Shown piece after piece: positions 1-64,000 of a DNA stretch of 64,000 nt; positions within the stretch are counted from its first letter, which is position 1, and each line of letters opens with the position of its first letter. Source of the stretch: a bacterium (GTDB taxonomy: Bacteria; UBA8248); NCBI GenBank assembly GCA_965207065.1, contig OZ242260.1, positions 2,048,001 through 2,112,000 on the forward strand, given 5' to 3'. The notes beneath the pieces were generated by a model. That model searched no databases, was not told the DNA's origin, and worked only from the letters and a program-made list of their open reading frames with translations. Both the position numbers and the translations under genes were made by a program.

Positions 1-13
1 GCTAGGGGAAAAC

Positions 14-781
14 ATGACGCTGACATCGAAAAGCATACTCTATATGGAGGACGTGTTCGTCGTCTTCGACGGTTTCAAGGCGTTGAACGAGCTCAACTTC
101 AGCATGGACAGGGGGGAGCTGCGCTGCGTCATCGGTCCGAACGGGGCGGGAAAAACCACCCTGCTCGACGTCGTGACGGGCAAGGTGAAGCCGGATTCCG
201 GGCGGGTGGTATTCAAGGAGAAAACCAACCTCGCGCGGATGCGCCAGGAAGAGATATCGAACGCAGGCATCGGCAGAAAATTCCAGACGCCGACCATTTA
301 TGAGAACCTCACGGTGCGCGATAACCTCGAACTCTCCGTGAAACAGGACAAGAAGGTGACCTCGCTTCTTTTCGGCGGGGCCACGGCCGAGGCGCGGGAG
401 CGGGTGGAGGAAACGCTCGACGTCATCGGACTCACGTCCAAGAGCAACTGGCGGGCCGGCCTGCTGGCCCACGGCGAAAAACAGTGGCTCGAAATCGGCA
501 TGGTGGTGGTGCAGGACCCGGATCTCCTGCTCGTCGACGAGCCCGTGGCCGGTATGACGGACAGGGAGACGGATAAGACGGCGGCGCTTTTGCGGCGCAT
601 CGCCGAGCATCGCTCGGTTCTCGTCATCGAGCATGACATGAAATTCGTGCGGGAGATCGCCGAGCGAGTCACCGTGCTTCACGAGGGCGCCGTAATATGC
701 GAGGGTTCCATCGATCACGTGCACAAGGACGAGCGGGTCATCGAACTCTATCTGGGCAGGGGAAGCGAGGAACATGCTTAG
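14..781 (+). CDS. urtD: Urea ABC transporter ATP-binding protein UrtD
   Basis: Walker A GPNGAGKTT, GIGRKFQTP, LAHGEKQWLEIGM and DEPVAGMT motifs; lies directly upstream of urtE and the urease genes. Confidence 0.92.
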   Translation: MTLTSKSILYMEDVFVVFDGFKALNELNFSMDRGELRCVIGPNGAGKTTLLDVVTGKVKPDSGRVVFKEKTNLARMRQEEISNAGIGRKFQTPTIYENLTVRDNLELSVKQDKKVTSLLFGGATAEARERVEETLDVIGLTSKSNWRAGLLAHGEKQWLEIGMVVVQDPDLLLVDEPVAGMTDRETDKTAALLRRIAEHRSVLVIEHDMKFVREIAERVTVLHEGAVICEGSIDHVHKDERVIELYLGRGSEEHA

Positions 782-1469
782 GGTTGAGGAACTCCACGCC
801 TACTACGGCGAAAGCCACATTCTGCGTGGGCTCGACATCGAGGTTGGCCCCGGCGAGATTGCCGGCATCATCGGCAGAAACGGCATGGGCAAGACCACGT
901 TCCTGAAATCCATCGTTGGTCTGCTCAAGCCCAAAGCGGGAAAAGTCGAATTCCTGGAGAGCGACATTACTGCTTCGAGACCCGAGGCGCGCGCGAGGAT
1001 GGGTGTCGCCTACGTCCCCCAGGGGCGGGAGATTTTTCCGCAGCTCAGCGTGCACGAGAATCTACTGCTGGGGCTGGAAGCCCACCCCGACCGCCCCCGG
1101 AGGTATGACGAGGGCGTTTTCGAGCTTTTCCCCGTTTTAAGGGAAATGCTCGGACGAAAGGGAGGGGTGCTGAGCGGCGGACAGCAGCAGCAACTCGCCA
1201 TCGCCCGCGCCCTGGTGAGCGAACCCAAGCTCCTGTTGCTCGATGAGCCGACCGAGGGCATTCAGCCCTCCATCATCATGGACATCGAGAGCGTTCTTTG
1301 GAAGATCAAGGAACGCGGCGACGTGGGCATCATCCTCGTGGAGCAGTACCTGGAGTTCGCCTGGCGGCTCTCGGATCGATATTACGTGATGGAAAAAGGG
1401 GAATTCACGGCCACCGGACAAGCGCAGGGCGAGTGCGACACAGCGCTGCTCGACCGCCTGACCGCGTAG
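774..1469 (+). CDS. urtE: Urea ABC transporter ATP-binding protein UrtE
   Basis: [34 protein letters not shown] and [12 protein letters not shown] motifs; overlaps urtD. Confidence 0.92.
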
Positions 1470-1503
1470 CCGCCCGCAGGAGTTTTTTGACAGGAGGCAG
1501 GCG

Positions 1504-1809
1504 ATGCATCTGACACCGAGGGAGCAGGAGAAGCTCCTCGTTTTCGTTGCGGCGGAGTTGGCGCGCGCGCGCCGCGCGCGCGGCCTCAAGCTCAATTACC
1601 CCGAAGCCGTCAGCATCATCACGGCGGAGGTGCTCGAAGGCGCGCGCGACGGGAAATCCGTGGCCGAGCTGATGCGCTACGGCGCGACGATTCTCGCGCG
1701 AGAGGACGTCATGGAAGGGGTGCCCGAGATGATCCACGAGGTGCAGGTCGAGGGCACGTTCCCCGACGGCACCAAGCTCGTAACGGTGCATGACCCGATA
1801 CGAGGCTGA
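1504..1809 (+). CDS. ureA: Urease gamma subunit
   Basis: [12 protein letters not shown]...GLKLNYPEA...[17 protein letters not shown]. Confidence 0.97.
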
Positions 1810-1819
1810 AGGAGAGCGC

Positions 1820-2191
1820 ATGATACCCGGCGAATATATTCTGGCGGACGGCGTGATCGTCCTGAACGAGGGGCGCGAAACCGCCTCGCTCATCGTGGCG
1901 AACCGAGGCGACAGGCCCATCCAGGTGGGTTCCCACTTTCATTTCTTCGAGGTGAACCGCCTGCTCGATTTTGACAGGAAGGCGGCTTTCGGCATGCGGC
2001 TGGACATTCCGGCGGGAACGGCGGTGCGCTTCGAACCCGGCGATGAGAAGGAGGTGACGCTCGTCGCCTTCGCGGGCGCGCGCACCGCCATGGGGCTGAA
2101 CGCGCTGACGGAGGGCGCGCTCGATTCGGCCGCCGTGCGCGAGGGCGCACTCGAGAAAGCCCGCGCCGAGGGCTACGGGGGGACGGACTGA
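1820..2191 (+). CDS. ureB: Urease beta subunit
   Basis: MIPGE...[19 protein letters not shown]...[17 protein letters not shown]; start placed at ATG 1820 after GGAGAG. Confidence 0.96.
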
Positions 2192-3903
2192 TGGCTTTTC
2201 GCATGGACAGGCGCGTCTACGCCGACATGTTCGGCCCCACGGTGGGGGACAAGGTGCGCCTCGCGGACACCGATCTCTTCATCGAGGTCGAAGAAGACCG
2301 CACCGTTTACGGCGATGAGTCGAAATTCGGCGGCGGCAAGGTCATCAGAGACGGCATGGGGCAATCCCCCACCGAGACGCGTGAGGCCGACGCGCTCGAC
2401 CTGCTCATCACCAACGCGCTGATCCTCGACTACTGGGGCGTGGTGAAGGCGGATGTGGGAATCAAGGACGGGAAGATTGTCGGGGTTGGCAAGTCGGGCA
2501 ATCCGCACCTGATGCAGGGGGTGGACATGACGGTCGGCGCCGCGACGGAGGTGCTGGCAGGCGAGGGGATGATACTCACCGCAGGCGGCATCGACACCCA
2601 CATCCACTTCATCTGTCCCCAGCAGATTGACGAGGCGCTCTCCTCGGGCGTCACCACCATGTTCGGCGGGGGAACCGGCCCCGCCACGGGCACGAACGCC
2701 ACCACCTGCACCCCGGGCGCGTGGAACATCGCCCGGATGCTCCAGGCGGCGGAGGCCTACCCCATGAACCTGGGATTCCTGGGCAAGGGAAACGCATCGC
2801 GTCCGGAGCCTCTTATCGAGCAGATCCGCGCGGGCGCGGTGGGGCTGAAACTCCATGAGGACTGGGGAACCACGCCCGCGGCGATCGATTGCTGCCTCGG
2901 CGTGGCGGAGGATATGGACGTGCAGGTGTGCATCCATACCGATACGCTCAACGAATCGGGCTTCGTCGAGACCTCCATCGCCGCGTTCAAGGGCCGGACC
3001 ATCCACACCTACCACACCGAAGGGGCGGGCGGTGGCCATGCGCCCGACATCATCCGCGTGTGCGGGGAGGCGGGCGTGCTGCCCTCCTCGACGAACCCCA
3101 CGCGGCCCTTCACGGTGAACACGGTGGACGAGCATCTCGACATGCTGATGGTGTGCCACCACCTGGACAGCAAGATTCCAGAGGACGTGGCCTTTGCCGA
3201 GTCGAGGATCCGCGCGGAGACCATCGCGGCGGAAGACATTCTTCACGACATGGGCGCGTTCAGCATGATGGGTTCGGACTCGCAGGCCATGGGCCGTGTG
3301 GGCGAGGTGGTCATCCGCACCTGGCAGACGGCGGACAAGATGAAGCGACAGCGCGGCGCGCTGGCCGAGGAAAGCGGCGCCAACGACAACTACCGCGCCA
3401 GGCGCTACGTGGCGAAATACACCATCAACCCCGCGATTGCACACGGGATTTCCGATTACGTCGGCTCGATCGAAGTGGGCAAGATGGCGGACATGGTGCT
3501 CTGGAAGCCCGCCTTTTTCGGCGTGAAGCCCGAAGTCGTGGTGAAGGGCGGCTTCATCGCCCACGCGGCGATGGGCGACCCCAACGCCTCCATCCCAACA
3601 CCGCAACCCGTTCTGGGTCGGCCCATGTTCGGTTCGATGGGGAAAGCGGTCGGCCCCACTTCCTACACCTTCGTCTCAGGGGTGGCGGCAGAGGATCGAT
3701 TGGGCGACGCGCTGGGTCTGGGCAAGATCGTGGCGCCCGTCTCGAACTGCCGCTCAATCGGCAAGAAAGACATGAAGCTGAACGATGCCCTGCCCGATAT
3801 CGAGGTCGATCCCGAAACCTACGTGGTGAAGGCGGACGGGGAGACGCTCACGTGCGAACCCGCCGAGGTGCTCCCCATGGCGCAGCGGTATTTTCTTTTC
3901 TAG
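2191..3903 (+). CDS. ureC: Urease alpha (catalytic) subunit
   Basis: [36 protein letters not shown] and [10 protein letters not shown] nickel-site motifs; ends PMAQRYFLF. Confidence 0.98.
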
Positions 3904-3912
3904 GAGGCGGCG

Positions 3913-4356
3913 ATGATCCTCGTCGAAGAAATACGGGGCAGGCTCTGCGCCGATGAGAGCAGGCGCGTCGAGCGCGTGGCTCTGGGCTGGGAGGACAGGC
4001 TCAGGAGCCGCCAGCGGGTGCGCACCGATACCGGCACCGAACTCGGCGTTAAACTGCCGACCGGACAGCCTTTGAAGGAAGGCGACGTTCTATTCGAGGA
4101 TGGGGAGTGCGTGGTGGTCGTCGCCGCGATCCCAGAAGACGTGCTCGTCCTCTACGCGGATTCACCCACCGAGATGGGCCGCCTCTGCTACCAGGTGGGA
4201 AACCGTCACGCGCCGATCTGCGTTCAGGACGGCCGCGTCCTCACACCCTATGACTCCGTGCTGGAGGCGTATTTCGTCAAGATGGGCGTCAGATGCGAGA
4301 AGGCGAAAGAACCCTTCACGCATGATTTCGGCGCCTTTCACTCTCATCACCATTAG
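3913..4356 (+). CDS. ureE: Urease accessory protein UreE (Ni chaperone)
   Basis: R.RSRQRVRTDTG and CYQVGNRHAP motifs, His-rich C-terminus (HSHHH), operon position. Confidence 0.9.
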   Translation: MILVEEIRGRLCADESRRVERVALGWEDRLRSRQRVRTDTGTELGVKLPTGQPLKEGDVLFEDGECVVVVAAIPEDVLVLYADSPTEMGRLCYQVGNRHAPICVQDGRVLTPYDSVLEAYFVKMGVRCEKAKEPFTHDFGAFHSHHH

Positions 4357-4359
4357 AAG

Positions 4360-5040
4360 ATGAGTGCCTACCGGCTCCTCCAGATATCCGATTCCGCGTT
4401 CCCGCGCGGGGCTTTCGCCCATTCCTACGGTCTCGAAACCTACGTAGCGGAAGGAAGCATCGCCTCTGCGGCGGAGCTCGAGGAATTCATCGCTTCCGTC
4501 CTGCGCCACGGCGCCGCGACGCTGGACGGCGTCTATCTGCGCGAGGCTTATTTAACGAAAAAAGAGGATGATCTCCCGAAGATCATGGCGCTCGACGCCG
4601 CCTACGACGCCGCGCGGCCCGTCAAATCGCTGCGCGATGCGAGCAGGAGCGTGGGCCGTCAGTTCCTGCGCACGGCGCGGGGCTTCATCGAGGATACTTT
4701 GCTGGACGAGCTGGATGAGGAGGCAAGGCGGGAGCGGACTTTAGGCCACTACCCGATAACGCTTGGCTGCGTCGCAGAATCCTTAGGCCTGGCTTGTGAA
4801 GAGGGCCTCGAATCGCTTTGCTATGGCGTCGTATCCGGCCTGGTTTCCGCCGCCGTGCGGCTGGTTCCGCTCGGCCAAACCGAAGGCCAGCGCGTCATCT
4901 CGAACCTGGAAGGCGAAGTGCGCGAGGCGGTAGAGATCGCGACGGCGCTTTCTCTGGAGGATGCTCATTCCTGGGGGCCGGGGCACGAGATACGCGCCAT
5001 GACGCACCGGAGACTTCACACGCGCTTGTTCGTTTCTTGA
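4360..5040 (+). CDS. ureF: Urease accessory protein UreF
   Basis: [27 protein letters not shown]-terminal H...TRLFVS. Confidence 0.93.
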
Positions 5041-5051
5041 GGAGGATAACG

Positions 5052-5669
5052 ATGATGGATAAGGCGCCCGTAAAGATAGGCGTGGGCGGGCCGGTGGGAT
5101 CGGGCAAGACCGCCCTGGTGGACAGGCTGTGCAAGCGGATGCGCGACAGGTACGCCATCGCCGTCGTGACGAACGACATCTACACGAAAGAGGACGCGGA
5201 GTTCCTGACGCGCAGCGGCGCGCTCTCGCCCGAGCGAATCTCAGGCGTGGAGACGGGCGGGTGCCCGCATACGGCGATCCGCGAGGATATCTCCCTGAAC
5301 CGCGAAGCCATGGAGATACTCGCCCGCGATTTCCATCCGCTGGACATCATTTTCGTGGAGAGCGGGGGCGACAACCTGGCCGCCACTTTCAGCCCCGAAC
5401 TCGTGGACGCGTCGATCTACGTCATCGACGTGTCGGCGGGGGACAAGATTCCCCGAAAGGGCGGCCCCGGCATCACGCGCTCGGAACTCCTGCTGATCAA
5501 CAAGATAGACCTGGCGCCTCTCGTGGGCGCGAGTCTCGAAGTAATGGACCGAGACGCGAAGAAGATGCGCGGCGAGCGCCCGTTTCTGTTCACCAACCTG
5601 AAAGCCGAACAGGGTCTCGATGAGGTGATCGGCTGGATCGAGCGCGAACTCCTCTTCGTGGAGGCCTGA
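5052..5669 (+). CDS. ureG: Urease accessory GTPase UreG
   Basis: [35 protein letters not shown]; start at ATG 5052 or 5055 after GGAGG (the ORF-track start 4818 overlaps ureF). Confidence 0.97.
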
Positions 5670-6526
5670 TGCCGCTCTTAAGCGCAAGCGCGCCCTCCCG
5701 CGTGGGACGCCACGGCGTCGCTCTCGCAAAATTCAAGCGTGTGGGGGAGCGGACGTATCTCGCGGATTCATTCTTCCGGGTGCCCTTGCAGTTGATGCGC
5801 CCCAATTATCCCGAAGGGGAGGCGCCTGCCCACATGACGCTCATCAATCCGACGGGCGGGCACGTGGGCGGCGACGTTCTGGAACTCGAAATCGCGCTCG
5901 ATGAGGGAGCGCGTGTTTTGTGGACGACGCAGGGGGCCACCAAGGTCTACAAGAGCCTGGGCGAGCCTGTGACGTCGACGACGAAAATCGAGATGGGCGA
6001 GGGGAGTGGCCTCGAGCTCCTGCCCGACCCGATCATTCCCTATAAAGATTCCATCTACGCGCAGGAGACGGAAATCTCCATGGCCGAGGGAGCAAGGCTG
6101 CTTTACGGGGAATCGCTCTACCACGGCCGGGTCGCCTCGGGCGAGCATTTTGATTATTCGTCCTTGAGACTCAAGCTGCATGTCGACTATGGGGGCGCGC
6201 CCCTCTTGCGCGACGTAATGGAGGTGAAGCCTGAAGAATCAAACCCCGAGCGGATGGGCCTGTTCGAGCCGTATCCTTATCTGGGTTCTTTCTACGTCGC
6301 AGGCGGGGCGGATGAGGCGTTGAACCACATCGCGGAGCAGGTCGAATCCCTGCTGGCGGGAGCTTCCGGCCTTGCGGGCGGCTGCACGCGGCTCACAGGC
6401 CCCGGCGCGCTCGTCCGCTGGCTGGCGGATTCGCCCGAAGTCATGAGAAAAACCCATTTCGAGATATGGGGCATTGCCCGAAAAACGCTTTTCGGCCGGG
6501 AGGCGACGCCGCTCAGAAAGTTCTAG
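5669..6526 (+). CDS. ureD: Urease accessory protein UreD/UreH
   Basis: NPTGGHVGGD, TTQGATKVYKS, LPDPIIPY, GRVASGEHF, ends LRKF; last gene of the ure operon. Confidence 0.9.
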   Translation: MPLLSASAPSRVGRHGVALAKFKRVGERTYLADSFFRVPLQLMRPNYPEGEAPAHMTLINPTGGHVGGDVLELEIALDEGARVLWTTQGATKVYKSLGEPVTSTTKIEMGEGSGLELLPDPIIPYKDSIYAQETEISMAEGARLLYGESLYHGRVASGEHFDYSSLRLKLHVDYGGAPLLRDVMEVKPEESNPERMGLFEPYPYLGSFYVAGGADEALNHIAEQVESLLAGASGLAGGCTRLTGPGALVRWLADSPEVMRKTHFEIWGIARKTLFGREATPLRKF

Positions 6527-6566
6527 CGGAGGGCTGAGAGCGTTTCCGCTCACCGAAGAATGAAGT

Positions 6567-7526
6567 CTATTCGACGCGCTGCCTGTTGGCGCCGAATGAG
6601 CCTACGATTTCGCCGCGTTCGAAGACGCCCACGGCGCCGGCATGGTCCTCACCAATGAAGCGTCCCTGAATGTAGTCCTCGCTTCCGGTCGACTTTTCCC
6701 CGAATGCGCCGCCGTGGAGCGGAACGTTCTCCCAGGGCGGGATGCTCCTGCCTTCCAGCCTGGCGCTGGTTTCGTGATCCCGGAGATTGTTGAAAACGAC
6801 GTCGACCGCCGGATTGGCGAGGTCGTCGATGTCGAGCGTCGCATCGCCCCGCACGAACTGGCCGCGGGTCACCTGGTCGCTCACGTCCACGCCGATCATC
6901 ACCCCTTTCCATGTGGCGGACATATCCTGTCGGGCCGTCGGCGCCGTGGTACTCGCCACGCCGAGGGCGCTGGAGTCGAAGACGTCGCCCGGCCCCACGG
7001 GCCGGCCCTGCCCATCCCTGATCGTCAGGGTTGTCCGGTTGACGAAGAAAGCGCCCTCTTCGAGCCAACCGCCGTAAAACCTTGCGCTGAACGCCCTTTC
7101 TCCGGTACGCAGACCGAAGCCTTCTACGAGCGGGACGCCGCGAACGGTTTCTGTCTGCGGCTTGAGCGTCAGGGAATCCTTCAAACGCTCTGCGAAATGT
7201 TTGCCGCCGAAGTCGGAGCGTGGGTCGCCGAGGGCGCGCGCCAGCGCAGCATCCAGACCCTCGGAAGTCGGGCTTACGGCGCAGACCACGCCTTCGCATT
7301 TGGTGAAGGTGCGCGACGATCCTCCATCGAAGCGAAACACGCGCTGATCGCTTGCAAGCACCGTGGTGGAGGATTCCACCCTTGCAATCGTGCCGAGCCT
7401 GACCTGCTGCGACGTTCGTTCGGTATCGAATTCCATCGACGCCATGTTTTCCCGACTCCCGGCGCCGCAACCGGAAAGGAGGAGCATCGCGGCTATCGCA
7501 ATCAACGCGGCTGTGGTGCGCATCAT
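6567..7526 (-). CDS. Surface lipoprotein with transferrin-binding-protein-like C-terminal beta-barrel
   Basis: Lipobox LLLSG-C after a hydrophobic stretch, AAGGAG RBS before ATG 7526; C-terminus ATWKGVMIG...IQGRFIG...VGVFERGEIVGSFGA resembles the TbpB-type barrel pattern. Confidence 0.65.
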   Translation of the reverse strand: MMRTTAALIAIAAMLLLSGCGAGSRENMASMEFDTERTSQQVRLGTIARVESSTTVLASDQRVFRFDGGSSRTFTKCEGVVCAVSPTSEGLDAALARALGDPRSDFGGKHFAERLKDSLTLKPQTETVRGVPLVEGFGLRTGERAFSARFYGGWLEEGAFFVNRTTLTIRDGQGRPVGPGDVFDSSALGVASTTAPTARQDMSATWKGVMIGVDVSDQVTRGQFVRGDATLDIDDLANPAVDVVFNNLRDHETSARLEGRSIPPWENVPLHGGAFGEKSTGSEDYIQGRFIGEDHAGAVGVFERGEIVGSFGANRQRVE

Positions 7527-7753
7527 CCGTCTCTCCTTGTAATTCCTCGCATCGGCGGCCTTTCGCATTTGCGCCTCTGACCGCCTCCGCCAAGGCGATG
7601 CGCTCACGTTCCGTCGTGAATCGCCCGAAGAGGAGCCGGCGGGCAAGAGCGGACACCGAGCATGCCGAACCCATCCGAAGCAGGTCTCGCCCCGGCCCTT
7701 GGTGGCATTATATGAAGCGTCGTCGAGGAATTCACGGAAAAAGATCCCCTCAC

Positions 7754-7926
7754 GGGGGCTGTTGAAAAAGCTCCGATGAACGAGAGTTTGACATGAGCGA
7801 GGAGCGATCGATCGTGTTTTGGCAGGGACAGGTTGCGACCTCGGACAGGCACAGCGGCCTGTCCGCTACGTTGAACAATTCGATGATCGGGATTACCTCC
7901 CCTCGAGGGGGTTTTCGGTGGCCCCC
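7754..7926. mobile_element. Degenerate MITE-like element with IS1182-like ends and internal REP remnants
   Basis: Left end GGGGGCTGTTGAAAAA, degenerate right end TTTTCGGTGGCCCCC; internal GGGACAGGTTGCGACC...CCTGTCCGCTAC. Confidence 0.5.
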
Positions 7927-7974
7927 GAACTCCGGCTCGTGCGGGCTTGCTCGCTCTTATGCGCCGGCGGGCTG

Positions 7975-8997
7975 CTACTCCGCTGTGCGGTGGAAATGGG
8001 GGAGGACTTCCTCACCGAGCAGCCGGATCGCGTTCATTATCTTGGCGTGATCGAGACCCGGAAACTGCATGCGGAAGTGCATGGAGGTCGTTCCGAGTTC
8101 ATCCCGGTATCGTTCGATCTGGCGAATGCAGTCATCCGGCGACCCCAGAATGAATCGCCCCCGTAGATTTTCCGTCGCTTCCGCGCCCCGCTGCACCGGT
8201 TTGCCATCGTCGTCCACCAGGTGGCCCCAATCGAGATACTCCTGGTAGTTGTAGAGCATGGGTTCGCGCGCCTCCTCCCATGCCTGCTCGCTCTCTTCGG
8301 CCACGTAGGCTTCGCGCCTTAAGGGGAACTCCACACCGGACGCGTCCTTCCCGGCTTCGGCCAGTGCGTCGAGATAGACCTGTTTCCGCTCCTTGAGCAA
8401 TTTAAGCGGGGTGACCGGATCGGCGAGCCATGCGTCGCCCATGCGCGCGGCGCGGCGGACCGCGGCGGGCAGCTTGGCCCCCACCCAGATGGGCGGGCAG
8501 GGCTTCTGCTCAGGCCGGGGCATGAGGGTGACGTCCTCCATGGGAAAGCAGGGGCCCGGATGCGTCAAGCCGCGCTCCGTCAACAACCGGCGAACCAGCC
8601 CCAAAGACTCCTCGAAGCGGGCGGCCCTATCCTCGAAGGGGACGCCGAATGCCGCGAATTCCTCCCGCCTGTAGCCGAGCCCCACCCCCAGTACGAAGCG
8701 GCCCTTGGACATGATGTCCAGCACCGCGGCGTCCTCGGCCACCGCCAGCGGGTGATAGAAGGGGAGGAGGAGGACGCAGGTGCCGATCCGCATCTTCTCC
8801 GTCCGGGTGGCGATGCCGGCGGCGGTCACCATGTTGGAGGGGAAATAGCCGTTGTCCTCCACCATGTGGTGTTCGCTCGTCGTCACCATGTCGAAGCCGT
8901 ACTTCTCCGCCAGGGCGATCTGCTCCAGCGAATTGTGATAGGCGCCCACCCAGTCACCGGTGCGGGACTGATAGCTGTAGTGCAAGGCGAATTTCAT
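7975..8997 (-). CDS. LLM-class flavin-dependent oxidoreductase (luciferase-like)
   Basis: AEKYGFD...SEHH, HPLAVAEDAAVLDIMSKGRFVLGVGLGYR, PPIWVG motifs. Confidence 0.9.
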   Translation of the reverse strand: MKFALHYSYQSRTGDWVGAYHNSLEQIALAEKYGFDMVTTSEHHMVEDNGYFPSNMVTAAGIATRTEKMRIGTCVLLLPFYHPLAVAEDAAVLDIMSKGRFVLGVGLGYRREEFAAFGVPFEDRAARFEESLGLVRRLLTERGLTHPGPCFPMEDVTLMPRPEQKPCPPIWVGAKLPAAVRRAARMGDAWLADPVTPLKLLKERKQVYLDALAEAGKDASGVEFPLRREAYVAEESEQAWEEAREPMLYNYQEYLDWGHLVDDDGKPVQRGAEATENLRGRFILGSPDDCIRQIERYRDELGTTSMHFRMQFPGLDHAKIMNAIRLLGEEVLPHFHRTAE

Positions 8998-9009
8998 CGA
9001 TCCATCCTC

Positions 9010-10404
9010 CTACAGGGCGACTTCGGGCTTGCCGCGCGGAACAAACTGCCCGTAGCCCGGCTCTTGCACGAGTTCCCCGTCCCGGAGGAGCGGCTTTCCG
9101 CGCAGGAGGCTATGCTCCAGTCTGCCGCTGAGCTCCCACCCCTCGAAGAGCGAGTAGTCGGAATTCGTGTGCTGCCCCGCCGCCGTCACGGTTGAGCTCC
9201 CTTCGGGGTCGATAACGACGATGTCGGCGTCGGAGCCGACCCCGAGCGCGCCTTTCTGCGGGTAGAAGCCCAGGGTGCGCGCCGGGTTCTCGCTCGTGAG
9301 CTGTACGAGGCGCTCGACCGAAATCCGCCCGCGGGCGACGCCCTCGCTGTAGAGAACCGGAAGGAGGGTCTCGATGCCGGGCGCGCCGAAGGGAGACTGG
9401 GTGAAGGGCGGGTCGTTCTTCTGCGCCCGGGTGTAGGGGGCGTGATCGCTCCCGACGAGGTGGATCCATCCATCCTGGACCCCCTTCCACAGAGCGGAAA
9501 TGTCCGCCTCCTCGCGCAGCGGAGGCGCCACCTTGGCCGGCGCTCCCATCTCCCGCACGGCCTCACCCGTCAAGGTCAGGTACTGCGGGCAGGTTTCCAC
9601 GACGATATTCTTCCCGGCGGCCAGCCCGCGCCGCGCCTCATCGAGGGCCAGTTCCGCCGTGAGGTGAACGATGTAGAGCGGGCAGCCCGCCAGATCCGCC
9701 AGGTGGATCGATTTCGCGACCGATGAGGCCTCAAGCTCCGGCGGGCGTGAGTATTCCTGGAAATCGGCGCCGTCCATTCCGGCGTCGAAGGCCTTGTTCT
9801 CCAGGTAGTCGATGACAGGACCGTTTTCGGCGTGGACGAGCACGGTGCCCCCATGACGCCCCACGATTTCGAGCGCCGCGTAGAAGTATTCGTCCGGGAT
9901 GCAGCGGCCGCGGCCCCGCTTCTTATAGCCCATCATGACCTTGAAGCTCGTGACGCCGCCCTCGATGGCCCTGGGGATCTCGGCGAGGTAGTCGAAGTCC
10001 TCGAATATCCAGGCGTGCAGCGAGAAGTCGACCACGCTCCCCGCTTCGCCCTCCTCGCGGATGCGATCCAAAGTGTTGAGCATGGTCTCGTTCTCCTCGC
10101 CCGTGGCGAAAACGACCATGGTCGTGACGCCTCCGTGCGCGGCGCTGCGCGCAACGTCGGCCAGGGAATCGATGTGGTTCGAATACGCCCGGCAATGGAC
10201 GTGGGGGTCGATGACGCCCGGAAGAACGAGCTTGCCCGGCACATCCAGCACTTCATCGGCGGCCGGCATGCTCTCGGGCGCGCCCACGCAGGCGACCTTC
10301 CCGTCCCGGACCCCGAGAGCAGCCTCCTGGCGGCCGTGACCGGAGACGACCGTGCCGCCCGTAACGAGCAGGTCGAGTGGTTTCTGATGGGAACTGTCAG
10401 TCAT
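9010..10404 (-). CDS. Cyclic amidohydrolase (dihydropyrimidinase/allantoinase/dihydroorotase family)
   Basis: PGVIDPHVH, GGVTT, SFK (carbamylated Lys), VHAEN, IVHLT, ETCPQYL and GSDHAP binuclear metal motifs. Confidence 0.9.
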   Translation of the reverse strand: MTDSSHQKPLDLLVTGGTVVSGHGRQEAALGVRDGKVACVGAPESMPAADEVLDVPGKLVLPGVIDPHVHCRAYSNHIDSLADVARSAAHGGVTTMVVFATGEENETMLNTLDRIREEGEAGSVVDFSLHAWIFEDFDYLAEIPRAIEGGVTSFKVMMGYKKRGRGRCIPDEYFYAALEIVGRHGGTVLVHAENGPVIDYLENKAFDAGMDGADFQEYSRPPELEASSVAKSIHLADLAGCPLYIVHLTAELALDEARRGLAAGKNIVVETCPQYLTLTGEAVREMGAPAKVAPPLREEADISALWKGVQDGWIHLVGSDHAPYTRAQKNDPPFTQSPFGAPGIETLLPVLYSEGVARGRISVERLVQLTSENPARTLGFYPQKGALGVGSDADIVVIDPEGSSTVTAAGQHTNSDYSLFEGWELSGRLEHSLLRGKPLLRDGELVQEPGYGQFVPRGKPEVAL

Positions 10405-10599
10405 GAAATCCTCCCTGGCAGGCAGCCGCCTGTGTCGATACAGGCAGTCGCTTCACGCCCGCTCCAGATTTATGAAATTACCCGTCCATGAAGCGGTAAT
10501 TGAGTCTTGAGCCTTCCGTTGATTTTGAAGGAGCATATCATAAAATCCGCGCGGGTCGCCCGTGAGCGGAGCTGATCGTCGGTCTGCGGCCTCAAACCA

Positions 10600-10643
10600 T
10601 TTGTAAGTCATTACTTGACAAATCTGTCTCTTCCCGTTAGCTT
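10600..10643 (+). promoter_or_regulatory. Sigma70-type promoter of higBA with overlapping imperfect palindrome (likely operator)
   Basis: TTGACA (10615-10620), 17-bp spacer, TAGCTT (10638-10643); TTTGTAAGT-catt-ACTTGACAAA overlaps the -35. Confidence 0.6.
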
Positions 10644-10649
10644 GCGCCC

Positions 10650-10928
10650 ATGATTCGGAGCATTCGGCATAAGGGTCTTCGGGATTATTGGACGAGGGGG
10701 CGGGCGAGGGGCCTGAACGCCGATTGGATTCGAAAGTTGCGGCGAATTCTCTCGACTCTGGAGGCCGCCGAGAGGCCGGAGCAGATGAACTATCCCGGCT
10801 CATATTTTCATCCGTTAAGAGGCGATATGGCGGGGCGCTACGCCGTTCGCCTGAGCGCCAACATGCGCGTCACTTTCGGGTGGGACGACGACGGCGCAAC
10901 GGACGTAGACATAGAGGATTACCACTGA
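10650..10928 (+). CDS. higB: HigB-family (RelE/ParE-like, plasmid-killer type) toxin
   Basis: MIRSIRHKGL...FHPLRGDMAGRYAVRLSANMRVTF...VDIEDYH; toxin-first order with a HigA gene. Confidence 0.9.
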   Translation: MIRSIRHKGLRDYWTRGRARGLNADWIRKLRRILSTLEAAERPEQMNYPGSYFHPLRGDMAGRYAVRLSANMRVTFGWDDDGATDVDIEDYH

Positions 10929-11233
10929 TGATCGAGAGACACCCTTCCATCGACCCGGCGCATCCGGGAGAAATCCTGCGCGAGGACGTACTGCCTGCGC
11001 TCGGGGTGAGCAAGACGGCGGTGGCCACGGCCCTAGGCATATCCCGGCAGACGCTCTACGACATCCTGAACGAAAAGCAGCCGGTCACCGCCGAGATGGC
11101 GGTCCGCTTCGGCAAGCTCTTCGGCAACGGTTCGGGCTTCTGGGTCAACCTCCAGCGCAACCACGATCTGGCGCGCGCGGAGCGCTCGGTGGACGTAAGC
11201 GGAATACCGACGCTCGAAGCGAAGGGTGCTTAG
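10928..11233 (+). CDS. higA: HigA-family XRE antitoxin
   Basis: HPGEILREDVL, HTH, VTAEMAVRFGKLFG..FWVNLQ; TGATG overlap with higB. Confidence 0.9.
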   Translation: MIERHPSIDPAHPGEILREDVLPALGVSKTAVATALGISRQTLYDILNEKQPVTAEMAVRFGKLFGNGSGFWVNLQRNHDLARAERSVDVSGIPTLEAKGA

Positions 11234-11245
11234 GATGCGGTAGTG

Positions 11246-11567
11246 GCAGGGACATGTCGCGACCTGTCCCTACGAAAGGCGTAATTGCTCTCTCTTCGGT
11301 CGTGTCAAACCCTCGTTTATCGGGCCTGTTGAAAAACCCCTTTCGGGTCGAGTCAAACCGCTCCGCCGTCATTCCGGCGAAAGCCGGAATCCAGAGCCGA
11401 TGAGGATCAACATGAGCCGGTGTTTCATGTTCACACCACTCAGATGGGAAAAAGCGAAGAACAAAGACGAAAAGACAAAATCCCTGGATTCCGGCATACG
11501 CCGGAATGACGGTGGTCTATCTCGATCGATGAGGAAGAGAGTATGGGCCGTTCGCGAACGGCCCATA
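11246..11567. repeat. Cluster of REP-like palindromes and an IS1182-like end
   Basis: AGGGACATGTCGCGACCTGTCCCTAC (~11248-11273); GGGCCTGTTGAAAAACCCC (11322-11340); inverted pair CCGTCATTCCGGCGAAAGCCGGAATCCAG / CTGGATTCCGGCATACGCCGGAATGACGG (11366-11512); TATGGGCCGTTCGCGAACGGCCCATA (11542-11567). Confidence 0.8.
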
Positions 11568-11646
11568 GGGGTAAACCTCGACAAAGTTTGCGAACCGCAA
11601 CTGCAATCCAGTCGCGTCGTCCGACCCGCTTAAGTTCCGCCTGCCC

Positions 11647-13959
11647 CTACAACGGGCCGAAGTCGGGCGGGGGGATGCGGCGCTTCGAGGCCGCCTCGTA
11701 GGTCGAGGCGATCCGCAGCAGCACGTCCTCCCTGCCGGGTTCGGCGCGGAACACGAGCGAGAACGGCAGGCCGGGTTCTGGGATGGTGGTGGCCTGGTCG
11801 TTGTGGGCGGAGATGAACCGCGTCCCGTCCTCGCTCAGTTCGAAAACGGGGTCATAGGTCGTGCGCACGTAGCCCGCCGGCACGAGCACTTCGGTAAGTC
11901 CTGCGTTCGGCCCGCTTTGCGATTCGGGCCGGGAGTTGAGCAGGAGGCCGGGCTGTACCGCGCCGCCGATGATGGCGGGCGGGAACGGCGTGTGCAGGCG
12001 CACGAGAGCGTCGAGCTTGTTCTCCAGTATCACCATCATGTCCACGCGGCGCAGCAGTTCGCGCAGCATGATGCGCTCGTTCACCCCCTGGCGGCCCCCG
12101 TGGGGATTGCGCGGGTCTGCGACTTCCTCCCAGTTTTTGAAGGCGGCGCGATGGTCGTCGCCCCAGAACTTGGAGCGTTCGTTCAGCTCCGGAAATCCCG
12201 TGATGGTCTCTGCGAACCCGCGCTCCTTCCAGTCCTCCGCACGGCGCGATAGGTACTGGTGGATGTGGTAGCGGAACGTCATGGCGAGTTCCTGCTGCTG
12301 TACGGTGGGGAGGTCGAGGTTGACCGGCTGCTCGATTCTGCCCTCGCCCATGTCGAGCATGTAGTCGATGGGCTGCATATCGCCCGAGCCGAAGACGACG
12401 CCCGGTGCGAACTCGGTGGGGACGATGGCTTCGGCGAACTCGGTGAAGAGCGGTTCGCCCTCGGGCGTGAGACGGAACATGATGTCCGGCATGAAGACGG
12501 GGATGAGCCTGGCGAGCGCGCGGCGGAAATCCGTCTTCATCGTCTCGATCTCGGGGTCGCCCGCCCAGAGCGGGTCGGTGGATTCGAGGAGTTTCGCCCC
12601 GAGTTTTTGGCCGAGCACCTCATTAATCTCCCGGCCTGCCGCGTTGACGATAGGCTCTTCCGACTTCGAGCCCCTCGGATACACCATGGACTCGCGGATG
12701 ACCCCGATACGCACGCCTTCGAGCGCGCCCGCCTCCCCGCTCGTCTTGATGTGCGACGCGTAAGGCGTATCCAGGACGGAGGAGCGCGGCACCGTGGTGA
12801 ACGGGTCGCGCGGGTCGTAGTAGCCGTTCACCGGGTCCTTCAGGGAGTCGAGCACTTTTGCGCAATCGGCGAGTGATTTCGTGATGATGCCGCTCCTGTC
12901 GCAGTAGATGTCCGCGCCGATGGCTCCGCCGTCGAAGCCGAGCATCGCCTTGTGCGGCAGGATGAGCGCGACGGCGTTGTGGTTCGACGGTCCCCGGCAG
13001 GAGGCCCTCGTCTCCTCGCCCAGGCTCGCCATCACCATGTTGGTGCTCACCGAGAGGGCGGAGCCGGAACTCGAACCCAGTGAGGCCGCGCGCGTGGTGT
13101 CGTAGGGGTTCGAGGGGTTTCCGCCCCACGTGCTGCGCTGGTAGCCCAGGACGGAGGGCAGCACCTTATCGGGCGCGTGCCGCCCGCCCGGATCGCCCGC
13201 GCGCCCGTTGTATTCGGTGCTCACGGCCTTGGCGAAGATGATGGCGCCCTTGTTCCTGAGCTGTTCGACGAGAATGTGGTCGCGCGCGGGAAAATCGATG
13301 TCATAAGCCGCGTCGCCCCCGCCGGTGGAGCGCATGTCCTTCGTGTCGAAGGGGTCCTTGAAGGAGAAGGTGACCCCATACATCGGCATTTTTTCGAGGT
13401 CGGGGTCGGCGCCGTATTCGGCGTCGAGTTCCGCCGCGCGCTCCAGCGCGTCGGGGTAGTGGCGGAAGACCTCGCACATGGGCGGCGCGCCCGGGGGCAG
13501 GGGGCCTTCTGCGGGATGCCTGTCGAAATCGCCCTTGCACGTTACGGAGCGCTCGCCGCGAATGTTCAGGGTGGCGAGGGCGTTCACCTGGCCCGCGTTC
13601 GGGACTCCGACGATCATGCCGTATTGCTGCTCGACTTCCGGGTCGGACGCCGTATCCTCCATGCGCCCGAACTCGAGGGGCGGCCCTGCGTATTTATCCA
13701 GATCGGGCAGGTAGTCGGTCGCCTTCACCGTCTCCGTCGGAAACTTGATAGGCGAGCCGCCGCGCATCGTACCCCTGGCTTCGGGGACGGGCGCGCCGTC
13801 TTCGGTGACCAGCATGCTGGAGACACCGTTGTACGCGCGAACGCGCTCCAGGTAGCGCTCCACCACTTCGACGCATGTGGCGTGGCCCTCGCGAATCGCC
13901 GCGTGCAGATCCTCGATGCTCGCTTCTTCCAGGCGGAACGCCCCGCTCTTATCCTCCAT
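11647..13959 (-). CDS. Amidase-signature family protein (770 aa)
   Basis: FSFKDPFDT (Lys), SLGSSSGSA (signature), GEETRASCRGP (nucleophile region), NPYD. Confidence 0.85.
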   Translation of the reverse strand: MEDKSGAFRLEEASIEDLHAAIREGHATCVEVVERYLERVRAYNGVSSMLVTEDGAPVPEARGTMRGGSPIKFPTETVKATDYLPDLDKYAGPPLEFGRMEDTASDPEVEQQYGMIVGVPNAGQVNALATLNIRGERSVTCKGDFDRHPAEGPLPPGAPPMCEVFRHYPDALERAAELDAEYGADPDLEKMPMYGVTFSFKDPFDTKDMRSTGGGDAAYDIDFPARDHILVEQLRNKGAIIFAKAVSTEYNGRAGDPGGRHAPDKVLPSVLGYQRSTWGGNPSNPYDTTRAASLGSSSGSALSVSTNMVMASLGEETRASCRGPSNHNAVALILPHKAMLGFDGGAIGADIYCDRSGIITKSLADCAKVLDSLKDPVNGYYDPRDPFTTVPRSSVLDTPYASHIKTSGEAGALEGVRIGVIRESMVYPRGSKSEEPIVNAAGREINEVLGQKLGAKLLESTDPLWAGDPEIETMKTDFRRALARLIPVFMPDIMFRLTPEGEPLFTEFAEAIVPTEFAPGVVFGSGDMQPIDYMLDMGEGRIEQPVNLDLPTVQQQELAMTFRYHIHQYLSRRAEDWKERGFAETITGFPELNERSKFWGDDHRAAFKNWEEVADPRNPHGGRQGVNERIMLRELLRRVDMMVILENKLDALVRLHTPFPPAIIGGAVQPGLLLNSRPESQSGPNAGLTEVLVPAGYVRTTYDPVFELSEDGTRFISAHNDQATTIPEPGLPFSLVFRAEPGREDVLLRIASTYEAASKRRIPPPDFGPL

Positions 13960-14400
13960 GACGCATCCTTTCGTATCCTCTCGTGTCGGCTCGCCCCGTC
14001 CTGAGGAGGGAGCGGCATCCGGTATCAGTCGATGCGGGAATACTATGGGCGAGGCGCGGTTTTGGCAACGGCGGGAGGAGAAAATGAGGGGGATGGATAC
14101 GAGAAAACGCTCCCGCGTCGCGCCGGTTCGAACGGGGAACGATGGCCGGAACGCTCATTACCGCATCTGGCGGGATTGATTATCTTCGGGTGATTCCCGC
14201 CATCGACCGACTTACCGGAAACATTCGGGAAACAATCCCGAAACCCCTATTTAACGATCGCGAAACCCACAAGACACGTATGGCTCATATCCTGATGAAT
14301 GTAGCAATGGGGCGGCAGCGTTCTTTCGGCTCGAATCTTCACCTACATGGAACATTTTCCCCGCAACCCGCGTCGCCGGGCGCAACGAAGGAGATGAGTG

Positions 14401-16062
14401 ATGAACCAGAACGCACCGGATAACAAGCAGGTCAAACGCCGTGATTTTCTGAAAATAGGAGCAGGCGCCGCCGCCGGGGCGGGGCTGTTGCCGCTCCTGA
14501 AATACCTGCCCGCCGAAGCGGCAGCGGGCCGCGACACGCTCGTGGTCGTGATCGGAAACGGCCCCAACAGCATGGACATCCACAGGAAGGGAACCAACCG
14601 TCCGAGCTACCAGGTCGCCGTGAACATCTACGACCGCCTCGTCACCTATGGGCGCAAGAAGCTGCCCGACGGCAACGTCATGTACGACTACCAGAAGATA
14701 GAACCGGAACTGGCGGAATCCTGGAGCTTTGCGCCCGACGGCATGTCCGTCACCTTCAAGATTCGCAAAGACGCCAGGTTCCACGACGGAAAACCCGTCA
14801 CCGCCCATGACGTGAAATGGTCTTTCGACCGCGCGGTCTCGCTCGGCGGTTTCCCTGCCGTGCAGATGAAGGCGGGTTCGCTCATCAAGCCCGAGCAGTT
14901 CGTCGCCGTGGATCAGCACACGTTCAAAATCAATTTCATCCGCAAGAGCAAACTCACGCTGCCCGACCTGGGCGTTCCCGTGCCTCTCATCATCAATTCG
15001 GCGGCCGCCAAGGCCAAGGCCACGAAGAGCGACCCGTGGGCGACCGAGTATCTGCATAAAAACCCGCAAGGGGGCGGGGCCTTCAAGCTGGGGCGTTGGA
15101 AGCCCGGCCAGCAGACCGTTTACGTTCGCAACGATGCGTGGAAGTCGGGCCCTCTGCCCGGCGTGAAGCGGGTGATCATACGCGAGGTGGCGTCCGCCTC
15201 CACGCGCCGCGCCCTCCTGCTGCGGGGAGACGCCGACGTGTCCCTCGATCTCCCGCCGAAGGACACCAAGGAACTCACGAGCAACAAGAAACTCAAGATC
15301 GCAGGAGTCCCCATCGAGAACTGCATCCACGCCGTCGGGCTGAACCTGAACTTCAAGCCCTTCGCCGACGTGCGGGTCCGCCAGGCGATGGCCTACGCCA
15401 TGCCTTACGAGAAGATATTCAAGGCGGCGGCCTATGAGCGCGGCCTGCCTCTGTGGGGAGCGAAATCACCCGATCCCGCCGGCACGCTGTGGCCCCAGCC
15501 GTTCCCCTACGACACCGACCCGGCCAAGGCGAAAGCCCTGCTCAAGGAGGCCGGCTACGCGAACGGGTTCAAGGTCACGCTGTCGTTCAACCTGGGACTC
15601 GCCTACTGGACGGAGCCGACGGCGCTTCTCATCCAGGAAGGGCTCGGGAAGGTGGGGATTGAAGCGAAGCTCGACAAGATCCCCGGTTCGGGCTGGCGGA
15701 CGAAGGCGCTCGTGGAGAAGAAGCTGGCGATGCACCTCAAGAACTTCGGGGGCTGGCTGAATTACCCTGAGTATTATTTCTTCTGGGCCTACCAGCCCAA
15801 GCGCCTGTTCAACTCGATGAACTACGACAACCCGAAGCTGAACAAGCTGGTGGACGAGACCCTGCACATGCCGGTGGGCAGCCCCGGCTACGCGGAGCGC
15901 GTCAAGTCGTTCATCAAAATCGCCTTTGAGGACGTTCCCCTCATCCCGCTCTGGCAGCCCTATCTCGATGTCGCCATGCAAAAGCACGTCGAAGGTTACG
16001 AATACTGGTTCCACCGTCAACTCGACGTGAGGTCGTTCAAGAAATTGCCGAAACAGGCCTGA
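14401..16062 (+). CDS. Dpp/Opp-family ABC substrate-binding protein, Tat-exported
   Basis: RRDFLK twin-arginine signal; PELAESW, FHDGKPVTAHDVKWSF, KPFADVRVRQAM. Confidence 0.9.
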   Translation: MNQNAPDNKQVKRRDFLKIGAGAAAGAGLLPLLKYLPAEAAAGRDTLVVVIGNGPNSMDIHRKGTNRPSYQVAVNIYDRLVTYGRKKLPDGNVMYDYQKIEPELAESWSFAPDGMSVTFKIRKDARFHDGKPVTAHDVKWSFDRAVSLGGFPAVQMKAGSLIKPEQFVAVDQHTFKINFIRKSKLTLPDLGVPVPLIINSAAAKAKATKSDPWATEYLHKNPQGGGAFKLGRWKPGQQTVYVRNDAWKSGPLPGVKRVIIREVASASTRRALLLRGDADVSLDLPPKDTKELTSNKKLKIAGVPIENCIHAVGLNLNFKPFADVRVRQAMAYAMPYEKIFKAAAYERGLPLWGAKSPDPAGTLWPQPFPYDTDPAKAKALLKEAGYANGFKVTLSFNLGLAYWTEPTALLIQEGLGKVGIEAKLDKIPGSGWRTKALVEKKLAMHLKNFGGWLNYPEYYFFWAYQPKRLFNSMNYDNPKLNKLVDETLHMPVGSPGYAERVKSFIKIAFEDVPLIPLWQPYLDVAMQKHVEGYEYWFHRQLDVRSFKKLPKQA

Positions 16063-16111
16063 AGCCGGCTCGCAGCAAAGCTGGGCGTCCTTTGAAGGGG
16101 GGGACGAATTG

Positions 16112-17137
16112 ATGAAAGGCGATTCCCTATTCCTGATCGGCCGGCGTCTCCTCCAGGCGGCGCCGGTCGTGATGGGGATCATCGTGGTGACGTTTATCCT
16201 GACGCGGGCCTTGCCGGGCGATCCGGCGGTGTTCTTCGCCGGGCCTGCGGCGGATGAGAAATCCATCGCCGAGATTCGCGCCTCTCTGGGACTCGATAAA
16301 AGCTGGCCCGAACAATTCTGGGTCTACCTCCAGAATCTCGCGCATGGTGATCTGGGCAAATCCATCAGCACGGGCCAACCCGTCATCGAAGAACTCGCCA
16401 CACGGCTTCCGGCTTCGCTCGAACTCACGTTCATGGGCTTGTTTCTCGCCGTCGCCATCGCCATCCCCCTGGGAATACTGGCGGCCACGCGGCCCAATTC
16501 ACTCATCGATCACCTCTGCCGTCTCGTTGTGACCATCGGGGTTTCGCTGCCCACCTTCTTCACCGGCTTGTTCCTCGTCTATATCTTCTATTTTCTGCTG
16601 GGGCTCTCGCCCGCTCCGCTCGGACGCCTGGGCATCATCCACATCGCTCCCGATCACGTCACGGGCTTCTACCTGATCGACAGCCTCATCGCGGGTGATC
16701 TCGAGGTATTCAGGGCATCATTCTCCCAGATGATTCTCCCCGCCTCGACTCTGGGAATCTTCGCCCTGGCCCCGCTCGCGCGGATGACGAGGGCCGCCAT
16801 GCTGGGGGTTCTGTCGAGCGACTTCGTTCGCACGGCGCGGGCGAGCGGCCTGTCACGCCGGACGGTGCTGTGGGTCTATGCCTTTCAAAACGCCATTCTC
16901 CCCGTCCTCACCACGCTCGGCATGGTGTTTTCTTTTTTGCTGGGAGCGAATGTTCTGGTGGAGAAAGTCTTCGCCTGGCCGGGCATCGGTTCGTTCGCCA
17001 TCGAGGCCCTCATCGCCTCGGACTACGCCGCCGTGCAGGGTTTCGTTCTGGCCATGGCGTTGATGTACGTGCTCCTGAACCTGGCGATCGACATCCTCTA
17101 TACGGTGGTCGATCCGCGGATCGGGCTGGAAGGCTGA
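16112..17137 (+). CDS. Dpp/Opp-family ABC permease (DppB-like)
   Basis: LPGDPA, GDLGKS, FVRTARASGL, VEKVFAWPGIG; start could be TTG 16109 or ATG 16112. Confidence 0.9.
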   Translation: MKGDSLFLIGRRLLQAAPVVMGIIVVTFILTRALPGDPAVFFAGPAADEKSIAEIRASLGLDKSWPEQFWVYLQNLAHGDLGKSISTGQPVIEELATRLPASLELTFMGLFLAVAIAIPLGILAATRPNSLIDHLCRLVVTIGVSLPTFFTGLFLVYIFYFLLGLSPAPLGRLGIIHIAPDHVTGFYLIDSLIAGDLEVFRASFSQMILPASTLGIFALAPLARMTRAAMLGVLSSDFVRTARASGLSRRTVLWVYAFQNAILPVLTTLGMVFSFLLGANVLVEKVFAWPGIGSFAIEALIASDYAAVQGFVLAMALMYVLLNLAIDILYTVVDPRIGLEG

Positions 17138-17141
17138 GTGC

Positions 17142-17987
17142 ATGAAAGCCCACATGCAGCACCTGCGCTACGTGATGGGTGAGAATCCGGTCACGTTTTT
17201 CTCCTTCATCCTTTTCTTCCTGCTGATGGCTCTCGGTTTGTTCGGCCCCTGGATTGCACCCTACGACCCCCTCGCCAGTGACACGGCCAACGCCCTCAAG
17301 CCGCCCACGTGGGCGCATCCGTTCGGCACGGACAATCTGGGGCGGGACGTTTTCAGCCGCGTTATTACGGCCACACGGCTCGACCTGGCGATATCGGTGG
17401 CGGCCGTTTCGCTCTCCTTCGTCGCGGGAAGCGTCGCCGGCGTTTGCGCGGGCTACTTCGGAGGGGTGACGGACAAACTCATCAGCCGCCTCACCGACAC
17501 CATCATGGCGTTTCCCCTTTTCGTGCTGGCCATGGGCATCGTATCGGCCCTGGGAAATACGATCGAGAACATCGTCTATACCACGGCCGTCATCAACTTC
17601 CCCTTCTATGCGCGCGTGGCGCGGGCCGAGGCGAATTCACGCCGCGAGGCGGGGTTCGTGGAGGCGGCGCGCCTTTCAGGAAACGGGCACGGGCGGATTC
17701 TGCTCTTCCACATGGGGCCCAACATCATGCCGCCGATGATGGTTCAGATTTCGCTGAACATGGGTTACGCCATACTGAATGCGGCGGGACTCTCCTTCAT
17801 CGGCCTCGGCGTCCGGCCCCCGACGCCCGAGTGGGGGATCATGGTGGCCGAGGGCGCGAAGTTTATCGTTTCAGGCGAGTGGTGGCTGGCCATCTTCCCC
17901 GGAGCCGCCCTGATGCTCGCCGTGCTGTGCTTCAACCTTCTGGGTGACGGCCTTCGAGACCTGATCGACCCGAGAATGAGGACGTGA
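17142..17987 (+). CDS. Dpp/Opp-family ABC permease (DppC-like)
   Basis: HPFGTDNLGRDVFSR, FVEAARLSG (EAA loop), LSFIGLG..PP.PEWG, FNLLGDGLRD. Confidence 0.92.
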   Translation: MKAHMQHLRYVMGENPVTFFSFILFFLLMALGLFGPWIAPYDPLASDTANALKPPTWAHPFGTDNLGRDVFSRVITATRLDLAISVAAVSLSFVAGSVAGVCAGYFGGVTDKLISRLTDTIMAFPLFVLAMGIVSALGNTIENIVYTTAVINFPFYARVARAEANSRREAGFVEAARLSGNGHGRILLFHMGPNIMPPMMVQISLNMGYAILNAAGLSFIGLGVRPPTPEWGIMVAEGAKFIVSGEWWLAIFPGAALMLAVLCFNLLGDGLRDLIDPRMRT

Positions 17988-18958
17988 TGGAATCCCGGAA
18001 CCCGCTTCTGGTCGTCGAGGATCTCTCGCTCGAATTCCGCACACGCACCGGCGTCGTCAAGGCCCTCGAGAACGTCAGTTTCCAGATCGAAAAGGGACAG
18101 ACGGTCGGCGTCGTCGGCGAGAGCGGCTCGGGAAAGTCCGTGATGTCTTACGCCATCATGGGAATCTCGGACCCGGCGGCGAGAATCACCTCGGGCCGGA
18201 TAGTTTTCGGGGGCATCTCTCTGTTCGAGAAGTCCCAGCAAGAGCTACAGGAAATGCGAGGACGTGAGCTCTCCATGATCTTCCAGAGCCCGAGAACGGC
18301 GCTCAATCCCATCCGGACCATCGGAAGACAACTCGAGGACGTCATCTATCGACACAGCAGCTTCCGCGGCCGGCAGATTCGCGCGCGCGCACTCGATCTG
18401 CTCAACCAGGTCCGCATCCCGGACCCTGAGAAGCGCTACCGCGCCTACCCGTTCGAACTCTCCGGCGGCATGTGCCAGCGCGTGATGATAGCGATCGCCA
18501 TCTCCTCCAACCCATGGCTCCTGATAGCGGACGAACCCGTGACGGGCCTGGACGTCACGACACAGGCGGTGATCATGGACCTCATCCAGGACGCGGCGCG
18601 TGAGAGAAACATGGGAACGATCCTCATCACACACGACCTGGGGCTCGCTGCGGAATACTGCGACAAGATAATCGTCATGCACTCGGGGCACGTCGTCGAA
18701 GTGGCCGATACCGAACACCTGTTCATGCGTCCGCGGCATCCCTACACGGCGAAACTCATCGGGGCCACGCCGAATGCGAGCAGAGACCTCGCCGCGCTTT
18801 CTTCGATTCCCGGCAACCTGCCGGACCTGCGCGCGGAACTCCCGGTTTGCCGCTACAGCGAGCGGTGCGAACGCTTCGCCCGGGATTGCCTGGAGTCCCC
18901 GCTTCCCCGCCTGGGAACGGGAGCCGGCCATCTCGTCGCCTGCCGGTATCCTCTCTGA
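17987..18958 (+). CDS. Dpp/Opp ABC ATP-binding protein (DppD-like)
   Basis: GESGSGKS, YPFELSGGMCQR, ADEP, PRHPYT, C-terminal Cys cluster. Confidence 0.92.
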   Translation: MESRNPLLVVEDLSLEFRTRTGVVKALENVSFQIEKGQTVGVVGESGSGKSVMSYAIMGISDPAARITSGRIVFGGISLFEKSQQELQEMRGRELSMIFQSPRTALNPIRTIGRQLEDVIYRHSSFRGRQIRARALDLLNQVRIPDPEKRYRAYPFELSGGMCQRVMIAIAISSNPWLLIADEPVTGLDVTTQAVIMDLIQDAARERNMGTILITHDLGLAAEYCDKIIVMHSGHVVEVADTEHLFMRPRHPYTAKLIGATPNASRDLAALSSIPGNLPDLRAELPVCRYSERCERFARDCLESPLPRLGTGAGHLVACRYPL

Positions 18959-20016
18959 TGGCTCTGCTCCAAATCGTCGACCTCATGAAGAAGTTCCCGA
19001 TCCGCCGGAGCGGAGCGGTGGGAAGGGTCTGGAATTCGCTGCGGGGCACGGGGGACGAAGAACGAGGCGAGGCGGGCTATCTCCATGCCGTGGACGGCGT
19101 GACATTCTCGATACAAGCGGGGGAGAGCGTCGGCCTCGTCGGCGAGTCCGGCTGCGGGAAGTCCACTCTCGCCCGCCTGATCGCCCGCCTGCTGGACCCG
19201 ACATCGGGCGCCATCGCCTTCGAGGGCAGGAACATCGGGGGGATTCCGGCGGGCCGATTCATCCAGGGCGAGATGCGCCGGAAAATCCAGATGGTGTTCC
19301 AGGACCCGACGGAAAGCCTGAATCCCGGGTTCACCACTTTTCGGGCGATTGCCGATCCGCTCTTGCGCCTGGGCGGGATGCGGCGCGGCCCCGGGTTGAG
19401 AATGCGCGTGGAGGAACTCTGCGAGCTGGTGGGTCTCGCGCCGGAGTTCCTGGGCCGGTACCCGCATCAACTCTCGGGCGGACAGAAGGCGCGGGTCGGA
19501 ATCGCCCGCGCGATAGCCCTGGACCCCTCTCTCCTGGTTCTGGACGAGCCCACCTCCGCCCTTGACGTTTCGGTTCAGGCGGTCATCCTGCATCTTCTCG
19601 AAGATCTGAAGAGCCGCCTCGGGATGAGCTACCTGTTCGTCTCCCATGACCTGAACATCGTCCGGCTGCTCTGCCAGCGGGTTCTGGTGATGTACCTAGG
19701 CAGGATTGTGGAGGCCGGGCCCACCGGGGAAATCCTGCACCGCCCGCGCCATCCCTACACTCGGGCGCTCCTCTCCGCCATTCCCGCCATCGACACGACA
19801 GAGCGCAGCGAGCGTGTGCGATTGACCGGCGAGCCGATGAGCCCCGTCGACCCCTCCCCGCAGGTCTGCCGGTTTTACAGCCGGTGTCCCCAAAGAGAAG
19901 AGAGGTGCCGACAGGAAATGCCGGTGCTGACGCCTTATCCCGGCGGCGTCGAGACCGCCTGCCATTTCCCGCTGGAGAAACAGGGGAATGCCGGGACGCG
20001 AACGGTGGTTTCCTGA
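18958..20016 (+). CDS. Dpp/Opp ABC ATP-binding protein (DppF-like)
   Basis: GESGCGKST, YPHQLSGGQKAR, DEPTSALDVSVQA, CRFYSRCP; start at ATG 18958 (TGATG overlap). Confidence 0.92.
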   Translation: MALLQIVDLMKKFPIRRSGAVGRVWNSLRGTGDEERGEAGYLHAVDGVTFSIQAGESVGLVGESGCGKSTLARLIARLLDPTSGAIAFEGRNIGGIPAGRFIQGEMRRKIQMVFQDPTESLNPGFTTFRAIADPLLRLGGMRRGPGLRMRVEELCELVGLAPEFLGRYPHQLSGGQKARVGIARAIALDPSLLVLDEPTSALDVSVQAVILHLLEDLKSRLGMSYLFVSHDLNIVRLLCQRVLVMYLGRIVEAGPTGEILHRPRHPYTRALLSAIPAIDTTERSERVRLTGEPMSPVDPSPQVCRFYSRCPQREERCRQEMPVLTPYPGGVETACHFPLEKQGNAGTRTVVS

Positions 20017-20141
20017 GCGGCGCAGGCGGGGCGGGACGGGCGCGCAACGGGGGTCAATCACTCGCCGGCCGCGTTTGACCTGCATCCCCACGAACGCGTT
20101 TGCGTCGGCGGGTTTATCGGGGCGCCGCCATCGAGCCGGGG

Positions 20142-20730
20142 GCGCATTCGCCCGCATTTCCCTTTCGCGCGGATTCAGGGGATTCCGGTATCATGGCGGA
20201 GCCCGCCGCTTCGCTCCCGGATACGGAAACCCTCCCCGGTCGGGTCAAACGCTCGCTCCTCGCTCGCGTGAAACCCTCCCTCATCGGTCGCGTGAAACCC
20301 TCCCTCATCGGTCGGGTGAAACCCTCCCTCATCGGTCGGGTCAAACACTCGCTCATCACTCGCGTGAAACCCTCCCTCATCGGTCGGGTCAAACACTCGC
20401 TCATCGCTCGCGCGAAACCCTTCCTCATCGGTCGGGTTTTATATCCGAAAAATTCGATAAATATAGATAAATTCAGATAAATTCACGGGGTTTTTCGATA
20501 AATTATCGAGGGGAAATGCGGGGAATTGCGGTGCCCGGATGCGGGCAGATGCGCATGCGAAAACCGGCTCCGGCGGCCGGGTCCCGCCGCGGAATCCGGG
20601 CGCAGGGGAATTCTGTCATGACTCTTGCGTTCCCCGTTGACGGCAAATGCGCGGAATTGCGGGCGGGTGCGGTGGAGATGGGCGTTAATTTCGCGAATCG
20701 GCGGTTTTATCGTAGAATCGGGGCGGTTTT
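20142..20730 (+). repeat. ~387-bp repeated element, copy 1 (carries a 192-bp tandem array and one extra 10-bp GATAAATTCA unit)
   Basis: Aligns by eye end to end with the reverse complement of 34241-34627. Confidence 0.9.
20246..20437 (+). repeat. Tandem array of 8 x 24 bp (consensus GAAACCCTCCCTCATCGGTCGGGT)
   Basis: Eight contiguous 24-bp units of two variant types, with no unique spacers. Confidence 0.95.
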
Positions 20731-20747
20731 CTTGGTTAAGGAGCGCC

Positions 20748-21830
20748 ATGAACGTCACCAGACGCCGCTTGCTGCAGGTTGCGGGGCGAGTCGCGCCCCT
20801 GGCCGTGGTCGGAATCCCGCGCGACGCGCAGGCCTCGATGATGGGCCGCCTGTTCGACTGGCTGAACAGCCGTCCCGTCGAGACGCCCAAGCCCGGAGAG
20901 GGCATCCTCGAGTTCGCCGCGCGCGTGGTTCCCGAAGTCACGGCGAACGATAAATTCTACGTGCAGAGCATCGGCCATTCAGCGCCCAAGCTCTCCCGCC
21001 GGGAATGGCGATTGAAGGTCAAGGGTGAAGTAACCGAGCCTCTTTCAATTGCTTGGGCGGAGTTGAGCGCGCTCAGACAGGAGAAAACCTGGGCGACGAT
21101 GACCTGCATCGGAAACCCGGTGGGCGGCGGGCAGATTGGGAACGCCTTGTGGGAGGGAGTGCCGCTCACGACCCTCCTTGAGCGCTCCGGCGTGGAGGAA
21201 AACGTTCGCCGCTCGGTCTCCGCGAGGGTGATTTTTCGCGCGGCGGACGGATACCATGACGCCATATCTATCGAGCAGGCATTCGATTCGAGAACGCTTC
21301 TTTGCACCCGTATGAACGGGGAAATTCTTCCCCGGGATCATGGCGCTCCGCTCAGACTTCTATTGCCTGGGACTTACGGCCTCAAGAACGTCAAGTGGAT
21401 TGAATCCATTGAGATTACGACGAAGGGCCATGGCGGCTATTGGCAAAGGAGAGGCTGGTCGGATGAGGCGATTGTGGAGACGCTCAGCCGGTTCGAGGCT
21501 CCCAGAAGGCGCGTGGAGGTCCGGGCGGCGGAAGTCTGGCTCGTGGGCTCCGCTTTCGCGGGGGAGCGGGGAATCCACAGGGTGGAAGTGACTTATGGAC
21601 AGGGGAAGTATTCTCGGCCCTGGGCGCCCGCATTGCTCAAAAAGCCCCTGGGACCTCTCGCCTGGAGCCTCTGGGCGTTTCCCATGCGCTTTGCGGAAAA
21701 CGGATTCTATCCTGTGACGGTGCGGGCCATGGATGGGGCAGGAGAAGTTCAGACGGATGAGATTTCGGATCCACAACCCGGCGGGTCGACAGGGCGGATG
21801 GGACTCAGCATCTATGTGAAAGGGTTGTAG
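20748..21830 (+). CDS. Tat-exported molybdopterin oxidoreductase, sulfite-oxidase/MsrP-like family
   Basis: MNVTRRRLL signal, TMTCIGN (Mo-ligating Cys), NALWEGVPL, MNGEILPRDHGAPLRLLLPG.YG.KNVKWI, GYWQRRGW. Confidence 0.88.
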   Translation: MNVTRRRLLQVAGRVAPLAVVGIPRDAQASMMGRLFDWLNSRPVETPKPGEGILEFAARVVPEVTANDKFYVQSIGHSAPKLSRREWRLKVKGEVTEPLSIAWAELSALRQEKTWATMTCIGNPVGGGQIGNALWEGVPLTTLLERSGVEENVRRSVSARVIFRAADGYHDAISIEQAFDSRTLLCTRMNGEILPRDHGAPLRLLLPGTYGLKNVKWIESIEITTKGHGGYWQRRGWSDEAIVETLSRFEAPRRRVEVRAAEVWLVGSAFAGERGIHRVEVTYGQGKYSRPWAPALLKKPLGPLAWSLWAFPMRFAENGFYPVTVRAMDGAGEVQTDEISDPQPGGSTGRMGLSIYVKGL

Positions 21831-21850
21831 GCGAAACAAGGTGATTTATG

Positions 21851-21888
21851 AAAAAACCCCGCCGGGTGACCGGCGGGGTTTCATTTTT
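21851..21888. terminator. Bidirectional rho-independent terminator
   Basis: AAAAAACCCCGCCGG-GTGA-CCGGCGGGGTTTCATTTTT between convergent genes. Confidence 0.85.
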
Positions 21889-21903
21889 CAGCGAAAGTGC
21901 TAC

Positions 21904-22962
21904 TTAACGGCGTTTACCGCCCACGATGTTCGTTGCGCGTTTTTGGCGCTTGATCATCCAATTCTTGGGCGCCTCGATGCCGCTTCGATCCAGAATGTCG
22001 AGGTTGTGCTGGTAGGCCATGTAGTTCTTGATGTAGCTGAGCGTGCCGCCGCGATGAGGCGCGCCAGGGGGCTGCCGGCCTTCGATCAGGTCGATCACGT
22101 TATAGACGGCTTCTTTCGCCATGGCGATCTGCTCGGCCAGGACAGCCGCATGCACCCAGCCGTCACGAATGTCTTTCTCGATGCCGACGACGAGGTTGTG
22201 CGTCACGATCTTGATCTGGCCGGGTTTGTAGCCGGCCGCTTTCACGGCGTCCACCGTACCGCGGGCGATGAGCGTCGCCCAGGGGTAAATGCCTTTTACG
22301 TCCGGGTGTTTCTTGAGCAGGTCCTCCGCCGTCTGGTATGCATGCTGCACGTTGGACTTGGTGAATTCCTTGGCCACAACCTTGATTTTCGGATAGTGGC
22401 TCAGGTAGTCCTCAAACCCTTTGGCCATGGAGGTCACCATTTCGATGCCGCTGGGTCCGGGCAGCATCATGACTTTGCCCTGGTAGTTGATGGCGTGGGC
22501 CATGGTGGCGCCGATGAGAAGGCCCAATTCATAGCTGTTTTTCATGACGCGGTTTTTGACGCGAGCGCTGTCGAGGTCGATGTTGTCCACGACGACCTTG
22601 ATGCCCTTGTCCATCGCCTTGTGTACAGCGTTCACCATGCCTTTGGTGCTGATCGGGCAGATGATCATCCCGTCGTACTTCGCCGCGATGATGTCCTCCA
22701 CGTGGGCCACCTGCTTGGGCAGGAACTCGTAGCCGCCCGCGTCGAACATGGTCACGGTCACGCCGGCGTCTTTTGCCGCCTGGACGCTGCCGTACCATTT
22801 CGAGAAGAAATAGGGGTCGACGCCGTTCGGCACGACGACGGCGATCTTGTATTTCTTTTTCGCCTTCACCCGGGCGTCAGCGTCCGGGGCCGCCGCCATC
22901 GACACAAACAAGAATGTGACGACGGAAGCGAGAATCATGAAAGAGCGGAACAGTTTTTTCAT
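21904..22962 (-). CDS. Sugar ABC transporter substrate-binding protein (RbsB/Peripla_BP family)
   Basis: Signal peptide; KIAVVVP...DPYF, YDGMIICP, EDLLKKHPDVKGIY. Confidence 0.85.
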   Translation of the reverse strand: MKKLFRSFMILASVVTFLFVSMAAAPDADARVKAKKKYKIAVVVPNGVDPYFFSKWYGSVQAAKDAGVTVTMFDAGGYEFLPKQVAHVEDIIAAKYDGMIICPISTKGMVNAVHKAMDKGIKVVVDNIDLDSARVKNRVMKNSYELGLLIGATMAHAINYQGKVMMLPGPSGIEMVTSMAKGFEDYLSHYPKIKVVAKEFTKSNVQHAYQTAEDLLKKHPDVKGIYPWATLIARGTVDAVKAAGYKPGQIKIVTHNLVVGIEKDIRDGWVHAAVLAEQIAMAKEAVYNVIDLIEGRQPPGAPHRGGTLSYIKNYMAYQHNLDILDRSGIEAPKNWMIKRQKRATNIVGGKRR

Positions 22963-23051
22963 CTTGAATCTCCTCCTCGCAGAATGGGTTTCACGGACGA
23001 AGCGCTCTCCTCCGCGAAAGGGAAAAATTGACTACCCTATGAACATATTTT

Positions 23052-24047
23052 CTATTCCCGCCGCTTGCGGGAACTCAAAACAACTGCCGTAATAAGTAAA
23101 ACGCCTACCACTACCTCCCGGGCGAATGTGCCTACACCCAGGAGTATGAGGCCATTGAGCAAAAATGTCAGGAACAGCGTCCCGATCACTGCTTGCGTCA
23201 CGCCGCCCTCGCCGCCATGGAACGTCGTGCCCCCCACCACGGTGGCCGCCAATGACTGGAATTCAAGCTGAAATCCAGCGAGGCCGTTTGTGGCCGGGAG
23301 TCTCGCCAGGTAAAGGAACGATGTAATGCCTACGCAGATGCCGCTGATCAAATAGCAAATCAGTTTCACCTTGCCGGTGTCTATGCCTGAGAGACGCGCG
23401 GCCTCTTCGTTCCCGCCGGTCAAATAGATTGCCCGGCCGAGCACTGTTCGTTTCGTCAGCAAATAGAGAATGATGAAAAAGAAAATCGCGATGAACAGCG
23501 TGCCGGGAATATGAAAGAAATCCGTGAGGCCGATGGTTTGCAGAATATCTTTTTGCTCGCCTGTGAATTGATGAATGGTGCGTCCGCCCGTGAATACCAA
23601 AGCGATGCCGGCGCAGATGAAAAGCATACTCAAGGTGACGATAAAGGGCTGTATCTTTACGCGGCCCACGAGGTAGCCATTGATAAAACCGAACATCGTC
23701 GCCATTCCGATTCCCATCAACACGCCCACGGCCAGGCCGAAGTCCAGTATGCCCTGCGCCATCACCACACTTGAGAGGCTGAGCAAGGACCCTTGACTCA
23801 AATCGATGCCTGAGACCAGGAGCACCATGCTTTGTCCGGCGACGATGAAGAACAGCAGAGAAGCGTTTCTGAGTTGGTTGGTCAGGTTATGGGCTTCGAT
23901 AAAGTTGTTCACGTAGCCCATCAACTGGAGAATGTAAAATATGAGCATCATCATGATGAACACGACGAGCAAACCATATTTCTCGTAATTGAACTTGGCC
24001 AATAAGGAGGCAGAAGGTCTGACAGGAGCCTCCGCTACATTCGCCAT
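23052..24047 (-). CDS. Sugar ABC permease (RbsC-like)
   Basis: SGIDLSQGS, QPFIVTL, GGNEEAARLSGI, AATVVGGTTFHGGEG. Confidence 0.9.
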   Translation of the reverse strand: MANVAEAPVRPSASLLAKFNYEKYGLLVVFIMMMLIFYILQLMGYVNNFIEAHNLTNQLRNASLLFFIVAGQSMVLLVSGIDLSQGSLLSLSSVVMAQGILDFGLAVGVLMGIGMATMFGFINGYLVGRVKIQPFIVTLSMLFICAGIALVFTGGRTIHQFTGEQKDILQTIGLTDFFHIPGTLFIAIFFFIILYLLTKRTVLGRAIYLTGGNEEAARLSGIDTGKVKLICYLISGICVGITSFLYLARLPATNGLAGFQLEFQSLAATVVGGTTFHGGEGGVTQAVIGTLFLTFLLNGLILLGVGTFAREVVVGVLLITAVVLSSRKRRE

Positions 24048-24062
24048 GATTTATTATCTCCC

Positions 24063-25076
24063 TTAGTTTTTTTGCTCACGCAGGGTGCTCACCCAGATTG
24101 AAGCGAGAATCACCAAGCCGACAACTATCTGTTGCCGGTAGGTATCGATTCCCATGATGTTCAGTCCGTTCACCAGGAATATGATCAGGAAAACACCCAG
24201 CGTCGTACCTAACACGCCGCCTCGCCCGCCAAAAATATGCGTGCCGCCGATGATGGTCGCTCCGATTGACTGGAGCAGTTGATCGCCACCGCCCAGTCTC
24301 GGTTCGCCCGCCGCGCTCACACTTGCTGAAAGAAGAAGGCCCGCGAAACCACACAAAAGTCCACCTATGCCGAAAATGGCGATCTTCATGGCGGGAAAGT
24401 TGATGCCTGCGGAAATCGCTGTTTGTTCGTTTCCGCCCAAGGCGTACACATAAGTGCCAAAACGGGTGTATTTGAGCAGATACCACATGGCGCCAAGCGC
24501 GATGAGTATCCAGATGAAGGTGAAGGGGATGGGACCCAGGTTTCCTTTGGCCAAAAGGACATAAGCATCTTCGACGTGTTTGGGCAAAGTTGCGCCCTCG
24601 CGCGCGCCCCCCATTTGAAGGCCGCCGGTCCAAAGCTGGGCCGCGCCGCTGCCGATAAATAGCATTCCCAATGTCGCGATGAACGGCTGCACTCTTGCCA
24701 CTCCGACGAAAAACCCATTGATGACGCCGCACAGCAGACCGATGCCGAGGCCGGCGATGAGGCCAACGAAAAACCCGAAGTGCAGCATCGCGCTCCAGGC
24801 CATGACGCTCACCACGCTCATGATGGAGCCTTGTGAAAGATCAAATCCTGCTGAAATGATGACCAAAGTTTGGGCATAGGCTATGAAAAAGAGCCATGCG
24901 TCACGGCGCACTACATTCACAAAGTTTTCGAGGGTGAGGAAATTTTCGGTCGCGAAAGTATAGAAAATCATCAAAACTATGAAAGCGGAAATGAGGAGTA
25001 AGCGCTCAAATGGAATATCCTTGACAGAATACCCCAGGATGAGTTTCTCATTTCCCGTTGAAGCTGCGGCGCTCAT
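24063..25076 (-). CDS. Sugar ABC permease (RbsC-like)
   Basis: AGFDLSQGS, QPFIATLG, YTRFGTYVYALGGNE, IIGGTHIFGGRG. Confidence 0.9.
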   Translation of the reverse strand: MSAAASTGNEKLILGYSVKDIPFERLLLISAFIVLMIFYTFATENFLTLENFVNVVRRDAWLFFIAYAQTLVIISAGFDLSQGSIMSVVSVMAWSAMLHFGFFVGLIAGLGIGLLCGVINGFFVGVARVQPFIATLGMLFIGSGAAQLWTGGLQMGGAREGATLPKHVEDAYVLLAKGNLGPIPFTFIWILIALGAMWYLLKYTRFGTYVYALGGNEQTAISAGINFPAMKIAIFGIGGLLCGFAGLLLSASVSAAGEPRLGGGDQLLQSIGATIIGGTHIFGGRGGVLGTTLGVFLIIFLVNGLNIMGIDTYRQQIVVGLVILASIWVSTLREQKN

Positions 25077-25098
25077 TCAATCTACCTCCAAACGCGGA

Positions 25099-27057
25099 TC
25101 AATCCGCGGTCATGGCGTAGCGCAGAATGCCTTCCTGCGTTGCTTCGTTTCTGCCGATATCTGCTGTGAGTTGTCCTTCCCTCATCACCAGAATGCGGTC
25201 GCTCATTCCAAGAATCTCGGGCAGTTCACTCGAGATCATCATTACCGCGGCGCCGTCTTTGGCAAGTTGCAGCATCTGCGAGTGAACTTCGAATTTTGCG
25301 CCTATGTCTATTCCGCGAGTCGGCTCATCAAAGATGAGTACATTCGCGCGTCTGAAGAGCCATTTGGCGAGAACGACTTTTTGCTGATTGCCGCCTGACA
25401 GGAAGCGTATTTGCGTCTCCTGATCCGGCGTCATGATTTTTAGCTGATTGATGTGTTCATCTACGAGATCTTTTTCCATGGTCAAGTTGAGCAGCCACCG
25501 TTTAATGAGGCGGCGGAGATTCGCGCTTGTGGTGTTAAAGGCGACCGAGAGAACCTGGGTAAGGCCCTGGGTTTTCCTGTCCTCGGGCAATAGCCCCAGC
25601 CCGCGTCGTATGGCCAAGGTTGGAGTCCACTTGCGCTCATAGGTAAGGATTGTCAAGAATCGAATCAGAACCATAGCGACGCCACCCCAGATCATGACCC
25701 ATTCGAGAACGAAATTCTGAGTGAACAGACTCGTAATGACCATCGCACCTATCGCGAGGGCGTACCAGCTTGCGAAGTCGATGACCAAGGTGCGCCAATG
25801 ATACTGCCGCTCCATAAACCAGAGACCCGCTTGCCGTAAAACGACCAACCCGGCGGCGACGATATAGGGGGTGGGGCCGTTCGGTATATTGTACAACGGT
25901 CCGCCGATGATCCATTCATAAAACCACTTGCCACTGAATAGCGGTGGCGGTGAATTCATGTTGAGCGTGACGGGATCGTAAATTCCCTGAAAAATTACGG
26001 TGAACAAGGGCAAAGCCATAATTAAGACAACCACGTCCAAGATGGCCATCCAGAGCGGATAGTGGGGGAGATTTTGTATCTCTTCTTTTTCTTTTGTCGC
26101 ACGAGTCATCTCTACGGTGCCGCTATCAACGGGATCCGCACCCATTACGGCCCGCGCCACTTCTGTTCTCCCTGCCCCTACGAGACCCGAGAGGCCGACG
26201 ATTTCTCCATAGTGGAGGTCGAAGTTGATGTCTTCGAATACGCCGTTTCGGGTGAGTCCACGCACCCGCAAAGCTACTTCTCCATGTTCACGGGGTGTCC
26301 AGGGGAATTTCTCATCAAGTGTGCGCCCCACCATCTGCGTGATCAGGAAATCGAGTTCCACCTCTTTGACTTCCCACGTGCCCATATATTCCCCGTCGCG
26401 CAGGACGGTGACGCGATCTCCAATCTCGTGGACTTCTTCAAGGCGGTGGGAGATGTAAATGATGCCGACACCGTGTTCTCGCAACCGGTTGACGGCCTTG
26501 AAAAGTTCCTCGATTTCATGCCCGCTCAGAGAAGAAGTGGGCTCATCCATCACCAATATTTTGCAGTCAAATACAAGAGCCCGGGCGATCTCCACCATTT
26601 GCTGATCCGCGACGCTTAGAGAGCGGACCGGCGCGTTGACGTCGATTTTCGCGTCCAGGCGCTCCATGATTGCGCGGGATTCTTGCTCGACTCTAGCCCA
26701 ATCCACACGCTTCATGATGCCAGGCAGTACCGGTTCACGACCCAGGAAGATGTTTTTGGCCACGCTCAGATCAGGCACCAGGTTCAGTTCCTGGTAGATG
26801 ACGCTGATTCCCAAATCGCGCCCGGTTCTGGCGTCGGGGATAATGGTGGGTGTTTCGCTAATCTCGATTTGGCCTGAGTCGGCGTGATACATGCCTGCCA
26901 ATATTTTGATGAGTGTGGATTTTCCGGCCCCGTTTTCACCCAACAGAATGTGAATTTCGCCCTCGGCGAGATCGAAATCAACTTCTTTGAGCGCATGAAC
27001 GCCCGGAAAGGATTTGTCGATTTCCATCATTCTGAGCAAGTTCTTGGATTCAGGCAC
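25099..27057 (-). CDS. Sugar ABC ATP-binding protein (RbsA/MglA-like, double NBD) with an internal membrane-domain insertion
   Basis: GENGAGKSTL, IYQELNL, DEPTSSL, YISHRL; GLVGAGRTE; PEDRK, LSGGNQQKV, DEPTRGIDIGAK, SSELPE; ~160-aa hydrophobic insert at about aa 318-477. Confidence 0.9.
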   Translation of the reverse strand: MPESKNLLRMMEIDKSFPGVHALKEVDFDLAEGEIHILLGENGAGKSTLIKILAGMYHADSGQIEISETPTIIPDARTGRDLGISVIYQELNLVPDLSVAKNIFLGREPVLPGIMKRVDWARVEQESRAIMERLDAKIDVNAPVRSLSVADQQMVEIARALVFDCKILVMDEPTSSLSGHEIEELFKAVNRLREHGVGIIYISHRLEEVHEIGDRVTVLRDGEYMGTWEVKEVELDFLITQMVGRTLDEKFPWTPREHGEVALRVRGLTRNGVFEDINFDLHYGEIVGLSGLVGAGRTEVARAVMGADPVDSGTVEMTRATKEKEEIQNLPHYPLWMAILDVVVLIMALPLFTVIFQGIYDPVTLNMNSPPPLFSGKWFYEWIIGGPLYNIPNGPTPYIVAAGLVVLRQAGLWFMERQYHWRTLVIDFASWYALAIGAMVITSLFTQNFVLEWVMIWGGVAMVLIRFLTILTYERKWTPTLAIRRGLGLLPEDRKTQGLTQVLSVAFNTTSANLRRLIKRWLLNLTMEKDLVDEHINQLKIMTPDQETQIRFLSGGNQQKVVLAKWLFRRANVLIFDEPTRGIDIGAKFEVHSQMLQLAKDGAAVMMISSELPEILGMSDRILVMREGQLTADIGRNEATQEGILRYAMTAD

Positions 27058-27301
27058 GGGACCTCGCTTCCAAGTAAGGTAATATAGCTCCCAACTAAAT
27101 GGGCGAACGAATGCGTACCATCACCCATCAAATTTGTAAAGCTGCAGTTTTTTAGGACTAACCTAAACCTTATCGGGGATGGGATTGTTTATCGATACGA
27201 AAATTTTCAGGAAATGTTCAATGAGACAAATCATTTCATCAATGACATGCTATAATTCTAACTTGCGTGTCTTAACGCTATAGTTCTTGAGGGCTTTTTG
27301 A

Positions 27302-27565
27302 ATGCGCTATCTTAAAATGTTGGGGATCTTTGTTTTCTTTCTGATGAGCATGTCTAGTGCATTTGCCGAGGAAACTAGTAGTGAAACCGATGCGTGTCTT
27401 GTCACGCTTTACAACTATCCTGCCGACACGACTCAGTACGGTGTTTCGAAGAAAACGCTACCCAAAAGGTCCTTGGTTCTGGAAAAGAATAAGCGGGCAA
27501 GCAAGACCAGCGAGAGTATCCATTCACGGATGAGCCTTTCCCAGGAACGCCCAGGCGATAAATAA
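27302..27565 (+). CDS. Small hypothetical protein with a signal peptide
   Basis: MRYLKMLGIFVFFLMSMSSAFA-EE signal-peptide-like N-terminus, GAGG upstream; no recognisable domain. Confidence 0.4.
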   Translation: MRYLKMLGIFVFFLMSMSSAFAEETSSETDACLVTLYNYPADTTQYGVSKKTLPKRSLVLEKNKRASKTSESIHSRMSLSQERPGDK

Positions 27566-27598
27566 ACTTTTGTTCGGATATTGTCTGCGCACGAACCC

Positions 27599-28207
27599 TT
27601 AACTGTCGATGACGCTTCGGTATTCGGCGGACGGGGTATGTTGTGCCGGCCAGTCCATGCCGTCTTCAAATCGCGCGAGGACGCTCGCGTGACGCGCAAA
27701 GCCGCCCTCCAGCAATGCGACGGAGACGATTTCCACGATCGCCGGCTCGTCGAAGCCATGCTCGCGCAGCGCCTGGAACTCTTCGTCGCTCATTTGTTCG
27801 TTGAGCGTGAGTTTTCTGGCCACGCGGAAAACCGCTTTTTCCGCTTCGGGCAAATCCGCATTTTCAAAGTCATGGAGTTTTTCCACTTCATACTCGTCGA
27901 GTTCCATGCGGTGGATGAGGTCGGTTTTGTGGAAATTCACGCAGCGTGGACAGTCCGAGGCGACTGCACAAACCATGGCGATGCGATTGGTCAACTCGCG
28001 TGAAATGTGGCCGTCCAAAACTTCGAGACGTTTCTGCAGTTCCCAGAATCCCCTCAAAAGGCCCGGTACGTGGGCGAAAAACCCGAACAAAGGTCCCAGC
28101 CAGCGCGGGTCTTTTAACCGGCATATTTCGTCATAAATCTGTGATACTTCACCTTCGGCTTCATCGGGTTTTACGAGATGAAATGTCTCAAAACCGGATG
28201 TGCTCAT
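27599..28207 (-). CDS. AhpD/carboxymuconolactone decarboxylase-family peroxidase-like protein
   Basis: EAEGEVSQIYDEI, IAMVCAVASDCPRCVNFH (CxxC..H), LREHGFDEPAIVEI. Confidence 0.8.
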   Translation of the reverse strand: MSTSGFETFHLVKPDEAEGEVSQIYDEICRLKDPRWLGPLFGFFAHVPGLLRGFWELQKRLEVLDGHISRELTNRIAMVCAVASDCPRCVNFHKTDLIHRMELDEYEVEKLHDFENADLPEAEKAVFRVARKLTLNEQMSDEEFQALREHGFDEPAIVEIVSVALLEGGFARHASVLARFEDGMDWPAQHTPSAEYRSVIDS

Positions 28208-28295
28208 TTTTTCTCCCGGGAATGAATTTTCAGATGTGGGTGAGGTTCAACTGTAACATTATTGTAATTGTTCATGGCAAGCATGATAAGCCAAG

Positions 28296-28326
28296 AAAAA
28301 CCCCCCGCCGAAGCAGGGGGTTTTTT
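28296..28326. terminator. Rho-independent terminator downstream of the TAXI gene
   Basis: AAAAACCCCCCGC-CGAA-GCAGGGGGTTTTTT. Confidence 0.8.
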
Positions 28327-28342
28327 AAGGGCTAGGTGTTGC

Positions 28343-29314
28343 TTACATCATGCCCGATTCTTTCCAGTAACGAGCCGCACCCGGGTGAATCTTGAGTTTC
28401 TTCATGCCGCGAAGGCCGGTCTTTTTGGTGACGAACTTTCCGGTCGGGTGGTATTTGGTGATTTGCTTGTGATTGTCATACAGGGCTTTGACGATCCCGT
28501 ATGCGTTGTCGTTGCTCATTACGCTGTTGGTCATCAAAGTCCACATCTGACCCCAGCTTACGACGTCTTTTTTGTATCCGGGAATGGAGCCGGCGGTCAC
28601 GACATCGCGCACGATGCCTGCTTCGTTCGTAGCCAGTGCTTTGATGGTGGCTTCATCCGGACCAAAGAAATGAAGTTTGCCGGAAAGCGTGCGCGCGAGT
28701 TCCATGTACACAGGTGCGGGAACGTTCGCGTTCAGAAAGAAAAATCCCGCGTCCACTCTTTCGTCTCTGATAGCGGCTGCATTCTGGGGATTGTTGAAGA
28801 ACTCTTTTTTCGCATTCACGCCACTGTGTTTAAGCGCAAGCTGCGTCACGATATAAATGGAACCCCCGCGACCGCCGACGACAAATCTTCTTCCTGTGAG
28901 GTCGGACCATTTTTTAATTCCGGAGGTTTTGAAGGTCGTATAGACAGTCGTCAATGGGTATAGGGCCCCTAACGCCAGCACGTCTTGAGGTTTCTTGAAT
29001 GGTTTTCTACCCGTTTGCCCCCACGAAACGGCAGGCGCAGTGGCCATGCCTATGCGGAATGGCTGCATCTTGTTCTTTTTCTGCAGGGTTCGGACATTTG
29101 CGGTCGAACCGCCGGTAATGGATGCAGCCACCGAAATCTTTCCGCCCGAGTTATCCGTGATGACTTTACCCATTGCGGTTCCAATCTCGAAGGTTGCGCC
29201 GCCGGGCTGGGACGTTCCCAACAGTATTTTGGCTGCGTCCGCCGCCGGGGCCGTGCCGATAACCAAGGCAAGGCCTGCTGCCAACGTAATCAGCCGAAGT
29301 GTGGATTTCCTCAT
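28343..29314 (-). CDS. TAXI-family TRAP transporter solute-binding subunit
   Basis: Signal peptide; GTSQPGG, TGGSTANV, IKKWSDLTGRR, HPGAARYWKE. Confidence 0.9.
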   Translation of the reverse strand: MRKSTLRLITLAAGLALVIGTAPAADAAKILLGTSQPGGATFEIGTAMGKVITDNSGGKISVAASITGGSTANVRTLQKKNKMQPFRIGMATAPAVSWGQTGRKPFKKPQDVLALGALYPLTTVYTTFKTSGIKKWSDLTGRRFVVGGRGGSIYIVTQLALKHSGVNAKKEFFNNPQNAAAIRDERVDAGFFFLNANVPAPVYMELARTLSGKLHFFGPDEATIKALATNEAGIVRDVVTAGSIPGYKKDVVSWGQMWTLMTNSVMSNDNAYGIVKALYDNHKQITKYHPTGKFVTKKTGLRGMKKLKIHPGAARYWKESGMM

Positions 29315-29584
29315 TTGAATCTCCTTTGGAGGTAGTGAAAATTACTTGCTGTTTCGATTTTATATGTCGAAACTCATGAAAAATGCCGGCCCTTTACTTT
29401 GAGTTGATGCCACTATAATAAAGCAAAACGATGTGGTTTGGTCAAGCATGGGAAATGTAAGGTGAATTAAGAATTGTAGTGAGTCACTGGCGGAACAATC
29501 AGGCAATCCGTTAGAATGGGATAATTCATATATAGTTTTATCTATCGATGAAGGTTTTTCCATAGTGGAGAAGGAAGGAGAAAC

Positions 29585-32500
29585 ATGACTACTGAATCAG
29601 AACCCACCCAGTCGGCTCCTCTCGTAAGGGCTCTGGTTTTCATCACCTCCTGGCTGTGCGTACTCTCGGGTTTGTACCACATATCCGCAGTCTATCTGCG
29701 GCCTTTACCGGGTGAGATGCACCCCAACATGCACATGCTGTTGGCCTATACCATTCTCCTCATCGGCGGCGCCGGGGCGATGCCTCAGATATATGGGGAT
29801 AAAATTCGCAAATTGAATTTTCTTCCCGTTCTGTACCTATTGTCTTTGATTCCCGCCGTTATTTTCTATTACTTCGTATATGAGATGGGAGAGGGTTGGT
29901 CTGATGCGAGTGTTTGGTGGGTTTATGCGCTCCCGTTCGCTATATGGATAGCGATGATGGTTGTGGAGAAGTCATGGCTTGCGCTTTTTCTCTGGTTTTT
30001 GGGCTTAGTTCCTGCGCCCATACTGTTCTGGTATTGGGATTATTTGCCAGAAAGCACGCATGAGCCCACCTTTTGGTGGCTGATAATCGCATGCTCCGCC
30101 ATTCCCACGATGTGGACCTTGTTCGCGGTTTTCTTCAGGCCTGCCGAAGGGGTGAAAAAGGCGGGTGTTTTTCTCGTTATATTTTTCGTAGCGCTTGTTC
30201 TAATCGGATGGCGGGTAAGTTTATGGGCCGGGCAAAGCGATGATGTGAGAAGCGCTTTTTACCTCTGGCCGGTAGTCGTACTCGCTTTTCCTCTTTTCTG
30301 GGCGAAAAGACGCATCAAAGAGGTATTTGAAGAATTCCCGGCACACCCTTTTCCGGCTGGTTTCACGATTGGCCTGAACGCCGGGATGCTCTTTTTCGTG
30401 GCGACTGCGTGCCTCTACCTGTTCTACTACCACGAAGAGATGGTAGACCGCCCGGGCGCTCCGACGATTGGCGATGCTCGCGTCGGCTTCGTCATGCTCG
30501 TCGTCGCTATCGAATTGACGAGGCGTTGTTTCGGGCCTCCCCTGCCAACATTGGCGGTTATTGCTTTCGTCTATGGGATTTGGGGCAATTTGTTCGCACC
30601 TCCTTTCGGGCATGGTGGCCATACATGGCTCGAACTTCAAGCGAAACTATCGACGGACTTTATCGGTGGCGTATTGGGCTTTTTGGTCGTCATTTCGGCG
30701 ACCTTCATCATCATGTTCCTTATTTTAGGAGCGTTTCTGCATGAATCGGGCGCAGGCCGTTTTTTCGTGAATTTCGCTTTAGGTCTGTTCGGGAAAATGC
30801 GAGCTGGCGCCGGTCTCGCCGCTGTGGGGTCGAGCGCGCTCATGGGTACGGTGTCGGGCAGCGCATCAGGCAACGTCGTGACCACCGGCACATTCACGAT
30901 TCCCCTGATGAAGCGAATCGGGCTGAGTCCACACATTGCCGGAGCGGCGGAAGCGGCGGCCAGCAGCGGGGGGCAGATCATGCCGCCTGTCATGGGGGCG
31001 GGCGCCTTCATTATGAGTGAACTCATCGAAGTGCCGTATTTCCAGCTTATCGGATACGCCACCATACCGGCCATCTTGTATTTCACCATCGTGGGGATCA
31101 ACATCCACTTTGCGGCCGGTGCGCTTAACATCCAGCCGTTGCCTACTAACGAAATTCCGAGTTGGAGGGTGGAACTCAGAAACGGATGGTTCTATCTCGT
31201 GCCCCTGGCGTTTTTGGTCTACTTCCTTTTTCAAGGCAGAACGCCAGTCTTTGCGGGCGTCATGTCGGTTTTCATCATGGTGGGCATCTGGTTTTACCGG
31301 AACGTGGCGGAATTCCTGGGTACGATGAGGAGGGGTGATAAGACAATCGCAGATGATGTATTCGTTTTTGTGCCTGTTCTGTTTTGGGTTTTCGCATTTT
31401 TCTTATACACGTTGCTCACGGTTTTCGAGTTGGGTTTCGGATTACCGTTGGGGATATATGAAAAGCCGACTTGGGGCGGGGCGATAAGGGCTGCTCTGTC
31501 TATGGGTGTCGTCGGATTTGTTCTGGCGAGTGTTTTCGCTCGCAAGTTCTCCTGGGTGCGTGAATTCTGGCGCGAGACAGAAAGCAACTGGCTCGCCATC
31601 TTCCCAATCACAATATTGGGTTTGTGGGTGGCGTTCGGCTGGTCTTCCGGCGTGGCGGGAGCCGCCCTCGTGCTTGCCCTGTTGTGTGTATGGTCCGTTT
31701 CCAGGGGCAATGGAGCGCAACCCACTACGACAATACCCTGGTATTTTGTCATGATTTGGGTGGGTGCATATTACGTGCAAAAAGGGATTTATGCGCTTGT
31801 CCCAGCGATAGCGAATTTCGGCGAATGGTTCGTTCCCTTCGGGTTCATCTATGACGGCCTGATCTTTTTCGGGTTGGCAGTGATTGTCCAGAGAGTCATA
31901 TTTTCATTCGGCTCGCAAGAATCCGAGGCCGATGGCCCGACGCCGAGCGTAAAGCAGGTGTTGGCTGTATCCTGCAATCCGTTTACCTATTTACAGCGCG
32001 CGAAGCAGATTGATGAAACAGGCCCCGCCGTGCAGGCTGCTCAGAGCGCCTCCGATTGGATTTTCAGCATTCGTAATGCCTTGAGGGTAGGAGGCAGGCA
32101 AGGCGCTGAGTTCGCCGTGACGCTGGCCACCATTGAAGTCGTCGTTCAGGTTCTGTCCATCACGGGCGTGGGTAACAAATTCGCCTATATGATTGAAACT
32201 CTCGCCCAGGATATATGTCTGTTCGGCCCTGCGGCGGGCGGCGGGTGCGCGTACTATATCGGTCTCGATGGTTTCTTCGTCGCGTTGCTTCTCACGGCGG
32301 TTTGTTGTGCGATATTGGGAATGGGCATGCCGACGACGGCGGCATACGTTCTGCTCGCCATTCTGGGCGGCCCCGTACTGATTAAACTCGTAGGTCCTGA
32401 ACTTACGCATGTTTACGGAGCCGAATGGGTGAAGGAGTTCGTGGCCGCCAAAGGAGACCGTGTCGCCGCCCATATGTTCATCTTCTATTTCGCGATTCTC

Positions 32501-32899
32501 TCCGCCATTACGCCGCCCGTGGCGATAGCTTCGCTCGTGGGAGCCAAACTGGCGGGCGCGTCCTATTTCCAGACGTCCATGATGTCTCTTCGCTTCGCCA
32601 TCGTCGGCTTTATCGTGCCGTTTTTGTTCATGTTCGACCCGGCCCTGCTCACGTTCGGGCATCCGTTGCGCGTCGCTCTCTCCGCATCCATGACGCTCCT
32701 GGGGTTCATCGCTTTTTCGGCGGGCACACAAGGCTGGCTTCTGGGGAGGCTTTATAAATACGAGCGAATTCTCTTGTTCGTCTGTTTCATCACGTTCATC
32801 TTGTTCGTCATTTTCTTCAGTATCACCATGCTGGTAGCGGGCCTGGTTTGCGGCGGGATTCCGCTCATCCGGCAGATCAAGGATTACAAGCGAAACTAG
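29585..32899 (+). CDS. TAXI-TRAP fused (4TM/12TM) permease, enlarged to 1104 aa
   Basis: SSALMGTVSGS, TGTFTIPLMK, EAAASSGGQIMPPVMGAGAF, LGMGMPTTAAY, AAHMFIFYFAILSAITPPV; divergent from the TAXI gene. Confidence 0.92.
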   Translation: MTTESEPTQSAPLVRALVFITSWLCVLSGLYHISAVYLRPLPGEMHPNMHMLLAYTILLIGGAGAMPQIYGDKIRKLNFLPVLYLLSLIPAVIFYYFVYEMGEGWSDASVWWVYALPFAIWIAMMVVEKSWLALFLWFLGLVPAPILFWYWDYLPESTHEPTFWWLIIACSAIPTMWTLFAVFFRPAEGVKKAGVFLVIFFVALVLIGWRVSLWAGQSDDVRSAFYLWPVVVLAFPLFWAKRRIKEVFEEFPAHPFPAGFTIGLNAGMLFFVATACLYLFYYHEEMVDRPGAPTIGDARVGFVMLVVAIELTRRCFGPPLPTLAVIAFVYGIWGNLFAPPFGHGGHTWLELQAKLSTDFIGGVLGFLVVISATFIIMFLILGAFLHESGAGRFFVNFALGLFGKMRAGAGLAAVGSSALMGTVSGSASGNVVTTGTFTIPLMKRIGLSPHIAGAAEAAASSGGQIMPPVMGAGAFIMSELIEVPYFQLIGYATIPAILYFTIVGINIHFAAGALNIQPLPTNEIPSWRVELRNGWFYLVPLAFLVYFLFQGRTPVFAGVMSVFIMVGIWFYRNVAEFLGTMRRGDKTIADDVFVFVPVLFWVFAFFLYTLLTVFELGFGLPLGIYEKPTWGGAIRAALSMGVVGFVLASVFARKFSWVREFWRETESNWLAIFPITILGLWVAFGWSSGVAGAALVLALLCVWSVSRGNGAQPTTTIPWYFVMIWVGAYYVQKGIYALVPAIANFGEWFVPFGFIYDGLIFFGLAVIVQRVIFSFGSQESEADGPTPSVKQVLAVSCNPFTYLQRAKQIDETGPAVQAAQSASDWIFSIRNALRVGGRQGAEFAVTLATIEVVVQVLSITGVGNKFAYMIETLAQDICLFGPAAGGGCAYYIGLDGFFVALLLTAVCCAILGMGMPTTAAYVLLAILGGPVLIKLVGPELTHVYGAEWVKEFVAAKGDRVAAHMFIFYFAILSAITPPVAIASLVGAKLAGASYFQTSMMSLRFAIVGFIVPFLFMFDPALLTFGHPLRVALSASMTLLGFIAFSAGTQGWLLGRLYKYERILLFVCFITFILFVIFFSITMLVAGLVCGGIPLIRQIKDYKRN

Positions 32900-32938
32900 T
32901 CCCAACAATAATTCGCTCTTCTTCCTGAGAGGGTATCA

Positions 32939-34180
32939 ATGCTTTTTCATAAACAACGCGCGCTCGAGTTCATGGAAAGGTTCGATCTCGACGCGCTGAT
33001 AGCGACCACACGTCACAACGTCTTGTATCTTTCGGGTTTTCAGGGGTGGGCGCAATACACATACGGCGACGCCACGACGGAGACTTTCGCGCTGTTTTTC
33101 CGCGATCAGGCCTCCCCGCCCGGGCTGATACTCTCCCGTCAGGATGAGACCTACTATGCCGCGACGGGATCGTGGATCGAGGACGTGAGGGGCTATGGCC
33201 CCCGTTCGGCGCTCGATATGGCGCCCGGCGAAGCGGGAGCTACCGAAGAAGAGAGGAATTACATATCTCTCATCGCCGAAGACGCCCCGCGGGAGGCGAA
33301 TTCTGTGGACGCTCTGCTCAGGATATTGAGTGAGCGGGGTTTGTCGAGCGGGAAAGTGGCGCTCGATAACGAAGGTATTCGCCCGGCTACGCGCGGTGCC
33401 CTGGAAGCGGCTCTGCCGGGTGTATCTTTTATGGATGCCTCGAGCCTGTTTCGCCTGATTCGCCTTCAAAAGACGGAAGAAGAGATCGAGCGCATGCGCG
33501 CCGCGGCGCTCTTGAACGAACAAGCCGTCATCGCGTTTCACGAGGAGATGGCCGTGGGGCGAACCGAGCGAGAAGTGGCGAGCCACTACTACCGCACCGT
33601 GGCCGCAGGAGGCGGGAAATGGAGTTGGTTCCATTTAGGGGGCGGGAGGCGTTCGGCGTCCATTTTCCCGCCGTCTGAGCGGAAATTCGAGCCTGGAGAC
33701 GGCTTTTTCTTCGATGCCGGGATGCGGCTGAACCACTACTGCGGGGATGTGGGTTGTTGCGGCTCGTTCGGGGAGCCGAACGCGGAGCGCAAGGCGCAGT
33801 GGAGCGCCATCCAGGCGGGGCTCGAGACCGCCTTTGGGGTGATCAAGGCGGGGGTGAAGCCGTCCGGGATTTTTCGCGCGGCGGTGGCGGCGGCGAAGAA
33901 ATCGGGCCTGCCGCGCTACAACGGCGCCTTCTGCGGGCACACGATAGGCATCGAGGCGCGCGAACTCCCCTATACGCTGAGCGAGCCCGTGAAGCTCGAC
34001 GATCCGTTTTTGCCTGCAAATTCAGACATTTCCCTGCCCGCGGGCGCGGTGCTCTCGGTGGAATTGCCCTCAGGCAAATTCGGGGAGGGCGGCGTGCACG
34101 CGGAATATACCGTGCTTGTCACCGAGACGGGAATGGAGCATCTGGGAGAACCTCACCGCGAACACGTCGTTATCGAGTGA
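32939..34180 (+). CDS. M24-family (Xaa-Pro peptidase/creatinase-like) protein
   Basis: Creatinase-type N-domain (NVLYLSGF), RLQKTEEEIERMR, D..G...Y.GD, GHTIG, SVE, HAEYTVLVTETG. Confidence 0.85.
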   Translation: MLFHKQRALEFMERFDLDALIATTRHNVLYLSGFQGWAQYTYGDATTETFALFFRDQASPPGLILSRQDETYYAATGSWIEDVRGYGPRSALDMAPGEAGATEEERNYISLIAEDAPREANSVDALLRILSERGLSSGKVALDNEGIRPATRGALEAALPGVSFMDASSLFRLIRLQKTEEEIERMRAAALLNEQAVIAFHEEMAVGRTEREVASHYYRTVAAGGGKWSWFHLGGGRRSASIFPPSERKFEPGDGFFFDAGMRLNHYCGDVGCCGSFGEPNAERKAQWSAIQAGLETAFGVIKAGVKPSGIFRAAVAAAKKSGLPRYNGAFCGHTIGIEARELPYTLSEPVKLDDPFLPANSDISLPAGAVLSVELPSGKFGEGGVHAEYTVLVTETGMEHLGEPHREHVVIE

Positions 34181-34240
34181 TCTGGTAAGTCGCCTGAATT
34201 CAATTATTTACGACAGACCCACCGAACCGTGTCGGTGCGC

Positions 34241-34627
34241 AAAACGCCCTGCATTCCACGATAGAACCGCCGATTCGCGAAATTACCGCCCATCACCCCC
34301 GCACCCGCCCGCAAATCCGCGCATTTGCCGTCATCGCGTGAATAGCTGTCCATGACAGAATTCTCCTGCGCCCGGATTACGCGGCGGGACCCGGCCGCCG
34401 GAACCGGTTTTCGCATGCGCATCTGCCTGCATCCGGGCTCCGCAATTCCCCGCATTTCCCCTCGATAATTTATCGAAAAACCCGGTGAATTTATCTATAT
34501 TTATCTAATTTTTCAGAAATAAAACCCGACCGGGGAGGGTTTCCATATCCGGGAGCAAAGCGGCCGGCTCCGCCATGATACCGGAATCTCCTGAATCCGC
34601 GCGAAAGTGAAATGCGGGCAATTGCGC
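34241..34627 (-). repeat. ~387-bp repeated element, copy 2 (inverted, no tandem array)
   Basis: Reverse complement matches 20142-20730, with an empty site GAAACCCTCCCCGGTCGGGT-TTTAT. Confidence 0.9.
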
Positions 34628-34694
34628 GCGGGTTCTTCTCGCGGGCCGGGTCGTTCGGCCTCCCGGTTCAGCCGCCCGCGTCCCTCCCCCCCTT

Positions 34695-35480
34695 CTAGAA
34701 GGCGTAGCGCAGGGAAATCCATACGCCGTGGCCGGTGAGGCGCGCGCGCGTTTCGCCGATGAGGATCGAGAGGTCGCGGTCCGGCCGCAGGACGCGGATG
34801 TTCCCCTGGGCGGTCTCCACGGCGCCCGAGTCCGTGTAGCGCCAGGCGACGTCGAGGGTGAGCCGCTCGGTGAGCGGTTTCGCGACGCCCGCCGATGCGG
34901 TCCAGGCGAGGTTGAGGCTTCGCCCGCCCGGGACGGTGGTCGTCTGCGAGAGGCCCGGAAAACGCATGAGCGTCCGGTCGATGCGCACGTACGACAGGCC
35001 CCCGCCCAGCCCGACGAACGGGCGCAGGCCGCCGAATCGCGGGAGGTCCAGGTAAGCCGTCAGGATGAGCGAGGTTGCCGAGAGGTCGGCGGTGACGGAC
35101 TGGCTGCCCGGGGTCCCGCGGTAGTTGGCGTCGCCCTCGAAGGCGAGCTCGGGGTGGTGCGCGAGGGCGGCCTCGAGACGCAGGGTGGGCGTGAGGACGC
35201 GGCCCAGGCCGAGGGAGAAGCCCGCCCCGGCGCCGAAGTCGCCCACCGTCTGCGTCGGTTTTCCGTCGATCCCGGTTACGTCGCCGTAGAGGGCGGCGAC
35301 GTCCTCGCGCGTGGGGTCGGCGTCGCGAAAGCGCGTTTCCAGCGTCCGGTCGACGCCCAGGGCGGCGCGGACGTAGAACCCTTCCGCCCCGGCGGAGACG
35401 CAGGAAAACAGAAGCGCCGCCATGAGGAGCGGGAGAATCAACCACCGCCTCGGAGCGGCGGCGGGGGTGCGGTTTGGCAT
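34695..35480 (-). CDS. Outer-membrane beta-barrel protein (opacity/LomR-like, 8-strand type)
   Basis: Signal peptide ending AGA-EGFYV, AYLDL...RPFVGLGGG, LTLDVAWRYTDSG, C-terminal ISLRYAF. Confidence 0.8.
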   Translation of the reverse strand: MPNRTPAAAPRRWLILPLLMAALLFSCVSAGAEGFYVRAALGVDRTLETRFRDADPTREDVAALYGDVTGIDGKPTQTVGDFGAGAGFSLGLGRVLTPTLRLEAALAHHPELAFEGDANYRGTPGSQSVTADLSATSLILTAYLDLPRFGGLRPFVGLGGGLSYVRIDRTLMRFPGLSQTTTVPGGRSLNLAWTASAGVAKPLTERLTLDVAWRYTDSGAVETAQGNIRVLRPDRDLSILIGETRARLTGHGVWISLRYAF

Positions 35481-35623
35481 GGGAGTTCCCCTCGGGCGCG
35501 AAGGGTTTGCGCGCGGCCCCGGGGGGCCGCCCTCTTTCGGAAACCTATTACGGACTCCGCCGCCCGTCAATCCGGAGAGGAGCCGCGCGGGGATGCGTGG
35601 TTCTTGAGAAAGCCCCCCTTGTC

Positions 35624-37143
35624 GGGTCTGTTGAAAAACCCCCGGCATTGTGATTGGGTGTAAGGACACTATCTCGCCCGAGATGGGAGTTCCCTCGATG
35701 ATAGGCAGCAAGAGGCGCGAGCAGATGGATTTGTTCGTGGCGGGCTCGCTGGATCGGCTGATCCCCGAGGATCACGTTCTGTACCGCGTGCATCAGGTGC
35801 TGGATTTGAGTTGGCTTCGGGAGGAGGTGGCGGATTGCTATTGCGCGGACAACGGTCGTCCGGGGATCGACCCGGAGGTGGCGGTTCGCCTGATGCTGGC
35901 GGGTCTTCTGCTGGGCTACGTTCACGACCGCCGTCTGCTTCGCGAGGCGCGGGCGCACCTGGCGATCCGGTGGTTCATCGGGTACGGGCTGCACGAGGAG
36001 TTGCCGGACCATTCGAGCCTGACGCGGATTCGTCAGCGCTGGGGGGAGGCGCGCTTCCGGGCGATATTCCGCCGGACGGTGCAGGCGTGCCTGGAGGCGA
36101 AGGTGGCGAAGGGGGAGGTGGTTCACGTGGACGCTTCCCTGATCCGTGCGGACGTGAGCTGGGAGAGTCTGGCGGCGCACCACGCGGACGAGGTGATTCG
36201 GGAGAATCCCGTGGAGGATAAGCCTGAGAAGAAGGGGCGTGGCCGCGGCGGCGGGGGACCGGTGAGCCGGACGGACCCCGACGCGCGGCTTGCGCGCAAG
36301 AGCGCGCGGGCGAGGTTCGAGCCGAGCTACAAGCACCACGCGGTGGTGGACGATGAGGGGGGTGTGGTTCTCGACGTGTCGGTGACGGAGGGGACGCTGA
36401 ACGAGCGGGAGATGATGGCGTCCCATATAGAGGCGGTAAGCGAGTTGTCGGGCCGCGCGCCGGAGATGGTGACGGCGGATTCGGGGTATGCGTATTCGAA
36501 GGTGTACGCGGCATTGGAGGGTCGGGGCGTGTCCGCGCTCATCCCGGCGAAGAAAGAACCCTCGCAGAGCCGGGTTCCGTTGCGGCTGTTCCGCTACGAT
36601 GCGCGCCACGGGATCGTGAAGTGTCCGGGTGGCAAGACGCTGCGTCCCCGGCGGAGCGAGGAGCGGGGGCGCTACTATGGTTCGAGGACGCGGGATTGCG
36701 CGGGCTGCGCGCTCAGGTCCGATTGTCTGCCGAAGTCGCAAACGAGCAAGGAGGTTTTGATTCCCAACGAGTACCCGGCGCTGTTGCGCGCGCGCCGGCG
36801 CCATGCGCGGTGGGGAGGGGACGAGCGCCGGCTGTGGCGTCGGCACATGGGGCGCTCGGAGGGTTATCACGGGGAAGCGAAGAGTTGGCACGGACTGGGG
36901 CGGGCGATGCGCCGCGGTCTGGAGAACGTGCGGATCCAGTCCTACCTGACGGCGATGGCGGTGAACCTCAAGCGGCTGGCCGCCGCCCTTGCGGCGCGTA
37001 TATTCGCCCTGTGGAGGGCCTGTGCCGCCCGGAAACGCCGTCTGCGCGCACATGGCGCCCTCACGCGCCGATGGGGCTCCCTCTCCGCCGCCGCGTGAAC
37101 CGCCATACCGCCCGCTTCAAAAACGGAGTTTTTCAACAGGCCC
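35624..37143 (+). mobile_element. IS1182-family-like insertion sequence, 1520 bp, with 5-bp target duplication TTGTC
   Basis: Terminal inverted repeats GGGTCTGTTGAAAAAC / GTTTTTCAACAGGCCC; TTGTC at 35619-35623 and 37144-37148. Confidence 0.9.
35698..37098 (+). CDS. DDE transposase (IS1182-like)
   Basis: LIPEDH, GRPGIDPE, LPDHSSLTRIRQR, VDAS, TDPDARL, ADSGY, CxxC motif, R..SEG..GEAK..HGL.R...RG; uninterrupted frame. Confidence 0.88.
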   Translation: MIGSKRREQMDLFVAGSLDRLIPEDHVLYRVHQVLDLSWLREEVADCYCADNGRPGIDPEVAVRLMLAGLLLGYVHDRRLLREARAHLAIRWFIGYGLHEELPDHSSLTRIRQRWGEARFRAIFRRTVQACLEAKVAKGEVVHVDASLIRADVSWESLAAHHADEVIRENPVEDKPEKKGRGRGGGGPVSRTDPDARLARKSARARFEPSYKHHAVVDDEGGVVLDVSVTEGTLNEREMMASHIEAVSELSGRAPEMVTADSGYAYSKVYAALEGRGVSALIPAKKEPSQSRVPLRLFRYDARHGIVKCPGGKTLRPRRSEERGRYYGSRTRDCAGCALRSDCLPKSQTSKEVLIPNEYPALLRARRRHARWGGDERRLWRRHMGRSEGYHGEAKSWHGLGRAMRRGLENVRIQSYLTAMAVNLKRLAAALAARIFALWRACAARKRRLRAHGALTRRWGSLSAAA

Positions 37144-37252
37144 TTGTCGGGGGGGCTTTCTCAACAATCCTTCAAGAACGACTCTGCTTGCCCGCTCCGC
37201 GCGGATGGGCGATAGTCGACCTCTCTTTGCTCCACGAGGCGAAAAATAATAA

Positions 37253-37286
37253 AGCAATATGCTTGTATAAATATAAGCATATTGCT
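37253..37286. promoter_or_regulatory. Perfect 12-bp inverted repeat upstream of the toxin gene (probable antitoxin operator/promoter)
   Basis: AGCAATATGCTT-gtataaatat-AAGCATATTGCT in an AT-rich stretch. Confidence 0.6.
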
Positions 37287-37310
37287 ATATTTTATGGGGC
37301 GGAGAGCGTA

Positions 37311-37571
37311 ATGTACAAGTTGACGTTCAAGCGGCAGGCCATCAAGGCCCTGCGCAAAATGTCTGCTCGGGAGGCCTTGCATATTCGCCGCGAGTTGGAC
37401 GAGTTGGCGGAAAGCCCCGACAGGCGGGACTCGGATGTCAGACCTTTAAGAGGACGCTCCGGTTTCAGATTGCGCGTTGGTGAGATGCGAATCATTTTCG
37501 AGCGAGACGACGATGCCCGCATCATCGACGTGTTGCGCATCGCTCCGCGTGGTCAGGCTTACAAGCGATAG
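37311..37571 (+). CDS. RelE/ParE-family toxin
   Basis: MYKLTFKRQAIKALRK...DVRPLRGRSGFRLRVGEMRIIF...IAPRGQAYK; GGAG RBS. Confidence 0.88.
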   Translation: MYKLTFKRQAIKALRKMSAREALHIRRELDELAESPDRRDSDVRPLRGRSGFRLRVGEMRIIFERDDDARIIDVLRIAPRGQAYKR

Positions 37572-37579
37572 GAGAAGTC

Positions 37580-37951
37580 ATGAGCAAGACGCAAGTCATT
37601 CTGGACGAGGGTGGCCGGCCCGCATTCGCCGTCATCCCGTGGCGTGATTATGAGCGTCTCTCGGGCGAAGACGCCGAGGCGCCCCTGAGCGATGAGGCGC
37701 TTTATGATCAGGCCAAAGCGGAGGGAGGCGAGTCCTTTCCAGCTGGGGTCGCGGACCGCCTTCTGGCCGGTGAAAACCCGATCCGCGTGTACCGGGATCA
37801 TCGCGGCATGACGCAGGGTGATCTGGCCGCCGCAGCCGGCATCCACCCGGTCTACATCTCCCAAATCGAGACGGGCAGGCGCACGGGCTCGACGAGAACG
37901 CTGGCCGCCATCGCCGAAGCGCTCGGCGTAACCGTGGACGACCTGATCTAG
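37580..37951 (+). CDS. XRE/HTH antitoxin
   Basis: G.P.FAVIPW.DYERL N-terminus; ENPIRVYRDHRGMTQGDLA...YISQIETG HTH; 8 bp after the toxin. Confidence 0.85.
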   Translation: MSKTQVILDEGGRPAFAVIPWRDYERLSGEDAEAPLSDEALYDQAKAEGGESFPAGVADRLLAGENPIRVYRDHRGMTQGDLAAAAGIHPVYISQIETGRRTGSTRTLAAIAEALGVTVDDLI

Positions 37952-38054
37952 GGGTAGGGGGGGTTGGTTCTTACGAGGGAGGTCGGGGATTCGCGCGAAA
38001 GCGGTCTTCCCGCTAAAGGCAATGTCCCCTGAGGAGGTGTTTTCCAAAAACGCC
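37951..38054 (-). repeat. Degenerate remnant of the MITE family seen at 41720-41851
   Basis: GGGGTAGGGGGGGTTGG...GAGGTGTTTTCCAAAAACGCC resembles GGGGTAGGGGGGGGTG...GGAGGTTTTTTCAACAACCCC. Confidence 0.4.
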
Positions 38055-38348
38055 TCGCGAACGACCCATATTCACGAACATTTCTGCATAATGTTTGGTG
38101 AACAAAATCACAATAAGCGACCTCCCCGACTACTCCGTCTTCTTTAGGGAAGGCTGGAGAGGACCCCTTGGGTCCTTGTCATCGGGGAGGAACCTTTAGA
38201 CCATTGAGCGACAATATACTTCACCCGGCTGACGAGTTCTAAAATAGGGGCGTTCGTGAACGCCACTGCTTGCCCGGCGCGCGCCGATGGGCGATATTCA
38301 CCGCTTTGTGCGGTGCGGATAATTTTTTAAGAGAAAGGACCAAAGACG

Positions 38349-39065
38349 ATGACGTATTTCTACAAGACGGACGAGATGGAAAAGAACCTCGCGGGCGCGG
38401 CATACAGCTCGGCGGCGGGCGCATGGGTCACGGGCGAGCGGCTCATCTTCGGGAAGATGCGCATGCCCGCCGGCACGCGCTCGAGCGCGCACGCCCACGC
38501 GAACGAGCAGTTCGGCTATTGCCTGGCGGGCAGCACCCGCCTGAACATCGAGGGCGACGAGCGGGTCCTGACGCCCGGCCACATCGCCTACCGGCCCGCG
38601 AACGCCGTGCACGCGGCCGAGGTGCTGGGCGAGGTGGACTACGAGTTCATCGTGGCGAAAGACACCGCCACCACCATCGAGGGCACGCCTACGGAGATGA
38701 AAAAAACCGAAGAGCACGTCCCTTATTTCTACGACACCGAGGCGATGGAAAAAGGCCTGGCGGGCGAGGCCTACAGCCCGACCGAGGGCGCCTGGGTGAC
38801 GGGCGAGCGAATCATTTTCGGGAAAATGCGCATCCCGCCGGGCGGTATTGCCGAGCCGCATTCACACCCCAACGAGCAGTTCGCCATCGTCCTGTCGGGC
38901 GCCGCGCGCGCGACCATCGGCGGCGAGACCGAAACCGTCACCGCGGGCGACATCGTCCACATGCCGGCCGACGTCGTCCACTCTGTCGCAATCCTGGGCG
39001 ATGAGGACTACGTCTTCGTGACGGCCAAGGACACCTCCTGGGGCATTCAGGGGATCAAGGCGTAG
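38349..39065 (+). CDS. Bicupin protein (two closely similar cupin domains)
   Basis: Repeated YFY.T..MEK.LAG.AYS...GAWVTGER.IFGKMR.P; metal motifs HAHANEQ...VH and HSHPNEQ...VH. Confidence 0.85.
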   Translation: MTYFYKTDEMEKNLAGAAYSSAAGAWVTGERLIFGKMRMPAGTRSSAHAHANEQFGYCLAGSTRLNIEGDERVLTPGHIAYRPANAVHAAEVLGEVDYEFIVAKDTATTIEGTPTEMKKTEEHVPYFYDTEAMEKGLAGEAYSPTEGAWVTGERIIFGKMRIPPGGIAEPHSHPNEQFAIVLSGAARATIGGETETVTAGDIVHMPADVVHSVAILGDEDYVFVTAKDTSWGIQGIKA

Positions 39066-39075
39066 GGGGAAGAAC

Positions 39076-40671
39076 ATGAAGTTCAAGAGCGCCACAATCA
39101 AGCACTTTAAACGTTTCACGAATTTGACCGTTCAGGGCATCCCTAAAACAGCTCGGCTGATCATGCTCGCAGGCCCGAACGGATGTGGTAAGTCGTCTTT
39201 TTTTGATGCGCTTCATACTTGGTATAACTGGGATGCCGGAAAGAATCCATCTTGGGAAATGGATTACCACGGTAAGGCTGGTTCACCTCATCGAAATCAA
39301 CTAACGGACGATGTCCAATCTGATTTTCACGATCCTTTACCTGAAGAACATAAAAAAATTCTCTATGTTAGATCAGCATATAGAAACGATCCTGAATTTC
39401 AAATTCAACAATTCAGACGAACTGGAAATTTGCTTGACGAGAATCGTATCTCACGCATGATCGATAATGATGCGACCGTTGCCCGGAATTTTGAAAGGTT
39501 AATTAGCCAAACGCTTGAAGACCTCTTTGAGCCTGAAGACGGATCAAAGACATTGGATAAATTTAAAGAGGAGATCATAGGAGATATCAGAACTGCGTTC
39601 TCTAAGCTGTTTCCTGATTTAGAACTCAATAGTCTTGGAAACCCTTTGGAGGATGGAACCTTTCGATTCACAAAGGGGACGAGCAAGGGTTTTTCATTCA
39701 AAAACCTCTCAGGCGGTGAAAAAGCCGTATTCGATCTGATACTCGATCTTGTAGTCGCCAAACGCGCTTACGACGATACTCTATTCTGTATCGACGAGCC
39801 TGAGTCACACATGAACGCTCGCCTTCAAGCTAAACTTCTGTCCGTGATCTACGACCTCATACCGGAAAACTGTCAATTGATGTTGGCGACCCACTCCATA
39901 GGAATGATGCGCCGAGCGCAAGAAATAGATAGGGAAAATCCGGGGAGTGTGGTGTTTTTGGATTTCGGCGATCATGACTTCGACAAATCACAAGTTATCG
40001 AGCCGACAATACCAAATCGTAAATTCTGGAAAAATGCCTATGATGTTGCACTTGATGATTTGGCTGCTTTGGTAGCCCCGAGTCGCGTCGTTATCTGCGA
40101 AGGTCAACCGCAGACACAGAACCCTGTTAATAATCATTCTCATGACGCACGATGCTATGAACGTATTTTCGAAAGTGAGTTTCCTGAAACACGATTTGTT
40201 TCGATGGGAAATGATAGAGAAGTTTCAGGAGATAGACACGGTTTAATGCAAGCACTTCATTCTTTAGTCGATGGTATGAGAGTGCTTCGTCTTATTGATC
40301 GAGATGATCGGACTCCCACGACAATCACTGAATTAAGAAAAGAAGGAGTCCGAGTTTTGTCGAAGCGCAATCTGGAAACCTATCTTTTCGACGATGAAGT
40401 TTTGCGGATGCTCACCGAGTCAGTAGGGCAGGGGCACAAAGCTGAAGAACTTATCGAGAAGAAACGGGTCATTCAAGCTGCTATTACCAATGGCGCGTCT
40501 GACGACCTTAAACCGGCGAGTGGGCAAATTTACAATACCTGCAAACGTGTTTTGGCTCTTACCCAATGCGGAAATAATACAAAAGAATTTATTCGAGACA
40601 CTCTTGCCCCGCTCATCAATCCAGGGATGACTGTATATGATGAATTGAAGCGGGATATTTTCGGTTCTTAG
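39076..40671 (+). CDS. ABC-type ATPase plus TOPRIM-like domain (OLD-family nuclease-like, putative defence protein)
   Basis: [33 protein letters not shown]; then VVICEG and LIDRDD; visibly lower GC than neighbours. Confidence 0.72.
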
Positions 40672-40979
40672 TCGGATTTTGGATAGCCGAAAATGTTTCT
40701 TCCCACTCGCTCGACTTTTACCTCACCAGCGCGTTTCATCGCCTGCGCGAAGTCATAATCTGCCTGGAGGCCGTACCACACCTCGGCTCCACCGCCGAAG
40801 GCTTTATCGAGGCGTATCGCCATTTCGGGCGCGATGCGGGAACGCCCGTTGATGAGGCGGGATAATCCTTTACGGCTCACGCCGAGCTTCCGCGCAGCTT
40901 CGGTTACGCTCAGGCCCAGCGGCTTCAGGCAGTCATGGCGAATGGAAGGCCCCGGATGGGGCGGGTTCTTCATAGGCAT
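40668..40979 (-). CDS. higA: Orphan HigA-family antitoxin
   Basis: [10 protein letters not shown]...[23 protein letters not shown]...[19 protein letters not shown]; no adjacent toxin ORF. Confidence 0.85.
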
Positions 40980-41013
40980 GTCTTGTATTCCTTTCATGAT
41001 GATCTGTCAGGTG

Positions 41014-41673
41014 CTACGGCCCGAGCCTCTCGACCCGCCACCCGCCATCTTCTTCCAGCATATAGCGCACACGGTCGTGGAGGCGGCTGTCGCGGTGCTG
41101 CCAGAATTCAATGCAGTGCGGTTTCAGGACGTAGCCGCCCCAGTGGGGGGGACGCGGCACGTCTCGGCCTGCGTATTTCGTTTCCAGGGCGCGCTCTTGT
41201 TCTTCGAGATATTCGCGGGAGGGAACCACGCAGCTCTGGGGTGAGGCCCACGCGCCTATCTGGCTGCCGCGCGGGCGGGAGGCGAAATAGGCGTCTGAAA
41301 TCCCGGCGGGCAGTAATTCCACGGCGCCTTCTACGCGCACCTGCCGGGCGGGGGGCTTCCAGTGGAAAACGAGGGCGGCTCTGGTGTCGCGCGCGAGCTG
41401 CTCGGCCTTGTCGCTCTCGTAGTTCGTGAAGAAGGGAAAGTCCGCCTCCGCGTAGCCCAGGTCCGCGAGGTCCTTGTAGAGGACGATGCGGGCTGCGGGC
41501 GCGCCGCCCGGCCCCAGCGTGGCGAGCGTCATCGCGTCCTCGCGGGGGATGCCTGCGTTTCGGGCCTGCGCATACCAGCGGCGGAATTGCGCGATGGGGT
41601 CGCCGTCGACACTCGCGACGTCAAGCGCTTCCGCCGCCATCTCCCGGATTAGATTTTCATCCATTTCATTCAT
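41014..41673 (-). CDS. pdxH: Pyridoxine/pyridoxamine 5'-phosphate oxidase
   Basis: AMTLAT, RIVLYK, FFTNYES.K, RQVRVEG, YFASRPRGSQIGAWASPQS, RPPHWGG, EFWQ...RLHDR, RLGP. Confidence 0.96.
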   Translation of the reverse strand: MNEMDENLIREMAAEALDVASVDGDPIAQFRRWYAQARNAGIPREDAMTLATLGPGGAPAARIVLYKDLADLGYAEADFPFFTNYESDKAEQLARDTRAALVFHWKPPARQVRVEGAVELLPAGISDAYFASRPRGSQIGAWASPQSCVVPSREYLEEQERALETKYAGRDVPRPPHWGGYVLKPHCIEFWQHRDSRLHDRVRYMLEEDGGWRVERLGP

Positions 41674-41719
41674 CTTTCATTGCTCAATCAGGCGGCGGAT
41701 TCGGGGTTAATCGCGTTTA

Positions 41720-41914
41720 ACCCCCCAAACCCCCATTGTCAGGGGGGCTTTTTTTCTTACCCCCCTGTCAAGGGGGGGTAGGGGGGGGTGTTTTTCCGGT
41801 CGAGAGAGGTGCCCCTCTACTCCCTGAAAAGGAGGTTTTTTCAACAACCCCTCATCACTCGGAATGACGAAGAAAATCTCGCCGCCTCTGGGACAGGTCA
41901 CGACCTGTCCCTAC
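41720..41914. repeat. Partial MITE (C-run/TGTC/G-run hairpins plus IS1182-like end) followed by a REP-like palindrome
   Basis: ~41750-41851 is the reverse complement of ~42522-42620; GGGACAGGTCACGACCTGTCCCTAC at 41890-41914. Confidence 0.75.
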
Positions 41915-41951
41915 GAAACCGGCACTTTATCAACACCCCCATTCAGCGCCC

Positions 41952-42422
41952 TTATTTCTTCCCCGTCACGCCGACTTGCACGATGCGGGTCTTGTCCACG
42001 CCCGCGACGCCCACGTATTTGAAGGACTTGCCGTCGAGTACGCGCGCCTGAAAGCCCTGGACGACCACCTTCTTCGCGCCGCTCAGGATCGCGGCGAACG
42101 GCGCCGCCTGCGACTTGGCGTTCACGTCGGTGGGGAACTTGAAACTCGTCCCCGGTATGTTGGTGAACTCGATCCGGCCCTTCTCGTCGCTGATCCAGAA
42201 TTCCGAGATCACAGAGTTTTTCGCCACCTCGGCGAGAGCGGCGTTAATCTCTTTTTTGCTCATGCCCGCATTGAGGGCCGCGGCGATGAAGTGCGCCGTC
42301 AGCTTGGCTTGCGCAACCATGTGCTTCGAGACGGCGTCGTCCATCGCGCGGGCCTTCTCCGCACCGACGCCGAAGGCGAGGCAAAGGCTGAAAGCCAGTG
42401 TGGCTAGAATGGTTTTTCTCAT
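41952..42422 (-). CDS. Secreted protein, stand-alone Cache-like sensor domain
   Basis: Signal peptide MRKTILATLAFSLCLAFGVGA; EFWISDEKGRIEFTN...FKYVGVAGVDKTRIVQVG resembles chemoreceptor periplasmic domains; GAGAGGAAG RBS. Confidence 0.6.
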   Translation of the reverse strand: MRKTILATLAFSLCLAFGVGAEKARAMDDAVSKHMVAQAKLTAHFIAAALNAGMSKKEINAALAEVAKNSVISEFWISDEKGRIEFTNIPGTSFKFPTDVNAKSQAAPFAAILSGAKKVVVQGFQARVLDGKSFKYVGVAGVDKTRIVQVGVTGKK

Positions 42423-42521
42423 CTTCCTCTCCTCATGGTTTCGGCAAACGCGGAAAGTTTTCCACAAGATTCCGGCGGATGATACTAGGGCGCGAAACCA
42501 CCGCGCAAGGGGGCGGTTCTC

Positions 42522-42725
42522 GGGGTGGTTGAAAAAGTCCCCTTTTCAGGAGGTAGAGGGGACGTTCCTCTCGCCCTGAAAACCAACCCCCCCTACCCCC
42601 CCTTGTCAGGGGGGCAAGAAAAAACAAAAGCCCCTCATCTGGCGGTGGGCGTCGCTTTTTTTACCCCCCTGACAAGGGGGGGTAGGGGGGGTTGCTCCTT
42701 TGACAAAGGCTTTTTCAACAGTCCC
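42522..42725 (+). mobile_element. MITE with IS1182-like ends and two internal inverted CCCCCCTTGTCAGGGGGG hairpins
   Basis: GGGGTGGTTGAAAAAGTCCC ... GGCTTTTTCAACAGTCCC; a second right end GGTTTTTCAACAACTCC at ~42756-42772. Confidence 0.7.
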
Positions 42726-42790
42726 GATGGGGGAGGAATCGACCGAGCGAGGAGAGGTTTTTCAACAACTCCTTCTCCGCCCCTCCGCGC

Positions 42791-43498
42791 TCAGGAACCC
42801 TTATTCACCGCCTGGACGTCGTTCTGCGCCGGGTCGTTTGGGTGCACCCTGTCGGGCTGGATGTAGGGGGCCTGCATCTCGAAGATGTCCTGCGTGCGGC
42901 AGTACCGGGGACCGCCCAGCCTGCCCACGGGCTGGAGCTTCGCGGGGTCGATGTATACCTTCTCCTCATCGGTGAGTATCAGGTCCTCGCGCACGTGCCA
43001 GCGGAGCACCTCCCCGATGATCAGGTGCGTCACCCACTCATCGCCGAAGGGAATCATGCGCTCGAGGCGGCACTCCATCGCCACCGGGGCGTCCTTGATG
43101 CGGGGCGCGTCCACGAGGTCTGCGGGGACCATTTCGAGGCCCGCCGCCTCGAACTCGCTCTCATCGGGGGCGAAGTTGCCCGCGCACACGTTCATCGCCT
43201 CCTCCCAGCCGTTCACCACCGTGTGGATGACGTAGCCCTTGGTGTCGAGAATGTTGCGCGCGGTGTCCTTCGGCTTCATCACGCGCTCGCCGATGGAAAC
43301 CCGCTCGCCGACGGAGATCGACGCCATCGGCGGGTGGTGTGACACCATGGTGAAGAAGCTGAAGGGCGCCAGGTTCGCGACGCCGTCCGCGCTCATCGTG
43401 CTCACCCAGGCGATGGGCCGGGGGACGACCGAGCCGATGAGGAGGCGGTAGATCTGCTGGGGGTCTATGTCGGAGGCGTCGAAAATGCGGTAGTTCAT
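42791..43498 (-). CDS. Flavin reductase family protein
   Basis: VVPRPIAWVST, NLAPFSFF, KDTARNI, ESEFEAAGL, APRIKDAPVAMECR, PVGRLGG..Y. Confidence 0.9.
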   Translation of the reverse strand: MNYRIFDASDIDPQQIYRLLIGSVVPRPIAWVSTMSADGVANLAPFSFFTMVSHHPPMASISVGERVSIGERVMKPKDTARNILDTKGYVIHTVVNGWEEAMNVCAGNFAPDESEFEAAGLEMVPADLVDAPRIKDAPVAMECRLERMIPFGDEWVTHLIIGEVLRWHVREDLILTDEEKVYIDPAKLQPVGRLGGPRYCRTQDIFEMQAPYIQPDRVHPNDPAQNDVQAVNKGS

Positions 43499-43507
43499 CT
43501 GTTGTCC

Positions 43508-44641
43508 TTATGTCGTGAGAGGGGAGGACGCGGGTTGGTTCTCCGGGTAATCGAGCCGCGCAGGGTTCGTGTCCGCTAGGAGCGGCATCACCTCGCGCCC
43601 GAAAATCTCGGCTTCCTCGAGATGCGGCCAGCCTGAGAGGATGAAGTTGCGGACGCCCAGATCGACGTATTCCCTGAGCGCCTCGGCCAGCATGTCCGGC
43701 GTGCCGACCAGCATGGCGGCCGCGCCCGAGCGCACCTTGTTCACGCCCATCCAGAGGGTATCGGTGAGCCAGGGGGAGCCGCCCTCATACAACTCGTTCA
43801 TGCGGCGCTGGCCCTCGCTCTCGGAGCGATTCCTCTGGTCGGCCCACATCCGCGTGTTCTCGAGCGCGCTGTCCTCTAAAAGCGCCTCCGCGGCGCGTCG
43901 GGCTTCTTTCTGGGTCTCGCGGCACATCACGTGGAGGCGCAAGCCGAAGCGAAGGTCGTCGCGCCCGACTTCCTCCGCGCGGCGTCGCATGTCCGCGGCG
44001 TCCTCGGCGACTTGCTCCGGCGCTACCGCCCACATCATGTGCACGTCGGCGTGCTTGGCGCCCACGCTGCGGCCGGCTTCCGAGCTTCCGCCCAGGAAAA
44101 TCGTGGGATGGGGCTTCGAGACGGGCTCGGCGTACAGCGTGGCGTTCTCGACCTGGTAATACTTTCCCGAATAGCTCACCGGCTCATCGCTCGTCCAGAG
44201 CGCTTTCACGACGTCCAGGAACTCCTCCGTCCGCGCGTAGCGCTCCGCGTGGTCGAGGTGGTCGCCGTAGCGTTTCTGGTCCACCGGCGTCGAACCCGTC
44301 ACCACGTTCACGGTGAGCCGCCCGCCCGTTACGGCGTCGTATGTGTTCGCCTGCTGGGCGGTGAGCACGGGACTCGAAAGCCCGGGCCTAAAGGCCACGC
44401 AGAACTTGATGCGCGCGGTGCGCTGCGCGACGGCCAGGGTGATCATCCAGGCGTCCAGGCAATGCGTGCCCGTCGGCACGAGGAGGTTCACGAAGCCCGC
44501 GTCTTCCGCTGCGCGCGCCACTTCCGAGATGTACTTCACCGTCGGGGGACGCTCGGGCGTCTTGGCGTTGATGGTGTGCCCGTCGCCGTATCTTCCCGTC
44601 GGCAGAAACCATGCGTATTCGGTGGAGGTCAAGTTTCTCAT
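43508..44641 (-). CDS. LLM-class FMNH2-dependent monooxygenase (SsuD-like)
   Basis: WFLPT..GDG, LVPTG..CLDAW, AFRPG, NVVTG, RYARTEEFL, GGSSEAG, LVGTP, FILSGWPHLEEA. Confidence 0.88.
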   Translation of the reverse strand: MRNLTSTEYAWFLPTGRYGDGHTINAKTPERPPTVKYISEVARAAEDAGFVNLLVPTGTHCLDAWMITLAVAQRTARIKFCVAFRPGLSSPVLTAQQANTYDAVTGGRLTVNVVTGSTPVDQKRYGDHLDHAERYARTEEFLDVVKALWTSDEPVSYSGKYYQVENATLYAEPVSKPHPTIFLGGSSEAGRSVGAKHADVHMMWAVAPEQVAEDAADMRRRAEEVGRDDLRFGLRLHVMCRETQKEARRAAEALLEDSALENTRMWADQRNRSESEGQRRMNELYEGGSPWLTDTLWMGVNKVRSGAAAMLVGTPDMLAEALREYVDLGVRNFILSGWPHLEEAEIFGREVMPLLADTNPARLDYPENQPASSPLTT

Positions 44642-44747
44642 CCTTCGCGATGCGTACGGAAAAGGGCGACCCGCCGCATGGGCCGCCCGTATATCCTTGT
44701 ATCATACTGCTCGCCCCCGCTTGCGGGGCGAATCCTTCGACTCCTCG

Positions 44748-45392
44748 TCAGGCGGTCGCCGCCTCCGTCTGTTCGGCCAGCAGTTTGTCGAGCAACTCCT
44801 CGATGCGCTCCGATTCCATCCAGTCGGACTTGTAGGCGATCTTGCCTTCCTTATCCACGATGAACGTCATGTTCGGCATGCGCCCGAAGGCGTGCACGAC
44901 GCTCTCGTCCAGGTCGTCGATGAGCACGGGCACCTTCATCCCGAATTCCGACACCATCTCCTGCGCGTACTGTTTCTTGTGTTCATACGTCTCGTGCTGC
45001 GCGTATTTCTTGAAATGGCGCGTCTCCCCCGCGTGGGGTTCCTTGGAGTAGACGACGAAGAAGACCACGTCCTCATCCTTGTACTTTTCCTGCAAATCCT
45101 CGACGCCGGCTACCTGCCGGCGGTAGGGGGGTCACGTGATGGCCCCGAACTCGACCACGATGTTCTTCTTGCCCTTGAAATCGGAGAGGTCGAAAGCGGC
45201 GTCGTCCGAGGTCTTCAAGCGCACGTCCGGCATCGGGTCGCCCGGCTTCAGGGTGTCGCGGAACGCTTGCTTGCGCTCTTTTCGCGCTCCCATGAGGTTT
45301 CGCTTGATGAACTGCCATTTGTCGATATAAAACGCGCTCCAAAGCCCGAACAGCGGGCCCGGCGGCCTGTCGAATTCATCCGCTTCTCGCAT
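44748..45392 (-). CDS. Iodothyronine-deiodinase-like thioredoxin-fold selenoprotein (Sec at codon 87, TGA 45134-45132)
   Basis: ORFs 45132-45458 and 44748-45095 are in the same frame; read-through gives FGAIT-U-PPY...FFVVYSKEPH...QHETYE...PVLIDD; GGAG RBS before ATG 45392. Confidence 0.85.
45104..45122 (-). promoter_or_regulatory. Bacterial SECIS-like hairpin
   Basis: CGCCGGC-AGGUA-GCCGGCG, 7-bp perfect stem; loop starts 17 nt 3' of the UGA. Confidence 0.7.
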
Positions 45393-45529
45393 ACTCACTC
45401 CAGATATGGGTTGAAAAAGATGTCGCCCCATTAAAAACGAACGGGGCGAGAAGCGCAAGGGGAGGGGTGGGAGTTCTTGGTGACGAGTTCGAATTCTTGC
45501 AACATCAATTATCGCGGATTTACGTTTCC

Positions 45530-45558
45530 TTGACTCGTTTTCTCAATCAGTCTACTCT
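45530..45558 (+). promoter_or_regulatory. Sigma70-type promoter upstream of the Panacea TA pair
   Basis: TTGACT-17 bp-TACTCT. Confidence 0.45.
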
Positions 45559-45678
45559 GCTGTCAGGCGCCTGAGGCATTTCGCAATACCCGTATGGCTT
45601 CTGCCACGCGAGGGGGTGGCGACCCTCCAGGCGCGACAATTAGTGGAATATCTGTAGTTCCCCCCGAAGGAAGTCCAC

Positions 45679-46215
45679 ATGACAATCCGCTTCGAGATGA
45701 ACGAAGACAAAGCCATCGAGGTATTGACCTGGCTTGCGAACGAACAGCCGGGGATCGGTGCGTTTCACGTCTCGAAGGTTCTTTATTATGCGGACAAGGA
45801 ACACCTGAACCGCTACGGCAGGCCCGTGGTAGGGGATACCTATATCCGAATGGAATTCGGCCCTGTGCCCTCGAAAACATACGATCTGATCAAGAAAGAA
45901 AACCTGGAGCTTGGTGTTCTCAAGAGATTCAGGGAAGCCGTCGATGTACGAGGCGGTTTTCGACACCTGCATCCCCTGAGAGCGCCGAACATGGATATGC
46001 TCTCAAAGACGGATGTCGCGTGCCTTTCGAATGCGCTCAAAAAATACGGAACCCGTGACTTCGGGGTCCTGAGCAGGATTTCACATCGTGAAACCGCTTG
46101 GACGGAGGCGCCGGAAAACGGGCCGATGGCCTATGAGCACATGATCGAGCAAGGCCCCGACCAGGCGGAGATCATACAAAACCTCAAAGAGCATTCGCAT
46201 CAAATCGCATTTTAG
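45679..46215 (+). CDS. Panacea (DUF4065/SocA-like) domain antitoxin
   Basis: KVLYYADKEHL..YGRPVVGDTY.RMEFGPVPS..YD, LSKTDV, LSRISH.ETAW. Confidence 0.85.
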   Translation: MTIRFEMNEDKAIEVLTWLANEQPGIGAFHVSKVLYYADKEHLNRYGRPVVGDTYIRMEFGPVPSKTYDLIKKENLELGVLKRFREAVDVRGGFRHLHPLRAPNMDMLSKTDVACLSNALKKYGTRDFGVLSRISHRETAWTEAPENGPMAYEHMIEQGPDQAEIIQNLKEHSHQIAF

Positions 46216-46218
46216 GAG

Positions 46219-46584
46219 ATGCGCTCCGGCAATGTTTTTCATTACCACAGCCGTGTTACCAGACCACCCAAAGACAAGTTCATCATCTGTGTCTGTCCCG
46301 AAGAACTCCTGTTCTTTTTCATCAACTCCAACCCGCCCATCCCGGTAGGCGCGGGGGTCGAAATCACGCCTTCCGATCTTCCCTGTCTGAGCCATTTATC
46401 TTATGTTGATACGTCGATGATGATCATGGTTTACCCCGACGAACTCGATGAGACATCGGCGAGAGGGGAGATATCGTTGCCCACGCGTCGAAGGATTGCG
46501 GCATGCGCCCGAAGCCACGGGATTCTTCCGGAGAGATTCCTGGGGATACTGGAGAGGAATTTCCTTACATCGTTTTCCAATTGA
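46219..46584 (+). CDS. Putative toxin partner of the Panacea antitoxin (possibly PemK/MazF-like fold)
   Basis: 3 bp downstream of the antitoxin; G.VF.......PPKDKFIICV...FFFINS...I...D.P.L.H.SYVD pattern. Confidence 0.55.
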   Translation: MRSGNVFHYHSRVTRPPKDKFIICVCPEELLFFFINSNPPIPVGAGVEITPSDLPCLSHLSYVDTSMMIMVYPDELDETSARGEISLPTRRRIAACARSHGILPERFLGILERNFLTSFSN

Positions 46585-46739
46585 TCCCCTTAGGTCTGAT
46601 TGTATATATCCCCCTGCTCCCCCCCAAATTCACGCGGCCCCGCGAATCTGGTATGCTCGGGCCGTGGCGTCCCTTGTGTCTCGCGCGGCGCCCGCCAGAT
46701 GATCGAACCAGCCGCTTTCCTCCCCCAAGGAGGGGGACG

Positions 46740-48560
<1,821 letters not shown>

Positions 48561-48572
<12 letters not shown>

Positions 48573-48756
48573 AAAAAGCCCTAATCACTCAGTATTAACC
48601 ACCGACGTCATTCCGGGATCATTGCCGTTTTCGTGTAGGTCGGACATATATGTCCGACATACATGCGTCCCGCATGCCGGACGGGAAGGGCCGCATATAT
48701 GCTGCCCCTACAGGTGGAATCCCAACTCAACAGCAAGGGGATTTTCAACAACCCCC
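48561..48756. mobile_element. 196-bp MITE with perfect 15-bp inverted ends enclosing a GTAG-type REP pair
   Basis: GGGGGTTGTTGAAAA ... TTTTCAACAACCCCC; internal TGTAGGTCGGACATATATGTCCGAC ... GGGCCGCATATATGCTGCCCCTACA (48634-48712). Confidence 0.75.
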
Positions 48757-48771
48757 GAAGGGTGAGACCCC

Positions 48772-49944
48772 CTAATCCTCGTCACTCAGCGTGAACGCGC
48801 CGTCGCTCGCTGGTATGTAGGTCTCGGGCAGGCCGAGTTCTTTCTTCACGATGTTCGTCCCGCGCGATAGCGCCACCATCTTGTAGAACGCGTGGCGGCG
48901 GCTCATGCCCTCGCGCCCGAAGCCGCAGTCGGTGGAGATGCAGAGCCGCTCGGCGGGAATCGTCTCGAGCGCCTTGCGGATGAGGGCGGCCACCTCTTCG
49001 GGGCGCTCCACCTGGAGTCCCCGGTGGTTGATGACGCCGATGGCCACCTTGGGCTTGGTGATTCGCTTTCCGATCTCGTCTAAGTCCATGCCGCCCGTGC
49101 TCGCGCACTCGAAGGTGAGCACGTCCACGTCCAGTTCGTTCATGTACTCCAGCGCGGGCGCATAGCTCTTGGACGCCTCATAGAAACGCTGCTGGGCCGG
49201 GTTCCCCCAGCAGGTGTGGCACCAGAGCTCGAGCTTGTCCCTCAGGCCCGCCACGCTCCTGTTGAACGCGTCCACGTAGAACTCCATCGACATCTCCGAA
49301 TCCTCGGCGTGAAAATCGAAGCGGTGCACCCAGGGTTCTTCCACCTGGAATACCTGGCAGCCCGCGTCCGCGAGGCGGTGAAATTCCGCGTGCATGATTT
49401 CGCACAGGTCCAGACATAGCTCGCGCCTGTCGTCATAGAACTCGTTCGAGATGATGGATTCCACGCAATCAGCGCTGATGGAGCCGAACTTGAGCGGCTT
49501 GTCCGTCATCGCCTGCGCGCAGCGCCACATCTGGGCGTATTCGAGGGGGCCCTCGCTCACCTTGCCGGTGACCCTGGGGAGCATCCTCGCTTCCAGCACC
49601 TCGTACATGATCTCGCCCGGCACGGAACCGCCCCAGGTCGCGTGGCTTCTCGATGTTTCATAGCCGGAGAAGCCGCCCAGCCTGTCTACGATGTAGCCCA
49701 CCCAGTCGCGCCCGCCCACGTTGGTGTCAAAGCGCGCGTCGCCGTCGGTCACGACGTCCAGCCCCGCGCGCTCCTGATCCCGGATCACGCAGGAGACGTT
49801 GTCGAGATACTGCTCGCGGAAGTCCGCGTCGATCATCGCCTGGCGGAACGTCCTGCGCCCGATGTTCTGGCGGAACCAGGCCGGCCGGGGCAGGGAGCCC
49901 GTGATGGTGGTGGGAAGTATGAGGTCACTCGTGGCGATGTACAT
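48772..49944 (-). CDS. Cobalamin-independent methionine synthase II family protein (catalytic half only)
   Basis: TTITGSLPRP, QERAGLDVVTDG, Zn ligands HTC, FE, STDCGF. Confidence 0.85.
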   Translation of the reverse strand: MYIATSDLILPTTITGSLPRPAWFRQNIGRRTFRQAMIDADFREQYLDNVSCVIRDQERAGLDVVTDGDARFDTNVGGRDWVGYIVDRLGGFSGYETSRSHATWGGSVPGEIMYEVLEARMLPRVTGKVSEGPLEYAQMWRCAQAMTDKPLKFGSISADCVESIISNEFYDDRRELCLDLCEIMHAEFHRLADAGCQVFQVEEPWVHRFDFHAEDSEMSMEFYVDAFNRSVAGLRDKLELWCHTCWGNPAQQRFYEASKSYAPALEYMNELDVDVLTFECASTGGMDLDEIGKRITKPKVAIGVINHRGLQVERPEEVAALIRKALETIPAERLCISTDCGFGREGMSRRHAFYKMVALSRGTNIVKKELGLPETYIPASDGAFTLSDED

Positions 49945-50037
49945 GTCGATTCCTCCGCTCGAAATGGTTTCGGCGAATCATCTTCCTCGGGTAGACGGAT
50001 AGCCGTTGCTGAATACCTCCTCATTTCCGCGCGCGTC

Positions 50038-51033
50038 TCAGAGCTTCATGAGCCTCGCCGGTGTCTCGCGCAGGATTTTCTCCTGGGCCGCTTCGGTGAG
50101 TCCCGCTCCCTCCACGTAATCCACGACGCGCTGCTGCATCATGTCGTAGGGGTAGTCCGTGCCGCACACGACGCGGTCGGCCCCCACCTCCTCGACCATC
50201 CACTTGAGCGCCGAGGGGTTGAAGGTGATGACGTCGAAATAGAGGTTCTTGAAATAGTGGCGGGGCGGATGCGGCGTGTGCACCTTGGTTTCCGGCCGCA
50301 CCTCCCAGCAGTGCTGGATGCGCCCGATCGACCAGGGGAGGTTTCCGCCCGCGTGGGCGAGAAGCAGCTGTAGGTTCGGGTAGCGCTCGAAGTGGCCCGA
50401 GAGAATGAGCCTTGTAATGGCGATAGTGGTGGACAGCGGGTTGCCGATGCAGTTCGCCATGTAGAAGGGGAACAGCGGCTTGTAGTCCGCGAAGTCGGGA
50501 TGGATGAACACCAGGGCGCCGAGCCGCTCCGCCGCCGCCCAGAACGCCTCGTACTGGGGTTCGTCCAGCGCGTGGGCGCCGATGCGGTCGGAGATGATGC
50601 AGCCGAGCAGGCCCTTGCCCATCGCGCGCTCGAGTTCGGCGGCTGCGGCTTCGCCACCGTTCTGCATGGGCAGGTTGCAAAGGCCCCGGAAGTACGCGGC
50701 GTTCTGGTTGCAGAAATCTACCACGCCGTCGTTCTGGATCTGGATGATCTCCTCGCCCGCTCGCCCGCCAATCCAGTAATAAAACGTGGGCGGTGGCGGT
50801 GAGGCCAGCGCCATGTCGAGCCTGTCCGCCTTCATGTCGCTCAGCTTGCGCTCGGCGTCGGCGAGCTGCACGGCCCAGTTCTCCTCCGTCATCTTCGCGT
50901 TGTAGCGCGAGGAGACGGGCGGGAAAAACCCTTCGAAGCTGTCGGCGTGCTGGGGGCGTCTTTCGCGTTCTTTGGCGGCGAGCGCTTCCGCCTCGGGGAT
51001 GTAGATGTGGTGATGAAGATCGATGTTGGGCAA
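50038..51033 (-). CDS. Amidohydrolase_2 family protein (ACMSD/decarboxylase-like)
   Basis: IDLHHH, VFIHP, AHAGGNLP, NLYFD, GTDYPYD; TTG start with GGAGG. Confidence 0.85.
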   Translation of the reverse strand: MPNIDLHHHIYIPEAEALAAKERERRPQHADSFEGFFPPVSSRYNAKMTEENWAVQLADAERKLSDMKADRLDMALASPPPPTFYYWIGGRAGEEIIQIQNDGVVDFCNQNAAYFRGLCNLPMQNGGEAAAAELERAMGKGLLGCIISDRIGAHALDEPQYEAFWAAAERLGALVFIHPDFADYKPLFPFYMANCIGNPLSTTIAITRLILSGHFERYPNLQLLLAHAGGNLPWSIGRIQHCWEVRPETKVHTPHPPRHYFKNLYFDVITFNPSALKWMVEEVGADRVVCGTDYPYDMMQQRVVDYVEGAGLTEAAQEKILRETPARLMKL

Positions 51034-51258
51034 GGGGACTTCCCTCCGTTTGAGTGCTTTCGGGGCGTCTTTGCGCCCGCTTGGCTGTAGAAATGATGTT
51101 TGCCTTTTGGGAGAGAGTAGAATCTGGCGAATCCTGCGTCAATCGAGATTCGCGCTTGTCGATTGACGCCCTTGATTCTGAGTGAGAAACTTGGACTCTG
51201 CGTGCTCGACCGGGTGCGCCGGAGGGAGTTTTCCGGTTCCGGGGCTTGCGTTGGGAGG

Positions 51259-51603
51259 ATGATTCCGGTGAATGGAGAGGACGCTCCCAGGCTGCCGCGT
51301 TCCTACGAGGGGCTTCGCGCCCTGCAAGCCGAATTCGCGCGCTATCAGGAAGAGGCGTTTCCGGTTCGTGAACCCAGGTTTTTCGCCCTGGAGCTTGCTG
51401 GCGAGACGGGAGAACTCGCGAACCTGGAGAAAAAGGAATGGAAAGGCCGCGAGGTGGAGTCTGCGGACTATACGGATGAAGCGGCGGATGTCATGATCGC
51501 CGTGATGAACTACGCCAATGCGCGGGGGATCGATTTGGGCGCGGCCGTTTCCGATAAAATGGCCAAGATCGAGCGCATCAGAAAAGAGCAGCCCGAGAAA
51601 TAG
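51259..51603 (+). CDS. MazG-like nucleotide pyrophosphohydrolase
   Basis: ELAGETGELANLEKK...DEAADV...ANARGIDL..A...K..K; start uncertain (ATG 51259 or GTG 51268). Confidence 0.75.
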   Translation: MIPVNGEDAPRLPRSYEGLRALQAEFARYQEEAFPVREPRFFALELAGETGELANLEKKEWKGREVESADYTDEAADVMIAVMNYANARGIDLGAAVSDKMAKIERIRKEQPEK

Positions 51604-51717
51604 ACCGCGAGACCCCGCTGGGTTCGGTTCGGCGCTGGGGGCGGCGCCGGTAAAAGTGAGAAGCTGAATAGTCGCTGAACCAATGTTCTGGAAACAGAGC
51701 GGAAAGGATGAGATTCG

Positions 51718-52527
51718 ATGTCAGGCCTCCCGACGGAGCCGGCCGACCTCGCCGACGTGCAGGCGAGTTCCGATGAGCGCAACGTCAAGATAGACAAGGT
51801 GGGTGTCAAGAACATCCGCTACCCCATCGTGGTGAAGGACAGGGCGAAGGACGCCCAGCACACCATCGGCAACGTCAACATGTATGTGGATCTGCCGCAC
51901 CACTTCAAGGGCACCCACATGAGCCGTTTCCTGGAAGTGTTGAACGAGCACACCGACGCCATCGGCGTGGACAGCGTGCCCTCGCTCCTGCAGACGATTC
52001 GCGAGCGCCTGGACGCCCAGACGGCGCATTTTTCCGTCACTTTTCCCTACTTCATGCAAAAGGCCGCCCCGGTGACGGGCGCCGAGGGCCTGATGGCCCT
52101 CGAGTGCGGTTTCGACGCTTCGGCGGGGGCCGTGGACGACTTCATCCTGAGCATCATGGTGCGCATTGCCACCCTGTGTCCGTGTTCCAAGGAGATCAGC
52201 CTGCGCGGCGCGCACAACCAGCGGGGGCACGTGCGCATCAAGGTGCGCTTCGACGGCGAGTTCTGGATAGAGGAGCTCGTCGAGGTTGCCGAGAGCGCGG
52301 GCAGTTGCGCACTCTATCCTATACTCAAGCGCGAAGATGAAAAATTCGTCACCGAGACGGCTTTCGACAACCCCCGCTTCGTGGAGGACGTGGTGCGCGA
52401 GGCGGCCCTTCTGCTCAGAAACGACAAGCGCATCCGGTGGTTCCAGGTGGAGGTCGAGAATTTCGAGTCCATCCACGACCACAACGCCTACGCCTTCATC
52501 GAGGAAGAGGTCAGCCACAAGGAGTAG
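51718..52527 (+). CDS. folE2: GTP cyclohydrolase IB
   Basis: DVQ...D.R...IDKVGVK, KGTHMSRF, TLCPCSKEIS..GAHNQRG, KREDEKFVTE.AFDNPRFVED, ESIHDHNAYA. Confidence 0.95.
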   Translation: MSGLPTEPADLADVQASSDERNVKIDKVGVKNIRYPIVVKDRAKDAQHTIGNVNMYVDLPHHFKGTHMSRFLEVLNEHTDAIGVDSVPSLLQTIRERLDAQTAHFSVTFPYFMQKAAPVTGAEGLMALECGFDASAGAVDDFILSIMVRIATLCPCSKEISLRGAHNQRGHVRIKVRFDGEFWIEELVEVAESAGSCALYPILKREDEKFVTETAFDNPRFVEDVVREAALLLRNDKRIRWFQVEVENFESIHDHNAYAFIEEEVSHKE

Positions 52528-52657
52528 TTCGTTTCTATATATTCACCTCTTTCTAATCTCACTATTAAAATCTCACGCTTTTCTCGCGCCGGAAAATCCC
52601 TTATAACCATCCTTTGGTTCGGGATTGAACCTTTAAGCATTTGATTCGGGGCGGCTT

Positions 52658-55600
52658 ATGGACGTACATACACGGAAAAAGCGGATAGACGCGCTCATGG
52701 AGCTTTTAGAGTCGCGCATCGTGATCATCGACGGTGCGATGGGCACCATGCTCCAGGACGAGAAATTGAGCGAGGCCGCCTACAGGGGCGAGCGCTTCGC
52801 AGATCACCCCTGCGACTTGAAGGGCAACCACGATCTGCTCAGCATCACGCAGCCCGACGTCGTCAGGCGTATTCACGACGATTTCCTCGAAGCGGGCGCG
52901 GACATCATCGAGACCAACTCGTTCAACTCCACGGCCATCTCCATGGCGGACTACCAGATGGAGGATATGGTTTATGAGATGAACGAGACTTCGGCGCGCC
53001 TGGCCCGTGAGGCCGCGGACGCCTTCGAGCGCGCGCATACAGGGGAGCCGCGCTTCGTGGCCGGCGTTTTGGGACCCACGAACCGCACCGCCTCCATCTC
53101 GCCGAGGGTGAACGAGCCGGGCTTCAGGAACATCAGCTTTGAAGACCTGGTGGCGGCCTACACCACCTCGATTCGCGGCCTCGTCACGGGCGGCGCCGAT
53201 CTGCTCCTGGTCGAGACCGTATTCGACACGCTGAATTGCAAGGCCGTCATGTTCGCGGCCGAGCAGTATTTCGAGGACGATGGCGTTCGCGTTCCCGTCA
53301 TGATTTCGGGGACCATCACCGACGCGAGCGGGCGCACCCTTTCGGGCCAGACGACCGAGGCGTTCTGGAACTCCGTCGTGGGCTACCGGCCCATCTGCGT
53401 GGGGCTCAACTGCGCCCTGGGAGCCGAGGATTTGCGTCCCTACATACGTGAGCTCTCCCGCGTGGCCGACGTTCCTGTGAGCATCTACCCCAACGCGGGT
53501 CTTCCCAACGAATTCGGCGAATACGACGACACGCCTGAATATATGGCCGAGGTGCTCGCTGAATTCGCCCGGAGCGGTTTTCTGAACCTGGTGGGCGGCT
53601 GCTGCGGCACCAGGCCCGAGCACATTCGCGCTCTCAAGGAAGCGGTGGAAGGCTTCGCCCCGCGCCGGATACCCGAAATTCCGCCGCGCTGCCGCCTGAG
53701 CGGTCTCGAGCCGCTGAACATCGGCCCCGAGACGGGGTTCGTGAACGTGGGCGAGCGCACCAACGTTGCGGGCTCGGCGCGCTTCGCAAAGCTCATCCGC
53801 GAGGGCGACTACGAGAAGGCGCTCGAAGTCGCCCGCCAGCAGGTGGAAAACGGCGCGCAGCTTATCGACGTGAACATGGACGAGGGGATGCTCGACTCAG
53901 AGGAGGCGATGGCCACCTTCCTGAAGCTCATCGCCGCGGAACCCGACATCAGCCGCGTGCCCGTGATGATCGATTCTTCCAAGTGGGAGGTCATCGAGGC
54001 GGGGCTCAAGTGCCTGCAGGGGAAGCCCATCGTCAACTCCATCAGCCTGAAAGAAGGCGAAGGGCCTTTTATCGAGCAGGCGCGGCTCGTGAAGCGCTAC
54101 GGCGCGGCCGTTTTGGTGATGGCCTTCGATGAGCAGGGTCAGGCGGAGAGCGCAGAGCGCAAGTTCGAGATTTGCGAGCGCGCGTATCGGATTCTCACGC
54201 GCGATGTGGGCTTCTCCCCAAACGACGTCATCTTCGACCCCAACATTTTCGCCGTCGCCACCGGCATCGAGGAACACAACGGATACGCCGCCGCCTACTT
54301 CGAGGCCGTCACGCGCATCAAGACCGAACTCCCCGGCGCGCTCGTGAGCGGGGGAGTGAGCAACGTCTCCTTCTCCTTCAGGGGGAACAACGGCGTGCGC
54401 GAGGCCATGCACTCGGCGTTTTTGTACCACGCCATCCAGAACGGAATGGACATGGGTATCGTGAACGCGGGCCAGCTCGCGGTGTATCAGGAAGTCCCTG
54501 CAGATCTGCTCGAAAGAATCGAGGACGTGCTCTTGAACCGCCGCGCGGACGCCACCGAACGCCTCCTTGAGGTGGCCGAGGGCGTGAAGGGCAAGGCGAA
54601 ATCACGGGCCGAGAACCTCGCCTGGCGCGAACGGCCGGTGAACGAACGCCTGTCCCACGCGCTGGTGGAGGGAATTACGCAGTACATCGTGGAGGATACC
54701 GAAGAAGCCCGTCTCGCGGCGGCGCACCCCATCGAGGTCATTGAGGGCCCGCTCATGGACGGCATGAACGTTGTGGGCGAGTTGTTCGGTTCGGGCAAGA
54801 TGTTCCTTCCCCAGGTGGTCAAGAGCGCCCGGGTGATGAAGACCGCCGTCGCCCATCTGGTCCCCTTCCTGGAGGCGGAAAAGGTCGAGGGTGAGGACCG
54901 CTCGAACGGAAAGGCGCTTCTCGCCACGGTGAAGGGCGACGTTCACGACATCGGCAAGAACATCGTGGGTGTCGTGCTGCAGTGCAACAACTACGATGTC
55001 ATCGACCTTGGCGTTATGACCCCTTGCGCGAAGATTCTCCAGACCGCGCGCGAGGAGGGCGTGGACGTCATCGGACTGAGCGGCCTCATCACCCCCTCGC
55101 TCGACGAGATGGTGACCGTGGCGGGCGAGATGGAGCGTCTGGGGTTCGAGGTTCCCCTGCTGATAGGCGGAGCGACGACCTCGCGGGTGCACACCGCCGT
55201 CAAGATTGCGCCGGGCTACAGCGGACCGACGGTCTACGTGGAGGACGCATCGAGGAGCGTGGGCGTAATGAGCAATATCATGAGTGGTACCCAGCGCGAG
55301 GCTTTTCTCGCCGCAAGGCGCGAGGAATACGAAGGCGTGCGCGAGCGCCACGAGGCGCGGCGCGCCCATGCGGAGTTCTGCTCTTTGGAGGAAGCCCGCG
55401 AGAATCGCCTGCAAATCGATTGGGCGGGGGCAACGCCTCCTGTTCCGGACGTTCAGGGAGTGCGCGTGTTCGAGGACTACCCGCTGGCTGATTTGAGGGA
55501 TCGTATCGACTGGACGCCTTTTTTCCAGACTTGGGAGTTGAGCGGCTCCTATCCCGCGATACTCAAAGACCCGGTGGTGGGCGAGGCGGCGCTCAGTCTT

Positions 55601-56431
55601 TATCAGGACGCGCAGGAGATGCTCGAGCGCATCATCGAGCGGCGCTCACTTGAGGCGAAGGCGGTCATGGGCCTGTTCCCGGCGAATTCGGTGGGCGACG
55701 ACGTGGAGATTTATGCGGATTCCGGGAGGAGCGAGGTGCTCGCCGTGGCCCGCTTCCTGCGCCAGCAGATGCGGAAATCAACGAGGAGCGCGAACATGTG
55801 CCTGGCGGATTTCGTGGCGCCCAGGGAGAGCGGGGTGGCGGATCACATCGGCGCCTTCGTTGTGACGGCGGGTCTGGGCGTGGATGAAGCGGCGGGCGCG
55901 TATGAGCGTGCGAACGACGATTACGGTGCCATCATGATAAAGGCCCTGGCCGACAGACTGGCCGAGGCGTTCGCCGAGCGCCTTCACGAGCGCGTGCGCA
56001 AGGAGTTCTGGGGGTACGCTCACGACGAGGGGTTGGGCAACGAGGCGTTCATCAAGGAGAGATACCAGGGCATCCGCCCCGCGCCGGGTTATCCGGCGTG
56101 TCCGGATCATACCGAAAAGCAGACCCTCTTCGACCTTGTCGACGCGGGGGGTAATGCGGGGGTGAAGCTCACCGAGAGCTTCGCCATGTGGCCCGCCGCC
56201 TCGGTGAGCGGGTGGTATTTCTCACATCCCGAGTCGAGGTATTTCGGCGTCGGCAAAATCGGCAGGGATCAGGTGCGCGACTACGCCTCGAGAAAGGGCA
56301 TGGAGCCCGCCTTCGCCGAGCGGTGGCTCGCCTCTTCTTTGAACTACGAGGTCTCCCGCCCGAAAAGGGATGCGGAGAATACCACCGGGAGCGAAACGCC
56401 CACAGAGCGCCGCTCACCCCTGACCCCTTGA
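52658..56431 (+). CDS. metH: B12-dependent methionine synthase
   Basis: [63 protein letters not shown]. Confidence 0.98.
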
Positions 56432-56489
56432 CTTTCGTTTCCACATCGCGCATCACGCCCGTGCGGATGGCCGCGTTGGGGTTTCCCCG

Positions 56490-56518
56490 TTGACGGCCCG
56501 TCCCTGTGCGACTAGATT
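56490..56518 (+). promoter_or_regulatory. Sigma70 promoter upstream of tRNA-Leu/tig
   Basis: TTGACG-17 bp-TAGATT. Confidence 0.55.
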
Positions 56519-56609
56519 GAGAGGCGCGTAATCCCGGCCCGGGGGACTCTCTGCGGGCGGTGGATTCAAGAGTGATTTTCGAGTATAAGCCTTTGCTCGC
56601 CAAATGGAT

Positions 56610-56694
56610 GCGAGGGTGGCGGAACTGGTAGACGCGCTGGATTTAGGATCCAGTGCCTTCGGGCGTGGGGGTTCGAGTCCCCCCCTTCGCACCA
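56610..56694 (+). tRNA. tRNA-Leu(TAG)
   Basis: GCGAGGG...CCTTCGC-ACCA acceptor, CTGGA-TTTAGGA-TCCAG anticodon arm, long variable arm, GGTTCGAGTCC. Confidence 0.96.
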
Positions 56695-56755
56695 AATGCC
56701 TTGATTTTTTCATGTTGAACGATTTTGATTGCATTTTGATTCTGGAGAGTGAGGA

Positions 56756-58132
56756 ATGACCGGGACAGTGAGCGACATCGACGCCTGCACGAAGCGTCTC
56801 GAAGTCGCCGTTCCACGCGCCGAAGTCGCCGACGAGATAGAGCGCGCCTACAGGCGGCTCTCGGGGCGCGTGAAGATGAAGGGTTTCCGGAAGGGGAAAA
56901 TCCCTCGCCGCGTGCTCGAGCGCTACTACGGCGAGGAGGTGCAGGCGGAGGTTCTGAACCACGTGATTTCGACTTCCTACCGCAGCCTGCTGGAGGACAG
57001 GGGCATGCGTCCGGTGGGCGAGCCGAACGTGACCGACATCAATATGGACGACGACGCGCCCGAGTTGACGTACAAGGCGACGGTGGAGGTCATCCCCCCC
57101 TTCGAACTCGGCGAGTACAAGGGCCTTAAACTTAAGGTCCACCGCCAAACGGTGACGGACGAGAATGTCGATCAGCAGATCGAGGCGCTCCGGCAGCGGG
57201 CCGCCACCTTCGAGGACGTGGACAGGGAGGCCCGGTCGGGAGACTACGTTCTCTTCGACATCGAGGGCTTCGAGGACGACAAGGCCGTGCCCGGCACCCG
57301 GGGGGAGAACCAGGCCCTCATGATCGGCGGCGATGAGAGCGAAAAGGAGTTGAGCGACGCGCTCACCGGCATGCGGATCGGCGAGGAGGCGGACGTCGAG
57401 GTCGACGTTCCCGAGGGCGCCTCGCCCAACATTGCGGGCAAGAGCTTGCGGTTCCACCTGCATCTGAAGGAGATCAAGGAAGCGCATCCGCCCGAGTTGG
57501 ACGAGGAATTCGTAAAATCCTTGGGCAGAGGCTATACGAGCACGGAGGATCTACGGGCGGACGTCGTCAAAGAGATGGAATCCATGGAGGATTCCAATGC
57601 GCGCGGACACGGAATCTCGGAGCTTCTGGCCGCTCTCCTGGAGGCGCATCCTTTCGAGGTGCCTCCCACGCTGGTCAAGGGGGAGGCGGATGAGCAGATA
57701 CGCGAATACGAGCGCAGGATGCGCCAGGAAAACCCCGACGTTCAGCTTTCCGAAGCCAGGATTGAGGAGTTGCGCGAGGAGGTAAGACCCCAGGCCGAGG
57801 AGCAAGTGCGCCGGCTCATCCTCGTGGAGCGCATCCGCGAGGCCGAGGAAATCGAGGCGAGCGCCGAGGAGGTCGAAGCGCAGCTCAGAGTCTCGGCCGC
57901 GCGCTACGGCATGACGCCCGAGAAACTTCGCGAGAGAATGATGACGACCGGGGCGATGGCCTCGCTCGTCTCGAACATCAACTACAACAAGACGGTGAGT
58001 TGGCTGTATGATCAGGCCGACGTGGAATTCGACGTTCACGATGCCGCCGAACATGAAGCGCATTCCCACGACTCCGAGGAGGGGTCGGGGGAGGATCAAG
58101 CGCCGGACGGCGATTCGAAAGAGGATGGATAA
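56756..58132 (+). CDS. tig: Trigger factor
   Basis: KGFRKGKIP ribosome-binding motif, FKBP-like middle domain, tRNA-Leu-tig-clpP-clpX synteny. Confidence 0.93.
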   Translation: MTGTVSDIDACTKRLEVAVPRAEVADEIERAYRRLSGRVKMKGFRKGKIPRRVLERYYGEEVQAEVLNHVISTSYRSLLEDRGMRPVGEPNVTDINMDDDAPELTYKATVEVIPPFELGEYKGLKLKVHRQTVTDENVDQQIEALRQRAATFEDVDREARSGDYVLFDIEGFEDDKAVPGTRGENQALMIGGDESEKELSDALTGMRIGEEADVEVDVPEGASPNIAGKSLRFHLHLKEIKEAHPPELDEEFVKSLGRGYTSTEDLRADVVKEMESMEDSNARGHGISELLAALLEAHPFEVPPTLVKGEADEQIREYERRMRQENPDVQLSEARIEELREEVRPQAEEQVRRLILVERIREAEEIEASAEEVEAQLRVSAARYGMTPEKLRERMMTTGAMASLVSNINYNKTVSWLYDQADVEFDVHDAAEHEAHSHDSEEGSGEDQAPDGDSKEDG

Positions 58133-58135
58133 ACA

Positions 58136-58786
58136 GTGGCACTCGTACCCATGGTGGTGGAGCAGACGAACAGAGGCGAGCGGGCGTATGACATCTACAG
58201 CCGCCTGCTCAAGGAGAGAATCATCTTTCTGGGCACGGCGATAGACGACACCATCGCGAATCTGGTGACGGCCCAGCTTCTTTTCCTGGAGGCGGAGGAA
58301 CCCGATAGGGATATCGCCATGTACGTGAACAGTCCGGGCGGGGCCGTCACGGCGGGTCTCGCGATTTACGACACGATGCAGTACATCAAGCCTGACGTGT
58401 CGACCATCTGCATCGGCCAGGCGGCGAGCATGGGCGCGCTCCTGCTGACGGCGGGCGCCAAGGGCAAGCGCTACGCCCTGCCCAACTCGCGCATTCTGAT
58501 CCATCAGCCCCTGGGCGGCGTTCAGGGACAGGCGAGCGACATCGACATCCAGGCGCGCGAGATTCTCCGCATGCGCGAAGAACTGAACGACATTCTCGCG
58601 AGACACTCCGGTCAGTCGATCAAGAAGATTGAAAAAGACACCGATCGTGATAATTTTATGACGGCCGAGCAGGCGAAGGACTACGGCCTGCTCGACGACG
58701 TGATCATCGCGCGCTCGGATTCAAAGGGCGGCATACCGGACGTCGGCGGCGATGACGGCACGAATGAGGAGAACAACGGCTCCTAG
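58136..58786 (+). CDS. clpP: ATP-dependent Clp protease proteolytic subunit
   Basis: [45 protein letters not shown]. Confidence 0.98.
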
Positions 58787-58838
58787 CCGGAAGCCGGTTT
58801 TGTTTCGGGAAGCGTTCTTCACCGAGGGGGAATGATCG

Positions 58839-60080
<1,242 letters not shown>

Positions 60081-60239
60081 GCCATCTTCCGCATCATTCC
60101 TCCTTCAGTAGAGCGTTTCATGAGCCTCAGGCCGCATATTCCATCTTGCGCGCCTCCAGGGGGTGTCTGCCCCTCGGCGAGGGCTCGTTGGTTTTTTCAT
60201 GAGGGGCGTTATTTTTCATCATCGAGGGGAAAGCGCGCG

Positions 60240-60269
60240 TTGACAATGCGCGGGCCGCTTTCCTATCAT
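60240..60269 (+). promoter_or_regulatory. Sigma70 promoter for tRNA-Val/thrS
   Basis: TTGACA-18 bp-TATCAT. Confidence 0.55.
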
Positions 60270-60295
60270 TTCGATATACCGGATATGCCGGACAA

Positions 60296-60370
60296 AGGCG
60301 CGTAGCTCAGGGGGAGAGCGCTTGCTTGACACGCAAGAGGTCGGCGGTTCAAAACCGCCCGCGCCTACCA
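60296..60370 (+). tRNA. tRNA-Val(GAC)
   Basis: AGGCGCG/CGCGCCT acceptor plus ACCA, CTTGC-TTGACAC-GCAAG anticodon arm, GGTTCAAAACC. Confidence 0.95.
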
Positions 60371-60464
60371 ATTTGGAATTGACGATGAGGCGAATCGCCG
60401 CCGCATCGCGGGGATAATTCGAGGAACTTCAAGAGGAGATTGCGGCGCCAGCCAACGCCCGTTT

Positions 60465-62342
60465 ATGTCTCAGCAAACCAAGCAAAAAGACTTGCCCAAA
60501 AATGCCATCGCACTCAAGATTGACGGCGCGCCCGTTGATTTGAATCGCGGCCTTCCCGACGATGCCGATCCGGAGTTCATCCTCCTCGATTCCGAGGAGG
60601 GCCTGGAGATTCTGCGCCACAGTACGGCGCACCTCATGGCCCAGGCCGTGCAGGAACTCTACCCGGGCGCGCAGCTCACCATCGGCCCCCCGATCGAAAA
60701 CGGGTTTTATTACGACATCGACGTCGACGTCACTTTCACGCCCGAGGATCTGAAGTCGATCGAGGCGAGAATGAAAAAACTCGCCAAAAAGAAATACGCC
60801 ATCGAGCGCGAGGACATCTCCCGCGCGGACGCATTGTCCCTTTTCGGGGAAAGGGGCGAGAACTACAAGATAGAGATGATCCACGACCTGCCCGAAGACG
60901 AGGCGCTTTCCATCTACCGACAGGGCGAATTCGTGGATCTCTGCCGGGGGCCGCACGTGCCCGGCACGGGCTGGCTGCGCAACTTCAAGCTCCTGAGCGT
61001 GGCGGGCGCCTACTGGCGAGGCGACGAGAAGAACAAGATGCTGCAGCGCATCTATGGCACCGCCTTTGCGACGAAAGAAAGCCTGGCCGATCATCTGCAA
61101 ATGCTTCAGGACGCGAAAAAAAGAGACCACCGCGTCATCGGCAAGCAACTCGGCATCTTTCTGGTCGATGAGGATGCGGGCGGCGGCCTCATCTATTGGC
61201 AGCCCCGTGGTACGACGGTCAAGAAGGTGATCGAGCGATTCTGGGAGGATGAGCACGTCAAGCGCGGCTACCAGCTCGTCTCCATCCCTCACATCACGCG
61301 CGACGTGCTCTTCAAGACTTCGGGCCATTATGATTTCTATCGGGAAAACATGTATGTCCTGAACATCGACGAGGATGAATACGTCCTGAAACCCATGAAC
61401 TGCCCGGGCCACATCCTCATCTATCAGCAGAAGATACACAGTTACCGCGACCTGCCCTACCGCCTGGCGGAGCTGGGCACGGTCTACCGCTACGAGCGAA
61501 GCGGCGCGCTGCACGGGATGCTCCGGGTGCGGGGATTCACCCAGGATGACGCGCACATCTTCTGCACGCCGGAACAGGCCGAAGACGAGGTGCTGGGCGT
61601 CATCGATCTGGCGCACTACATGCTGAAGACATTCGGGTATGTGGATTTCGAGACCGAACTCTCGGTGCACGATTCTTCCGATTTCAGCAAGTACGCCGGG
61701 GTGATCGAGGACTGGGAGGCGTCGGAGGCGGCGCTCACCCGCGCGCTCGAGAAGCGAGGCATCTCTTATAAGCGCATCGAGGGCGAGGCGGCGTTCTACG
61801 GCCCGAAAATCGACATCAAGATGCGCGACGCCCTGGGCCGCGGCTGGCAGGGACCCACCATCCAGTTCGACTTCAACCTGCCCAAGCGCTTTGATCTCAA
61901 CTACGTCGGCGCGGACGGTGCGCGTCATAAGGTCATCATGATCCACAGAACCGTCATGGGTTCGATGGAGCGCTTCGTGGGCGGGCTGATCGAACACTAC
62001 GCGGGCGCGTTTCCCACGTGGCTTGCCCCCGAGCAGGCGCGCATCATGACGATCACCGACGATCACATTCCCTACGGCCGCGAGGTGGAGAGCAAGTTGC
62101 TCGCCGCCGGCTTCCGCGCTGAGGGGGATTTCCGAAATGAGAAGATTGGGTATAAAATAAGGGAAGCCCAGAGAGACAAGATACCGTACATGCTCATCCT
62201 TGGCGCGCGCGAAGCGGAAACGGGAGAAGTTTCCTTGAGGCTTCGCGAACAAGGCGACTTAGGGTCCATCTCATTGGAGGAACTTATGCAGAGAATGCGA
62301 AGCGACATCGAGAACAAATCACTCACCGCGGGAGCGGTCTGA
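60465..62342 (+). CDS. thrS: Threonyl-tRNA synthetase
   Basis: RHSTAHLMAQAV, DLCRGPH, RDHR, KPMNCPGH, RVRGFTQDDAH, AFYGPKID, IHR..MGSMERF. Confidence 0.98.
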   Translation: MSQQTKQKDLPKNAIALKIDGAPVDLNRGLPDDADPEFILLDSEEGLEILRHSTAHLMAQAVQELYPGAQLTIGPPIENGFYYDIDVDVTFTPEDLKSIEARMKKLAKKKYAIEREDISRADALSLFGERGENYKIEMIHDLPEDEALSIYRQGEFVDLCRGPHVPGTGWLRNFKLLSVAGAYWRGDEKNKMLQRIYGTAFATKESLADHLQMLQDAKKRDHRVIGKQLGIFLVDEDAGGGLIYWQPRGTTVKKVIERFWEDEHVKRGYQLVSIPHITRDVLFKTSGHYDFYRENMYVLNIDEDEYVLKPMNCPGHILIYQQKIHSYRDLPYRLAELGTVYRYERSGALHGMLRVRGFTQDDAHIFCTPEQAEDEVLGVIDLAHYMLKTFGYVDFETELSVHDSSDFSKYAGVIEDWEASEAALTRALEKRGISYKRIEGEAAFYGPKIDIKMRDALGRGWQGPTIQFDFNLPKRFDLNYVGADGARHKVIMIHRTVMGSMERFVGGLIEHYAGAFPTWLAPEQARIMTITDDHIPYGREVESKLLAAGFRAEGDFRNEKIGYKIREAQRDKIPYMLILGAREAETGEVSLRLREQGDLGSISLEELMQRMRSDIENKSLTAGAV

Positions 62343-62343
62343 T

Positions 62344-63075
62344 ATGGCGTCACGTTTTAGAGGACGGGATATTCACCCGACGGCCACAGGCCCCAGAGCC
62401 AACCGGGACATACGCGTTCCGATGGTGCGGGTCATCGACGAGGACGGTCAGCAGCTCGGCGTACTCCCCGTGGAGGAGGCGGTGGAGGCCGCAGAGGACA
62501 GGGATCTGGACCTCGTCGAGGTATCTCCCAACGCGGACCCGCCCGTATGCAAGATCATGGACCTCGGCCGCTACAAGTACACGCAGCAGAAGAAGGCGCA
62601 GGAAGCCAAGAAGAAACAGCGCGTGGTGGAGGTGAAAGAGGTCAAGCTTCGCATCAAGATCGAAGAGCATGACTACGCGATCAAGAGAAAACACGCGGAG
62701 CGGTTTTTGAACGACGGGAACAAGGCGAAGGTCACCATCATGTTCCGCGGACGCGAGGTAACTCACCCCGACCTGGGGCGAAAACTCTTGGAGAGAATGG
62801 CGAACGAACTCATCGAAATCGGTACGGTGGAGCAGTTCCCCAACCTTGAGGGCCGGAACATGACGATGGTTCTCGCGCCGAAATCGACAAAACCGCCCAA
62901 AAAGGATACAACGCCGCGCAAGAAATCGGGCAGGAAAGCGGAAGACGTCTCGGTGGACGATGGAAAACTGACGGCTCCTCTGGCCGAAGCGCTTAAGGGA
63001 GCGGATATTGAAATCAGCCCGGCTGACGGGGCGGATGACGGGAAATCCGAAGGAGAAGTGAAAGAAGATGCCTAA
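62344..63075 (+). CDS. infC: Translation initiation factor IF-3 with a C-terminal extension
   Basis: [52 protein letters not shown]; alternative ATT start at 62371. Confidence 0.95.
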
Positions 63076-63265
63076 GATGAAGACGAACCGCGGAGCGGCC
63101 AAGCGTTTCAAGATAACGGCCACGGGTAAGGTGAAGCGGAACCGCTCCCATCACCGTCATATACTGACGAAGAAGACGACGAAAAGAAAAAGAGAACTCC
63201 GCCACAGCATCATCGCGAATTCCACGGATGCGAAGATGATCAAGCGGCTGATACCTTACATGTAG
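63068..63265 (+). CDS. rpmI: 50S ribosomal protein L35
   Basis: [21 protein letters not shown]...[14 protein letters not shown]. Confidence 0.97.
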
Positions 63266-63349
63266 CCTTTTGCAGAAATGGTGATGGCTTCGATCCGGGC
63301 GCACGGGTGACGCTGCGCCTTCATTTCGCCGGAATGGAGTAGCGAAGAG

Positions 63350-63499
63350 ATGAGTAATCCGGTGGGCGCCCTGAATGACTTTATCAAGTCGATCCTGGGC
63401 GGCATCGGGTCAATGGTGGGTGAATATCCTTATGCTGCAGGGGCAGTCCTTATCTTTGCCATAATTCTCAGGCGTACCATCAGGCGCGCCCGAAAGTAG
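63350..63499 (+). CDS. Small 49-aa putative membrane protein (below the ORF-track cutoff)
   Basis: MSNPVGALNDFIKSILGGIGSMVGEYPYAAGAVLIFAIILRRTIRRARK; GGAG ~10 nt upstream; hydrophobic helix followed by a basic tail. Confidence 0.55.
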   Translation: MSNPVGALNDFIKSILGGIGSMVGEYPYAAGAVLIFAIILRRTIRRARK

Positions 63500-63531
63500 C
63501 ACCCCCCTTTCCCTCATTTATCATTTCGGGC

Positions 63532-63560
63532 TTGCGGTCATTCGCGCGTGCGGGTATATT
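63532..63560 (+). promoter_or_regulatory. Putative separate sigma70 promoter for rplT
   Basis: TTGCGG-17 bp-TATATT. Confidence 0.45.
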
Positions 63561-63649
63561 CCCCTCGGTCGGTCGCCGGAATCGCTTGGGAATACGAGGC
63601 GGCCTCCGTGGGAATGGGAAAAATCAACGATTGAGGGAGTAACCGAATC

Positions 63650-64000
63650 ATGCCGCGTTCGACAGGAAAACCGGCGAGTAGGGAACGACATCGCAGGCTT
63701 CTCAAGGAAGCGAAGGGCTACCGGGGCGCTCGCTCGAAGCGGTTCCGCTCCGCGCGCGAGTCCGTGCATCGCGCCCGCGCCTACGCCTATCGCGACCGCC
63801 GTGTGCGCAAGCGCGAGTTCAGGCGTCTTTGGAATGTTCGCATCAATGCGGCGGCCCGGCTGCATGGTCTCAATTACAGCCGTTTCATCTGGGGGCTGGG
63901 CCAGGCGGGCGTGGAGGTGAACCGCAAGATTCTGGCCGAATTGGCGATAGAGGATCCTCAGGCTTTCGGTAAACTCGTGGAAATCGCCAAGGCGCAGGCC
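63650..64000 (+). CDS. rplT: 50S ribosomal protein L20 (runs off the window end)
   Basis: [49 protein letters not shown]; no stop inside the window. Confidence 0.97.

Follow-up and report, generated by a model that had tools for sequence, protein, structure and literature searches.

ABC transporters are commonly seen as machines with a strict division of labour, in which the nucleotide-binding domain (NBD) is the soluble and interchangeable engine. AraG/XylG/RbsA/MglA-type ATPases (the CUT2 family, TC 3.A.1.2) follow an asymmetric motif pattern: NBD1 pairs a Lys-containing Walker A with a degenerate signature, and NBD2 has Arg in its Walker A, keeps a consensus signature and lacks the H-loop His. 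Between the Walker A in its N-terminal part and the signature and Walker B in its C-terminal part, the ABC fold can take up large insertions, and those familiar from ABC-type NBDs - the insertion domains of UvrA, the coiled coils of Rad50/SMC and the regulatory insertion of CFTR - are soluble. Membrane helices and an NBD do share one polypeptide in ABC exporters and MacB/FtsX-type systems; there, the transmembrane domain (TMD) and the NBD follow one another along the chain, and the TMD serves as the pathway for translocation or mechanotransmission.

Within the window (the whole stretch of 64,000 nucleotides that was analysed) lies a gene for an ATPase that resembles E. coli AraG, XylG, RbsA and MglA (NF008442, NF010069, NF008030, NF008215) in tandem NBDs, motif asymmetry and operon content, yet differs from them by a 160-residue insert with four predicted helices in place of an 8-residue hairpin. 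In composition the insert is that of a membrane domain, which sets it apart from the soluble insertions above, and its helices, in contrast to those of exporters and MacB/FtsX-type systems, lie within the NBD fold itself, with two complete permeases present besides them. A conserved membrane domain threaded through an NBD would break with the customary split of tasks between NBD and TMD, and it raises the question of what an importer gains when its degenerate NBD is tied into the membrane beside two complete permeases.

Layout of the ATPase and its insertion site

The protein consists of two tandem ABC_tran domains in one chain. Pfam finds ABC_tran (E 8.8e-48) in three stretches because NBD2 is split by the insert, and the NCBIfam models of AraG, XylG and RbsA align, over the model length, in two stretches that flank it. 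NBD1 combines the consensus Walker A GENGAGKST with the degenerate signature LSVADQQ, and the part of NBD2 beyond the insert holds the Q-loop-equivalent PEDRK, the signature LSGGNQQK, the Walker B FDEPT and a Ser for the H-loop His; the asymmetric pattern of the CUT2 family is thus fully present. GENGAGKST, LSVADQQ, GAGRT, LSGGNQQK and ISSE are invariant or nearly so across the insert-bearing and 28 insert-less rows of our larger alignment (A3). AlphaFold2 models both NBDs of the full-length protein at pLDDT 80-94, and a Foldseek search with this model returned fused double-NBD ATPases (M. tuberculosis OppD/DppD chains) as best matches, which confirms the tandem-NBD fold only. The positions of all features are collected in Table 1.

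Table 1. Features of the insert-bearing ATPase and of its operon (positions in the window; residue numbers refer to the ATPase)
Feature	Position	Strand	Basis or remark
652-aa tandem-NBD (CUT2/RbsA-like) ABC ATPase gene with nested insert	25099..27057	-	ORF, GTG start, Pfam, NCBIfam, AlphaFold2
Residues 1-317: NBD1 and start of NBD2 to the strand after Walker A (GAGRT)	26107..27057	-	sequence; columns invariant in A1/A3
Insert, residues 318-477: conserved cytoplasmic linker, four hydrophobic helices, one long and two short loops (predicted)	25627..26106	-	
Helix 1 (predicted), residues 335-356	25990..26055	-	Kyte-Doolittle peak 2.67, AlphaFold2 helix; invariant Asp341; outer half nearly invariant
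Loop 1, residues 357-395, predicted periplasmic	25873..25989	-	Pro/Trp/Tyr-rich, short helix 376-384
Helix 2 (predicted), residues 396-415, marginally hydrophobic	25813..25872	-	invariant Arg408-Gln409
Helix 3 (predicted), residues 421-445	25723..25797	-	invariant Asp427
Helix 4 (predicted), residues 449-473	25639..25713	-	invariant Glu452 and Arg466
Residues 478-652: remainder of NBD2	25099..25626	-	sequence; A3 invariant columns common to insert-less relatives
Permease 1, 337 aa	24063..25076	-	BPD_transp_2
Permease 2, 331 aa	23052..24047	-	BPD_transp_2
Periplasmic substrate-binding protein, 352 aa	21904..22962	-	Peripla_BP_4, signal peptide
12-bp GC-rich hairpin between convergent ends of the operon and a molybdopterin-oxidoreductase gene	21854..21881	.	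pattern match

Up to residue 317 the ATPase reads as its relatives do and ends in ...DSGTVEM; it picks up again at TPTLAIRRGLGLLPEDRK (residue 478). An earlier note on this DNA, made from the sequence alone, had described a normal RbsA/MglA-type sequence with a break at 25627-26106, and these coordinates are exactly those of residues 318-477. Its further statements, that the downstream motifs are intact and in frame within 652 residues and that RbsA-type proteins normally measure about 500 residues with just a short loop here, hold as well: the motifs fall into invariant A3 columns common to the insert-less relatives, and 59 of the 78 loci kept from genome contigs encode such relatives, of about 475-511 aa. 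CUT2 ATPases are typically soluble, peripheral, about 500 aa long and short in the NBD2 hairpin, a description from which this protein of 652 residues departs.

At the insertion site, alignment A1 sets the 160 residues against 8 in five insert-less relatives at the same place. The 8-residue beta-hairpin that it replaces follows directly on the Walker A helix of NBD2 and lies some 15 residues ahead of the Q-loop-equivalent; the host half is the bearer of the family's degenerate ATP site. As far as sequence comparison goes, the insert is shown to leave all ATPase motifs and both permeases intact. That its product works as the ATPase of a CUT2-type ABC importer forms part of the overall explanation we consider best, an explanation that, taken as a whole, we hold to be somewhat more probable than not.

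Distribution and origin of the insert

The insert is present in 27 of 51 Nitrospinota genomes, confined to three of the 15 genera of one family (g1, 21/22; g9, 4/5; g6, 1/1). In all 27, several of them single-contig assemblies, the insert-bearing gene is one long open frame, and neither the site of the insert nor its reading frame differs; a recurrence in 27 of the 51 genomes of the phylum puts the feature far beyond chance. Genome contigs hold 18 insert-bearing loci with a common gene order, one of which (L016) is cut by a contig end. In another orthologue, L018, the 3' end is frameshifted.

Misassembly, which the earlier note had asked to be checked at the junctions, finds no footing in these independent assemblies or in the DNA contigs of two other runs (X3, X4), which extend over the entire gene and across both junctions, differing from it by 8 and 22 substitutions and by no indel. 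Candidate 'joints' in run X4 were discarded, as their sides measured 20-26 letters and they led to other contigs with shared short ABC motifs. Two RNA libraries contain contigs that match the gene in part, at 99% or more and also within the insert, and that bridge neither junction under a 31-letter rule; the gene is possibly expressed, and the matches may also be DNA carry-over.

A tree built from 496 NBD columns unites all 16 insert-bearing rows in a single clade (SH-aLRT 100), with an insert-less protein from genome G012 of the same bacterial family as its sister (89). Judged from this topology, the insert is shown to have been acquired once. The G012 ATPase (L087, from another genus) is 58% identical before the site and 63% after, with about 7 residues at the insertion site itself, and its gene order is the one found here (ATPase, two permeases, binding protein). 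With just 36-40% identity between its permeases and binding protein and those of our locus, however, L087 belongs to a related system rather than to the same system minus the insert.

The architecture is rare, against the possibility raised in the earlier note that it is already common in databases: it makes up 22 clusters at 90% identity among 5.8 billion sequences and one cluster at 50% among 1.84 billion. Named members, examined in 8 of the 22 clusters, are nearly all proteins of metagenome-assembled genomes labelled Nitrospinota or 'bacterium', with one fragment labelled SAR324 and no cultured strain named. A profile of the insert alone matched just that one cluster, its own, among the 1.84 billion representative proteins. 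Pfam searches with 15 inserts gave no family in common (Hint and transposase families included) but four different weak matches, each to a single member. A PDB profile search gave nothing at E up to 1, and the ESM Atlas gave unnamed clusters only, at 0.91; no similarity to any known sensor domain emerged from the profile, ESM Atlas, Pfam and PDB searches. Within its own 4.48-Mb genome (blastn and tblastn) the insert is single-copy with chance-level matches only, and likeness to either operon permease (blastp) or between its own residues 1-100 and 101-160 is at chance level too. Within the reach of these searches, then, the insert is shown to be a lineage-specific orphan with no detectable relatives.

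We did not find this layout in the literature, family libraries or solved structures searched. A literature search with few subscription journals in its reach gave no description of the protein or of an NBD-nested membrane domain, and passages of PMC10839748 describe neither.

Operon partners and substrate

BPD_transp_2 permeases and a Peripla_BP_4 binding protein accompany the ATPase in its operon and are conserved in the 18 loci, as is usual for CUT2 systems; permease 1 is 77-97% identical among these loci. The RbsC model aligns to both in full length and end to end, so that the earlier note was right to count two complete permeases besides the insert. As to the substrate, NCBIfam models score 548.6 (AraG), 510.3, 509.8 and 472.3 bits on the ATPase against equivalog cut-offs of 689-828 (689 for AraG, the best), and the protein stays below every curated cut-off among the AraG, XylG, RbsA, MglA, YtfR, GguA, AlsA and LsrA equivalogs, so no substrate can be assigned. 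The binding protein has TorT as its best NCBIfam model (104 versus a cut-off of 200) and resembles CUT2 monosaccharide binders only at E 1e-20.

Promoter and terminator scans stayed at chance level, no riboswitch was found in the window and none of its three Rfam matches lies near the operon. The hairpin downstream of the binding-protein gene is, by its pattern and its place between convergent genes, a likely two-way terminator.

Predicted membrane character and possible role of the insert

A Kyte-Doolittle profile (19-residue window) gives four peaks in the insert (2.67, 1.37, 1.78-1.69 and 2.02) and never exceeds 1.3 in the rest of the protein; with Trp at 5.6% (9 of 161 residues) versus 1.0% elsewhere, this agrees with the four hydrophobic Trp-rich segments of the earlier note. 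A second measure, a position-independent sum of Hessa scale values, yields 0.48, 6.36, 1.53 and 0.39 for the four segments versus a protein median of 18.3. By hydropathy, three segments are strongly hydrophobic and helix 2 is marginal. Lys and Arg number 8 per 35 residues in the predicted cytoplasmic segments versus 1 per 42 in the predicted outer loops (1 among the 39 of loop 1), and this charge distribution fits, together with aromatic belts, a membrane topology with both ends inside. Both AlphaFold2 runs, on the full-length protein and on the insert alone, have helices at residues 335-356, 396-415, 421-445 and 449-473, albeit with low pLDDT (40-49 in the full-length model, mean 55 when folded alone). 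Hydropathy, charge bias and predicted helices are nevertheless mutually consistent, and from them we infer that the insert is probably an integral membrane module; the counter-case of the earlier note, an insert not predicted as transmembrane, does not apply. A complex prediction with fragment 306-492 and both permeases, rather than the full 1,320-residue complex, scored 0.00 and is informative neither way.

Twelve pairwise comparisons put dN/dS at 0.03-0.07 in the NBDs, at 0.07-0.20 in the insert and at 0.01-0.10 in its loop 1, which on this measure shows the insert to be under purifying selection. An intein or a mobile-element insertion was rejected on this ground and given the single genome copy and the lack of a Hint or transposase family. 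Conservation within the insert is uneven. It is strongest in the 39-residue outer loop and in those halves of helices 1 and 4 that are predicted to lie in the outer leaflet: entropy is 0.29-0.37 in these, 0 in loop 3 and 0.66-1.07 in the inner halves and loop 2, versus 0.26 in the NBDs. Loop 1 ranks first in conservation, with 24 invariant columns out of 39 and an entropy of 0.29, helix 1 falls from 0.95 in its inner half to 0.32 in its outer half, the TQN loop is invariant and so are five charged residues inside the helices (Asp341, Arg408, Asp427, Glu452, Arg466). As the insert family is narrow (at least 64% identity), these patterns rest on few independent changes.

The explanation that we prefer, with a probability a little above even, sees the insert as an accessory module, a four-helix bundle nested in the NBD2 hairpin that is tied to the membrane beside the permeases and acts at the outer face. 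Since both insert ends must be cytoplasmic, the helices would cross in-out-in-out-in and the ATPase would itself be an integral membrane protein; since helix 4 rejoins NBD2 within 4-5 residues, the bundle would stand at NBD2's outer edge, next to the permease (whichever of the two) that docks there. As an accessory membrane subunit in cis, the module might use its periplasm-facing patch to touch permease loops or the docked binding protein at the transporter's outer face, and its helices might mechanically link that face to NBD2. A plain membrane anchor, helices that only hold the ATPase at the membrane and need no specific partner or signal, would be simpler. It would account for the hydrophobic helices and the positive-inside pattern, and for an insert in the degenerate NBD, where bulk should be tolerated; work on the reassembly of E. 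coli RbsABC reportedly suggests that CUT2 ATPases may bind their permeases loosely, in which case an anchor could help. Yet an anchor needs hydrophobicity only, whereas the invariant residues of the outer loop (24/39), the TQN loop and the five intrahelical charges ask for more, and constraint on the outer half equals that on the NBDs; so, with conservation peaking in the outer loops and in the outer-leaflet halves of helices 1 and 4, we read the module as more than an anchor and regard the latter as rather unlikely. A soluble or interfacial helical domain on the NBD2 surface, hydrophobic yet not membrane-spanning and serving, for example, oligomerisation or lipid binding, would suit the low-confidence models and the marginal helix 2, but sits badly with three segments of at least 19 residues near 0 on the insertion scale (protein median 18.3) and with charges and aromatic belts that fit a membrane topology, and to our minds is very unlikely.

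Those same invariant charges and the conserved outer face could also speak for an autonomous sensor or regulator, a bundle that uses its outer loop and the acidic and basic residues buried in it to sense ligand, proton-motive force or lipids, and that controls, without involving the permeases, whether ATP binds at the degenerate site of NBD2; the site right after the Walker A helix, some 15 residues ahead of the Q-loop-equivalent, would be apt for this. Buried charge pairs, however, are common in purely structural helix bundles too, the insert lacks similarity to known sensor domains and the conserved neighbourhood of the insert-bearing loci holds no regulatory partner gene, so that we deem such a sensor improbable. 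Artefact or decay (misassembly, a mobile-element remnant, an intein or a pseudogene) has the frameshifted L018 orthologue in its favour and next to no probability in our view, considering 27 genomes with the same site and frame, the contigs of other runs, dN/dS well below 1, no second genome copy, no Pfam domain shared among 15 inserts and a GC content equal to that of the flanks. Coming back to the accessory module, a bolder version, which we would entertain as a speculative option of low probability, is a second direct line across the membrane, in which the invariant periplasmic patch reads binding-protein docking or a periplasmic ligand and signals via helices 1 and 4 to the hairpin near the degenerate ATP site of NBD2, bypassing the coupling helices of the permeases.

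The case is a tractable one, being a single gene with a clean boundary and an insert-less relative as a source of the hairpin. A PDB search by sequence found no CUT2 ATPase or permease structure, so a structure of this transporter would be informative twice over. The public names of the ATPase that we examined read just 'sugar ABC transporter ATP-binding protein', so under these names the feature is invisible to annotation.

The operon and the insertion site

The insert-bearing ATPase shares sequence, motifs and operon with the CUT2 ATPases, its nearest NCBIfam models being AraG (548.6 bits), XylG (510.3), RbsA (509.8) and MglA (472.3); it stays below the equivalog cut-off of each and reaches no substrate-specific one. 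The NCBIfam RbsC model covers permease 1 and permease 2 end to end. In an alignment with the permeases of insert-less systems, permease 1 carries an extra stretch of 10 residues and permease 2 one of 5 (residues 42-46), both missing in the insert-less systems; the insert might make contact at these stretches. The closest solved relatives of the binding protein are CUT2 monosaccharide binders (E 1e-20), and among NCBIfam models it scores best with TorT, the periplasmic protein that senses TMAO, at 104 bits where the cut-off is 200. An oxidoreductase gene converges on the binding-protein gene. Of the 18 insert-bearing loci, 15 have it in this position, at 62-86% identity. Together with the sub-cut-off TorT match, this neighbour might hint at a non-sugar ligand of the binding protein.

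Features of the window (strand in the third column)
Feature	Position	Strand	Remarks
Four-gene operon	27057 to 21904	-
Tandem-NBD ATPase	27057-25099	-	652 aa, GTG start
Insert	25627-26106	-	ATPase residues 318-477
Permease 1	25076-24063	-	BPD_transp_2, 337 aa
Extra stretch of permease 1	24576-24605	-	residues 158-167
Permease 2	24047-23052	-	BPD_transp_2, 331 aa
Binding protein	22962-21904	-	Peripla_BP_4, signal peptide, 352 aa
Molybdopterin oxidoreductase	20625-21830	+	Oxidored_molyb
Opp/Dpp-type peptide ABC operon	14398-20013	+	complete
TAXI-type binding protein	28343-29314	-	NMT1_3
TRAP permease	29585-32899	+	DctM-type, 1,104 aa
5' ureB sRNA family match	2355-2635	-	Rfam, 95.6 bits, full length

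The boundaries that an earlier note had read for the insert from the sequence alone prove exact. In an alignment of 17 insert-bearing and 5 insert-less rows, 160 residues stand in place of 8, between the strand that follows the NBD2 Walker A helix (...GTVEM) and a short helix and strand running to the Q-loop-equivalent PEDRK. AlphaFold2, which models both NBDs confidently (pLDDT blocks 79-94), flanks the insert with a strand at 312-317 and, downstream, a helix at 479-484 and a strand at 487-490. The motifs are GENGAGKST and a degenerate signature, LSVADQQ, in NBD1, and GAGRT, LSGGNQQK, FDEPT and a Ser at the H-loop His position in NBD2, an asymmetric pattern typical of CUT2. From this layout, the insert is located in the NBD that supplies the degenerate Walker A. 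The motifs are invariant in a further alignment, in insert-bearing and 28 insert-less rows alike. The ATP motifs are intact, as are the two permeases.

Occurrence and origin of the insert

Used alone as a query, the insert found matches in 27 of 51 Nitrospinota genomes (16 of the 29 high-quality ones), with 21/22 genomes in genus g1, 4/5 in g9, 1/1 in g6 and no match in the remaining 12 genera; the sole g1 genome without a match is 79% complete. Each match in these 51 genomes lies within a single open frame of 628-710 codons. A search of genome contigs returned 78 loci, namely 18 with the long gene (L001-L018), one contig-end fragment and 59 insert-less relatives (about 475-511 aa, 45-53% identity) from Chloroflexota, Actinomycetota, Pseudomonadota, Bacillota and others. 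The insert also occurs in 22 protein-database clusters, 19 of 643-670 aa and three fragments, and the names inspected, with closer reading for eight clusters, are nearly all 'sugar ABC transporter ATP-binding protein' or similar, from Nitrospinota MAGs. The whole gene recurs in one piece in contigs of two other DNA runs, one labelled sponge metagenome, which differ by 8 and 22 substitutions and lack indels. In two RNA libraries, contigs align to parts of the gene at 99% or more, including stretches within the insert, with DNA carry-over possible and no junction bridged by the search rule. The domain architecture is real, conserved and rare, and the chance that it is an artefact seems to us negligible.

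In one of the 18 loci, from a marine Nitrospinota MAG (L018:2931-4911), a run of X and a frame shift occur in the 3' part of NBD2, with an open frame of 618 aa; this orthologue is either misassembled or decaying.

Run against 1.84 billion representative proteins, a profile built from 15 inserts matched a single protein, which belongs to its own cluster. Nothing of use for the insert came from Pfam, from a profile run against the PDB or from the ESM Atlas. It has no second copy in its own 4.48-Mb genome at the DNA or protein level, no likeness to either permease and no internal repeat, and it is as GC-rich as its flanks. Three further CUT2 ATPases of the same genome (47, 38 and 36% identity) are insert-less. 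With residues 1-317 as a query in the phylum, insert-bearing orthologues are 80-100% identical, and the next full-length best match is an insert-less protein (58%; remainder at most 54%) from G012, a genome of a different genus in the same family, where gene order is identical and the permeases and binding protein are just 36-40% identical. A tree on 496 columns (insert columns removed by a fill filter) comprised 46 rows, made up of 16 with the insert, 28 drawn from the 59 insert-less loci, the G012 protein and a paralogue from the own genome, without L002, L003, L008, L014 and L018. All rows with the insert group in a single clade (SH-aLRT 100) with G012 as sister (support 89), and the long stem of this clade (0.65 changes per NBD column) means that the NBDs themselves changed considerably at about the time of the insert's gain. 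A single gain before the split of the three genera accounts for the data. A 239-codon fragment on another contig of one genome (G050:C91:4309-4905), matching the N-terminal part of the insert-type ATPase at 79% identity, probably comes from a second copy (duplicate or strain variant) or from an assembly split.

Membrane character and possible role

All four hydropathy peaks of a Kyte-Doolittle window scan fall within the insert, and a position-independent sum on the Hessa scale, with a median of 18.3 for the protein, drops to 0.48, 6.36, 1.53 and 0.39 in the hydrophobic segments. In each of the two AlphaFold2 runs, helices come out at 335-356, 396-415, 421-445 and 449-473, with extra short helices at 376-384 in the long loop and in the N-linker, at a low insert pLDDT of 40-55. 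Since both ends of the insert continue a cytoplasmic domain, the number of spans must be even, and with three strongly hydrophobic segments four spans is the economical solution, in which the weak span would be helix 2 and its invariant Arg-Gln. Lys and Arg number 8 in 35 residues of the predicted inner segments versus 1 in 42 of the predicted outer loops, a distribution that fits the four-span topology; Trp makes up 5.6% of the insert versus 1.0% of the rest of the protein. We consider it very improbable that the insert is hydrophobic yet fails to cross the membrane.

Pairwise Nei-Gojobori dN/dS, estimated against 12 loci out of 18 (omitted were L011 and L016-L018, which differ in length, and also L002 and L008), is 0.07-0.20 in the insert, 0.03-0.07 in the NBDs and 0.01-0.10 in loop 1 (357-395). 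Over 15 inserts, mean column entropy is 0.29 in loop 1 (24/39 columns invariant), 0.00 in loop 3 (3/3), 0.32 in the outer half of helix 1 (7/11) and 0.37 in that of helix 4 (6/12); the helix inner halves range over 0.66-0.95 and loop 2 has 1.07 (0/5), with the NBDs at 0.26 (331/492). The N-linker is well conserved too (8/17 columns invariant), and five charged residues within the helices are invariant (Asp341, Arg408, Asp427, Glu452, Arg466). The insert is thus an orphan module with four hydrophobic helices that arose once and is under selection, and its conserved patch is on the side that the topology argument places outside.

We lean, by a modest degree, towards the insert being an accessory subunit. 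Such a module would cross the membrane four times, and helix 4 is predicted to end 4-5 residues before NBD2 resumes, a C-linker so short that it would pin the module at the outer edge of NBD2 and hence beside the permease docking there. Mechanically continuous with NBD2, it may act at the outer face through contact with permease loops or the docked binding protein. A plain membrane anchor is unlikely, since the insert's invariant outer loop and buried charges speak against it, and an autonomous sensor gating the degenerate site is a rather doubtful prospect.

Among known systems, CUT2 ATPases tacitly are soluble subunits of about 500 aa, a feature that the insert-bearing protein lacks. Fused TMD-NBD exporters have their domains joined end to end, whereas the helices here are nested within an NBD; the large NBD insertions in UvrA, Rad50/SMC and CFTR (regulatory insertion) are soluble, whereas this one is membrane-like in composition. 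A sequence search of the PDB found no CUT2 ATPase or permease. What is new is the NBD-nested insert, an architecture nowhere described in the papers searched, as far as their accessible text goes; the transporter type itself is known.

Other features of the window

Uptake systems are clustered in the window. Directly upstream of the insert operon, the Opp/Dpp-type operon encodes two permeases, an SBP_bac_5 binding protein that has a Tat signal, and a pair of insert-less ATPases ending in oligo_HPY tails. The TRAP permease, adjoined by the TAXI-type binding protein, is to our understanding unusually long for a fused TAXI-TRAP permease; its DctM matches fall in two stretches, the best (residues 303-573) preceded by a hydrophobic N-terminal extension of ~300 residues. 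The 5' ureB sRNA match probably reflects a urease gene at the same position.

Follow-up and report, generated by a model that had tools for sequence, protein, structure and literature searches.

A predicted deiodinase-like selenoprotein with an in-frame UGA codon in a marine Nitrospinota bacterium

The minus strand of the analyzed window, a 64,000-nucleotide stretch of contig OZ242260.1, is open in one frame from position 45392 to position 44748, except for a single internal stop codon, TGA, at 45134–45132. When this TGA is translated as selenocysteine (Sec, U), the frame encodes a protein of 214 residues, which starts at ATG 45392–45390 and ends at the terminal TGA 44750–44748 (coding sequence 44748..45392, minus strand). 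The position of the start codon matches that of 32 of 32 relatives, all of which open with M-R, M-K, M-E, or M-Q at this place. The segment GGAG at 45398..45401 (minus strand), located 6–9 nucleotides 5′ of the ATG, is likely to be the ribosome-binding site, as read from the sequence. Under genetic code table 11, the frame is divided into two open reading frames, 45132..45458 and 44748..45095. A preliminary description of the locus had proposed that the two fragments join across the TGA into one 214-residue protein with four recognizable motifs, and both the frame and the translation agree with this, since FGAIT-U(87)-PPY, FFVVYSKEPH, QH(133), and PVLIDD are all found in the product. The in-frame TGA (45132..45134, minus strand) is assigned to the putative selenocysteine U87 of the T-U-P-P-Y motif on the basis of the conservation of TGA or Cys in this column and of the alignment to the deiodinases Dio2 and Dio3. 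The protein does not contain any cysteine, and it is one of the 12 among 16 aligned sequences that are free of Cys besides U87.

The internal TGA is followed by a SECIS-type hairpin (45098..45127, minus strand), which is recognized by its fold, its fit to the bacterial model, and compensatory changes in paralogues. The hairpin has a lower stem of three base pairs (45127–45125 with 45100–45098). The upper stem, which starts after a gap of nine nucleotides past the UGA, is formed by seven perfect base pairs (45122–45116 with 45110–45104) and is closed by the loop AGGTA (45115–45111). The gap between the UGA and the loop is 16 nucleotides, which places the start of the loop at +17. The perfect seven-base-pair stem and the AGGUA loop at +17, which had been claimed from the letters of the sequence, are thus borne out by the sequence and by the fold. 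The energy of the hairpin is −18 to −19.5 kcal/mol, and the second position of the loop is G. The bacterial SECIS model (bSECISearch), as four constraints quoted in PMC13188914, allows a loop of 3–9 nucleotides, an upper stem of 4–16 base pairs, G within the first two loop positions, and a spacing of 16–37 nucleotides, together with an energy of −7.5 kcal/mol or lower. The hairpin agrees with all four constraints by its five-nucleotide loop, seven-base-pair stem, G followed by G, and 16-nucleotide gap; however, its spacing is the shortest that the model allows.

By itself, the hairpin is a weak argument for a SECIS element. The energy of the 66-nucleotide fold is not unusual for DNA with 60% G+C content (z = −0.81; 39 of 200 shuffled sequences are as good). 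A SECIS-like hairpin, defined by a perfect stem of at least seven base pairs, a loop of 3–9 nucleotides, G in the first two loop positions, and a spacing of 16–37 nucleotides, follows 25 of the 1939 TGA trinucleotides in the window (1.3%), and the terminal TGA of the gene itself, at 44750, is one of these 25. The hairpin behind UGA87 rises above chance because the TGA and the hairpin are conserved in relatives.

The hairpin behind the terminal TGA 44750–44748 lies 23 nucleotides on, is rich in G+C, and has a stem of seven base pairs (window positions 44700–44750, minus strand), which formally conforms to the SECIS rules. Most orthologues stop with TAG or TAA; therefore, this second hairpin more likely represents a structure of another kind, for example a terminator-like one, in the intergenic region that precedes the monooxygenase gene. 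The presence of such a hairpin behind a true stop codon illustrates the weakness of the hairpin rule by itself.

A gene encoding an SsuD-like, luciferase-like flavin monooxygenase of 377 residues (43508..44641, minus strand; Pfam Bac_luciferase, 5.7e-71) starts 106 nucleotides downstream of the selenoprotein gene on the same strand. Its score against TIGR03565 is 336 bits, which is below the cut-off of 518. It is followed by a gene for a flavin reductase of 235 residues (42791..43498, minus strand; Pfam Flavin_Reduct, 7.8e-28). A match to the monooxygenase is located downstream of the selenoprotein gene in 22 of 22 relative loci from the same genus. A homologue of the flavin reductase is present downstream in 23 of the 24 loci from the clade with at least 70% identity for which at least 1500 nucleotides of flanking sequence are available; these loci are kin and include some duplicates. 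In a second genus, the flavin reductase gene directly follows the selenoprotein gene, and the one locus that lacks it, L079, belongs to a third genus. The monooxygenase and the flavin reductase are predicted as possible operon partners of the selenoprotein gene.

Two further paralogues of the gene are encoded in the query genome (L026 and L027; G000:C1:3060368-3061006 and G000:C1:3802926-3803531, plus strand), with identities of 62% and 43%, and each has an in-frame TGA at the same place and a hairpin downstream of it. The second paralogue is flanked by an FR47/GNAT-like gene and an MFS transporter gene, and the neighbors of the third one include a DinB_2 gene and a gene for another luciferase-like oxidoreductase. 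The clustering of stop-to-stop open reading frames in the neighborhoods was cluttered by shadow frames in the G+C-rich DNA, and from it only the Pfam-confirmed assignments of flavin reductase, MFS, FR47, DinB_2, and LLM genes were used. Loci with 58–66% identity were considered as distant orthologues of the query gene and were rejected, as their synteny is that of the second paralogue.

A separate gene pair is located on the plus strand of the window (45679-46584). It consists of a gene for a 178-residue SocA/Panacea-domain protein (Pfam, 3.1e-20) and, after three nucleotides, an open reading frame of 121 residues for which there is no Pfam match. The two genes look like a toxin–antitoxin-type pair. 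The pair is positioned between the selenoprotein gene and ftsH here and in 6 of the 22 relative loci from the same genus. In several other loci of the genus, ftsH is directly adjacent to the selenoprotein gene; therefore, the pair looks like a variable insertion.

Of 106 related loci (37–100% identity), which were gathered by three routes with some places fetched twice, 105 have TGA as the codon aligned with residue 87. The sole exception, a TGC, belongs to an unrelated WCxxC protein with 32% identity. The loci with TGA contain 57 distinct sequences in the 42 nucleotides downstream of the codon. In the smaller set of relatives, TGA occupies column 87 in 32 of 32; 6 of these 32 also use TGA as their terminal stop codon, and most end with TAG or TAA. 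A search of the query genome and 60 relatives provided a match in 52 of the 61 genomes, and the best 102 matches (E ≤ 9.0e-39, 37–100% identity) contain the in-frame TGA in every case by our own count. In the alignment of 16 sequences, residues are invariant at 19 positions on the N-terminal side of U87 and at 32 positions on its C-terminal side, and therefore the frame appears to be translated through the UGA. A copy in another genome (G033:C276:4460-5087) is split, with residues 1–106, containing two TGA codons, in one frame and residues 107–209 in a separate frame, and it may have undergone a frameshift or be in decay.

A profile built from the 16 sequences was compared with 1.84 billion representative proteins, of which 12,272 matched at E ≤ 0.001 and 1,376 at E ≤ 1e-10. 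Among the 150 best representatives, 117 have Cys in column 87; the site is spanned by 128 of them, and 113 of these have Cys. Eighteen of the 150 are fragments without the column: two end at residue 86, fourteen begin at residues 92–97, and two cover only a short C-terminal part. In the other 15, the position is occupied by Ser (five), Thr (four), Gly (two), or Asn, Arg, Ala, and Trp (once each). Residues T86, Y115, E118, and H120 are kept in 114–123 of the 128 spanning representatives.

The distribution of TGA and Cys in the column bears on the possibility that the TGA is a real stop codon, so that the locus would be either a pseudogene or two small genes encoding an 86-residue N-terminal piece and a C-terminal piece of about 115–121 residues. 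Such an arrangement would be consistent with the two open reading frames obtained under table 11 and with the public gene calls, nearly all of which correspond to the C-terminal piece. However, the TGA column is stable, without a frameshift, from 100% to 37% identity and in three paralogues, and invariant residues are found in both halves. Furthermore, the codon is positioned in the middle of a thioredoxin-fold active-site motif that has Cys in homologues, and neither half would form a complete fold, as judged from the AF2 model. It is extremely improbable that translation of the gene ends at this TGA.

The public gene calls show how the locus is handled by annotation. A search of a protein collection clustered at 90% returned 58 matching proteins of 118–377 residues. 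Among the 40 close ones (E ≤ 9.1e-36), 37 are 118–125 residues long and cover 47–57% of the query, which makes them C-terminal pieces; in the set of 150 best representatives, the two that end at residue 86 stop exactly at …GAIT or …GAVT. The expectation that standard pipelines would split the gene has therefore proved correct. One of the C-terminal fragments is named ‘redoxin domain-containing protein’ in its source. Two calls of close relatives span all or almost all of the protein and have Gly (P0152) or Trp (P0154) at the Sec position; presumably, they come from short contigs on which genetic code 25 or 4 was applied to the TGA. These calls would represent a second type of mis-annotation besides truncation. 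A scan of contigs with two narrow peptide patterns returned Nitrospinota loci and one unrelated protein only; because of the narrowness of the patterns, it says little on the wider distribution of the gene. The mis-annotation is systematic: the C-terminal half is nearly all that public protein sets contain of this gene, and therefore functional or comparative analyses of these genomes overlook an enzyme with its active site, of which there are three copies.

The hairpin downstream of the TGA has been compared among the relatives. The same stem is kept in close orthologues, with the loop AGGTG or AGGTA. By contrast, the paralogues and remoter relatives differ from the bacterial SECIS consensus quoted in PMC13188914, as their loop has four nucleotides (AGGT or AGTT) and their stem is displaced by one position. 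Where Arg codons of the 5′ arm have changed synonymously, the 3′ arm has changed in step, with an effect on the amino acids that it encodes (for example, in loci L113, L116, and L120). Locus L129 has an unrelated stem of eight base pairs with the loop GGC at an equal distance from the TGA. Covariation was evaluated in the 39 distinct sequences that were left when 17 sequences with the five-nucleotide-loop register and locus L130 had been set aside; the sequences are kin rather than independent, and the set is partly defined by the register. Paired cells make up 74.4% of the structure versus 65.8% in shuffled alignments, the covariation score is 0.207 versus 0.067, and 21 cells are changed on both sides versus 9.0; none of the 500 shuffles reached any of these three values. 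Two of the five measures, pair counts and pair types, fail to beat the shuffles (145 and 405 of 500, respectively). The controls in which the pairing partner was slid along the alignment are not clean: at −3, 76.2% of cells pair, as compared to 74.4% for the structure, with a covariation of only 0.019, whereas at +1 the covariation is still 0.184. As judged from the aligned sequences, the hairpin persists with compensatory changes across the paralogues.

The query genome consists of one contig of 4.48 Mb from a marine Nitrospinota bacterium, in which all four components of the Sec machinery have been found. The genes selA (579 bits), adjacent selB (386 bits), and selD (334 bits) score above the curated cut-offs, as does the tRNA-Sec gene (75.9 bits), which ARAGORN identifies as tRNA-SeC with the anticodon TCA. 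There is no in-frame TGA in selA or selB, and therefore TGA is not a general sense codon in this genome. The selD gene (L011; G000:C1:543537-544499, minus strand) contains exactly one in-frame TGA of its own, because of which it probably encodes the selenoprotein form of SelD. According to the accessible text of PMC13326102, three genomes of the GTDB phylum UBA8248 are among the ten bacteria richest in selenoprotein genes, with 48–54 genes each, and our loci L082 and L101 stem from one of these three genomes. The same accessible text does not mention deiodinases.

The UGA could also be read through without the Sec machinery, by means of a reassigned code, with Trp or Gly as the product, or by near-cognate suppression. 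The public calls P0152, with Gly in the column, and P0154, with Trp, are in line with a reassigned code. However, the absence of in-frame TGA codons from selA and selB, and the occurrence of exactly one in selD, argue against it, as does the use of TGA as the terminator in 6 of 32 relatives. The column is occupied by Cys in homologues, with Trp found once and Gly twice among the 150 best, and the SECIS-type hairpin is kept just downstream of the codon. A read-through that does not involve Sec is very improbable. The preliminary description had named the Sec machinery of the genome and the residue aligned with the UGA in homologues as the points on which the matter turns; selA, selB, selD, and tRNA-Sec are all present, and the aligned residue is predominantly Cys.

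Taken together, the gene product is very probably a selenoenzyme of the deiodinase-like family with a thioredoxin fold, soluble and cytoplasmic, for which UGA87 is decoded as Sec. Codon 87 would not be read as a stop, and the hairpin downstream of it would act as a bacterial SECIS element. The hairpin would recruit the complex of SelB, GTP, and Sec-tRNA(Sec), Sec would be inserted, and translation would continue to the stop codon at 44750–44748. SelB-dependent insertion is proposed because of the elements found at the locus and in the genome.

The assignment to the deiodinase-like family is based on profiles, solved structures, and the predicted fold. The protein matches the Pfam families Redoxin (66.6 bits), T4_deiodinase (PF00837; 59.6 bits, cut-off 27), and AhpC-TSA (51.4 bits, cut-off 26), with Redoxin, which belongs to the same clan, outscoring T4_deiodinase on the same stretch. 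No NCBIfam family scores above its cut-off; the best one, NF038285 (deiodinase_rel), reaches 96.8 bits as compared to the cut-off of 250, and the match is limited to positions 179–324 of the 347 positions of the profile. The top match of the single protein among the sequences of solved structures is Dio2 (8.1e-8), and the best matches of the family profile are mouse Dio3 (1e-12) and Dio2 (1.1e-11), over residues 43–188. ResA-type proteins match the family profile over about residues 44–130 only. The residue of the Dio2 and Dio3 structures in which Sec was replaced by Cys is aligned with U87. The likeness to deiodinases, which had been suggested from motifs, is upheld by the score of T4_deiodinase above its cut-off, the rank of Dio3 and Dio2 among the solved sequences, and the alignment of the Sec column. 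The AF2 model of the protein (pLDDT 82.4, pTM 0.83) was compared with solved structures by Foldseek, which returned ResA (5.7e-9, TMq 0.54), Dio3 (6.5e-9, TMq 0.60, the highest listed), and Dio2 (1.9e-8, TMq 0.56).

The usual Kyte–Doolittle threshold for a transmembrane segment is 1.6. The maximal mean over 19 residues is 0.61 in the query and at most 1.13 across the 16 aligned sequences, and there is no N-terminal transmembrane anchor by this measure in the query or in the 16 relatives. The region that corresponds to loop-D of the deiodinases contains an insertion with the flanking His; however, it is shorter by four (Dio3) to seven (Dio2) residues and lacks the Trp. The proton relay around Sec130 of Dio2, as given in the accessible part of PMC11592359, includes S127, T129, Y157, E160, H162, and H182. 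The equivalents around U87 are A84, T86, Y115, E118, H120, and H133, so that five of the six residues are kept. Each of these five (T86, Y115, E118, H120, and H133) is unchanged throughout the 16-sequence alignment.

U87 is predicted to be positioned at the start of helix α1, as is the case in animal deiodinases. Because T86, Y115, E118, H120, and H133 match five relay residues of Dio2, it may be expected that the selenolate attacks an electrophile, which could be the oxygen of a peroxide or a halogen atom, and is converted to Se-OH or Se-X. The protein has no resolving Cys, and indeed no cysteine at all, and therefore an external thiol reductant would be needed for the recycling of U87. The leading, tentative prediction is that the enzyme removes peroxide or hydroperoxide beside the SsuD-like monooxygenase and the flavin reductase, a guess that we put at rather less than an even chance. 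It follows from the gene order only, an order that is present in two genera and absent in a third (L079). Two-component flavin monooxygenase systems leak hydrogen peroxide, and the sulfate-starvation loci of pseudomonads include a 1-Cys peroxiredoxin. Other thiol-oxidoreductase roles, as well as reductive dehalogenation, remain open for the selenoenzyme.

The similarity to Dio2 and Dio3 raises the possibility that the protein works as a genuine reductive dehalogenase (deiodinase or debrominase) on halogenated phenolics and employs the Se-X mechanism; the gene would still be that of a selenoprotein. The closest solved sequences are those of Dio3 and Dio2 over the whole catalytic domain, ResA being matched by the N-terminal half only, and the T-U-P-P-F/Y motif and five of the six relay residues are kept. 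Halogenated tyrosine derivatives are abundant in sponges, and the isolate names of several of the metagenome-assembled genomes (MAGs) of relatives look sponge-derived. However, relatives also occur in MAGs from the open ocean and oxygen-deficient zones, and no halogen-related gene has been seen near the locus. The thyronine site of the deiodinases is shaped by loop-D, which is reduced in length in the query and is without the conserved Trp, and the alignments with Dio did not reveal the Gly-Lys/Arg carboxylate clamp. A different, redox function was expected by the authors of the 2005 survey, according to the accessible text of PMC1088965. Dehalogenation is therefore an unlikely function of the enzyme. 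There is a correspondingly small chance that the Cys-free, single-Sec clade of the deiodinase type, with three copies in each of the Nitrospinota genomes concerned, serves as a dehalogenase of iodinated or brominated aromatics from the sea or from sponges; if so, it would be a microbial counterpart, and perhaps the functional ancestor, of the thyroid-hormone deiodinases.

Whichever substrate it has, the predicted selenoenzyme belongs to a family that has been known in bacteria since 2005. Bacterial deiodinase-like selenoproteins, in Sec and Cys forms and with a bacterial SECIS element, were described from the Sargasso Sea, where the survey by Zhang, Fomenko and Gladyshev lists four Sec sequences under PF00837 in its accessible text (PMC1088965). 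The family is also listed under PF00837, with the motif UxxC, in the accessible parts of reviews from 2022 and 2026 (PMC9312934, PMC13188914). Because such selenoproteins have been in print since 2005 and the lineage has been catalogued as rich in selenoproteins, the query gene does not define a new family; it is an additional member, correctly called and of use to annotation, that is unsurprising to a specialist. The literature found consists of reviews and surveys only, with no functional study of a bacterial deiodinase-like protein, and it appears that none of these proteins has a demonstrated function. The clade described here is well defined, Sec-only, and Cys-free, and it retains the relay; it would thus be a sensible choice for the first biochemical study of the role that the family had before its use on thyroid hormones in animals.

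The query protein shares with the animal deiodinases Dio1–3 (PDB 4TR3 and 4TR4 for Dio3, 9H48 for Dio2) the position of Sec, the motifs G-x-x-T-U-P-P-F/Y and Y..E.H, the T, Y, E, H, and H residues of the relay, and the fold, with query TM-scores of 0.60 (Dio3) and 0.56 (Dio2). The segment preceding the Pro residues is G-A-I-T-U in the query and G-S-x-T-U in Dio. Unlike the animal enzymes, the query protein does not have an N-terminal membrane anchor, and the SECIS element would be inside the coding region instead of the 3′ untranslated region. In addition, Ser127 is replaced by Ala, loop-D is four to seven residues shorter and without Trp, and both the proximal and the distal resolving Cys are missing. 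[quoted passage not shown]

The thioredoxin fold is also shared with ResA/TlpA proteins and peroxiredoxins, and both Redoxin and AhpC-TSA pass their Pfam cut-offs. However, the query does not contain the CxxC motif of ResA/TlpA, and the sequence match to ResA is restricted to about residues 44–130. The active-site motif of peroxiredoxins is P-x-x-x-T/S-x-x-C. By contrast, there is no T-x-x-C spacing in the query, which has Thr at position −1 and Ala at position −3 relative to Sec.

The closest correspondence is to the prokaryotic deiodinase-like family, as described in the accessible text of PMC1088965: a thioredoxin fold of the PF00837 type, an in-frame UGA with a SECIS element downstream, the occurrence of Sec and Cys forms, and a function that is presumed to be redox. 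The query differs from the UxxC motif stated in the reviews (PMC9312934, PMC13188914), with which it was compared by that motif alone, in having U-P-P-Y and zero Cys. However, position +3 is occupied by Phe or Tyr in 83 of the 128 spanning representatives and by Cys in only 8; therefore, the difference may lie in the example chosen by the reviews and not in the family. The Cys-free clade with U-P-P-Y/F is closer to the motif of the animal deiodinases than to the UxxC of the reviews.
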